64,000 nt of DNA from Nageia nagi (Eukaryota; Plantae; Pinophyta). How positions within the stretch are numbered: the first letter of the stretch is position 1; the number at the start of each line of letters is the position of its first letter. This document shows positions 1 to 64,000 of the stretch, in pieces. The DNA lies in NCBI GenBank assembly GCA_050084985.1, contig JBITNC010000001.1:97836001-97900000 (forward strand). The letters run 5' to 3'. Below the pieces are notes generated by a model. The model was not told the origin of the DNA. It did not search any database and saw nothing but the letters and a program-made list of their open reading frames with translations. Position numbers and translations under genes: made by a program.

Positions 1-911
1 ACATATCTATTTTAGGTTTTATGGGTATTGTGTCACTAAAGTTCAAAGCACCCTCAAGATAGCCTACACAACAAATAAGATCAATAATGCATATATAATG
101 ATTCATCTAAGGAATAATATGTAAAATCAATCAATGTAAATTTGGTAATATGTAAAATCAATATAAATTTAGAGTTCCATGGTAGAAACTCTTGGAAGAG
201 AAGAATTATGTTGAAAATATAGTAGTGAGAGGATTGAGAGATAAATAGTTTAGAAATTGAATCATGGGGGGATGATAATTCCCTTTATTTTAGATATTTT
301 AAATAACTAAAGCATGATAGAAATAAGGTTTATGAATTTAGACCTAGAATACTTTGTAACTTTTGAAAGAATAGAGTGAAATGCAATTTGATTATTTTAT
401 TTGAGAAAAAGTTAGGAGGAATAACATATTGAAGGATGATTATAATTGTATAATTTATAAGATCTAGTTATGATAATAGAATTATTGTTTGAACCTTTCA
501 AGGCTATATAATTTTTCATTAGCTTGCAATTAATATATATTTCAATCTTATTCATAATGGTTCTTGTCTATTTTTTTCTTTTCCACTATAATTTTAGTTT
601 TCACTATATGTATATTAACATGAAATATTTATGTAATTATTTTAATTTTTGAATTCAATATTTAGCAATTTTATCCCATTAGGGATTAAGTCAACATTAA
701 ATTACTTTTATAAAACTTATAAATTTGTAAGTGGTGGTGGAGTAGATCCATAATTTTGATACTCAATTATTGATCAATCAATCTTATTTTTATTCTTATA
801 ACTAATATGAACTTAGGTTATACAACCAAAGACTTTCAAATGACTAGTATTATTCTTCTTTTAATATCATGATTATAAAGAATCATCTTATAAATAATAT
901 TTTTAGACTTA

Positions 912-953
912 CACTAGACAAAAAAAGGCTTTTGGGGTGGTTACAAACCATTG
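912..953 (+). mobile_element. Possible CACTA (En/Spm) left terminus, interrupted by the Sola2-like element; the remainder continues at about 11391-11745
   Basis: CACTAGACAAAAAAAGG at 912 is followed by GGTGGTT/AACC-type motifs that resume after 11390 (ggcagtt, taccacc, ggtggtg, agccacc, ggaggtt). No matching TAGTG end was found. Confidence 0.3.
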
Positions 954-983
954 GGGTGAGTGCAAGAAGTTAGGTCCACTTTA
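954..983 (+). repeat. Left TIR of copy A
   Basis: Inverted match to 11362-11390, 11247-11276 and 39792-39821; direct match to 27532-27561. Confidence 0.9.
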
Positions 984-2562
984 TGGCCAAAAAGTGAAAG
1001 TGTTTTCCTTTATTTTCAAGTTTGGGCAAGATTGATCTCAAAATTTGAACACTTAAATATGAAATCATGAAAAATGTCATTACTATGAAAATGTAGTGCT
1101 CAAAGTTTGGTTTTTAAATATATAATTTATTCTAATACCTAGATGATAGAAATTTAATTTTGATGGGGATGAATAAAAATAAAGTTTTAAAATATACCAT
1201 TTTAGGACCATACCATGCACATGTCCATCATGCATAATTTGATCAAAATCAAGGTATTTTTTAAAATCCTTTTAGGAATATATACCTAAGATATTGAAGC
1301 TTGTATTAGATATTTTTTTCATAATTTTTTCATGAATAGTTTTTTTATTAATTTGTTATTGGTCATGTTTGTTGTTTCAAAAAGTGCTCATGTATTTAAT
1401 GCATAATTTTACCTAAACTTAATTTTTTTCATAAAAAAAAATTATCTTTTAAAGAATTCTCTAAAGCTTGTCCCTATATAATTTTTTTCAGAATTCCTAA
1501 AAATAAAAAATTATTAAGAAAATAAGATACTATCATATTTCAAGTATATGTACCACTTTTACTAAAAAATAATTGAAAAAACATAAAATTTTATCCAATT
1601 CTAAAAAAATAGCATATTTAAAATCTACGCTCTTTAATCTATAATGAATTTTAATTTCATGAAAATAATCTACCAAAAACTTCATCAAATGTATACCCAA
1701 AGTTGAGATTTTCTATTAAAATTTCCATGAACACATACTTGCAGGTCCAAGGCTAAGGGTTGGCTCACCAAACCTTTTTTGAGCCTAAAACTAAGGCAAA
1801 ATCAAAGATTTACATATCAAGATCTTGATATTTAATGCTAAGAAAATGTATGTATTTCAATTTTAAATATCGATATCTCGAATCAAAATCAAGATCTTGA
1901 TATTTATCATTTCAAAAAGTGCTCATCTCCCTCAAGCATAATTTGACCTAAACCTATCACTTTTTTTAAGTTGTAGAGAATTATATGCAGAATGTGGATT
2001 TTTTTTTCATAATTCCCAAAAAATAAAAAGATATTAAACAATTATGAAATCCTACTTTTAAAATTTTATGGACCTTCTTTCATTGTAAATTATATTAAAA
2101 ATACTAAATCTAATCCAATTGTAAAACAAAGAGCATATTTGAAATCTCCACACTCTCATATGCAATCCTTCAAAATTTTGTGAAATAACTCTTTGAAAAA
2201 CCTCATCAAATGCATTCCCGAAGTCAAAAAATTCCATTTCCATTATTAGAATCTTGAAGTTGCAGTTCCAAAGCAAAGGGGTGGAACATTGAAGCTATTT
2301 TAAAGCCTAGAACTAAGGGAAAAAGGTCGATGAAAATTTAAATTTAAATATCGAGATCCTAAGGGTCGATATCCCAAACCTTGGGATCCCAACCCATATA
2401 TAATTATAAATTCATATAAAATTATTTTATATTTTTTATTATGTCCAATCTTGTACAAACTTGTGCAACCTAATTCTATAATTTTCTCTTCTTTTTGCAA
2501 CTTTTCATTTATTTTTTACAATTACAATAATTTTGAAGCAAGGTTAATTTTGAAAGGAGGTT

Positions 2563-5527
2563 ATGGGATCAAAAAAACATCAAGTAAGGAAATATTAGAT
2601 TAACTTTACACTTGAATAAGAACAAGCATATATAGAGAGGGATGCACAATAAAAAAGAGAGAAAAGAGCTTATTTTAGGCAATTCAGGGATGTGGAAGCA
2701 TCGAGTTCTACAGCAAATGATCTAGAGGTGAACATTCAACAGAACACTAAGGAGGAGAACATTCAAGACATGAATATAGATAATGCACATGTGGAAGTGG
2801 ATACTATGATTATACAAGCTTTAGATCCACCTATTGATATGAATCCACCAGGTATGTCTGCCAATCCACCTTTCAAAACGAATCCATTGAGTATATCTTC
2901 AAATCCACATTTAAAAGATAATGATAATATTTTTTTGAAATGGAAGGTAATATATTACATATGTTTCTTAAAGATAATATTTTATCATAGATACATATAA
3001 GAATAATTACAAGTAATATAGATGAGGAATATTTCAAAGATAAAGATTTAGGAGTTCAATGTCAACTCATATTGCAATTAATGAGAATGTCAAAAATGAT
3101 AAAGGTAATGAAAACCTTAGGAGGTAATGTGAAATCAATAAGGAAGAGGAACCCCTTAAATAAGCTATGTCTACTCTTGCTAGTGCCATTAGTTCTATTC
3201 GAAAAAAGAGTAGATTTAAAGATAAGAATGCAGCATGATGAGCTATAACAATTACTTTAGTAAGCCAAACAACCTCAAACAAAAGAAAGGTTAGTGAATT
3301 ATTTGATGTAAGTCATAAAAATGTGCAAAATACTATAAAGAGAAGATAAAGTATTGAAAGTGATCCAACTAGCCAATCTTGGAGTTATAGTGGTAGACTC
3401 CCAAGATATGACATGAAATTGACTAGCAAGATCAAGTCTATAATTGAAATATTTTGGCATGATAGAACAAGGGTATCATCATATTCTATATATATTTTGA
3501 AATTAAAACCTAGGTCAAAATATTGTGAATCTCATCCAAAACACCTACTAGATATGACTCAAACTGAATTGTAACAATTTGTAGAAGAGGGAGTGTTACA
3601 ACCATTTAATATTAAAATAAGTCAAAGATCATTTGAGAAATGAAAACTTTGGTGTGTCATAATTAATAAGGAAAGAGTACCATGTTGTTGCAAAAATCAT
3701 ATGTAGTTTTGATATTATTATGATGCTTTTCAAAACATATGTGGGAAGTTGCATACTAATGACTTGAGGTAAGAATGCGATCTTCATATACCACTTGAAT
3801 CCATCAAGGAGTTTATACCAAGTTTAGTTTTTCCACCTCCTCATGAGAAATCATTTTATTCAAATGCATGTATTACAAGACAATGAATTTGGACAACAAG
3901 ATGTGGATATTATAATATTCAAAAATTTTGAGTATAATTTGAAAGATGGAAAAACTAGAAAGCATGTTGATTTGATCATTAAAAGCATCAAAGTGCATAC
4001 ATTCATGGATGCTTTTAAGACAAAGTATCTACCAAAATATGTGAAACAATCCCAAAATGCTAGATGGCTTGATAATCAATTCCGTTAGTGTAGAAACACA
4101 TTTCCAATTGGAAATATATTATCAGTTGTTTACTTTGCTGAAAATTATAATCTTAAACCACAAGAAGAAATTCAGTCTCAATATTATAATTCAATTCAAG
4201 TTACCATTTTCATCCATATTGTATATAGACATGTAGATGATAGTACTAAAGATAATAGAAATGTTTTGAGGGAGTACCATTTCTATGTAAGTGATAATCG
4301 ATTACAATCATCAGAGTTTGTCTAATATTTTTTAATGTATTTTATAGTAATTTAGATGAAAGAGGAATTTAGATGGCAAAACATTTCATATGGTCAGATA
4401 ACTGTATGGGATAATTTAAAAATTCATGAATGTTTTATTGGAGTTGCATTCATAAAGAAAAAAATATCAAACATATATGGAGTTTTATTGAAGTAGAACA
4501 TGGTAAAGAGAGCAACTAGAATTTGGTGACACAAGTAAATTTAAATATGTTCATGATATTGTGGAATGGTGTAATACAACATTTCTACAATATCAAGTAG
4601 GCATTCTAAAATTCAACGATACTTTTGATTAGTTAAAGAAGATAATATTTCAAATTGTCTTGATTATGATACACTTAGTAGATCAGCAAAGTGGCATTCA
4701 TTTAGGAGTGCAAAAGCAAGCACTTGGACTATATGGATAAGGGAGCTTGCATGTTTTTGTGAGACTTGTATTGTAGCTAATTCCAAATCATATGGAAATA
4801 CAAAATGGGTTGAGGAATGGAAACAAATATCTTTAACACCTTCACAAGCCCATGATGATCAATAAGAAACAATAATTGAAGATAAACTATTTGTATTATA
4901 AGACTATGATCGTATTTTAGACCTTGTACAAGAAGGTAATTTTTAAATTCAATTTATTTATATTCTTGAAAATGTACACATGATTTTAATATATAAATTA
5001 TGTTATTTTTATATATTAAACACTTTAAATTGATATAAATTTGTTACAGGACATGTGTATGTTGTTGCACCTAAAGGGAATGAAGAGGGAATAGGGTATT
5101 TGCTAGCTCTATGTGTTGAGAAAAAACATAAGTTAACTTAACCTCGATGTGATGATGATGGATTTATTTATCCAATAGGTTCATATATGTGTGTTTCTCA
5201 AGTGAGCTTATTATCTACTCTCTACATATTTGTTTATACAATTTGTCATCTTTTCCAAATTTTGATAATGATGGATAAATCATGGTTGGCACATGGCTAT
5301 GAAAATATCTTACTAGGAAAGTAACTGATTTTCTTACATTATAAGATTATGAAATAAGTAAGAATATTGTACATTACTTGTATTTGATATTGGAAAAAAA
5401 TATCAAACTATTTAGATATAGAGGGAGGCCTTTGAATAAAGTGTTGTGTACCATTTTGTCGGATGACCATAAGATAATTATAGATGCATTGAAAAAAAGA
5501 GAGGATGCAGATGGTACAATGGATTGA
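2563..5527 (+). pseudogene. Sola2-type DDD transposase pseudogene (copy A) with short 3' exons
   Basis: ATG at 2563 is in frame with ORF 2692. Motifs include CCCKNH, V[D>Y]FAENYNLKPQEEIQSQYYN, EYHFYVSDN, WSDNCMG*FKN and WSFIEVEHGK. Intron from about 4937 to 5049. C-terminal MD-stop at 5525-5527. Many stops, frameshifts and internal deletions relative to copy B. Confidence 0.85.
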
Positions 5528-5580
5528 AAAATAATGGTAAGACTAAATAGTGAACTATTTGAATTTTATAAATTAAATAC

Positions 5581-5584
<4 letters not shown>

Positions 5585-5633
<49 letters not shown>
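5585..5633. repeat. (TA)n microsatellite
   Basis: Directly visible. Confidence 0.95.
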
Positions 5634-5637
<4 letters not shown>

Positions 5638-5825
5638 CATTCCCTTGCACATTTTGTTGATAGTTGTAAGGAGAGGAGTTCCACAAGTACATCACTATTT
5701 CGAATAATTGAATGATGTCTCTTGACACCACCTATCATTTTAAAAATTTGTACTTGGAAGATCATCAATATGATATATAATTTGTGACCTGTATATATTG
5801 CATGATGATATTTCATTTAAGGCTA

Positions 5826-5826
<1 letters not shown>

Positions 5827-5857
<31 letters not shown>

Positions 5858-5862
5858 TGTGT
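5827..5862. repeat. (GT)n microsatellite
   Basis: Directly visible. Confidence 0.95.
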
Positions 5863-7389
5863 GACATGTTAAGCTACCCTAAATTTTAAACCCTAAACCG
5901 TAACTACCTTATAAATTATCTAATAGTATTGACATTGCTCAATCTTACGTAGTTAAATGATCCATTGCATTAATATAAATAGTTGATTAGTTGATAACAT
6001 GTTGCATTGATACAAATAGTTGATGACATTACAATTATATATGGGTGATATTATTATTTTCATTACCTTTCCTTTATTTGTATTAATAGTCCTATTTATC
6101 TATAAGTGCATGAGAATGGGAACATTGAAGTCATAGTATGAGCATATATGTATAAGAGAATTCTAGTAGGGTATCAAACATGAATATACAAGTCTATTAC
6201 TTTATAAATAAAGATGTCAACACAAGAGAACTTTGAGTACTATCATAGATGTAATCATTATCCTTAGTTATGATATGATGAATGAATTCTTGAGTATGGG
6301 ACATATTTATAATTGTTTGTTGTTATATGAAATAACTTACCAAATTCCAACAATATATGCGTGAAACATTAAGATACATGAGCCCTAATATAAGTGAGCA
6401 ATATGCTAAATAAGAATGAATTACAGTTTTCTTGTAAATTTATTAGCTTACTATATAAATTATTATAGTTGTCTTGTATACATTCTTTGGGCATAATGTA
6501 ATGTGTGAATATTTATTTCATTTTTTATTGGCATCTCTTTTTTATATCATAGTATGGTATGCATTTTTACCTTATAATATAAGACATGAAAGTTATCTTG
6601 TACTTGGTAAAAGGCTTCTTAACTTCCCCCATTATCAATAGCTAGCTACAAAATAAGGTCTAACAAGTTGTACCTTCATAAGTAGACTAAATTTGATCCT
6701 AAAAATGAAAAGAGTACTAAAGGACTATGGGATGTATATGAGCTACCTTTAGATACTATATTTTGTATAATAAATACTATGACTTATCTAAATGTTGTAT
6801 TTCATTAAGGTTACATAAATTTCATTATGGTTATATTTCATTACTTAAGGTTGTATTTTATTCAGGTTGTTTAAATAAGTGAACATTAGGATTATTTTGT
6901 TACATACTTTACCTTAATTCATTAATTTAGGTTGTATGAACATTAATCCACATTTAAGTTGTATGTTCACATTAAATTAAAAGTAAGTTGTACATTGCCT
7001 AATCCACCTTTAAATTTGTACATTTTAAATTGTATGTCATTACTTGGTTGTATTTTGTTAAGGTAGTTTAAGTGTTTTTGAATGAACTTATATTAATTAC
7101 ATCCAAATTCAAAGTATATGAACATACATTGCCTATAAACCTTTTATTACATCCAAATATAAATAAAAATATAAATTTAAATCTCATCCATAAATTAAAC
7201 ATCTATACTAATTCACTAGGCATCAATCCATCAACATAATATACATTGCCTATCAGTTCTAATATGGAAACTAGGCATACACACATGCACTCGACAACAT
7301 GTACTAGAGTATAAAAATAATAAGAACATACATATAGTCCATGATCTAGTCCAAATGTACTCATAAAATAAAAATGGACATCTATAAAT

Positions 7390-9072
7390 CCATCCACCTA
7401 TATCGAAATAGTCCTAACTGGGTGAAGGGTCATAGTCTAGATTCCTCTTAATTCCATATGATGTATCATGTGGAACTATCTCACATTGTATAAAACAAAT
7501 AAAATTAGAGTCAGTTCAACTTAATCATTATAAATTATCATATGAAATGTATGTATAGTACATGTTTTAAAATGTATTATAAATTATCATGATATCATGT
7601 TGAGAGATTGAAGGGTAAACCATTGTAGGTTGCTTTGATATTTCATGCACCTCATGAGAAAGTAAAGGTACAATCACCATAGGTCACTTTGTTAAGTCAT
7701 GCACATCCTAAGAAAAAATGGTGTCAACCAAGCTCTACAAGAGATCAAAAGAAACTTAAAAAATTAAACTTAATCATTATAAATTTATAACCACGTTTAT
7801 ATCAAAAACTTAATCACAAAAATGCATTACAAAGTACCATGAATGGATGCTAAGAGGTTGAAGGATCAACCACTATATATTGCATATATGAGCCATGTGC
7901 TTCACTAGTAAAAGTGGTATTAGCAAAAATATCTTATACCATAAAAGTGTCATGGTCAACTTGCAAGTACATATATATAAACATTCAAATTTTATTAAAA
8001 TTTTACAATTTGATTTACACACATGCAAACTTGTTTAAACATTATAATCTACATACCATGGATGGATCAAAAGGTATCTCATGTATATGTCTACCAAGGG
8101 AATCAATATTCTTACCTCAATCACCCAAAGATGCAAATCCATGCCTATATGCCTCATGCTCAGTATCACTAAACAACAAATGCATAAATCCTACTTAAAC
8201 TGATGGTGTGGATGATTCAGGATATATCACATGGAAAACACTACATCTATGAAGTGCAAATATCCTCAAAGATATGCTAGTTCCTCTAATTCCACTGGGT
8301 CCTGATCCATCACCTATAACCTCATCGAACTTAGTTGCCATATTTGCAACTTATTCAATGAGGTTTCTCGTAAGTTGACTCAATGATCCAAGGATCAAAA
8401 CTATGGCTATATGATGGACATGTGTAGGTACATAAGCTCTAAGAGGACTAATAAGAGGTGCAACATGAGTAGGTCATCTAGGATCAATTCATGCCCCTAG
8501 CCTCTACTATGAACTACCCATACCAACACCATAAAACTCATGAATATCAATGATTAGGATTTTTCCCAATAACAAACTCCACCCATAAAAAATTAATGAA
8601 ATAAAAGGGTATGTCACTGCCACCACTATGTGTTGGAGGATAAAATACCATCCACCATTAGTCCCAAAAATGCATAGTGATCTCCTCATGCCTACACCAA
8701 AAAATAGAAATTCTCTTTTGGGTGGGTGTCATTAGTTCTTTAGTTTTGGAATTCCTAAAATATTGACCTAAATTCCATTTTGTAATTTGATAAGTCTCAT
8801 CAATTTGTCTTTGGGATAGGCCATCACTGTAATACCTCCTCCTCTCCTCTCTATGTGACTAGAAATCACTTATGCTTTGATCTATGGATGTAACTATATC
8901 AATTATGATTTCCATTAAAGTTGCAAACCTGTTGTAGTATCTCTTAAATCCTACCTTAAATAGAGGTGATGTTCTAGACTATATTTTTTCACAAGCAAGC
9001 ATCCTCAGGTAATGGGATTTCTTAAGGCTCATGGTCAAGAGGTGGGATATTTTTTGATGGATCCATGAACAT
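7390..9072 (-). pseudogene. Second transposon gene (ORF2), unknown function, copy A
   Basis: The reverse strand reads MFMDPSKNIPPLDHEP*EIPLPEDACL*KNIV...PTQKRISIFWCRHEEITMHFWD*WWMVF... and is homologous to 32022-33750 (+). An AG acceptor lies just upstream of the ATG (9091-9093). The 3' end is approximate. Confidence 0.75.
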
Positions 9073-10349
9073 GTATATACAAAAGGTCACCTGGATGAAT
9101 TAACAATAAGAAGTATAAATATAACTAGATTAAATTTAAAGAGATCTATAAGTCCTAACAATCTAGTTCAAATCTAGACAACATTAAATTGAACTAATAA
9201 TTTGATATTCGCTAAACATCCATACAAAATGGAATTTATAAAGAGTTTTAATCAAACATAACTCAACCCAATTTTGAATTCATATATCCAACTCAAGTTC
9301 AATATATAAAACTTAAAGGTTGATATAATAATAAATAACATAATGCATTCTATGAATCAATAATAACAAATTTAAAATTTGAACATCCACATGATATTAT
9401 TGATGAAAGAATAATAGAGACATTACATGAAATAATTATCCTTAAATTTAAATGTGCTCCAACATAGATCTCTTAGATCCAATCCTTAAATATATATTTC
9501 AATCTACTACATGAAATACTTATTTATACTATTATGATGTTCAGGATCATTCCTAGAAGTTATTACACCTATCTATATAAATTCCCCTTAAGAATTCCTC
9601 AATCATTAATCACTAAGCCCCATTGTTAGCCCAACAAATGATGATTGGTTTTTTGTTACCACATCATCAACTACATGAAAGATGGAAAATAGATCTAAAA
9701 TATTGAGATATAAAAATTAGCTTTTGAAACACTTTAGTTTTTAGTAATTTTTATAATCATAAGTTCCATTTTGGATCAAAAATAGTGAATCATTCCAAAG
9801 AATCCATTTAGAATACAAGTTAATGAGTCATTAATTAGTATAGGTAAAGATATTACTTCACTAGTTATAATATTTGCATCTACTTGAAGGTGCTTAAGGT
9901 ATCAAATTTGATAATTTCTTTTTATTTTCTCTACGATCTAACCTATTTTATTTTTTTTACTACTTCTAGATTATTGAGGGGAGTTAATACACATGAAACT
10001 AGATGACTATAGTAAGCTTAAAAAAGAATATAATAGTCTATAATCATCTTTGTAATACAAGGCTTAGGTCCTTCATTGAAACTTTTTATGGGTTTGATAA
10101 ACATTTATCATAACAACTCCAAACTGGGGGAAATAGGAATGTTATAGTTGGGCCATACATTTCAAGTTTTCTACTAACTTTATAGCAATTGTAATATATC
10201 TTGAAAAACTTAGGAGACTAATCAAGAGGTAAAATAAATATATAAAGTATGATGTTAAAAATTTTATAAGGATAAATTTCTCCTTTGATACAAAGAAGGA
10301 TATGAGCAACATGACCTCCCATAACCATGAAATGAATTGGTTAAAGTTT

Positions 10350-10620
10350 TAATGAGGTATATCATCATGGAATACCATAATGAGGTGGTTCTTGGCTATC
10401 ATATTTATCTTTTAAATCACTTTTGAAGGAACAAATATGTCAATTTCTCATATTTCTTAATGTATGCAAGTGTTCCCTGATAGAGATATATGCAAATATG
10501 GAGGAATACACAAGGCACAAGAATTATTTGATAAGGCGCATTATGTAGACATAATTTTATGGAATGTAATGATTGGAGTATGTGAATTCATGGCCAAAAT
10601 AAGGGTTTTCTTAACTCTTC
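10350..10620 (+). pseudogene. PLS-class PPR gene fragment inside transposon copy A
   Basis: Translations SSWNTIM, SLIEIYA and GGIHKAQELFDKAHYVDIILWNVMIG resemble the PLS-PPR consensus LIDMYAKCGSI..A.ELFD.M...DVVSWN.MI.G. Frameshifted. Confidence 0.7.
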
Positions 10621-11079
10621 CAATATGTGCCATTATGGGAGCTTCGAAGAGGGTATACACATCCCTCAAAGAGTAGTGTAAAATAGGTTTGTATATAATA
10701 TTATGGTTTTGAATACCCTAAAATAAATGTACATAAAATTTGAAATAATAAACAAGTTTTGGGAAGAAATTTTAAGTAGAAGCAATTTTCATGTGTAAAA
10801 GCACAAAATGTATATTCTAAAAAGGCCCTATAAAAGTTTAAGTAGAAGCAATTTTCATGTGTAAAAATAGACTCTATAATAATTATTTTTTACCCAAAAA
10901 AAGAGTAGATGAGAGATTCTAGGGCATACCTTGAAGAGGAAATGATGGTGGGCACAACAGGGACAAGCTGGAGGGAAAATGAACACTTCAGGTATCAGGA
11001 TCGTGGCTCCTAAAATTATAGAAATCATCAAGCTATTGGAGAAAAAGAGATGAAATGGATGGGGAAGAAGTTGCGATGG

Positions 11080-11276
11080 TTAACATCCCAACCCTTGGGA
11101 TCTCAAGGGTTGGGATCCTAACCTCTAATATCCCAACCCCTAGGATCTTGATAAGGCTCAACATCCCTAGCCTAATTGGGATCCTGATCCTATACCTAAC
11201 ATCCTAGGTTTGCATTAGAAAAATCTAACTTACATTGAGTTCCTCTAAAGTGGAACTCAACTTCTTACACCCACCC
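11080..11276 (+). repeat. Right subterminal ATCCCAA/GGATCC motif array plus inner right TIR (11247-11276)
   Basis: Reverse complement of about 27532-27765; multiple spaced ATCC(C/T)RA copies. Confidence 0.85.
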
Positions 11277-11361
11277 CTAAATTAAGATATCGATTTTAAT
11301 TTATTAAAATTAGGAACTCAATTTTTCTAACATTGAATTTTAACTTCAACCACTTCCCCTT

Positions 11362-11390
11362 TAAGTGGACTCAACTTCTTGCTTTCACCC
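11362..11390 (+). repeat. Outer right TIR of copy A
   Basis: TAAGTGGACTCAACTTCTTGCTTTCACCC, an inverted match to 954-982. Confidence 0.75.
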
Positions 11391-11744
11391 ACTACCTATT
11401 ATATTTTTTGGCAGTTATTTTCCCATCACCTATGAGATTACCACCAAAAGTTCCTTCTCTATGAAAATGGCTATACATTGTTGGTATATGGCACCAAAAA
11501 TCACTTTCTAATTTCCTACAAAGGTAGTTATAAATATCGCTCTATTAACCAATGCAATGGCTGTAACTACCATTGAACCTACCTCATTATTTTTTAAAAC
11601 TGGTGGTGTTAGCCACCTCTTTATGGATATATGGAGGTTTTAAACCATCACATAGTTATCACATTAAAAACACAAATAGAGTGTAGCCTGGAAATATTCT
11701 TCCAAATGGAAATGCTTCCAAACTATGTCATTGTTGGTTACCTA

Positions 11745-13700
<1,956 letters not shown>

Positions 13701-14619
13701 AATAATCATTTTTTTAAAAATTGAAATGGAACATAAAACTGATAGACATGTATGAAAAATGTGGAAGATACATAATGTAGACATAGTTTCATAGAATACA
13801 ATGTGGAATATGTATGATGCAGACATAGTTTCATATATATGTCTATTTATCATATGTCATAATTTATTTATATAAAGGTTCTTATATAGGCTAGGAAATG
13901 AAGGAACCCATAACATGTTCCATTATTTTCATCTCATCATTATGTATATACAACAAGACATCTACTTGGGAATCATATATTTTTTTATGTTTGACTAAGT
14001 ATTATAGGTCACGAAAAGAAGGAGCCCACAACATGTTCCATTTTTTTGGGAACTTGAAATATTTTTATCATTTCAAGTTTTTAAAGTTGAGGGATTGAAG
14101 GATAAAGGTGCATTTAGATCATTTCATATCATATATATAGTGCACTTAGCATTTGGTGTATTGGCGAGACCAGAGAGATGAGGCTAGACTAGATGAGGGG
14201 AGACATAGTGAGACCAAAGGAGATGAGGAAAGATGAGGGGAGACATGGCATAAATTATTTCTCTTCATATTTTATTCCTATATCTATAGAAAAAAATCAT
14301 TTATGAATGTCATATGGTACAGTTGTAATTGGCTTCTCATATTGCAAACTCTATAGTTTTAATATATAGTTTAAGAATCTAGGTTGGTTGTGTGGTAATA
14401 TAATGAATAATGCTAAAGCATAATGTGATATATATTTTGAGAGCTTGTAAATGTAGCTAGCTCTAACTTTTCTAATTCATGATATTTTGTACAAGTTACG
14501 TAGGAGAAAAGACATCTAACCTTTATATCTTATTGTTCTTATTGTAGAGGTAAGCAACATAGCGTATCAAATAGGATAATGCACATAGAATTATTAATAG
14601 ATAGCATTGATTAAAAATT

Positions 14620-15776
14620 ATGTGTGATGGTCCAAATTTAATTTCAATCATAAACTAGCAAACTGGGACCATCAAACCCTGATGTCAAGTCTAGGGCATC
14701 TAATACACACATTCAAACCCTCAAGTATGCAACATTAGGGTTAGAGCATTAACATTAAACATTTAGATACCCAAAATGCCAACACCTAAGTATAACATGT
14801 AAGATCCAATGATTAACACATCTATACACCAATGTCTAGCATTTGCAATCATACAACATTGAATAGCACATCAGAATTCCAATGTCTAGCTCATACATGT
14901 ATAATGAACATAAATAACCTAATGCAAGCATAAGTATGAAATATATAAACATAATACTGAGATCCAAAGCCCTTTGTATGTATATGAAATATATATAATG
15001 AATGTTATACAATACTAAGCCCAATGGGCATTTGTTGGCCTCAAGGGAGCCAACTAGGGCACAAAACTCTATAATATACAATGTTGAATAGTTATAGAAC
15101 CATAGGATAGATTCACTCCCTCAGATCTTGAATTCTATCCATTGAAGGAGCCCTCCTTGAAACCTGGATAACCACTAAAGGTAGAAGTAAACCCTTACAA
15201 TGCCATCAGATGGACAAGGTGCTCCACCTATGTCGTAGATAATCAGGATCCCACTACTTGACTACCCTCTAGATGCTCCACGTAGGAATGGAATGCTTAG
15301 CATTGCTAATACTTTGTATCCAAAAGAATGTAATAGAAGTAATGTGTAATAATGGTTGTTCAATACTAAATCTCTAATGTTTATTTATACATTGCTTGTG
15401 TCTAGAACTCACCTAGGAGTCATCCCAAGATCATCTAAACCAACGTTGGGTATTTGGGGGGGCCAATCACTCAAAATGCCAATGTGGTAGTCATGATCAC
15501 TTATAATGCCAACGTGAGGGTCATGATCACATATTATGCCAACATGGGAGTCATGGAGTCCTCAAGAGCCAACATGGGGGTATGGGGTCCTCCCTAGTGT
15601 GGCATTGGTATGTTGGTTATCATGCAATACTCTAATGCATAAACATACCTTAGGATTCCCACAACCTAGGATCTCCAATGCAACACATACCTAATCTACT
15701 ACTCAAGAGGGAGACATCCCACTTGGGGCTCATAGTGGGGTCCATGAGATCCCTTAAACTCCTATATTGAGTTACA
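14620..15776. mobile_element. Probable LTR-retrotransposon LTR fragment
   Basis: TG...GTTACA termini and internal GCCAAC(A/G)TG repeats. No convincing TSD. Confidence 0.3.
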
Positions 15777-16059
15777 ATAATGTAAATGTAAAAATATCAA
15801 ATAAATATAGTACAATACGACTAGATTGGTCCCACTAAAAGTACAAGAGATACATCATTATGTTTGTATCATTATCATACTTATCATAGTATTTTCACAC
15901 AATTCAATGCTTATAATCATGTCAATTATTATAATCATATCATTGTTGTTTATTATTTGCAAGTGCAAAGAGAGCACCAAGTATGTCATTTTTTATAACT
16001 CGAAATGCACAGTAAGTTTTAAGTTCCTAGTGAATCATTATTATCGAAATGCACAAACA

Positions 16060-17029
16060 CTAAGTAGATACATCCATATACCCAATTCAAATTTTATGGA
16101 TATTTTGGTAGTATCTTATCAAGCAATTCTCATGCCTTGTGTATTCTTCCATATTTTGCATACATATAATCTATCAAGGCACTCACAACCACAATATTTA
16201 TTTACAAGTGCTCACCAAGTATCCTACAATCATTATTAACCATGAAACTATGTTTATGTCATGTATCTTAAGAAATATTTCTCGATCCTTTTATATTTTT
16301 CCATATTTTCGATACATATGATTTATTAAGGCACTCACAACCACAACATTCGATTTACAAGCACCAAGTAGATACATCCACACATCCAATTAAATTTTTA
16401 TAGGTATTTTGGTAGTATCTTGTCAAAAAAGTTTTAGGCCTTATGTATTCTTGCATATTTTGTATAAATACAATTTATCAAGGCACTCATAACTATAACA
16501 TTCAATTTACAAATACCAAGTAGATACATACATATACCCAATTCAAATTTTATGGATATTTTGGTAGTATCTTAACAAACAATTCTCATCCCACATTTTG
16601 CATACATGTGATCTATCAAGGCACTCATAACCACGAAATTCAATTACAAGTGCTCACCAAGTAGACACATCCACATATCCAATTCAAGTTTTATAATTCT
16701 ATTAGCAATATATTATCAAATCATTCTTGATCCTTGTGTATTCTTTCATATTTTGCATAAATATGATTTATTATAGCCCTCATAACCATAACATTCAATT
16801 TACAAGCACCAAGTACACACATCCACATACCTAATTCAAGTTTTATGGATATTTTGGTAGTATCTTATCAAACAATTATTTGGCCTTTCCTATTCTTCAA
16901 TATTTTGTATACACGTGATCTATCAGGGAATTAACAACCACAAAATTTAATTTACAATCACCAAGTAAATACATCCACACACCTAATTTAGGTTTTATGG
17001 GTTTATTGGTAGTATCTTGTCAAATAATT
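16060..17029. repeat. ~150-bp tandem satellite-like array (6-7 units), continuing after the LTR at 21613-22700
   Basis: AAGTAGATACATCCAC...TTTTATGGATATTTTGGTAGTATCTT recurs near 16082, 16366, 16518, 16659, 16810 and 16963. Related sequence occurs at 1-125, 12700-13400 and 21620-22700. Confidence 0.9.
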
Positions 17030-20000
17030 TATTACAACCCACCTCAAGACACCGTTTGACCTCGAGTACCATCAAGGATTTGAATGGATTATATTTGCAT
17101 AATATTATGGTAATGGCAAGTTTAATATGAGAAAATGTATCATTTGTGACAACTTGATGTTGGCTTCAATATGTTTTGACAAAAGTCACAAGGTGGAAAA
17201 GCAATCCAAAGACCTTAAGGACCAAAGGTGAATTCGTGATGGGAATGAAAGGATAAGAGGAGGAAATAATTGGTGTTGATTCGCTGACACACCCTATGAT
17301 TATTGTAAATCATGTAGTTGCATGTAAAATAAATATTTTGATTATCGATTGTTTGATGAAAATATGTTTGCAAAAATATGTGGATTAACCTTACTCTACA
17401 GGAAGAGATGACCGTTGCAGGTAAATTTGTGTTTTCCTTATTTTGTATTTTTGAAATTTGAATTTGAAATGGAGGGAAAATATATATATATACCTTAGTT
17501 AAATTTGAAATTTTATAGAAGGTTAGAAACATAAATTTAATGGGATAAAAGTTGAATATAAGAGCCCATATTATTGCCACATGGAGCTAATAGTAAAAAC
17601 ACTATTAGAAAAAAACTAAGGTCTCCTTGTGGTGTTATAAAATATTTATTGGATAGAAAAATAATAGAGTAATGATCCTACTTAGTTTTATTTTTTTATG
17701 TTAGGTATGGATAAGAGTTGGCACTAAATTGTCAATTAATAAAAAAGGTTCTAAGGTACTAAATGCCATTACAATCATTCATAACTTTAAGCAAACCTAC
17801 TCCAAAAATTATTAAAGTGCGAGAAGACATCCATTTGAACACACATGAACCCCTTTAGCTATAAATAAAGGAGTAGAGCATTAGAAAAATACCTATTTAT
17901 CTTTTGTTATTTCATTTTTGGTTATTCTCAAGCTTGGATTACGTGAAGAAAATAAGTCTCTCTTCCCTCTCCAAATCAAGGTGCATTCTTTACATTTCTA
18001 ATATGCCTAAGATAAAGTATTTCTATTTTGATGTATTTTATGAGTAGTATGAAAGTAATGTTTGATAAATTTCATGAAACTAATTGTTGATAGAAATCGT
18101 ATACCATTTGAAGAGACATAGTGGTTAGACATGTTGAATGTAAAGGTTAGTACCATGTCTTTTCTTTAAAAAGTAAAGGTATGGGACCTTATTAGCTTTG
18201 CTTTACTTAAATTTAGTGGTGGAAAATTCTTAATATAAATTGTATTATACATTTTGTGATATATTTTTTAAGAGACTAGTCAAATATTTTCCTCCTTATA
18301 TCTTCCCATGTGAGACTTGGTAATATTTTGAATCATTAATAAAGTATTCTCCCTTTTATGTTATTCATATAAAGAATTTTGATTTTATATGCATTTTTCA
18401 TATATGACTATTCGAGTATTCACCAATATTTGGTGTAAAACCTTTTCAATTACTATTTGAAATGCCAATATTTGTGTAAAACCTTTTCAATTACTATTTG
18501 AGAGATGGCCATATCTTCTCTTTGAGCCTCTACATGGATACAAGGATAAATTGTTGGCAAAAGAATTAGAATTGTTTTAAATACTTTTTGATGATTTTCC
18601 CAATTACTCCTCTTGCACTCCCTTGATGGCAGATGATGGCAGACGTTGGCATTCACAGACCTTAAAAACTAATCATTGTCTATAGATGGTTGTATATCCT
18701 TGTATGCAATCCATGAATCATTTTCCACACCTGAGCGCTGTGTTTCCTTCTTTGTTCAATCTATGCATCTATAAGAAAGTTCAGATTCTAAACTACTCTT
18801 TTGGAACGCCTTATCTTCTTCCATTGTGGTGCTTGCTGAAAATGAATGGGAAAGAACTTTGAGTAATACCCTTGCAGGGCTAACAAACACCTTTGTTCCT
18901 TGCTGACATTACATCATATCTCGGTAGAATGCTGATAAAGGTTTGCGAAATTGATATGTCACTAAACTCATTCCCGGATCCCATGAGATCTTCCTCCCCA
19001 TGCGCTTTCTAAGATACTTATAATCTCAGCAGATCAGAAATATTGCGTAAATAAAATTACGTACAGGTTGAATTAGTTTAACACTTCTATATTTCGTCCT
19101 TTATAGACAAACATTGTCGACACTCCTTTGATGTTTTATGAAGTCTGACAGTCGAAGGATTTGTTTGGAAACACCACCAAGTCTTTAATATGGAAACACT
19201 AATTTGAAGGCAGCTAATACTAAGGATACAAATTGTAATTTTAAAATTATATAATTTTTTTAATAGTGATCTAACAATGGATTTATATATAATTCTAGTA
19301 TTAAGTTGTAAGAGATTTATTTGTAGCATTGCGTTATATTTTTAGTATTGAATGTAAGAGATTTATTTCTAACATTGAATTTAAACAAATTTATATGAAT
19401 ATTTGTTAAAGATAATGAGTTTTTGAAAGAATGGTAGAAATAATTAAAATAGATAAAGAAACTTCAATTAAAACTTTAAAGGTGATTGTAATTTTTAACA
19501 AGTTCAGTTAGTGCTTATTGATTATAAGATGAAATGGTTATATTAAGGAATCGTTAGAATTTGTTTTGGCTTGATATTATGACATTGGTATAATGTTTAA
19601 GGTATGATGTTTAGCAAGATAATTCAAATGATACTAAATATATTCAAGGTCTTAATATGGAATGTGAAATAAATTATTTAATACTGAATTATGGATTAAT
19701 GACCAAGGAAAGGAGGTAATCCTAAATGGACCTAAAACCCTCTTGAGGTCTAGTGAATGAGTACATTACATATATAATGGTCAATTAAGAAAAGGATTAT
19801 CCTAATCCTTCTCCCTCCTAGTACTCGATTCATCCACCAAAGGTTCAAGAAGATGTTCGATGCTCAAAGATCGATGTTGATGTTCAATGTTCGTTGCTTA
19901 CAAATCGATGGATGTGTTCCAAGATAAAGAAAAACTTAATAAATAACATGTTATATTTCATTTGTATTATGAGATAATGATGAATTACCAACTCATTAAA

Positions 20001-21612
20001 TTGTATTAGTCTTATGATGTAATATACCTCATTTGTTTTATAGCTATAATATATTAAGGTCCTTTGTAATAAGTTTGAAAAAGCTTTGTCATTATCTTAG
20101 ATGTTGCTAAATGAAATCATGAGATATATTCCATCTTCTTATAATTGATAATTAACTTAGAAATGTTTAATAAGGATTATTTGGTATTTATCTCTTGTTA
20201 TTATACTGAATGATAAATGAAAAATAGACAATTTTGCTTCCTCTTTATGAACAACATTATGATTAATACATGTTTTGGTTAATACTTTGATGAATAGGAG
20301 TAGGGATTAATACTTGTTATTATATGATAAGTAGCGAAAATTGGTCTAAATAGACTCCTAAGAAGTATATGGATTAGGTTATTAATCCTGATAAATCCAA
20401 AATTATCTCAATAACTTACAATCAACTCCAAACTAGAGTTAAGGTTTCAAATGATAATTTGGGATATTTAGGGACCCTTGGATCAAATTGGATACAAATG
20501 GGACCCAATGGGATCATTTGAAATCCTTAGGGATGAATGTAATAATGTAAATAAAATGACGAAGAACATTTTCCAAATAAACTTACATTGTAAAATGATA
20601 AATTAAAAGAATATTCTTCGATGTAAGGACCACTTAGCATCGTATTACTTTTGTAGCAATAATAGCTAGACCTTTCCTCACAACTTACTACTTTACCTAT
20701 GCAAGAGAAATTTTAAAAGTAGATTTATATATGCGATACAATGTGTATGGGATAAATATGAATCATGTGACTTCTTGAGTAAGCCTATAACCAAAACTTC
20801 CAAAGTACACCTTGTAGACAAAGATGAATGGGGCTAAACCCTAGAACTTATCTTGTACCCTCTTCACTATTTGAAAATATTAATTTATGGTTAGTAGGTC
20901 ATGGGTGGTTCTTTTTTTCAACACACTTAATAATAAATTATACTAAATAACCACTCAAGGATATTGTTTAATATCTATGGCTCCCCAAGTTATGGGCATG
21001 AAGATGCTAAACCACATGGTGGACCTAATTGATAATTATGGGTAGGCTACTAACTCATATCCTCTGACAAGTGAGATGGAAATAGCAATAAAAAAAACTA
21101 CTATTACTAGGTGAAAGTAATTAGTAGTCATACCACTTACAATTAACGAATAGAGGTATGATGATTTTTCGATAGGCAATGCTACCCGTTCATATGGAAA
21201 CTTATTTAGGACAAGCTATCTACTGCTATTGGATAGAGATTTATCATCAAGTGATAATGCTAACTTAGTGGAAGTGTGACCTCTTGTGTGTTATGGACCT
21301 TAAGTAAAAAACCACTATGCTATGACCAAAAAGCCTATTGGACACTCAACATGGAATAAGAATGGTGAGGTTATCTTTGAGGCATCTTTTCAATAGGATG
21401 AGTGTTGAAGAGTAAACACTAAAAAATTTTATCAGGGTTGGTTACCTCAAGTTCTTGACCAATCTTTCCATGTGAGTGTTAACTAGCTAGAAACAATATT
21501 AAGCTCATGTGGGATTACCTAGTTCATTCCTAGAATATCAAGTGTTAAATAAATAGAACAATTAGGTCCCAAATTTAGGGTTTTGGTTGGTGAAAATAAG
21601 TGGTGTGTTACA
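17030..21612 (+). mobile_element. Long (~4.6 kb) solo-LTR-like insertion, TSD TAATT
   Basis: It splits one satellite unit, with TAATT at 17025-17029 and 21613-21617. Termini are TATTACAACCC and GGTGTGTTACA. A TATA-like CTATAAATAAAGG lies near 17859. Confidence 0.7.
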
Positions 21613-21844
21613 TAATTTTTGGGCCTTATGTGTTCTTTCATATTTTGCATATATATGATCTATCAAATCACTCACAACCATAACATTTGATTTAGAATCA
21701 ACAAGTAGAGACATCCACACACCCAATTTAGGTTTTATGGATATTTTGATAGTGAAGTTCAAAGCACCCTCATGATAGCATGCATAACCAAGAAGGTCAA
21801 CAATGCATGTATAATTATTCATCCCAAGAATAATGCAATAAGAG

Positions 21845-22345
21845 TGAGAGAATTGAACTATAACATGAACAACTCTAAACTCCAAGATCACATAAAAGCT
21901 CACAATACACATCTAACAAATTCACAAATAAGACAATTTCACAAAATGACATAAGATGTAAGTGGTTCCTCCAACTAGGAGTACATCCACTAACTAAATC
22001 TCACTTCATTCACAAACATGAATCTCTTACAAATCTCCTAATCTCAACTCCTAAGAATTATCCTATAGCATAACTCTACTCCATAATTGGTTCGTATTCA
22101 TAAAGAGGGAGCCTTCTATTTATAGGCCAAAATCCCTCTTTGGATCACCCTTTTATCCAATGTACAAAAGAATGACATGCACATCCTTTTACCCAAGGGC
22201 ATGCTCATGACATGGAGTGTAGAACAAGTTACATTATCATATTCACTTAAATACTTAAGGTATCAAATGATACCCTTAAGTATTAGTGAACTTATATAGA
22301 AGATTATTACATAACCTTTACAATAATGCATTATACATTCTAACA
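21845..22345 (-). mobile_element. Solo LTR (501 bp), TSD AAGAG/AAGAA
   Basis: TGAGAGAAT...ATTCTAACA termini. It interrupts a repeat unit whose uninterrupted version is at about 22565-22600. A reverse TATA box (CTATTTATAGG) lies near 22116. Confidence 0.75.
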
Positions 22346-22934
22346 AAGAATCCCTCATGTTGTAAGGGTTTATTATGCATTTTTTATTTTTTCTATCAGG
22401 GCATTCAAAACCACAATATTTAATTTACAAGCATCAAGTAGACACATGTACATTCTCAATTTAGGTTTTATGGGTACTTAACTTTTAGCGATGAAGTCCA
22501 AAGCTCCCTTAGGATTTTACATCTAAGAAGGTTAACAATGCATGTATAATGATTCATCCCAAAAATAATGCAATAAGATTCACTTATGGTGTAAGGGCTT
22601 ATTTTGTATTTTGCATACATATCTATCGGGCTATTCTAAACCACAACACTCAATTTACAAGAACCATGTAGACATGTCCAATTTAGGTTTAATGGGTATT
22701 TTAGCAATGAAGTTCAAAATAATGATCCCCATACAATACATGCACCAAGCAATCATCCTTATACAATGCATGCTCACCAAACAATGGTCCACATGCAATG
22801 CATGTAAAATGATTCATTTCATACCATATGATATACTTAGATCCTATCATTTATTAGTGCATTTATACCATTTGTATAAATATTTATTAACATCATTTGA
22901 AATCTTCATATCATTATTGCACAATAGGAAGATG

Positions 22935-23103
22935 AGGCAAGTTAGTTGACCCATAACATAAATGAATCTGATGACAAGTTAGGTGGAAGGTAATTTGATA
23001 ATGTTTGATAAGATTTTTTACAATAATCTTTCAAATATCATTAAAGCACTTTCTTCACTAAACTGGCCATTGAATTCATTCATGTTATGGGTCAACTATT
23101 GCC
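22935..23103. repeat. Imperfect ~170-bp hairpin (foldback)
   Basis: GGCAAGTTAGTTGACCCATAACATAAATGAAT pairs with ATTCATTCATGTTATGGGTCAACTATTGCC, and the inner arms also pair. Confidence 0.75.
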
Positions 23104-23327
23104 AAAAATTGATGCAAACCAAGTCAAGGGGAGTTGGAGGAATTAAATAAAGAGACAAAAAAATGGAAGATGAGTGAGACTCAGTTGGATCCAAGTAGTT
23201 TTCACCAAATTAGTTATAGTTCTTTTATTTTTTTAACCTATTTATGAAAAAAATATTTAAATTATAAACTTTTCATTCCAAAAGAATCATTCAATTGATT
23301 GAAAAGTTTTGAAATAAATAATAATAG

Positions 23328-23495
23328 TTAACTAGATTGGATATATTAAAGACATATATCTAAAAATGTTGAGAGGTATTAATCTCGAGGTGCCTATCTC
23401 CTTTTCTTGGAAAAGTGATTTCCAAGATAAAGGCCTCAAAATTGGTACCTCTTAGCATTTTTAGATATGTCTTTAAGATATCTAAGTTGATTGAA
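23328..23495. repeat. Imperfect inverted repeat / MITE-like foldback
   Basis: ATATATTAAAGACATATATCTAAAAATGTTGAGAGGTA pairs with TACCTCTTAGCATTTTTAGATATGTCTTTAAGATAT. Confidence 0.75.
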
Positions 23496-24666
23496 TATAA
23501 TTTAAAAATAAAAATTAAAAATTATTAAATGATATTTTAATTTTTTAAATGTATAAAAAATAACAATATTAAAATTTCATAATAAAAAATAAATTATTAA
23601 TAAATTCATACTTTACTAAAGAACATTTAAAATTATCATAATAACATGAAATCATTATTTTAATAAATAAACTCACAACTTAAAAAAGCAATTTTATATA
23701 AAATTAGAATATATATAATTAATAATAAAATTAACCCACATAAAAATATTTACAATTATAATATAGTTGGAGTTGGATAAATATTCAAAATGCATATAGT
23801 CAGCTACTTGTTTAAGGTTAGAAAAAAAAATTGGCTCTCCCAACCCTCTTTTCTCTCATTGTAGTGTTAGGTTTTGGAGTTTGATTTCGGTCAAGTATTG
23901 ATAAAATAGTTTTCTATTTCCTAATCATTTTGTAGATGACCAATCCCAAACTAGGAAAAAGAAAAAGTTGATTTTAGTATTGGCTAAAATTAAGCTTTTT
24001 CTAATTGGAAAAATCAATTTTATGATTGGTTAAAATTAAGTTTTTTTCTAAATGTAAAAGTTAATTTTAGAATTGGCTAAAATTAAGCTTTTTTAATTGT
24101 AAATTTTCTAAGTTTTAACAAGGCATTAAGTGGGGAATGGTTTAACCATAGGATGCTTGTTTTAGCATGTATAGTTAAGGTATTAATATATAAATATGTA
24201 ATTCCTTCATCAGATAGCTCAAGGTTTGTGTCTTCAATATAGATTAAAGAGAGTCTTCCAACCTTTAGGGTATTCAAGCTAGATTGGAGCACGGGCATGG
24301 AAAGAGGAACATTGTAGCAATATTGATTGTAAGTGGATCCCTTTGGTGAAAGAATTAAGTTGGAGAATTTATTATGAATAACCAAAATATTTTTTATTTA
24401 TTGATGTCTCTCAACTAGCATCAATTCATAGGAGATTCTTATTGTATGGATATACTTCTAGGTATAAAGAATTCAAAAGCTCATTTATGGAGCTTGAAGC
24501 TTGGTATAGAGCTTGTATGTAGTGGAGAAGTTATGGTAATATTTCCTTGTATTCAGAGAGGAGGTTGCAACTGTTGTGTTGCATGATTATTTCTTTCAAG
24601 GGTTTGTATTAGTAATAATACAATGATCAAAAACTCTTGGTGGATGTATCCCATATCGAGTGAACC

Positions 24667-27182
24667 TAAAATATTCCATACTAGGGTCAATTCAAAATCA
24701 TGCTAAATGGGATATCTAGAATAGCTAAAAAGCATCAAAATTTGGCTAGTAAATCATTCATGCACCAAAAATCCCTATCCAAGCATCCAAATACAAATGT
24801 ATACCCTCTAGGGGTAGAATTATAAATCCAAAATCCAATATTAGGATCTAGAATGACCCAATTTCCAATTTGAAATGCATAAACTTAATAATTAAGCATG
24901 CATAAATTAAATATCTAATCTCTTAAGATGGAATTCATTCATATAAATGCAATAATGCTTATGTAAGCTAAACATCTAGGCTAAATTGGCATAATAATAA
25001 AATATAGCATCCACAAACTCAAAATCTAGCCCTCTAGGGAAAGATCTCAAAAGATAACACAACAAATGAGCCATAAGATGTAATTATAATAATATTGAAA
25101 TGATAATTGAATTGAATGCCTTATCCTAGAGCAAAGAATGCCCTAACTGAAGATATTTGAGATATTATTATGAATAAAGGAAAAGCACCAAGGTTGTTCC
25201 ACATTAGTTGCAAGGCTTGTACTAGGACTTCCTCCTCCATGAATTCTGGGAAAGATAATAGGTTATCTAATAGTATTAATATAATCTAAGGTAATGCAAA
25301 CACCCCTAAATAGCTTATAGTAAGTACTTGGAGGTGCACTAACCCTCAAAGTAGCGATATGTAAAGCCTTAAAACCTCGCTAAGTTTCAACACCTTCCTT
25401 GTAGGTTTTTGTCCATAAGAGGTAATGGAAGGAGTCGAAACCTACAACATGAAGAAGAGAGAAAAAATTACAAATAAGCATATCCTCAAGTTAGCAATTA
25501 TTCTCCTTTTATAGACTCAATAAGACCCTCCTACCCTACACTAATCTTGGTATGCACAGGATCAAGTCATAGGATCCAAATTCACTCTTGGAGTAAGACA
25601 TCTCATCATGGATGCATTGGGATCCATAAAATCTCATCCAATGGTGTTGGTGTGCTCTCCTAAGTGCAATGTTTACCTATTTATGTCCTCTCTTCCCTTG
25701 TATCAATATCATTATCTTGAATTCATCATGCTCTACCCTAGGGATGTGTCTAACTTTAAGGGGAGAAATATTAGATTCGAGGATTACTAAATGCCTCGAG
25801 ATGCCAAATTACATTCATCAAGGCTAGAAATATGCAACATCTCATTTAACAAGACTAATATTACATTTAAATAAGTATTTACCTTTGTTATTTTAAATAC
25901 AATAATTATTTGTCATCTTTAAGTGGCTCATACAATTAATAAATAAAAATAACAATTAATGACCCATAGAGTCCAACATCCCATGTTGGAGAGCCTTTAA
26001 GTGGATAAATGTAATATCCTAAATGTATCATCACCCCTTTTTAGTACCATTACCCTTCGTCATAGGTTCTACATTTTTTATTCATATTTTGGGTTGTATA
26101 GAGCATCTAGTGCCAAACATTTTGATAGGTTATACAACATGGTTACATCAAGAAATGAGTGAGATATTGTATTTTGAATTTTGCCAGTCAAACCAATCTT
26201 CTACAATCATGCGAGTGCGAATTTACTATATTATCCCATTTAATGGGATTTCTCTATGCTACGTCCCTCTCCTAGGGATATGAGTTAGTAGTTAATTGTA
26301 TCTAGGAGTGATTTATGTAATTAGTAGTCATTATGTACCATTTAATAATAATGAATTATAATGATGTATTAGTGAGATCTTAGGATAGGATATTTATAGG
26401 CCCAAGGGACCAATTGTGTGCCCCAATATGGAACATCTCCCTCCTAGAGATAGTTAGGAGTGTCTATTAGCATTATAGATAATTATTGTGACTATGAGGA
26501 GTGATTATGTGGATCCCAAAGCCAATATATGCTCTAATGGATTAGATGCCTAGCCTTGCATGATCCCTAGGTGAGATCTAGATCTAAGATGAAGCTATAT
26601 AAAGGAGAAGCACATCATTATAAAGGGATATTCAACTTATTTATTCATATTATACTCATATCATGGCATGGAATCATCTATTGGGACTCTTTTTTGATGA
26701 AAACCTAGCAAGGGAAGGGTTTAGTGGGATGCAAACCTTACTAAATCTTGGCTAAGGATGGAAACCCTTAGTCTTATTTGAGTCTTCATCTCAGATCTGG
26801 GTATTGAGACCCAAGCATTGTGACATCATCCTTTATGTCATCTATTACATTATATTTGCTCCATTGATGCTATTTATTGAATAATAGTTCTTGGATCTCA
26901 TACTTTGGCATGTGCTTTGGATATTTTTGTGGTGCAATCTCATAGATCTTGCTCATCTCCTTGTTGATTAATTGGTTAATAATTTGGAATAAAGAATTAG
27001 TTTGGTATATTATAGTAAAAATATATAAAAATTCCCTAACTATTGCTTAAATTTCTAAAATATTTCCAAATTATCATAAAACCATAAAAATACTCCTAAA
27101 TCATTAAGAGAGCACCATGAGGGTGCATGTACCACCTCTTGGTGCCGGAGTGAGTGAGACACCCAAATTTGGGAATATTACA
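24667..27182. mobile_element. Solo-LTR-like insertion in LTR1
   Basis: Absent from LTR2 and LTR3. Termini TAAAATATTCC and GGAATATTACA form an imperfect IR. The TSD GAACC/TGACC is degenerate. Confidence 0.65.
26010..27014 (+). mobile_element. Solo LTR nested within the previous insertion
   Basis: TGTAATATCC...GGTATATTATA termini, TSD ATAAA/GTAAA, and TATA box CTATATAAAGG near 26595. Confidence 0.5.
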
Positions 27183-29949
27183 TGACCATGTTATATCTTG
27201 TATTTCTCTATAATTGCATGGTTACTTTTCTTGATTTAATAAGTTTTCACTTTTATTATGAGAAGGGTTTGCTCTCATGATCTTCTTTTTATAGGCTAGA
27301 TCCTAACAATTGGTATCAAACCATGTTGGAGGATCTCTCAAAAAGAAAGAAGAGTTTCTTTAGTTCTAGTGGGAGCATGACATAAGAAGGAATTTTAAGA
27401 AAGCATGGTGAGCTTGTAACCCACTAATCTCATAATATAGATGGAGGAGGAAGATCAAAAGCAAAGGTACTAGGTGACATGTTACAAGAGGCTTTGATAC
27501 TTTCTTAAGATCATATTGATTTTGAATATAAGGGTGGGTGCAAGAAGTTGAGTCCCACTTTAGAGGAACTAAGTGGGATTTAGTTTTTTTCTAATGTGTA
27601 CCCAAGATCTTGGGTACAAGATCAGGATCCTAAGTAGGCTTGGCATCCCAAGCCTAAATAGGATCCCTAGCCTGACTAGGATTATGAACCCCAAGATCTT
27701 GACCCATGGGATCCTGACCTCTGGGATCTTGATACATGATATCCTAATGCTCAAGATCTAAGGTTGACTTTTAAAATGCTCTAGCTTACTCTTAATTCAT
27801 TTCACAAGACTTCTCACATCACTCCTCCAAAACCATGGTGGCTTCCAAACTTGTAGACCCATGATCCCAGTCCTAGAGGTGTTCATCTACTCTTTAGCTT
27901 GCCCTCGTTGAGACTGCCATCATTCCCCCTTCAAGATATGCTCTTGAATCTCTCATTTGATCTTTTTTTAAGTAAAAACTAGTTTTATATGATACTCTCT
28001 AGGAAATTTTATGTATGGAAATTATTTTTATATTTGTAATTCATTTAATATATTTTATAAATGATATTTCTTGATTCAAGTTTTTTAGAAATAACTCTTG
28101 ATTCTTATCCAAATATCCATTTTAGTTTGGACTCAACATAGTTTTTAGGTTGTTTCCTTCAACTTAAACCCTTTTTATGGTCTCTTTAATTGATAAACAA
28201 TTTAGTAATTACCATGTTTTAAATTTAAATAATACTAAATAAAATTCAAACCACCATTCTTTGGATGAACCAATAACTTGGTATATGATATAAGTAAAAA
28301 TGAAAAGGGTCTTTTTGGTTAAGGTTTTACCATAAAAAGAATGCTCACCAAGTTCTCACTATATAGGATGACATCATGTTGATGTCATGGGATATGTAAC
28401 TAGCCTTCAAAAATCCATGTACAACATACCTTCTTGATCTTCTCATGCATATAAATTTTAATGTCCCACTACACCCTTTTAGCTTCTTATATATTTAGTC
28501 AATCCTCTTTTATTGCTAGTGTGTCTTAAATATCATGTATATTCTTTGTACTAACTCTTAGGTAGTAGCTAAAGGGAATACCAAAATTCATTTCTAGCTT
28601 CTATAATATGATAACATTAGCTAATAGTAGTATTTTGTAGTTTTAAGTGTGAAGTTTATTTTTCTTTTTGTTTGTATAATAATTAATGAAAGATATCTAT
28701 TGATTCTTTGTTAATAATTAATAAAATGCATATATAAAGGATTATAGGGAATAAAGTAGCAAGGTTATAAGGCCATTTTAACCATCCCCATCTAAAGAAA
28801 AAGATGAAGAGTTGGCTCATCAATAAGGGAAGCCCCTAACCTAAAATTTAGGAAGGAAATTGTATTGTAGTCTCTTCTCCAAGGTACCCTAGATTTAGAA
28901 TGCATCCAAGGGAGGAAGTATTGAAAATAAATTCACTCGATATGAGCCCTCCCAAAAAATATTGTTTCACTAAATAACTTGTTATACATATTGAGTATAC
29001 ATGCCACATCACTTTTGTAGGTCTTACTAGATAATTTTTTTAAAACTTTAAAATCTCATAAATTTTGATGGGGTTTCAATTTAATGAATTGTAAGGGGCC
29101 AAAAAGTGTTGGTTAAGGTTTTACCATAAAAGGGATGCACACTAAGTTCTCACTATATAGGATATAATGGGCCCCGTATTCAAAGTGAGGCTAGATAAGA
29201 CACTTTTACATGCATCAAAGCATTTTGTACATGTTTTAGGGTCCTCAAATAAGCACCTAACTGAAGCACTTGTACATCATCTAAATTCTCTTTATACCAA
29301 TAATGATAACTCTTAAAATAAATTTGATAAATATGATGCATTCTCTTGGGATACTTCATTCTTGTCCCCCTATATACTTCAAAGTCTATTGGGATGTACT
29401 CTCTCGATGTGTAAAAACTTATATATATAATTGAATCCACTAGGAAATAAAAGATAAATTTCATAATAAATCTACATTCATATATAACTACACATTCTTG
29501 TTAAAATAAATTCATTACATTGTGAGAAATCATTTTCTTATATCTTATTCAACCAATTCTTGCTAAAGTATTTAGTTAAAAAACTCCAAGCATGAGTTAT
29601 TCAAGTATTGTTAATAGGTTTGAATTAGCAACTTGTATAAGACTCATAATGAGTTTTTTTATTAGATTATTTAATATAGGGGTTTTGAAATGATCCCATA
29701 ACCTTTTTACATTAGTATGAATATTTTCAGTAAGTTCCTATAAACAAAACAACTATACATTGAGTCTTGCAAAGTTGATATTACAAAGTAGATAACAAAT
29801 AAAACATTTACTATTAACCTAAGAGTTGATCATAGGATAGATTCTTTCCTTTCACCTGGGTCCTCCTAGAGATGAGGTTGTAATACTTGCCTTCTATCCT
29901 TTGTTCTTGCAATCATATATAGAATTGAGAAATTCCTCTACATTAAATA

Positions 29950-30950
29950 AGGAAATGTGGGTGTCCACTTGGTCCATGAATTAAGGAGGCCCTCAAAATC
30001 ATCACCAAATTTAGGTAAGCCAATATAGGGGGTCCCAAGGGATATCTTAGAAACCCTCCACATGTAATTGCTCACCTCGCTAGTGGCTTGTCTCAACTTC
30101 CCTTTTATGGTGGAGTGGGATCTGAAAAATTACCTTATTTGATCACACTCCTCTAGATTCCTTTTGATGAGCATGAGCTTGTGCTTTTGCTTGTTTAAGG
30201 TGTCTCACCCTTTGCTTCCTAAGTTATTTTAATCTTCACCTTATTCACTCTTCCTTCAACATAAAAGGATGGTAGAGAATCCTTTGATGGGAGAAGAAAA
30301 TATGCATCATCCTTTGCATCCTCATCCTTCAAGATACCTTCCTATTTTGTAGAATTAAAAGAATAAACACAATCCATACCCAATTAGATATTGAATGTGT
30401 TTTTATTAGAAGTGATAAATTCCCTAATGCCTAGGACCAACAAACTTGCCCTCCTTCATCTCTTAAATAATATTTTAAATGGAGTGAAATAAGTAATGGG
30501 TAATATTAATTTCTCTCACCCCCTTGCAAAAAAATTCAAAAATACCAACTGAAAATCATGAATTGTATTATAATTATGGCCATCTTCCATTTGATTGGTA
30601 AGGAATAATAATTTATGCCCCTTTGAAGCTTTTAAAATTTGTCATTCTTTCCTTTCAAAAGTTGTAGCTCTTGGGTGAATGAGTACTTCTCCCTTATAAT
30701 TTTGTCCCCATTTAGAGGAAAGATTGAAACTTTGTACTAAAGCATGGGGTTGATGTAAAATGATATTCATTAGCCTATACTCTTCCCTCATCCCATGGGA
30801 GCACTAAAGCAAGAGTCAAATTTTGGTCTATCACTTAAAATCAATCGAGATTTAGACTAATCACCTTGCTTGTGATAAAATATCCTTACTATCATTGCAT
30901 GCCATAATAACCTTGAGCTCTAATCAATAATGAAAAGAGTAATGAAATGT
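29950..30950 (-). mobile_element. Highly decayed L1-like LINE remnant inside copy B
   Basis: Weak reverse-strand peptides (DKIIREKY; ..RLMNIILHQPHAL) recall the plant L1 ORF2 C-terminal region. Absent from copy A. Confidence 0.3.
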
Positions 30951-31985
30951 GAGATCTTGGACTCATGAAAACATATATGATAAAGCCTTAAGAATGTACA
31001 AAGGATAAACTACCTAGGAAGATGGACACACCAAGTTAAAGAAACATCTACCACAACTATTAACCTTGCAAATTACATGGGTATGGATTCAATGAGTATG
31101 AGTATGATAAAAACTAAACCACTATAAAATCAACCCATATGCAAATTGAATAAAAAAAGATAGCAATACATTAATATCCACATGAAAAACTTATGTTACG
31201 ATGAAAAACATACATCACATCATCCAACCCCTTATGCATAGGTTTGAATACTAATATTGAATGATCAATAAAACATGACTCAAACATACAAAATTTGTCT
31301 TAGTTCAAAAATTTTCTAAAGTCAAAGCATCCTTAATTAATTTGTCTTAGTTCACATTTCTTTCAAAAAACATATAAAATATTATATTAAATCAAATTTT
31401 TTTATTTTCTCTCAAGCTACTACTAGAATAAATTTGACTATCTTGATATAATGAGAGTTTATTTGACATTTTATAACAAACCTAAAAGGAAATTATGGAG
31501 ATCATTAGTTTAAGGGCATTTTTTAATGATACATTAAGGGGAAGGCCAAACTAGCATAACTTTGAGTTTTACATATTCTTATACATTGAGTTCTAACCAT
31601 GAAAAAATCTTAATTTCTGCATACTTACTAAGGTGATTCATTTATTTCTAGAGTATTTGATTCCATAATTTATTTCCATTTTCCTTAATAATTAAAGCAT
31701 ATCATTTTGACTTGAATACCATGAGATGCTTTATTAAAGAAGTATTTCCATACTACATTTGAAAAGGAGTCTTGTTATGGAGATTTATGAACATTAAATT
31801 TTCATGTATATCAAGTTATTATGATGCATGTTAAATATTCTTTAAATTATTTATATTAACCTTTATGTTTGATATATATTGAACTTGAGTTGTATATCAA
31901 GTTAGGACTTATATATTTAGATCTCTTTAAATTTAATGTAGTTATATTTTACTCTTCTAAAATTGTTAATTCATGCAGGTGGTCC

Positions 31986-32021
<36 letters not shown>

Positions 32022-33750
32022 TCCACCTCTTGCCCATGAGCTTGATCAAGAACCCCCATTACCCGAGGATGCTTGCTTATGAGAAACTATAGTTGAGAAT
32101 ATCACCTCTATTCAAGGTAGGATTCATGAGATACTACAACATAGGGAAATCCCCCCTCACTTATCATGGCTTGCAACTTTAATGCAAATTGTAGTTGATA
32201 TAGTTACTTCCATAGATCAGACCATAGGTGATTTCTAGTCATATAGAGAAGAGAGGAGGAGGTTTTATAGTGATGGCCTATCCCAGAGATAGATTTATGA
32301 GACTTATCACATTACAAAAGATGATTTAGATTTATTTTTTAGGAATCCTAGAACTGGAGAACCAATGGCACCCACCCAAAAGAGAATTTCTATTTTTTGG
32401 TGTAGGCATGAGGAGATCACTACATATTTTTGGGATCAATGGTGGATGGTCTTTGATCATCCACCACATAGTGGTGGCAATGATGTACACTTTTATTTCA
32501 TCAAGTTTTTATGGTTAGAGTTTGTTATTGGGAAAAATCCCAATTATTTTGATATTCATGAGTTTGATGGTGTTGGTATGGGTAGTTTACAACAAAGGCT
32601 AGGGGCATGACTTGATCCTAGATTACCTACTCATGTTATACCTCTTGTTAGTCCACTTAGAGAGACTATACTTGCACATGTACATCATATAGCCATAGTT
32701 TCAACCCTTGTATCATTGAGTCAGCTTACAAGGAACCTCATTGAACAAGCTACCAATATGGAAGTTGAGTTCACTAAGGTTAGAGGTGATGGATCAGGAC
32801 CTAGTGGAGTGGGAGGGACTAGCAACTCTCTTGGAATATCTGCACTCCATAGATGTAGTACTTTTCATGTGATATGTCATGGATCATGCACACCATCATA
32901 TTTAAGAGGATTTATGCATATGTTATTTGTTGATACTAAGCATGAGGTATATAGGCATAGATGTGCATCTTTGGGTGATCGAGGTGACCAGCATATTGAT
33001 TCCTTTGGCATACATATATAGGAGATAACTTTTGACCCATCCATGGTATGTATATTATAATTTTTAAACAAGTTCACATGTATACATATTTAATGAAATC
33101 ATAAAATTTTAATAAAATTTGAATGAAAGTTTATAAATTATATGTACTTGTAGGTTGACCATGACAATTTTATGATTTAGGATATTTTTGTTGATACTGC
33201 TTTTACTAGCGAGGCACATGGCTCACATGTGCAGTCTACAGTGGTTGATCCTTCAACCTCTCAGCATCCATTCACAGTAATTTGTAATTTATTTTTATGA
33301 TTATGTTTTTGTTATATCTAGACGTGGTTATAAATTTAAGTAATGATTTAGTTTAACTTTTTTACTTGTTTCTTTTGTTTTCTTATAGAGCTTGATTGAT
33401 ACCATTTTTTCTCATGAGGTCCACAACTCATAAGAGTGACCTACAGTGATTGTGGGCACTTCATTTTCTCATGATGTCATTCACAACTCAATAGGGTGGA
33501 CTACAATGGTTGACCCTGCAATCTCTAAGCATGATACCATGGTAATTTATAATGCATTTTAAAACATGTCTAGTGTAGTACATACATTTCATATGATTTT
33601 TAAGCTATAATGTATGATTAAGTTGAACTAACTCTAAGTTTAATACTTGTTTTGTATAGCATGAGATAGGTACTCATGATACATAACGTGGAACGAAGAG
33701 GAGTCTAGATTATGACCCTTCACCTAGTCAAGACTAGTTCAGATAGATAG
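32022..33750 (+). pseudogene. Second transposon gene (ORF2), unknown function, copy B; one large and three small exons
   Basis: A single frame runs from about 32022 to 33045 (~340 codons; ORFs 32365 and 32716 are co-frame), broken only by TAG/TGA codons explicable as C>T. Donor ATG|GTATGT. Further AG/GT-bounded exons at about 33154-33276, 33389-33541 and 33660-33750. Confidence 0.8.
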
Positions 33751-34219
33751 ATAGATAGATATCTATAGGTGGATGGATTTATAGATTTCCATTTTTATTT
33801 TTTGATAATACATTTGGACTAGTTCATGGACTATACATGTATATTCTTATTATTTTGATGTACTCTAGTACATGTTATCGAGTGCATGTGTTTACATGCC
33901 CACTTTCCATATTAGAACTGATATACATGTATGATTTATGTTTTGATCTACATTGATGGATGTTTATGGATTGATATATGTACATGCATTTATATACCTT
34001 GATATATATGTTGATAGATTGATGCATGCCTAGTGAACTCTAGCTCATATATGTTTAATAATTTATGGATGAGATTCAAATTTATGTTTTTGTTTGTATT
34101 TATCTATAATTAAAGGTGGATCTAGATGATGTACATTGGAATGTATATGCTTTGAATATGGATGTAATTAATAGACTTTTTCATTAAAAAAAATACTTAA
34201 ATAACCTTAATATAATATA

Positions 34220-35450
34220 CAACAATAAGGTCAATAATTGGTGCAAAGAAATAAGGTTAATAATTGTTACAAAGAAATAAGGTCAATAATTGTCAATGCA
34301 AAGAAATAAGTTAGAGAAATTTAGTAAACTCTATCAACATTGAAGGTCCACAACAAAAAACTAATAACCTAAATGGTGAACTCCTAAACCGATAAACATC
34401 AAATCCTTTGCTATCTTCTACCAAGTCAAGAACCATATATGGAAAAATAAATAATGATTTTCATATAGTAAAAGAATGTAATAAATAAATGTGTACAACT
34501 TAGGAAATATTTATCAACAAACTCATCCATAAATAAAAACTAAAATTAGAGGATACTCCATCTCAATAAGTCAACAAGGTATCTACTAAGACCTTACAAA
34601 TAACTTACCATTTATTAATTTGACTTTGTAAGCATATATATGATCAACAATAAGTTCAATAATTATCAATGCAAAGAAATAAGTAAGAGAAATTTAGTAT
34701 TTAACCCTATCAACATTGAAGGTCCTCAAAAAAAAGCTAATAACCTTTGGTGAACTCCTAAAGTGATCTAAACATCAAATCCTTTGCTACCTTCTACCAA
34801 CTCAAGAACCATATGGAAAATTATCACTCTTAGAATTTGAAGTAAATAAATTTAAGACCATTAATCTAAGTCTCCATAAGATTAATTAAAGAACAATTAA
34901 ATCCTAATATAATCAACCTTACTAGATCATTTCTAAGTTAAAGTGTACTTTTAGAATCTTAGAAATCATTAAGAATTGAAACAATGATAACCTTAACCTG
35001 CTAGTCAAAAATTATAAAAGATCCTGGAATTCATAGATTAATTCTCTCATGGTTTTTAAAGGAATGTATGAATATTCAAATATTCAATGATTTTCATATA
35101 GTAAAAGGATGTAACAAATAAATGTGTACAACTTAGGAAATATTTATCAACAAACTCATCCATAAATAAAAAATAAAATTAGAGGGTACTCCATCTCAAC
35201 AAATTAATAAGGTATCTACCAAGACCTTACAAATAACTTACCATTTATTAATTTGAGTTTTTAAGCATATCCATAATCAACAATAAGGTCAATAAATTTT
35301 GTCAATGCAAAGAAATAAGTCAGAGAAATAAGTCAAAGAAATTTAGTATCTAACCCTATCAACATTAAAGGTCCTCAACAAAAAGATATAATAACCTTCT
35401 GTTTTCAAATCCTAAAGTGATCTAAACATTAAATCCTTTGCTATCTAAAC
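34220..35450. repeat. Direct-repeat spacer between the convergent genes of copy B
   Basis: AAT(T)..CAATGCAAAGAAATAAG...CTATCAACATT...AAATCCTTTGCTA blocks occur near 34285, 34655 and 35290. Segment 34455-34650 repeats at 35085-35285. Confidence 0.85.
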
Positions 35451-35621
35451 ATCAAGAGACACTTTTCAATTATTCTTGAAATAATGATGTACTTGTGCAA
35501 GTCCTCTCCTTATATCTATCAACAAAACATGCAAGGGAATGTGAGTAAAATATATATAACATATTTGTATTTAATTTAGAAAATTCAAATAATTATTATT
35601 AAATAAGATTAACTTTATTTT

Positions 35622-38600
35622 TCAATCCATTCTACCATCTACATCCTCTCATTTTTGAAATGCATTTATAATCATCTCATGGTCATCTGACGAAAGGGTC
35701 CACAACATTCTATTATAAGGCTTCCCTTTTATATGAATAGTTTGATATATGTTGCCAAATCAAATGCGAGTAATGTGTAATATTATTATCTACTTCATAA
35801 TCTTCAAATGCAAGCAAACCAGTTAATTACTTAGTAAGATATTTTCATAGCCATATGCCAACAACCACCATAAAACCTATTGGATATAACCATGATTTAT
35901 CCATCATTATCAAAATTTGGAAAAGATGACAAATATTCTAAAGAAATATCTAGAGAATAGATAATAAGCTCACTTGAAAAACATAAATATACATTATACA
36001 AACCTATTGGATAAAGAAATCCATCATTATCACATCGAGGTTGAGTTAACTTATGTTTTTTCTGAACACATCGAGCTAGCCAATACCCTATTCTCTCTTC
36101 ATTCCCTTCAGGTGCAACAATGGCATACACATGTCTTGTAACAAAATTTATATCAATTTAAAGTGTGAACAATGTATTTTAACTAACATAATTCATAAAT
36201 ATTAAAATATGTGTACATTTTCAAGAATATAAATCAATTGAATTTAAAAAAATTACCTTCTTGTACAAGGTATGAAATACGATCATAGTCTTCTAATACA
36301 AATAGTTCATCTTCAACTATTTTTTCTTGTTGATCATCATAGGATTGTGAAAGTGTCAGAGATATTTATTTCCATTCCTCAATCCATTCACATGATTCTG
36401 AATCACCTACAATACAAGTCTCACAAAAGCATGCAAGATCCCTTGTCCATATAGTCCAAGTGCTTGCTTTTGAAATCCTACATGAATGCCACTTTGTTGA
36501 TCTACTGATTGTATCACAATCAAGAAAATTCAAAATATTATCTTCTTCAAATAACCAAAAGTATTGTTGAATTCTCACTTTATCATGTAAATAATGTTGT
36601 ACTACACCATTCCATAATATAACAAACATATTTAGATTTACCTACATCACCAAATTTTAGTTGCTCTCTAGTAAGAGCTCTTTTAACACATGCACCTGCT
36701 CCATCATGTTCTCCTTTACCATGTCCTACTTCAATAAAACTCCATATATGTTCAATATTTTTTCTTTATGAACCCTACTTAGCCAATAAAACATTCTTGA
36801 ATTTTTAAACTATCCCATACAATTATATGACCATATGAATTATTTTTCCATCTGAATTCCTCTTTCATCCCAATTATTGTAAAATATCTTAAAATAATAT
36901 TGGACAAACTCTGATGAGTGTCATTGATTATCACTTATATAAAAATGGTACTCTGTCAAAACATTTATATTATCTTCAGTACTATCATCTACATGTCTAT
37001 ATACAATATGGATAAAAATGGCAACTTGAACTAAATTATAATATTGAGACTAAATTTCTTCTTGTGGTTTAAGAGTATAATTTTCAGCAAATTCAACAAC
37101 TGATAATATAGTTCCAACCAAAAATGTGTTTCTACATTGACAAAATTGATTATCAAGCCATTTAGCATGTTGCAGTATTTCACATATTTTGGTAGATCTA
37201 TCTTAAAATCATTCATGAATGTATGCACTCTGATGCTTTCACTGACCAAATCAACACTTTTTCTAGGTTTTCCATCTTTCAAATTATACTCAGCATTCTT
37301 GAATATTCTAATATTCACATCTTGTTGTCCAAATTCATGCGTATTAATTTCATGCATACAATCTCCTAGTAATAAAATGTTTTGACATCTATCACATTGT
37401 CTTGTAATACATACATGCATTTGAATAAAATAATTTCTCATGAGGAGGTGGACAAAGCAAACTTTCTATAAACTCCTTGATGGATTCATGTGATATATGA
37501 ATACTGCATTCTTGCCTCAAATCATTAGTATGCAACTTCCCACATATGTTTTGAAAAGCATCATAATAATATCGAAACTGCATATGATTTTTGCAACAAC
37601 ATGTTACTCTTTCCTTTGTTAATTCTAACATACCAATGTTTGTATTTCTCAAATGATCTTTGACTTATTTCAATACTAAATGGTTGTAACACTCCCTCTT
37701 CCATAAATTGTTGATACAATTTAGTTTGAGTCATATCTAGTAGGTGTTTTGGATGAGATTCATGATCTTTTGACCCAGGTTTTAATTTCAAAACATCTCT
37801 AGAATGTGGTGACACCCTTGTTCTATCATGCCAAAAAATTTCAATTATAGCCTTGATCTCGCTAGTCAATTTCATATTAGACCTTGGGAGTCTACCACTA
37901 TAACTCCAACATTGGTTGATTGGATCACCTTCAATACTTTGTCTTCTCTTTATAGCCCTTTGCATAGTTTTATGACACATCAAATAATTCACTAACCTTT
38001 CTTTTATTTGAGGTTGTTTGGCTTATTAAAGAAGTTGCTATAGCTTAGTGTGCTGCATTCTTATCTTTAGATCTACTCTTTTTTATAATAGAACTAATAT
38101 CACTAGCAATAGTAGACACAACTTGTTTAAGGGATTCATCTTCCTTGTTTGATTTCACATTAACTTCTAAGGTTTTCATTACCTTTCTCATTTTTTTCAT
38201 TCTCATTAATTGCATCATGAGTTGACATTGAACTTCTAAATCTTTATCTTTGAAGTATTCCTCATGTATATTACTTGAAATGGTTCTTATATATCTTTGA
38301 GATAAAAGCTTATCTTCAAGAAACTTATATAAGATATTACCTTCCATTTTCAAAAAAAAATTATCATCTTTCGAAGATGGATATGAAGACATACCCGATG
38401 GATTCATTTCGAGAGGTGGATTGGTAGATATACCCGATGGATTTGTATCAACAAGTGGATCTGAGGCTTCTCTAATCACAGTCTTATCTTCCACATGTGC
38501 ATCATCTACATTCATTTCTTGAATGTTCTCCTCCTCAATGTTCTCTTGAATGTTCTCCTCTAGAGCATTTGTTGTAGAACTTGATGCTTATGCATCCCTC

Positions 38601-38718
38601 AATTGCCTCAAATGTGCTCTTCTCTCTCTTTTTTGTTGTGCATCCCTCTCTCTATATGCTTGTTCTTGTTTAGGTGTAAACCTCCTCGAACATTTCCTTA
38701 ACATTTTTTTGATCCCAT
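35622..38718 (-). pseudogene. Sola2-type DDD transposase pseudogene (copy B)
   Basis: Motifs TCCCKNHMQF, CDRC, V[D>E]FAENYTLKPQEEI, WS[D>Y]NCMG*FKN, HIWSFIEVGHGKGEHDGAGACVKRAL and RDLACFCETC. Short 3' exons (YAIVAPEGNEERIGYWLARC...). ORF-track fragments span 35897-38830. Confidence 0.88.
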
Positions 38719-40470
38719 GACCTCCTTTCAAAATTAGCCTTGCTTCAAAATTATTGTAATTGCAAAAAATGAATGAAAAATCATAAAAAGAAGAGAAAAT
38801 TACATATTTAATTTGCACAAGTCCATACAATATTGATGGATGTAATTAAAAAATAAAATAAAATACTTTTATATAGATATTTTATTAATAATAGGTCAAC
38901 ATCCCAAGGGTCGACATCCCGACCCACGGGATCCTAACCCCCTCAGGATCCCAGTCTTCAACTTTAAATTTTCACCCACCCTTTTCCCTTGCTCCTAGGC
39001 TCAAAAATAGCTTTAGTGACCCACCCCATTGCTTTGGACCTGCAACTTCAAGGTCCTAACAATGGCAATGGACTTTGCCAACTTTGGGAATGCATTTGAT
39101 GAGGTTTTTCAAAGAATTTTTCATAAAATTTTGAAGAATCATAAATGAGAGTGTAGATTTCAAATATGCTCTTTGTTTTACATTTGGACTAGATTTAGTA
39201 TTTTTAATAGAATTTGCAATGAAAGAGGGTCCATAAACTTCGAAAAGTAGGGTTTCGTAATTGTTTAATATCTTTTTATTTTTTATGAATTATGAAAAAA
39301 AATTGTATGTCCACATTCTACATACAATTCTCTACAACTTAAAAAGAAAAAAGAAAAAGAAAAAACGATAGGTTTAGCTCAATTTATGCTTGAGGGACAC
39401 AAGTACTTTTAGAAATGACAAATAGGGCCAATAAAAAATTAATAAAAAAATTACAAAAAAATATCCTCCACAATCTTTAGTGTCTTAGGTATCAATATCT
39501 AAAAGGATTTAGCAAAATATTAAAATTTATGTCCAATTATGCATGAGGGACACGATGGGGGTATAGTCCTCAAAGTGAATTTTTTAAAGAGTGGGTTTTG
39601 AACATGTCTTTCAAAAATTTATTTCTATTATATGGGTATTGGATTAAATTATATATTTGAAAATTAGATTTCGAATGTTACATTTTTATCCAAGTGATAT
39701 TTTTCATGATTTGGACTCCAAGTGCTTCAAATTTTGAGATTAATTGTGACAAAACATGAAAATCAAGGAAATTAGTTCCACTTTTTGGCCAAAAGTGGGA
39801 CTTAACTTCTTGCACTTACCCATAAAGGAGGACATGTTCATTATCACTCTTTTGAGGATCATTCAATATTGTTGGCATAGGCAACTTTGTTTAAGATTGC
39901 ATTCAAAATTTTGGATGGTTATGGATATGTAGGAAGAAGATAGTTGGTCACTTCTCTTTTTCTATCTCATCTACAGTTTTGAATGTAGCTTGGATTAGAA
40001 ACAAGGTTTCCAATGTATTGTTATTAATTGTTGAAGATCAAAGATTGGAAAGCAGTGGGAGAAATGCATAAAAAGTAATTGTGAGAGCTAGACATGTCCA
40101 GGAGGATGGACATGGCATATATCATGTTGGATGATTACAATATGGATCACATAATGCAATTGTGGTAAGTTGCACTATGTGTGAGCATGCTATGTGGACA
40201 TACATAGTATGTGGATCTTGTCAAGAATGGTGATGGTGTAATCATCATGATGCATAGGCAATCGTGAAGATGTTGAAATATCACAATTATGTGGTAGGTA
40301 AGATTGTGTGTTGCTTGTTGATCACAAGAAATGTGTGTGGATGACAATGATGGTTCAAAGCATGAATACAACAATTTGGGGGAGTTGGCATTCCTTGTTT
40401 GGTTGAAAAGTTATCTTCAACAAATGCAACAACAGTGGAGTTGTTGTGGATCAGTCTCCAAGTGGGAGAT

Positions 40471-41398
40471 TGTTAGGTTTTGGAGTCTAATTTTGACCAA
40501 GTATTGATAAAATAGTTCTCTATTTCCTAATCAGTTTGTAAATGATTGATCCCAAACTAGAGGTGGAAAAAAAGTTAGTTTAGGATTGGCTAAAATTAAG
40601 CTTTGTCTAATTGGAAAAGTTAATTTTAAGATTGGCTAGAATTAAGTTTTTTTATAATTGTAAAAGTTAATTTTAAAATTGGCTAAAATTAAGCTTTTCT
40701 AGTTGTAAACTTTCTAAGTTTGAACTAGGCCTTAAGTGGGGTTTGGGTTAATTATAGGATGCTTGTTTTAGCATGTATGGTTAGGGTTTTGATCTATGAC
40801 TATGTAAGTCATCCATTAAAGAGTTCAAGTTATGAGTTTTCAATGTAGATCAGAGAAAAGCTTAGAGCCTTAAGGAGATTCAAATTAGATTGGAGCAAGG
40901 GCATGGAAAGAGGAAGATCACAATGATATTAACTATAGGTGGTTCCCTTTGCTGCAAGGATTGAGTTAGAGAATTCATTATGAAGAATCAAAAGAATTCT
41001 TATTTATTGGTATCTCTCAACTAGCATCAAGTCATAGGAGATTCTTTTTGTAAGGGTTCTTGGATATACTTCTAGGTAGATAAAACTCGAAAGCTCGTTT
41101 ATGGAGCTTGAAGCTTTCGTATAGAGCTTGTATGCAGTGGAGAAGTGGTAAGATTTCTTTGTATTCGAAGAGGAGGTTACAACTGTTGTGTTGCATGATT
41201 ATTATCTTCAAGGGTTTGTATTGGTAATAATACAAAGATCAAAAAATCTTGGTGGATGTAGCACACATCAGGTGAACCATGTTATATATTGTATTTCTCT
41301 ATACTTGCAAGGTTTATTCTATTGATCTAATAAGTTTTCCCTTTATTATTAGAAGGGTTTACTCTCATGGTCTTCTTTTTGAAGGCTATATCCTAACA
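40471..41398 (+). repeat. LTR2 (928 bp)
   Basis: TGTTAGG...CCTAACA, with the purine tract before and the PBS after. Confidence 0.93.
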
Positions 41399-41400
41399 AT

Positions 41401-41412
41401 TGGTATCAGAGC
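41401..41412 (+). other. Primer-binding site (initiator Met tRNA) TGGTATCAGAGC
   Basis: Canonical plant PBS, 2 nt after the LTR end. Confidence 0.9.
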
Positions 41413-42268
41413 ATGTTAGAGAATCTCTCAAAAAGAAAGAAGGGTTTCTTTAGTTCTAGTGGGAGCATGATAGAAGAAGGAATTTTAAGAAAGCATGGTG
41501 GGCTCATAACCCATTGATCTCATAATAGAGATGGAGGAGGAGGATCAAAAGCAAAGGTACCAGGTGACATGTTACAAGAGGCTTTGATACTTTTTGAAGA
41601 TTGTATTGCTTTTGACTACAAAGGAGGACATGATTATTGTCACTCTTTAGAGGATCATGCAAGATTGTTGGCATAGGCAACTTGGTTTAAGATTGCATTC
41701 AGAATTTTGGAAGGTTGTGGATATGTAGTAAGAAGATAGTTGGCCAATTCTCTTGTTCTATCACTTCTACGGTTTTAAATGTAGCTTGGATTAGAAAGAT
41801 GGTTTCCAATGTATTGTTCTTGACTGTCGAAGAATGAAGATTGGCGAGCAGTGAGAGCAATTAATAAAAAGTAGTTGTGACAGCTAAACATGTCCAGGAG
41901 GATGGGCATGGTATAGATCATGTTGCATGATTATGAGATGGATCAAATAATGCAATTGTGGTAAGTTGCATTATGTGTGAGCATGCTATGTGGACAAGCA
42001 TAGTATGTGGATCTTGTCAAGAATAGTAATGGTGTAATCATCATGATGCATGGGTGATCGTGAAGATGTTGAAATATCACAATTATATGGTAGGTAAGAT
42101 TGTGTGTTGCTTGTTAATCACAAGAAAAGTGTGTGGATGACACGATGGTGGTTCAAAGCATGGATACAACAATTTGGAGGAGTTGGCATTCCTTGTTTGG
42201 TTGAAGAGTTTTCTTCAACAGATGTAACAACGATGGAGTTGTTGTGGATCAATCTCCAAGTGGGAGAT

Positions 42269-43196
42269 TGTTAGGTTTTGCTAATTTCGACCAAGTATTG
42301 ATAAAATAGTTCTTCGTTTCCTAATCGGTTTGTAGATGATTGATCCCAAACTAGGAGTGGAAAAAAAGTTAATTTTAGGATTGGCTACAATTAAGCCTTT
42401 TCTAATTGGTAAAGTTAATTTTAAGATTGGGTAGAATTAAGTTTTTTTATAATTGTAAAAGTTAATTTTAGAATTGGCTAAAATTAAGTTTTTTCTATTT
42501 GTAAACTTTCTAAGTTTGAACTAGGCCTTAAGTGGGGATTGGGTTAATTATAGGATGCTTGTTTTAGCATGTATAGTTAGGGTTTTGATCTATAAGTATG
42601 TAATTCCTCCATTAAAGAGGTCAAATTATGAGTTTTCAATGTAGATCAAAGAGAGGCTTCGAGCCTCAAGGAGCTTCAAAGTAGATTGGAGCAAGGGCAT
42701 AGAAAGAGGAAGATCACAACAATATTTATTGTAGGTGGATCCCTTTGGTGCAAGGATTGAGTTGGACAATTCATTGTGAAGAATCAAAAGAATTCTTATT
42801 TATGGGTGTCTCTCAACTAGCATCAAGATATAGGAGATTCTTTTTTGTAAGGGTTCTTGGATAGACTTCTAGGTAGAAAGAACTCGAAAGCTTCTTTATG
42901 GAGCTTGAAGCTTTGGTATAGAGCTTGCATGCAATGGAGAAGTCGTGGTAAGATTTCTTTGTATTTGAATAGGAGGTTGCAACTGTTGTGTTGCATGATT
43001 GTTCCTTTCAAGGGTTTGTATTGGTAATAATACAAAGATCAAAAAATCTTGGTAGATGTAGCACACATCAAGTGAACCACGTTACATATTGTATTTCTCT
43101 ATACTTGCATGGTTTCTTCTATTGATCTAATAAGTTTTCGCTTTTATTATTAGAAAGGTTTGCTCTCAATATCTTTTTATAGGCTATATTGTAACA
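42269..43196 (+). repeat. LTR3 (928 bp)
   Basis: Direct repeat of LTR2, followed by the TSD TGTAG. Confidence 0.93.
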
Positions 43197-44045
43197 TGTA
43201 GAATACCTTTTGACATAAGAAAATTACATTGAAATAATAAAAGTAATACTACATAACTAAACAAGTAAAATAAGAGCATATTTTAAATGTCTTCTAGAAC
43301 ACAAATTTTATCTTAATAATAAAGACTGAACACTAACTTAACAATAATGTTATTTTTGCATTTAGAATTCCAACTCGTGCCATTTGATGTATCATCTCAT
43401 TGTGAAGTAATTTGACATATTGTGTACATAGCTTATTATATTGTCAACCAATTGTCCTAGCAAAATACACTATATCTGAGAATTTTCAAAACCACCTTTC
43501 AAATAAATGCTTTCACTTTCAATACTCTCCAACAGATGTTAAAAAAACAAAAATTAAAAACAAAAAAATATATCAATTACCATTAATGCTTAGAATGATA
43601 ATTACTTGCAAAACCTACCCACAAAAAGTGGATAGTAATGATTATTATTTGCAAGCTAACCTTGTTATGTTTTACATTTTCATGTAAAAGTCCTAAAACA
43701 ATCTTATAAAAGTTGAAGTGGCATATGGTGCCAACTGCCAAACCTTCCATCCAAAATTAAGATGTATAGTACCACTAGACCATTAATACATTGGACCAGT
43801 AACTTTGAGATTATTGATCATGACATAATTTGCAATTAGTAAGAAAAACAAAATATTTCTCTATACATGAAAGTTATAATAAAAATTTGATTGAATAAAA
43901 AATTAAAATTACAACAAAAATCAAATTCATACTTCTAGACTATAGAAGTACTTTGACTGCATCAAAGAATAAGGATGTTTTCTGCATTTCCTATATCCTG
44001 AAAGACTCTCGATGTCTGCATGCCCTTTGAAACATGTATAAAGCT

Positions 44046-44279
44046 CTAGAGTCCCAATTCCTTCTTCAATCGAGATAATGCAGCTTCAATTTCGTCAATG
44101 TCATTTTCTATATTATTTTCTTGTCTATTTTCTTTAACAGAAGAATCCCCATCCACTCTGGAATTTTCATTGTAACTTCTATTTCCTTCTTGTCCATTTA
44201 TGGGCTCCTCTGCTTCATTGTTCTCTTCAGCAATGTTCAGTTCCTTTTCTAAAAACTCAACAAACTCCTCTCCAAGCTC
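44046..44279 (-). CDS. DnaJ gene, last exon
   Basis: 234 nt open frame [14 protein letters not shown]...LKKELGL*, with a CAG acceptor at 44280-44282. Confidence 0.9.
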   Translation of the reverse strand, partial: ELGEEFVEFLEKELNIAEENNEAEEPINGQEGNRSYNENSRVDGDSSVKENRQENNIENDIDEIEAALSRLKKELGL

Positions 44280-47200
44280 CTGAGGACAATATCATTAAAA
44301 AAAATGTAAAACTAGGTACAAGCTCACCTTTTAAAAAAACCTAGAAGAATCATAATATGACATTGCATCAATTAAATTCACCAATCCAACCTCATAAAAA
44401 TGAAAATTTAACAAAACAATGTTCATGTCCTACAGAAAATGATACGAGATATGAAAGGATGGCTTGGATTTGCAATGCAATATTTATGGTGTCAAATGAA
44501 TCACCGCTTGCTTGAGTTCTTCCCATTTTATCGTGTTTTTTTTCAATCACTGTTTTTTTTTTCATGTTTCTACTTCCTTAAGAAAGTCATTAACTCTCAA
44601 CATCTTTTAATAGATCATCCAATTAGAAGTTATGACGAACAATTGCACAATGCTCTCAAATTTGGCATTCACAAGTATTTTATGAAAATAAATATTCAAT
44701 ATCATCAACCATTTTTACAGGAATGTTTTCACTGAGTTACCTATGTAAACAAAGTCTCCACCACATATGTAGTCTTATTCTCTGTCACAAATATATCTCA
44801 AAATTCCAGTTGTGTGTACGAGTGTTCAATAATTGAGAAATACAATTAGGTCGAAATGATTCTATAATATCATAGACAGTGCTAGATCCAAAAACATCTA
44901 TTTATTTAGATGTACTATGGCATATGGATTTTGAGTGGTTCTCATTCCAAGCTAGATACATATTCTAACCCCTTGTGCATGACTCTCTCAGGTGAAAGAT
45001 CTTAACCATAATAATTCGTTCCGTTCAGCAGTATCTAACCTAAAGAAGTTATCTCATGCAGGAAGAGATCCCATTTGAAACATACAGAGTGCACACGATT
45101 TGTCTGTAGATTCCTGCACATATTTTTCTGTCAAAACAATTGAGCCAATATTAAGAGTGGAAACAGCTCTCACTCACAAGCAAATCAGAACTGTCTTAAT
45201 CAGGTATTCTGTGACATTTGTTCCACATTTGACATCTTTCCACCAAACCCACATAAGAAGGGGCAAGCCACGTCAAATCTATCAAAATGCCTTTCCTAAG
45301 TTCAGACCCTGTCCCCTTCTTCGATTTGCAGGTGGTTGTAGAATCCTAATTACATATACAAAATTGCAGCTTTCAGTTTCAACAGCTAAAGAATTCCTAA
45401 GACCAACAAAATTGAACAGAACATTGATTTTAGGAAAACATTCATGCCAGGAGGTCAAGGGAAAAGATGTCTCTTGCTTGAAAGTGATCAAAATTAGATC
45501 CCAATTGTTGTTGTTTTTAAATTGAATTTGATTCTAAACTGTTTTAATTCAAGACCGTGCCATTGCTATTTCATAAACAACGTGCCTAAAGGAGGCTTCA
45601 GGTTTCATTTCTAGAATAATCCACAGGGCTGAATGAGATCAGTAGATAAGCCCAGTATTATGTATAACATAAGAAGCATACAATTAAGCAAATCCAGGTT
45701 GAATATCCTGCACAGATGAAGTCTCAAAAACCTGAAGTGAATGATCATCTCCAAGCAACTTCAGCTCAGCATGATGAGACAGGCAATATATCCACACATG
45801 GATATTTGTCCAGTGTAAATTTGGTTGATTGAAGTAATGTCTCTAGGAAGCAGATATTATGTACAAAATATCACAATAGATCAAGGTACTCATAACACGT
45901 TTTGTTATGAGCTACAGGGTTTTGGCTTCTAGAAAGGGCAGAAACATGTCAGCTTCAATGATAATTATATATACTCTGTTCTATCTTCTCAACTGAGTGA
46001 ATATCTAGACTGATCTTTGTCATCAAAACTATCTATTTCCCATCTTACATATCTTTTACCTTGTACATATGAGTGATCTAGGAATGTTAAATCTGTTTAT
46101 ACAGGTAAGTTTAGGCCCTGTCACAGCAATCATTTGTGTTAAATGGCTCCCAAGAAGACAGTCAAGATTCTAGAAGAGGACCTCCAACTGGATCCTACGG
46201 TGCTTTTGCAAACATAGCAGAAATGAAGAACAGTAAAATGGCAGATATTTGATTTCTGAATGGAGATTTCAACTGCTTTAAAAAGAAAGGATGAAAATAG
46301 TAAGAAACCTGGGGATTTAATCTAAATATGAAGGAGAAAAGTATATTAAGAACCAGACGTTCTAGACATGGATTACTTTTGCCCTCTTTTATTTAAACTG
46401 GAAGAACAAAACTTGAACAGAAGAAATAGAATAGAACTGTATTTTTGCCCGATAGATAAAGTAAAAGAGAACTTCCTAAGAAGGTATGGGCTCCAACTTG
46501 GGTATTAACTTCCAAGAGCAATATAAGCATGATTTTTAGCCAAGGACTAGTCTTTCCCTTTGACTATCCATACACTAGCATACACCATGCACAGCTTCTT
46601 CTAGAGATTATAGTGCTTTATATAGTTTCTATTTTAATTTTGTCTATCTACATATGGATAAATAACTTAGGTTACTTTTTCCCCTTTGCACATGAAAAAA
46701 TCAGTATTTCCCCTTTCTATGACATAATATGAGGTATTAATCAGAAGCCTCTACCCCTAAACATCCCCTTTTAAGACGGAAACATGCACTTAATGCTCAA
46801 AAATTTAGCCAAAGATAAGCATTGGACCAAAATAAAATGATAGAATAAAAAGGTTCATAAGGTTTGTGCCCAAACAACTAAAGTAATCTATTTCCCTCTC
46901 TATGGTGGAAGCTTAGAAACCAAATCCCTCAAAATGCTTACAAGAATATTTACCATAAACTGCCCTTTCTTTTGCAGAGCTTATGGTCAAAAGGTGATTT
47001 GCAAATTCATCACTCAGCTGCAACACTTAGTCCTGTGCTGGTGGTCTTGGACATGTGCCCTGTCATTGAAACATTTTATGAAATTACATTGAAACATTAA
47101 GCAAACCTCTCTCTTACCAAGTTTGTTTGATAATGTTTTTGCTGAAATTAGTTTCTTAATTCTAGGCTGGAACATGTTGATAGTAATCATCACCTGCTCC

Positions 47201-50200
47201 TCTTCAAATTCTACATGCAACTATTAGCTATGTAACATTCACTGAAGATATTCAACCACTGGGCTCCTAAAACAACATAAGACGCTGCTAACACCATGTA
47301 AAACTCTGAGTTCAATTCATTGTCATTCAATTGTAATTAAATTCCTTTGCACTCCATCATGCTGTCATTGGACAGTGACACCTGAAAATTGTCTCATGGA
47401 ATGACTTTCAGGCCTGCAAATGTCACTAATTTATAATATAGCAAGTTATGAGTGCCTCCAGATTCAGTAAAGCCGACCACAGTTCATGTTTAGGGTTTGA
47501 TAATAGACGATTTCAACATTGTAAAAATTGAAAAGAAGGTATTTCCTGCTGATTTTTGTGGTTGGTGCAGCTACTTCTATTTCTGTTGTTTCTTCATGAT
47601 CAACCCCTACCATGTACTTGTGTTTTTCAGCAACAAACTCGATTATATAAATCCTTCCTTGTGATTTGAACCCATGATCATTAGACCAGATCTTTTTACA
47701 ATTAAAGCAAAACCCCTATGAGCATAAATTATCAATTGCAGCTGGGTTTCATTATTCTTTCCTTAACAGTCCATATTTCATGGAGAAATATGTCCCACAT
47801 GGAAACTAGCTTGTTGAAACTAGTAAGTCATAGTTCCAACCTGTTGCTTCGCATTCTTCTAAGCTGAGAAATTATCTTCTAGGGTGTATGCCTTAAAATT
47901 TTGACAAACAGCAGTTACAAACTGATCCCAAGTAGATATTTCCAACTGATCACCTTCTTTGTCGTCTTCTTACACTCAACCATTCATTACCAATCAAATG
48001 CTGGCCCATCAATGTGTACCATGGCAAAAATAGAATTTTTTCGAATCCTCCGTAGGTTTGATCCAAAAGAAAGAAAAGCGATAACCTATCTATCCAAGCC
48101 CTTGGTTTGATTTGTTCATTGACTTCATCAAACTTGAGATAAGGAATTCTATCTAGTGGCCCCTAATTTATATGTTCCTTTTTGGTTCTCTTGACTAACC
48201 CTCCTTCCTCCAAAAGAGGTGCAATTATCATCATGCTGGTTAGCTTCTCTTCTTTTGTTGCATGTTATCCTATGTTTTTGTTATCTTCCATGCTTCCGTT
48301 TCCTCTTTCCCTCCTTTCCACGAGCATCATAAACAATTGATGAGCTTGGATAATCATGCGATTTCAGACATGAAATTATCAACCAAATGATGGCTCAAAG
48401 ACAAGTCCATTGAAGTTGTGGCACCCACTAGTCCCAAAAAATAGCTATCACACAACCATTACAAGATCAATTGGTTCCTATCGTACTGTTGCAAGCTTGG
48501 CAGAAATTGAGAACTGTAACATGATTTCTGAAACAGTTTTCAACTGCTATAAAATGTATTAACAAAAATAATAGAAAACATATGAATTTTCCCCATATTT
48601 AAGAAAATTCTAAACATGGACTGCTCTGCCTTTTTTCTCTTTAACTGAAAGAGCAAAATTCTCAAGAGAAGAAACAGAACAGAACTGTATTTTATCTGAA
48701 TATATAAAGTGAAAAAGCTTTCCTGAGAAGGGATGTTCTCTAATGCTAAGGATTAGTCTTTCCCTTGCCTTTCCACGCCCTAGCACACATGGCATGCAAC
48801 TTGTGATAACACTTATAAAACCTTTTATAGTTTCTTTTTCATTTGAACTTTTATATCCATCAAAACCAATAAATTTTTTAACCAAATACTCGAACACCTA
48901 CAAGCTTATATCTACATTCTTAAAGCAAACATGATGACTGAATGAATAAAGGACTGCATTTCTCTTAATGATTTAAATAATTAACTTACCTTTTTACACA
49001 AATATCCATGTTTTTAAAATCATTTGGGTCATGAAGATGTTTCACTCATAACTTGCTAAGTAGTAACAAGAAACAATCCTCAACAATGAAACTTGTCATC
49101 CAAGTAAAATTACGTACAGCAAGTTCTTCCCATAAACTCTTTGGTTTGCTTGAAAATCTGCATTAGCTTCCCAGTTACGATATTCTGTTTGCAAATCCTG
49201 GAAGAAGTCTTCTGCAGTAACAAGATTTAAAACTGAATAAAATTAATTCATGTGCATATTGGTAATAGACACATGGTAACTTTTTTCATGATATAGTCTA
49301 CCTCCCTGCACCTATTGTTCCAAAAGTAGGTTCATCAAATCTACCTATATAAATCTGTAGATCTTTCAAAAATTCACCTGCATCATACACACCAGCTCTC
49401 CCATGAGATACTTGCTTACCTTTACAATAGAACATATCCTGGTAGCCATCAGGACACAAGAGAATGACAACTCTATTGCACATTTCTGAAAAACCTAGAA
49501 TCGATTCTAATAACCTGGGATCTAGAGATAATGGATAACTAGTGCTATTCCTGAACAGAAGAATGTATAATGTTGAACCCACACACACCGTATATATAAG
49601 GCAAAAATATTCAAAAGAAATGTTATTAGCATCTTACCCAATCCATAGAACTCTTCTTCATCTCCAGATTGAAAATTTCTCTTAGATCCTTGACTTGAAT
49701 CAGCTTTGCGGTTTCGAAAGCCATACTTAAGACGGGAATTTGAGTCTAACAAAGTATTATATGCATGTTTAATGCGCATAAATTTTCCTGGGCATTAGGC
49801 TGGATCAACAAAGACTATGTCAGATGATAGCAATTTAGAAACTAGATTTAAGGAGTACGACAAGAAAACTGTGCAATAGAATTAGTTTTCTGACATGAAG
49901 TATCAAAATACTATTCCATAAATATGGAGATCTAAACAATGAAATGTATCATCCTGCTTAATCCAAAGAGACAAATAAAAACTGTTATATGTGCATCCAC
50001 AATGTATGTTTTTTCTGGATTTGAAAAATGCGAAAAAAGGTTTATGCAGTTTGCTACTTTTTGACCAACGATTTACACAATCATCTTGCACTTACATTGA
50101 TTGAACAGGGGAAAATATTATGTTTCCAAGCTAGATTGTTTGGTGACTGAATGTATTTGATTCATCATTTGTCTAGTTTCTTAATTCTACCTTTGAGATT

Positions 50201-53200
50201 TCTATGTTGATATTTTTGTGTTAATATACAATAATAACCATTATACAAGATTATGGATCTGCATACAATAAATTAAAGGCATAGGGAACCATGGTTAAAT
50301 TAATCTTACTTCAAGACTTCAAGTTGGACAAATAGTGGAGGACCCTATGGGTGATCAATAATTTCTCATCAGAACTACAACGAAATCTCCAGAGAGATAC
50401 TAAAAAAGTTATAAACCTACTTGTGAATGAATGAACACAAGTAACCAGCCAACAGTATTCTCTGTGAAAGAAAAAGAGATATCAGAACAATGGATAAGCA
50501 TTAATACACAATTACCAAAAACCTATCATAAATATTGCACAAGAATGACTTGTTCCTATTCCAACAGTGATTAACAATGTTACAAATACATGTTGGCCAA
50601 AACCAACCAGAACCTTGTCAACATTTAAATATGCATAGAAATGAAATTCATTGTTCAGGGTTGCACTGGCATTAACAGTGCCCTATAGGAACTGCCCATT
50701 AAAATGCCTAGTATTCCTTTGTATTCAAAGAAATTTGAGATTTCCAATTATCAGTGCTGTCTATTGTCCTACACCTATATATGATACAGACCAGAAAACA
50801 TGTTTACACACCTAAGGGCTGAAATATAAGAAACAAGTAAACAGCTAGAGGAATGAAGAATACATATAACTACGCTTCTTCACAGAGTCAACAAGAAGAT
50901 TCAGAACAGCAAGAAAAACCATAAGCATCAAAATCGGTGGGTAACCAGAAAATTCGCAAAGCCGAGTGGGGATTGCCATGCAACTAGTGCTTGGCTTGCA
51001 AGATTTTATTTTTGGATCTGATGGCGAGTAATCATGAGCTTTTCCGGTGATTAACTCGCCTAAAACTTCCAAATACTAGTTGAGCACAACCCACAAAGTC
51101 GGCAAACTCAGCAAAAACAACGTCGGGTTAAAACTTAAAACACCAAAATGAAATAACATTTCGTCATTCTGTGTGCTCAACTGCTGCAACAGCTAGAAAA
51201 GGAGAAAGGAAGGAAAACAATTCTGTCTCCATCGATCTTTCACCGATTTTTCAGCATTTGCATTCAGGTTTGGCAACTATTTCACATTGTTTGGCATTTT
51301 AACTTGATTTTTTGACTGTTTAGGAGCTGTAAAAACATAAATTACTCGAAGCAATAAGTAAACAACAGTACATTCAAGTTTTCAACATAAATAACTCAGC
51401 CATTCAACATCAGAAGTTAGAACAGAAAACGCTTCTCGTTGGCTGAGGAAAATAAAGTGATTGTTTGACGTCTTGGACAGAGTTTTTAGACAGATTCATT
51501 CACATAACTGATACTTGTGCTGTTCTTATTTAGACAGAGTTTTTGATTGTTTAGGAAGAGGTTATGAATGTTTAGGGCCTTTAGGCAGAGTTTTTGACTA
51601 TCTATGCAGATGTTTTTAATTTTTAAATAGGTAATCATTTGAAAGTGAAACTGATTATTTAACTGTTAACACTTTAACATCAGATCATTTTTTTACTGAA
51701 TTTTTTCTTTCAGCTGCTAGGGTTTGAAATTTGAATTTCAGCTTCAAACATGAGCTCCTCAAGCTCATATGAATGAGACCCCATTTGGAAGCATTGGAAG
51801 ACGGGTCCAAAACCAAACACTACAATATGTAACTACTACAATGCACTAATTCATGGGAGTCCAAACAGAATGAAATATCATGTTGCTAGAATCCCCAATC
51901 ATAATGTCCATTAATGTAACAAAGTTGAGCTTTAAGTGCAGCGGGAAGTCAATGCACAACCAGAAGCTATTAAAGGGAAAAAAAGACAAGGAAGAGAACA
52001 CAAATGGAGATGGCAAGGCCTCCAGTTCCCCCTCCTCCCTCCAGTTTTTCAAATAAGGCTGCAAGCAACATAGGGATAGGGATTAGACATGAGTCTTCTG
52101 CAGCTATATCCGATCCCCAAGCACTATGAGATATGATTTTGTGATTTTTTTGCTTCTCATTCCTCTTCTGATAGACAATCCTAGGGAAAAGATCCAAGAG
52201 GTTAAAAATGCATGTGTCAATTTTTGGTACTTTTCAAACATTCCATTTAATGTGGCAAGATCACCATATTGAGAGAATATGGTGAATGCCATTTCAATTT
52301 GCAGTGAGAGTTCAAAGCATCTACCTATCATGATCTTTAAGGCCCACTTTGATGAAGCTACTGTTAGTATAAATCTTATCATTGAAGAGCAAAAAAAAAT
52401 TGGAAAAAGAAGGGATGTAGCATTTTGAGTGATGGGTGGACTAATGGGAGGGGTCGGACCCTAATCAAGTTTTTGGTATCTTCTGCAGGGGGTCTAGTGT
52501 TTCTCAAATCAGTTGATGCATTGGCTGAAATAAAAAAAGCAAATAACTTGAACATATTGATAGAGAAGGTTATCTTAGAAGTGGGCCCTGAAAACTTCAA
52601 CAAGTTATCACCGATAATATGACCACATGCGTATCAACAGGGAAGATTATTGTGGAGAGGTATCATTCAATTTTCTGGAGTCCATTTGTTGTCCATTACC
52701 TCAATCTCATTCTTGAGGATATTGGGAAAATTATTTGGGTGAAGGAGGCTTGGAAAAAGAAAAAACATAACCAAATTCATCTACCACCACACATAGATTC
52801 TAAATTTGATGAGGTTGGATTTCACACATGGCAAGAAGCTTACATCCAGGCATCACACATTTCACCACCACATTCATTTCATTCCAGAGTCTATATAACT
52901 CAAAAGGTGCACTGAAACAAATGCTTGTGAGCAACAAGTTGACAAGCTCCAAATACGCCCACAAGACCGACATCAAACGACATCATTCAGGTAGGAATTT
53001 GAGAATAATTTAATTTTTCAAATTTTAATTTTTGATTTACTTTTTAATTTATTGCATTGTAGTTTTTTGAGCACTTGGTGAAGGTCATTTGCCTTGTTGA
53101 CCAAAATAAATCCCCTATGGGATACATTTATGAGACAATAGAAATAGAAATAATATTAATATCCATGGGTGACCAAAATAGGTCAATGGGACTCGAAAAG

Positions 53201-56200
53201 TACAATCTAGCTAAAAGCAGGAAATGCAGGGGTGAGAAACCCCAGAAACTTAAAAAGCAAAACCAAGAAGCACTAAAGCTATGCTACAGTACATCAAGAA
53301 ACCAAAAGGACCAATAGCCTCAATCATCAAATGTAGATCCAATCACTCTAGGTATAGAGGGCCCAGGGATGGAAGGGCTAAGCAGGGCTCATGAATCTCT
53401 CTCAACATCTAAGACCAAAGGAACACCCATGAAGGAGAAAAAGCCAATGATGTACATCTGTCATCCAAGCTATGACTGTCTGGTAGCGGTCCGAGGGGCA
53501 AGACGATGTCATGTCGATCTAAGGTCATGGGTATGCGGAAGAGCACCATCTGGAGGGCGTTTCCTATCTATGAGACTCGAGATAGGTTGGAAGAAGGAAC
53601 TGATCAACCTGGAGGTTTGGGGGACCTTCGTGGATCTTTGTAAAGATGCTCGCTTGAAAAGAATAATCTCACACATGAAGAGTGCTAGACATCTCTGGTC
53701 AAGGTAGCGAAAGAAGGTGGATACGAAGCCCCGAGACTCTCTGAATAAGCAGTAATATCGCCCTCAGATCTCATAGTAGATGGGGCATATGAAGATTTGG
53801 TGCTCCTCGTTCTCTATCTCTTGTAGAGAACAAAGGTGGCAAGTTCTATCCGTCCGAGGGATATGATGATCAACCTCGATATGAAGCTGGTGTGAGCAAA
53901 CTCGAAGCTGGCCAAGAGGAACCTGAAAGACCACTGGTGTTGGAGGTAGGTTGGCATGACAAAGAGGCGATTAGCGAGTTGCAAAAAATGCTCGGCGTAG
54001 AAAGCCAGCTTGGGGCTGAGAGGATGCGGGGGAGAGATCCAAGTGACCTGAATATAGTGGCGATAGATATCCTCTCTAATAGATTGATGGAGTGTCACCC
54101 TTGAAGGTTGCGGGGTAGCCAACGTGGGGATGAAGGATGGGAGTCAATCAATCGAAATGCCGACCGATTATAGTATCAAATCAGCCTCGAAGTAGCAGCA
54201 CTGTTTAAGCCTAGTAGTGCCAAGTAATGCAATCCTCTCTAATAAGCATAAAGCAAGAAAAGGATACCTCTCACGACCAGTGGCAGATTCGCCAAACTGT
54301 CTGAGTCTATGGATGACGGACCCAAGCCTAAATATGGTCTTAAGGCGAAGCGGCGGGACGACAAACTCACTATGGACAATGCACTAGGGAACTATCCACT
54401 TACAATGGATCATATGCTAGAGCATAATGGTCTGAACTCTCTCAATGCGTGACTACTCAATCGGCCCAAAGCTAGGGCCCCAGACCTCTGAACCATAGAG
54501 AACGTTAGGTGTAATGAGGGTATCAAACAAGCGTATCTTCGAAGGGATATCCTAGGAGTGTATCTGGAAGCATTGGCGTTCCAAGATGAAGAGTGAAGCA
54601 TATCCCTTGCTGAGACGTGTCTGTGAGGCTGGCTTCAAGCTAAAAGATGGCCCAAAGAACTAAACTCCCAAGTGTTTGTAAGCGGTGGAAATCTCAACCA
54701 TCTCACCTTTATAGTAAAAATGGAAGCTGGATAGAGTAGCCCTATAGGTATTAAAGATCATGGCCTTGGTTTTACTAGGGTTGACTGTGAGTTGTTTCTT
54801 GTCGCAAAAAAGGGCAAGAGCATCTAACTGTCGCTAGAGGCCCTCTGGGGAGTGTGATAGGAGGATCACATCATCTGCAAAAAGTAGTATAGCAATCTGA
54901 ATATGGTAAAGTAGACAACTATCATTTGTGTCTGTGTGTAGCCAAAGGAAGTCCTTTAGGTCATCAATGTATAAGCCAAAGAGAGTGGGTGATAGAGGGC
55001 ACCCCTACCTAACCCCAATAGTGCTAGAGACCCTATCAGAAAAACCATCGGCTTTCTAAAAACGACCAACAACTATCTCGTAGAGTCTCAAAATGGTAGT
55101 AACAAAGGTGTCAGAGATACCAATAGTCTATAGTCTCTGGAAGAGTAGATGTCGCGGGACTATGTTGAAGGCCTTCCTAAAGTCAAGATAACAATAGAAG
55201 ACCTTAGAGGACCTTTGTCGAGCTTCCTCAATGATAGCTCGAAGTGTGAAAATATGGTCAATAGTCTGAAAATCTCTCCTGAACCCAACCTGCCCTCGTG
55301 CTCGGAGACCACTCTCCTCCAGGTGATCTGATAACATCATGTCTAAAATTGTGGCATAGAGCTTGTCAAAGGTGTGCTCGATCATGATGGTCCTTAATTG
55401 TTCGAGTCGGAACAATCTCTGCCTTGTGGATGGGATGAATGATGTGTTGTGACCAATAAGGGAGGAACCAACACATGACTCATTAAATAAGTCAGCAATG
55501 GGAGGCAAGTATGTCACTTCCATATTTCAAAACTCAATCTACAGACCTCATAATCAGCTGCCTTTCCAGCACAGATTTTGAATGCTCTTGATAGCTTTAT
55601 ACAAATAGCTAGCATGAGGGAGAGGGCGAAGAGATGTGCGAAGTGTGATGGCGAGGACATCATAAAGTGAACAAGCATAAGAAACCCAAGATTGAGGATC
55701 GATGTCAAAAGGGGGGGTTTCCTCGGGAGTAGGTTGTGCCAAAAGGTCTTGGGGAGTAGTGGAGGGAGTCGATGAGGGATTGTCAAGTAGTGGCAAGAAA
55801 CTGGCATTTCTTGTGATGAAGGAGCCCACGATATCCGCCCTGACGAAAGGCATAGAAGACAAGTCATGGGTGAAGGTGAAACGGAGTCTCTGGTGCATGG
55901 ACTTACAATCTGCATCGAACCAATGATTCCTGAGACAGGATCCAGGACAACGGGGAGGACGGGAGTGACAGGTCTGATGGGGGAAAGTGTTGAGGGCTGC
56001 CTCCCAAAGGACATTGGATAAGAACTCATAAGTGGTAGTAGTAGAGACGATGGAGGGAGAAGGAGATAGCTTGGGCTTGGTAGCAAGGAGTGCGGAGAGA
56101 TAGGTAGTGTACTAGTCGACCAGATCGATGCTAAAGAGGATAGTGTGAAAGCAAGAGCATGGGGGGCTCAAGGAGGGGGGTGGATAAGAGGGTGGTGTGG

Positions 56201-59200
56201 GGTTGAGGTTCATGAGGAGACTAAAGGAGATGGCTGCATGATCAGCAAGGGGGAGGCAGTGAGAGACAGAGAGATCTTGCATATGTGTAAGCAAATGCAT
56301 GCTAGCCAAGAAATAGTCCACTACACTCGCTCCTCCACTGTGGGGAAAACATGTGAATCCACCAAAGTCAGGAAAGCACAGAAGCCATTAAGAATGAAAA
56401 GTCCATGGGACTCAACAAGGTGAAGTAGGTGTCGGCCATAGGCTGTAATAGGAGCATTCCTATTTGCTGACATCCTCTGCATGCCAAAATCACATAGGTC
56501 CTGCTCTCGTGTACAAAACGCATCATCTTCTAGCTCATGTATAGGTGTCTGACAATCCCCTATCCTGGCATTAAAATCTCCTAAGATGATGATATCTCCC
56601 ATAGAAGAAAAATGTGTGATGTCCCTATAGAGGTCTATGAATGGGTCTCCATCTGTGTGAAGAGCATACGAATAGGAAGCAGGTGGGAAGCAGCAAACAG
56701 CAAGAAAGACATCTTGATCAGTAAAAAGGCTACTCTAAATCTGATCCATATGAATCGTGCGTGGGGGTCTGGTGATAGTAGGGAGATGAGAGAACGAAGA
56801 GCATCTCAGATGAGGCAAGCTACACCTCCTGACCCTCGGACCCCTCCTGTGCGTCAAGTGTCCTGTCTAAATGCCGAAAGCCAATAGAAACCTATGACGT
56901 TGGGGAGTGCTCGTTCGGGGCTCTTGTGAGTCTCTATAAGAAAGATAAGGTCTCGAGAAGATATCACATCCTTCGAAGGTGCCCAGTGAGGACCACATTG
57001 CACCATTACAATTCCAACAAGCAATGTTGACCCTGTCATTGCGTACCGAGACTTGAGAACACCGTCATGCAGGCGGCCAAGGACATGACCAACAAGATGG
57101 GGGGGAGTCATGAATCACCACTCTACAGTCACGAATAATAGCCCATTTGTTGTCTTTTCTTGCAACAACAACTAGAGTGCGATACCATCCAATGGATTTG
57201 GCTAAGGGGGCTATAGTGTCCTTCTATAGCCATGAAGAGAAGAGATACCATCCCATTTGGGACATCATTGACTATAGATGGTCAAACCAACTTCATAGGC
57301 CATTACATGTAGTGAGGTACTACTTGAACCCAAATTTTTCTATGATGAAACTTTTGAGATGGATGGGGAGGTTTCGACGAGCTTTCACATTTGCATGCAT
57401 CGTATGGTTGTTGACTGATCTGTAAACCCTACTACAGGATTTAATTTGGATCTTCACACTTTGTTCATTTTAGTGCTTGTAGAAATAAAAATACACACCA
57501 AATCAAAAACACACAAAATGATGTACACACATAGTTACCTTGGTTCGACCAATATGGTCTACATCCAACAAATAGCAACCAATTATTGTAGATTCCATTT
57601 TACAATGTCACTTGTATGATCCTTCTTGCTTCTCTTTTTTGTTTGTCGAAGTCGAATCACACGATCACTGTAGGCCCTCCACTGAATCCTTTTCTTGAAG
57701 ACGACTATTTTTTCAACAAAAGTCCTATGCATAGTTCCAGTCTCTTGTCCCGGGATGGCATTTTTAGAACTACTTTGTCTTTTTTCTTTCCATCAGGGCA
57801 ATTATGTTGTCTACTTCTTTTCCATGGAAATAATCTTGTCCATGTTCTTTTTCTTTTTCTATGCAAGCTTGAAATGCACCTCCAATATTACTCTCATGGT
57901 TATATTATTTTCCATGGAGTTTACAATAAAATAGAGTCTTCTACATTCTTCTCATACCTACACTAACTCACTCCCTTGGAAGGAAATCCACACTAAAGAA
58001 CTTTTCCTTTTATAACATTAAGGGATTACAAATTTGGAGTTTATGGTTACATGGTGATAAGATAATATTTGTTATTTTTTCTCCTTTACAATATCCTCTC
58101 TCATCCTCATAACAATAATCTCCCTCATTTATATTCTTGTAGCATTGTTTTGGCCTCATATGGTTATTTATATTCTCCTATCTTTTTGGATTTTGCAAAA
58201 TTGTCAATATTGCTTCTAGTGCCATTTTGGCATAACCACAACTTCATGACCATAATTCTAAATGTCACGAAATTTCATCCAGGTGTTCTTGGATATAATT
58301 ATCTTAACTGGTCCAAATTCCATGCTTCAAATCATTATTGGTAGCTCCAAGCATCATCATCAAGTTGGCCTCCAATGCAGATTTGCAACTGGCAGCTGTC
58401 AAAACTTTGATTGTCATAAACACAGAATGATAATTTACCATTTTGTGAACGCCATAACTTTCAATTATTTAATCTAAATGACTTCAAATTTTAACATGTT
58501 CACCATAATACAAGGTACCAATGATTCAAATTTCAAGTTATGAATCAACCCGAGCTCCTCCTAGTGAGTTCGTCAATAGAGCCTTCCAAGCATATTTTGC
58601 ATTTTTTTTTATATTTAACTTCAAATTTTGAAAAACCATAACTTACAAACCATAGCTCCGTTTTATTTGCCATTTGAAGCATTGGAATCGCGTAAGATAG
58701 CTCTTTAATATGGAAGAGAATAATTAACAAAATTACAAACTTGAAAAATCACCTTTTTTTAAGACTCCAAAATCCAGTTCGGATCATTGACCAATACATG
58801 AAAGACATTCTCATGGATAAGCTACAAATTTATAAGAAAGCAAAAGGCTACCTTTTCTCTTCTCCACAATGCATCCATGCAAGGACAACTCAAGCTCCAA
58901 GTAAGACACAACTTGCTAATAGTTTATTAATTTATTTTAAATTTAAATTTTTAATGAATTGTTCAGTAATAAAACATAAGTCAGAATTTGATTTTTTTTT
59001 TTTAATTTCTTTCAATTTTTTAAATCTAAGGTGGGAGGATTATGCCGCTAGAATGTCAAATCTACAAAAGCTTGCAAACAAAATTTGGTACCAAGTACCA
59101 ACCATGTAATGGTTCTAGATTTGAATGAAATTGAAGAACCTTTAAACATATACACTCAAAGAAGCTCAACAGCAGTTAAATGGCTTAATGTTTGTGCATT

Positions 59201-62200
59201 AAAACCTTTGCCTTCACCATAGGCAGATTCAGGGAACCAATAATAAGGCGATTGAAGTGGATGTAATTTATCCACAATCAGATTCGATATTGGATTAGCT
59301 AAGGGAGGTAGATCCTCTTATTTATTTCAGCTTCAAGGAGTTTTCTGCCATAGAACAACAAACTATTGTGATGGTGGAGTAAAGAGGCACAGGTTGTAGA
59401 AGAGCACAAGAGACACCTCAACAACCAAAAGTAGAATTGCAAAAGAGAAGGCACAGATCAAAGGCCAATGAAAAGCTGATTTTATTTGTAATGATACGCA
59501 TAGAAAGCTTTATGTTTTGCTATATATTTTGGTGAAGAATAATAGAAAATACTGAAATTTATTTTCTATTATGTTCTTTGATGTGGAATGTATCTAATAG
59601 TTGAATAATGGTGGTAATTTGGCATGTTATGAATTCAATTTATGTGAGATGACATAAAAATATTTTTTATATGTGAAAATGTGTATATTCTTCAGGTTTT
59701 TTTTGCCTAATATTTCCGGAGTCAAACAGCTTGCCAAGTACTCTTTGAATCTGAGTCTTAATACGATCACAAAAACACATGATACAAGAGATTCAGGTGG
59801 AGAAATCCGCTTGGCAAGAAACTCCACAGTCACAATATAATACAGATTTATTTCTTCAAATTGCTGCCATTACATAAGCTGGCATTGATATATCTCACTT
59901 TGCACGTTAAATTCCAGTGCCTACATTCTCTTGGAGGTTCTACAATAACTCTCCTTGCCCCTCTACTAAAACTCTTTGAGATTTAAATGTGCTTCTGAGA
60001 AAGAAAATATTTTTTGAAACAATGAATACGTTTTATTTCTGTAAGTCATTCTACATGTTTTATTTCTTTGTTGGTGTTTGCAATGCACAATCTTATTCCG
60101 TACAAAAGGGCTCCTTTTGGAAATTTCAGCATGCCATTTTGCATTATGAACAATTCCTAAGAAAAAAACCATGTATAATAATTGCTTTCATACTGGGACA
60201 AAACTGTCATTGTATAACATAACCAGCTCAAGATACTTAAAGACCTTACTGATTATTTTATGGCTATGGCGGCATATTATCCACTGGTGAGAAACAAGGA
60301 GTTGATAACCTCAACTAGAAATAGAGGGGAGTCTCTGCAAAAAAAAACTATTAATGGAGAGATTATAGTATTTTATCCTCTTTGGCCTTCACGTTCTCTC
60401 AACTGTTCTTCAAGTTCTTATGCTATTTTACATTAAATATTCTTCAATTTGGACCTTTTAAGCCCTTTAAATTTTCTTATTTTCCATAGCAGCCATACTT
60501 GTGGTGGGTAATTCATGTGAAAATTTTGGGTAATCAAAATTTGTAAAAAGATGTTAGAATCACATTCAATGCAGCAAATCTCATAATTAAGGCTACATTA
60601 AAGATCAGGATAGTCTGCCTCATCTGCTCATATATATGACCAAGAAGTCATAGTTAAGTTTAGAAAAAGTGATTCTTACCTTCTAGATTAGACATATGCC
60701 AGGCATTAAATCATGATGTATGGTCAAGCTTGTATATAGTTCTTTAATATGCTAATTTGAATGTATTTGTTCATGCTTTATCTTTGAGATAACTTTGTGT
60801 CAACCTCAGAAATAGGCTTGAAAGGCATTACAAATATTCACAAGGTGCTCTGTTTATCTAAAAAACCTATTGTTCGGCTTCTCTTTGCTGTGCACAATAA
60901 CCACAGCCAAAATTGTCCCCGCAAGCAATATTGAATGTTTGATTACTTATGTCGCCCTCTGAAAAATAGGTATAAACCACATTGTTAATTAAACAAGTTT
61001 AATACATTAAAGACATGTTCTATCATGGTTCGTGCAGTAAAGTAAGTTTCTACATTACGATACTTTTTTCTCTTCCATTTGTTACTTCACAGGCTGAACG
61101 TGGTTCTGGCTAGAAAGTATTCCAAATCAATCTCTCTCCCTCTTTATCAAAACTGTTGCAAAATATATTCCATGTTTCTGAAAACAAGGTGGAATGAGTC
61201 CTGCAGTATAACTTTTTCTTAAAAGTGTAATTATCCGTAATGCAAACAAGATGTGCTTTAAGTTTAGATCAAATGAAAATAAGTTGTTCAATTAGAATGT
61301 CATGGCATAAAAAAGTGGAAAAATGCTTTAAGAGACAGCGAAGCAAGTTTTTCTTTTTTATTTTGAGCAAATACTTTTCACTGGCAGAATCATAGTTGTC
61401 ACACTTTTGACTCGGCTCAGACTCAATATTACTTATTACTTATTATTGTTATTTGTGTGTTCTAGAAACCTACTTACTAAACATCAACATTATACAATTT
61501 ACAATATATATAATTACAAATAAAAAAATGGCAAATAAGAATGGATGTTTGTTTGTATACATCTAAATGTTAAAACTTCACAATACAAAATGTACCTATG
61601 ATGGCTGCAAAATACAGAATCACACAATCCATGATGGTTGCAAACTTCAATTTTTCATTTTACTTTTCCCTTTGTCCTACTATAAGCTATAAGCATCCTT
61701 TATGCCTGAGATATGGAACCGAATCCAACTGCCTCTTCCTGAGCCCTTTGCTCATCCTGCCTTTTTAGCGCCAACTCCTTTCCTAGATATTCAAGATTCT
61801 CAAAAAGAAAATTCGTTATAACAGAGAGAAATCGTATTTTTTGGTGTAAAATGTCTCTTGCCCTCTCATTAACCCTTTTCCTAGCAACTGCAAAGTGAAA
61901 AATAACAATGGAGGATTCTTTTGTTTTTATGTTACTTTTTCAATTTTTATTTCGTTGGAGTCGACAAGTCCTGACATCGGGACTCGCCAAACTCTCCAAA
62001 CCTAGGACTCCCCCAGACTACACTGGGTGGAACTGGCGATGAATCAACTTGGCCTCTCAAGCTTTTACTAATGTCAATATAACCTTCTTTTAGTTGCCAT
62101 GACTGAGGGGTACTATTTTGTCAAAATCGTCCTGGCCTTTCACCTGATCTTTTGCTATTGTCAAACATTGTTATAAGTTTCTCTAAGACATAACCCCACA

Positions 62201-63260
62201 CAATGAGGTGGTCAAACTACTCAGTACAATTATCAGGGTTCCTACACCTACAACACCCCACTCCAGCACTCTACAGCAACCATGATATCTTATCGATTTC
62301 ATTAACAGTTCACCAACATGTGGCCTGATGGTTAATGTGGATGCTTACCACTACAGTGATATAGGTACAATTACTGTCAATCATCCCTTATTCCTGACCA
62401 CAAAGATGTGGAATTTCCAAGCAGTGTCAATGCCATCAATGTCTTACTAAAAATGTTGAGGGTGTAGCCAAGTCTCGTAATCTTTTAAGTCTAATCAAGG
62501 GGTGTTGGCTATATAAGCAAAAACAAAATTCATTAGGAAAACCCAATCAGAAGAGCATGGACTTAAAGAAATTCTTGATGTACTTCAACTGGGTCTGCCA
62601 AACAGCCTCTTTACGACAATAACCTCATTGATTACGTGTAAAAAAGCGAAATGAATCTAAACTACATTGTTTCAACTCTAAATAACGATACTACATCAAC
62701 AAAAACTTTCAATCCAATATTTTGCTAGCAGTTCAAACAAAAGGGTATAAAAATTGCACTTCCCCTGTATTACTACCCAAACAGTTGAAACTAACTAATC
62801 ACAACTGTTGGTCAAACAGGCGCTAATCCTAAAACCTTAAATCAATCCCATAAAACCATTTTACTACTAAAAAGCAATTAAATTACTGTCAAAGCCTAAC
62901 AATGAAGAATCAAAGCAACCATACCTGTTTATTGACATCAGGGTGATACTTGAGGGCTAATTTCCTATAAGCCTGCTTGATTTCTTGTGCAGATGCAGAT
63001 GGAGGTACTCCCAACACCTCATATGGTGATTCCTCCTTCCTTGCTCTCACAGGGATTAATCCGCCTCTACTGGGCCATCTCGTTCTTCTACTACTACGTT
63101 TACTATAACTAGCATTAATGTTATTTTTAATATTAGTGTTGTAAAGGTTAAGGGGTAGGAGGACAGGCCCAAGAGGGGCTCCCATGGGTGTGTTTATCTG
63201 CAGTCCCCACCTCGGCAGGGGGCCTCCTAGAGCACCGTGGCTACAATGGCATGCTAACAT
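44046..63260 (-). CDS. Plastid-type J-domain (DnaJ) protein, At5g59610/DJC73-like; exons 62925-63260, 49638-49799, 49345-49377 (microexon), 49118-49211, 44046-44279
   Basis: Transit-peptide-like N-terminus, then [23 protein letters not shown] | [23 protein letters not shown] | [26 protein letters not shown] | [32 protein letters not shown]. All GT-AG sites are present. Two apparent 1-nt deletions (see findings). Confidence 0.88.
45900..46950 (-). mobile_element. Possible ancient L1 remnant in the last DnaJ intron
   Basis: The reverse-strand peptide [11 protein letters not shown] near 46750-46790 resembles the L1 C.PK..GGLG motif; the rest is very decayed. Confidence 0.25.
49118..49211 (-). 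CDS. DnaJ gene, exon 4
   Basis: CAG|AAGACTTCTTCCAG...GAACTTGCT|GTACGT; 94 nt where the phases require 95. Confidence 0.85.
49345..49377 (-). CDS. DnaJ gene, 33-nt microexon ([11 protein letters not shown])
   Basis: CAG|GTGAATTTTTG...TATATAG|GTAGAT; phase 1-1 and frame-preserving. Confidence 0.7.
49638..49799 (-). CDS. DnaJ gene, exon 2
   Basis: CAG|CCTAATGCCCAG...GGATTGG|GTAAG; 162 nt where the phases require 163. Confidence 0.88.
53140..57189 (-). mobile_element. RTE/RTEX-like non-LTR retrotransposon (APE endonuclease, RT, C-terminal CCHC), decayed
   Basis: APE motifs [23 protein letters not shown] and DYFL..DH. RT motifs [30 protein letters not shown] and LLFADD. C-terminal [15 protein letters not shown]. 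Short TTCTAT-type 3' tail. It splits the hAT frame with CAAT on both sides. Confidence 0.9.
57416..58786. mobile_element. Solo LTR (1,371 bp), TSD TTGAC
   Basis: TGATCTG...CGGATCA termini. TTGAC at 57411-57415 and 58787-58791. Removing it restores the hAT peptide [16 protein letters not shown]. Confidence 0.8.
62925..63260 (-). CDS. DnaJ gene, exon 1 (contains the HPD motif)
   Basis: ORF 62910-63260; donor AAACAG|GTATGG. Confidence 0.92.
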
Positions 63261-64000
63261 TTGCTTCTGTGCATTTGGAAGCCAGGAAAATTGAGCTTTT
63301 GCTTTGATGGGTAATAGTTTTTCTTTTCTTCTTACTATCTAATACAGTTGATTCATATTTGTTATTATATAGATAAGGATCACGAAGGTTCTTCCCTTAT
63401 GAAATATTTATAGCAGGACGGTTTTTTTTTTGTTGTTTCCTAGATTAAATTATAAGTATTAGAAAAGAGTAAATGTGTGTTATAGGATTTTTGGTATGTT
63501 TTAATATTTAGAAGTAGAGTTTTGAACTTTGAATTTATTTTATGAAAGCTTTCAACTACTCATCTTTCCAACTTTTTTATACATCAATGCATATTTTTTT
63601 CATAGTTGATTTTGTAAGAATTGTAAGTTTTATTTTTTTTAAATATTTTATATATGTTTTTTTTATCTTTTATATTAAAGAGTCAATAATCATTTTGGTA
63701 CATTAAAGATTAGTTTGAGGTTGAGTTAATTGTACTTAAAATAGTTATAGATTTAAGAAAAAGTACATTAAGGATTAGATCAATTTAGGGATTGCATAAG
63801 ATCACCTTTCCAAATGGATCGAATTTAGCTTTCTAAAGTGCATGAATAAGCCTATTTAAAGTTGCATGATTTGATTTGCTCATGAAAGCTAAGTGTCTTA
63901 CTTTGGAGGAAAAAAATAATTCTAACCTTTATAAACGTTTTGACAAAGTTAAAGGCCAACATGGTAGTATTAGTTGATTCAAAGTGTTTTCCAATTTAAG

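Follow-up and report, generated by a model that had tools for sequence, protein, structure and literature searches.

Fossil Sola2-like transposons with a second, converging open frame in Nageia nagi

A stretch of 64,000 nucleotides from the genome of Nageia nagi (assembly GCA_050084985.1, contig JBITNC010000001.1, positions 97,836,001–97,900,000), in the following called the window, contains two large copies of a mobile element, copy A and copy B. An earlier description made from the letters alone, the sequence-only reading, had interpreted copy B as a plant Sola2 transposon carrying a second gene that points towards its transposase. The locus raises two questions: to which transposon superfamily does the element belong, and is the second gene, here called ORF2, a working part of it? 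We consider it probable that copies B and A are long-dead transposons of the autonomous Sola2 type, from a lineage in which ORF2 was formerly intact.

Copy B and its surroundings are described by the following features:

27532–39821: transposon copy B, 12,290 bp, with inverted ends and target duplication
27528–27531 (no strand): left target site duplication, ATAA; its empty-site counterpart reads ACAA, a single 4-bp stretch
27532–27561 (+): left terminal inverted repeat, GGGTGGGTGCAAGAAGTTGAGTCCCACTTT
27590–27760 (no strand): subterminal palindromic cluster with the motifs GGATCC, GGGATCYTG and CCAAGATCTTGG
27990–31845 (no strand): left internal region without a convincing open frame
38890–38960 (no strand): further cluster of GGATCC-type motifs, located some 190 bp 5' of the transposase start
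39792–39821 (−): right terminal inverted repeat, pairing with the left end
39822–39825 (no strand): right target site duplication, a copy of the left ATAA
41323–41921 (no strand): paralogous empty site in the neighboring unit of a repeat array with units of about 1.8 kb

The terminal inverted repeats of about 30 bp and the exact ATAA duplication that had been claimed for copy B are both present. The repeats are 30 bp long, are of the type GGG...CCC and agree with each other at 27 of 30 positions. The end pattern occurs three times in the 64-kb window versus zero times in shuffles, and a short hairpin (CCCACTT...AAGTGGG) directly follows the left repeat. The family end sequence is GGGTRRGTGCAAGAAGTT; GGGT is the start of each of the four ends in the window and also of ten metagenome loci. 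When the flanks of copy B are rejoined with one ATAA, they are colinear with the empty site over 600 bp at 88% identity. The junction is gap-free, which fixes the target duplication at exactly 4 bp. The palindromic motifs close to the left end may be binding sites of the transposase. The left internal region is missing in copy A, and it is found at 87–91% identity in another copy (contigs L005/L009), so that it represents family sequence and not a private insertion of copy B. A search of the whole window against Rfam gave no match.

Copy A is placed as follows:

954–11276 (−): copy A, 10.3 kb, inverted with respect to copy B, with both inverted ends
about 2560–5527 (+): transposase remnant
about 8155–9124 (−): ORF2 remnant

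The two copies are 70–84% identical, with their parts in the same order. The claim that copy A repeats the organisation of copy B holds for this order of parts, and the flanks of copy A lack a matching target duplication (ATTG versus CTAA). An additional end-like sequence lies near copy A at 11362–11391. A nested derivative of 1,148 bp in metagenome contig L002 is flanked by TTTT/TTTC. A third copy, copy C (metagenome contigs L002/L007), carries ORF2 at the same place and in the same orientation. Between the left end and ORF2 the sequence is not the same in copies A, B/D and C, which indicates that the element rearranges easily on this side. Regions of both ORF2 and the transposase are high-copy in contigs of four other organisms, and in two of these four a deletion derivative joins ORF2 to the transposase (junction 32777->37413). 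The family is found in air metagenomes, too; a look for RNA data turned up none. With copies A and B, the L002/L007 copy and this derivative taken together, the convergent layout of two genes is confirmed as a family trait.

The transposase lies on the minus strand of copy B:

35650–38704 (−): Sola2-type transposase pseudogene, putative ATG at 38704, stop codon at 35652–35650
36256–36139, 36002–35877 and a third near 35833–35803 (−): GT..AG introns in the 3' part of the gene

Exons and pieces of the gene were searched singly. A HMMER search with a 78-residue piece of copy A (4089–4322) against 1.84 billion representatives yielded 171 matches at E≤1e-3, 33 of them at E≤1e-10, with named relatives in Calypogeia, Riccia, Ceratodon, Klebsormidium and Pocillopora. 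Full-length alignment was possible with intact proteins of liverworts, mosses, Klebsormidium, corals and bivalves, and the pieces from the window are collinear with these throughout the motifs CCC-H, C..C..CG, D1, SD, D2, HGKGxxDG and LSCxCxxC.

Three transposase motifs had been named beforehand. HGKGEHDGAG is found in copy B at 36723. DFAENY reads EFAENY in copy B (first catalytic D to E) and YFAENY in copy A (first D to Y). SDNC.G.FKN is preserved in copy A only, with an in-frame stop inside it (SDNCMG*FKN); copy B reads SYNCMG*FKN, in which the second catalytic D is changed to Y and a stop follows. The transposase is dead in both copies of the window, with many frameshifts and stops in addition to the mutated catalytic aspartates. 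This damage marks both copies as fossils, whose immediate value lies in annotation rather than in mechanism.

In the intact relatives the catalytic triad is complete, with one aspartate each in DFxEN, SDxC/WSDG and HGKGxxDG. The AlphaFold model of one relative (P0153) contains an RNase H-like core at a pLDDT of 80–90 with the strand-helix order b1-b2-b3-a-b4-a-b5-a. In a wider structural search its best matches were retroviral integrase cores and the transposases Mos1, Metnase, IstA and Sleeping Beauty (Z 6.5–8.1), all of them generic RNase H-like enzymes. Foldseek returned nothing from the PDB at E≤1e-3 for the transposase model, and PDB sequence searches gave nothing significant. Pfam gave nothing meaningful for ten transposase pieces from the window and no fitting family for the intact relatives. 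This is expected for Sola transposases, for which no Pfam family exists (PMC5751038).

The link to Sola2 was made by inspection, comparing motifs and spacing of our alignment A1 with two sequences printed in supplement 3 of PMC3627910. These sequences, Sola2_DFa-2 and Sola2_PPa-1, contain MDFKEN / CDFKEN, FSDVLNH, FWSDGAKHFKS / FWCDNARHFKS and YHGKSDVD / YHGKSECD. Measured by eye, the spacings D1-SD, SD-D2 and D2-D3 are 54/39/44 residues here versus 51/38/45 residues there. A word-index search with alignment A1 was governed by the first sequence of the alignment; it retrieved bivalve-type relatives only and stopped short of the Sola2 proteins of dictyostelids. The assignment to Sola2 is supported by the agreement in motifs and spacing, the RNase H-like DDD core of the intact relatives, the 4-bp AT-rich duplication and the GGG...CCC ends of copy B, together with the missing Pfam family. 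Sola2 termini follow the rule 5'-GRG...CYC-3', and the DFa-2 element itself starts with GAG.

Membership of the element in a different superfamily with short target duplications, such as Kolobok, Academ or PIF/Harbinger, is in our view very improbable. The generic nature of the structural matches and a Sola2 comparison made by eye would leave room for it. PIF/Harbinger elements are characterised by a 3-bp TWA duplication, a DDE_Tnp_4 transposase and a Myb-like ORF1; here Pfam found neither a DDE_Tnp_4 nor a Myb domain in the window pieces and intact relatives, and the duplication is 4 bp. In the intact relatives Pfam also found no PIF, hAT, MULE, CACTA or Tc1 domain, and no THAP or helicase parts were seen. 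Furthermore, the motif series and its spacing agree with named Sola2 transposases, and Sola-2 has been annotated independently as abundant in conifers (PMC11539532).

With the element placed in Sola2, the second question concerns ORF2 and the region between the two genes:

31942–33018 (+): ORF2, decayed open frame, about 350 codons, mainly one exon, converging on the transposase
33019–34217 (no strand): conserved sequence downstream of ORF2, also present in copies A and C and repetitive in other genomes, with a direct repeat of about 275 bp inside it
34276–35446 (no strand): spacer between the 3' ends of ORF2 and the transposase, with copy-specific direct repeats

The spacer is repeat-rich, as had been noted before: 34276–34449 recurs as 34649–34823 and 34445–34792 as 35078–35446, at spacings of about 373 and 633 bp. 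It is almost missing from the contigs of other genomes.

ORF2 is a genuine, though decayed, open frame with coding-like composition. It contains one stop in 242 codons; 300 Markov simulations gave at least 4 (mean 8.9), and non-genic parts of the element have 9. G at the first codon position amounts to 0.28 and C at the third to 0.11, against a background of 0.13–0.16, and the base composition by codon position resembles that of the transposase. The frame is common to copies A, B and C, which differ by 20–28%, at the same position and in the same orientation, and it is broken in every copy seen. In copy B the start region is interrupted by a (TA)n microsatellite (31982–32027). The sequence-only reading had described a second intron-containing gene on the opposite strand; strand and direction are as stated, whereas the core of ORF2 needs no intron, since copy A reads straight through the place at which copy B is broken.

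No relative of ORF2 was recovered. Nine pieces from copies A and B had no Pfam match at E≤1, TnpB zinc-ribbon models included. In a word-index search of two pieces against 5.8 billion proteins no homologue of comparable length was detected after application of a length filter, and a PDB sequence search gave no match. In the ESM Atlas one piece retrieved phage 'hypothetical protein' look-alikes and the other nothing; the look-alikes shared few features with ORF2 and were taken as noise. These empty searches, the odd sequence rich in tryptophan and histidine, and an AlphaFold model of the N-terminal piece without a confident fold (pLDDT 38) would all fit a chance open stretch in repeat DNA. We nevertheless give this explanation hardly any weight, given the scarcity of stops relative to the simulations and the non-genic parts, the transposase-like codon-position composition and a frame that is recognisable in three copies.

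Codon-position and dN/dS tests on the pairs formed by A, B and C revealed no frame-specific constraint on ORF2. The same holds for the transposase, so that the test is powerless. In the true frame of the transposase differences are fewest at third positions and many C-to-T changes create stops, from which it follows that the differences between the copies arose through post-insertion decay. That A and B are conserved is therefore no evidence of function, as their differences reflect neutral decay even in the transposase. Three copies 20–28% apart have retained a near-open frame of some 350 codons whose composition is of the coding type, which suggests that ORF2 was intact while the lineage amplified.

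A gene that was intact during amplification might still have been a passenger, i.e. a fragment of a host gene or a piece of another mobile element that the sublineage's ancestor acquired and that was then multiplied with the element, without a role in transposition, comparable to the fragments found as cargo in Pack-MULEs or CACTA elements. We regard this as possible, if somewhat unlikely. It would agree with the missing signal of selection (a null shared by the transposase), with the lack of relatives among transposon proteins or any others searched and with the rearranged left side of the element. In addition, contig depth in other genomes, a poor measure, appears lower over ORF2 than over the transposase, and many copies may lack ORF2. 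On the other hand, the frame stayed nearly open with its coding-type composition in three diverged copies, neither its position nor its convergent orientation varies among them, and the length-filtered search revealed no host protein of comparable length. The more far-reaching proposal, that gymnosperm Sola2 elements need ORF2 as a lineage-specific accessory protein for transposition or for escape from silencing, we consider unlikely on present evidence.

The following course of events would be compatible with a Sola2 element, judging from other members of the family. The transposase, some 900 residues long and built around an RNase H-like core with a triad of catalytic aspartates, would recognise the 30-bp GGG...CCC ends and probably also the subterminal GGATCC-type motifs. 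It would cut out the element and paste it into AT-rich targets, with duplication of 4 bp. At the time of amplification the lineage would have carried ORF2 in intact form, a gene of roughly 350 codons, for the most part in a single exon, that faces the transposase from the other strand. By analogy to MuDR, CACTA and PIF, ORF2 could have served as an element-borne accessory protein, for instance by binding the ends or the transposase.

The sequence-only reading had set a plant Sola2 lineage with an accessory gene against a Sola2 known mainly as a single-gene element of animals and protists; as a claim of novelty this is too strong. Sola has been among the listed plant superfamilies since 2009 (PMC9804982, PMC6839031) and is already on record in non-flowering plants. 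DNA/Sola-2 accounts for 56.7 Mb of the Cryptomeria japonica genome (PMC11539532), and in Cupressus sempervirens no class II superfamily is more abundant than Sola-2 (bioRxiv 10.64898/2026.07.23.736688). These Cupressaceae repeats share the superfamily label, the gymnosperm host and the high abundance with the present family; the two papers give RepeatMasker totals only, and the texts consulted contain no account of how the elements are built, of their ends and target duplications or of an additional ORF. Sola2 is among the main class II components in the genomes of some conifers, and what is added here is the anatomy of a gymnosperm Sola2 element: its ends, a proven 4-bp duplication, subterminal motifs, an intron-bearing transposase and a second orphan gene. 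The superfamily is ordinary; the orphan, putatively accessory gene is mildly novel, and we keep this claim modest. To our knowledge Sola2 is among the least studied cut-and-paste superfamilies, with no solved structure and no working laboratory element. If younger intact copies exist, they could make it feasible to obtain a first active Sola2 system from a plant and to study the role of the second protein.

The Sola2 group as defined by Bao et al. 2009 (cited in PMC3627910, PMC4455052 and PMC9804982) resembles our element in the 4-bp AT-rich duplication, the GRG ends, a large DDD transposase without a Pfam model and the motifs DFxEN, WSDxxxxFK and HGKxxxD in the same order and spacing (by eye). 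The lineage described here differs by its second orphan ORF, a size of 10–12 kb, intron-bearing genes and dead copies. Two-gene Sola2 elements have been published as well, combining transposase and Fanzor1 in Dictyostelium fasciculatum and Polysphondylium pallidum (PMC3627910). They are alike in their size of 10–15 kb, a second gene and 4-bp AT-rich duplications, but their second gene is a RuvC-type TnpB/Fanzor nuclease of 1000–1800 residues with a zinc ribbon; ORF2, with only about 350 codons and no Pfam match at E≤1, does not place our element among them.

A second element-borne gene beside the transposase is also found in MuDR of maize (mudrA/mudrB), CACTA (TnpA/TnpD) and PIF (ORF1/transposase). 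All three belong to other superfamilies and have no sequence similarity to our element, and ORF2 starts 2–4.5 kb inside the element and not at its end. In MuDR, whose MURB binds the N-terminus of MURA (PMC12973397), the two genes likewise converge and little sequence separates their 3' ends; of the parallel to MuDR drawn in the sequence-only reading the convergent layout is the sole resemblance. MuDR/MULE elements have target duplications of 9–11 bp and long inverted ends in which the promoters of both genes lie, whereas Pfam detected no MULE domain here, and duplication and inverted ends measure only 4 bp and 30 bp, respectively. If ORF2 did act as an accessory protein, Sola2 would become a further inverted-repeat superfamily with an independently evolved two-component system after Mutator, CACTA and PIF, and this might help to explain why it is the most successful group of DNA transposons in some conifers.

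Copy B, the transposon at 27532-39821, spans 12,290 bp and lies where the sequence-only reading had placed it: read in reverse complement, 39792-39821 matches the left end (GGGTGGGTGCAAGAAGTTGAGTCCCACTTT) at 27 of 30 positions, and ATAA is present on both flanks. A degenerate 30-mer of the family end (≤3 mismatches) gave three matches in the window, compared with none in 100 shuffles. Each element end contains an internal hairpin. The element is inserted into a single unit of a local repeat array, and a neighboring, uninterrupted unit was used as the empty site. When the flanks of B were rejoined at a single ATAA they were colinear with 41323-41921 over 600 bp (88%), and in a base-by-base reading of the junction both sides were equal in length. 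This indicates that the insertion of B duplicated exactly 4 bp, and the uninterrupted unit bears out the proposed ATAA duplication. Judging from the family, transposition would proceed by cut-and-paste: a DDD transposase would act on the 30-bp ends, and the target would be cut with a stagger of 4 bp, as the proven duplication also suggests.

Features of copy B and its insertion site
23971-24103, 40570-40709 and 42365-42505: 47-bp minisatellite starting each array unit
27590-27760: palindromic cluster (GGATCC / GGGATCYTG / CCAAGATCTTGG) adjoining the left end
38890-38960: palindromic cluster of the same types, ~190 bp upstream of the transposase start
38704 (putative ATG) to 35652-35650 (stop), minus strand: transposase pseudogene
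36256-36139, 36002-35877 and a third near 35833-35803, minus strand: GT..AG introns in the 3' part of the transposase

Palindromes of the GGATCC type are scarce in the rest of the element, and the clusters are candidate binding sites. The array around B (23962-27531 and 39826-43200) consists of repeats of about 1.8 kb at a spacing of 1796-1800 bp. A further, satellite-like array at 16053-17029 (152-bp unit, 6.5 copies, higher-order periods of 293 and 445), with relatives dispersed near 12580-13720, 21600-21780 and 22370-22700, has no relation to the Sola2 element. A reverse-transcriptase-like open frame at 55128-56086 (minus strand), within a GC-richer stretch (52000-58000), is probably a LINE remnant.

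The transposase of B carries six or more frameshifts as well as several stops. The motifs attributed to it survive to different degrees: HGKGEHDGAG is found in copy B; SDNC.G.FKN is present with an in-frame stop (SDNCMG*FKN) in copy A, the second copy at 954-11276, and altered in B (SYNCMG*FKN); DFAENY does not occur literally (EFAENY in B, YFAENY in A), its D having been inferred. The stop in CMG*FKN falls on the same codon in both copies (TAG 36810-36812 in B, TAA 4412-4414 in A) and stems either from an already defective ancestor or from two independent C-to-T changes. A stretch of 78 residues of A without a stop (4089-4322), searched against 1.84 billion representatives, had 171 matches at E≤1e-3, 33 of them at E≤1e-10; named matches are the liverworts Calypogeia fissa and Riccia sorocarpa, the moss Ceratodon purpureus, a Klebsormidium transcript and the coral Pocillopora, and an additional search recovered bivalve proteins. 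Pieces from the window align in order along full-length relatives. A basic N-terminus comes first and precedes a conserved N-terminal block; the CCC-H and C..C..CG cysteine motifs follow, then the three motifs with the aspartates, LSCxCxxC and lastly a C-terminal domain. Compared one by one, the exons flanking the introns extend the alignment with the protein of the intron-free Klebsormidium transcript.

Neither the transposase pieces of the window nor eight intact relatives matched a Pfam family. The superfamilies hAT, MULE, CACTA, PIF, Tc1/mariner, piggyBac, P and Merlin each have a Pfam model, none of which was matched, and were excluded. Since Sola has no Pfam model (PMC5751038), the absence of a match is consistent with Sola. 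Supplement 3 of PMC3627910 gives the sequences of two transposases that Bao and Jurka named Sola2, with the motifs MDFKEN / CDFKEN, FSDVLNH, FWSDGAKHFKS / FWCDNARHFKS and YHGKSDVD / YHGKSECD. Compared by eye, their motifs are spaced by 51, 38 and 45 residues versus 54, 39 and 44 in the Nageia family. The AlphaFold model of the relative P0153 contains an RNase H-like core (pLDDT 80-90), for which the top structural matches were retroviral integrase cores and the Metnase, Mos1, IstA and Sleeping Beauty transposases (Z 6.5-8.1 over 140-178 residues); the scores are intermediate, but the matches agree with one another. On the by-eye motif order and spacing, the lack of a Pfam family, the RNase H-like core, the 4-bp AT-rich duplication and the GGG ends we accept the assignment to Sola2. 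The transposon call is sound and the superfamily guess correct; both copies in the window are fossils.

Copy A, inverted relative to B, has kept both ends, and its flanks are mismatched (ATTG and CTAA). An extra family end (AAGTGGACTCAACTTCTTGCTTTCACCC) at 11362-11391, 86-115 bp past the right border of A, indicates that this border is composite; this may be the reason that A lacks a target duplication. Three blocks are common to A and B: the left end (~450 bp), a block with ORF2, the second open frame of the element (B 31846-34217, ~80%), and the transposase block (B 35452-39821, 70-84%). The 3.9 kb between left end and ORF2 in B have no counterpart in A; this region was found again at 87-91% on two metagenome contigs (L005/L009) and is therefore family sequence. 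A third copy, C, is carried by contigs L002/L007.

Order of features in copy C (coordinates of contig L002)
3727: left end
7163-8310: nested derivative
8425-10435: ORF2
followed by the spacer
from 12594: transposase 3' end

ORF2 and transposase converge in C as in A and B, so the convergent two-gene layout holds as a family trait. The nested non-autonomous derivative (1,148 bp, identical in L007:5662-6809) comprises 58 bp of the left end and ~855 bp of the right end with both inverted ends present, is flanked by TTTT/TTTC and sits just upstream of ORF2. In a rearranged member (L001:2264-3292, equal to L008 reversed) 640 bp of the right end are fused directly, in inverted orientation, to the 3' region of the transposase (B 35757-36162), and the rest of the transposase is absent. 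When contigs of four other organisms were compared with 31800-37799 at 80% likeness, thousands covered the ORF2 block and the transposase block, and the spacer (34200-35400) was nearly uncovered. A 32777->37413 junction in contigs of two organisms links both genes in a deletion derivative. The family is present in air metagenomes, which would fit wind-borne pollen.

Between 32032 and 33000 the ORF2 frame (plus strand, coordinate mod 3 = 1) contains 4, 1 and 7 stops per 200 codons, compared with 9-26 in the remaining frames and elsewhere in the element. One stop falls within the best window of 242 codons; in 300 Markov simulations there were at least 4 and on average 8.9. Codon-position composition resembles that of the transposase and departs from background (0.13-0.16): G at position 1 reaches 0.28 in ORF2 and 0.25 in the transposase, C at position 3 is 0.11 and 0.06, respectively, and T at position 3 in ORF2 is 0.46. 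The protein is also readable in A and C. Since A is uninterrupted where B has a frameshift, the ORF2 core is one exon, and the intron proposed for the second gene is unneeded there. The in-frame ATGGATCC start is kept in A and C and overwritten by a (TA)n expansion in B.

ORF2 had no match in Pfam or PDB, no homologue of comparable length in protein searches, no usable look-alike in Atlas and no confidently predicted fold. When A, B and C were compared in pairs, codon tests revealed no frame-specific constraint in ORF2 and likewise none in the true transposase frame, which has the fewest differences at third positions. This pattern likely arises because third positions are ~80% A/T and decay is mostly C-to-T and G-to-A; in the transposase, C-to-T changes have produced stops (CAG to TAG, CGA to TGA, CAA to TAA). 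As even the true transposase frame lacks constraint, the differences among the copies reflect neutral decay that followed insertion. That ORF2 recurs in copy A shows that the copies share an ancestor and is no evidence of function. What speaks for a gene is that its frame appears to have been intact when the three now-divergent copies arose, with place and orientation fixed. We consider it fairly probable that ORF2 is a real element-encoded protein; that it is a passenger seems possible but rather doubtful. An accessory role is hypothetical, and a requirement for transposition quite unlikely.

The occurrence of Sola2 in plants is not in itself new. Sola counts as one of the eight superfamilies of plant DNA transposons and has been described as missing from the angiosperms analysed (PMC9804982; also PMC6839031), and in 2025 a survey of 1,007 plant genomes detected a few Sola clusters that had been active recently (PMC12973397). 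DNA/Sola-2 accounts for 56.7 Mb (0.6%) in Cryptomeria japonica (PMC11539532), and among class II superfamilies Sola2 ranks first in abundance in Cupressus sempervirens (bioRxiv 10.64898/2026.07.23.736688). In the searchable papers, no account of plant Sola2 elements with a second ORF was found. The new part is the orphan, convergent ORF2, a modest variant: Sola2 elements with two genes are known from dictyostelids, where the second gene is Fanzor1 (PMC3627910), whereas the Nageia element carries ORF2, which is not Fanzor1.
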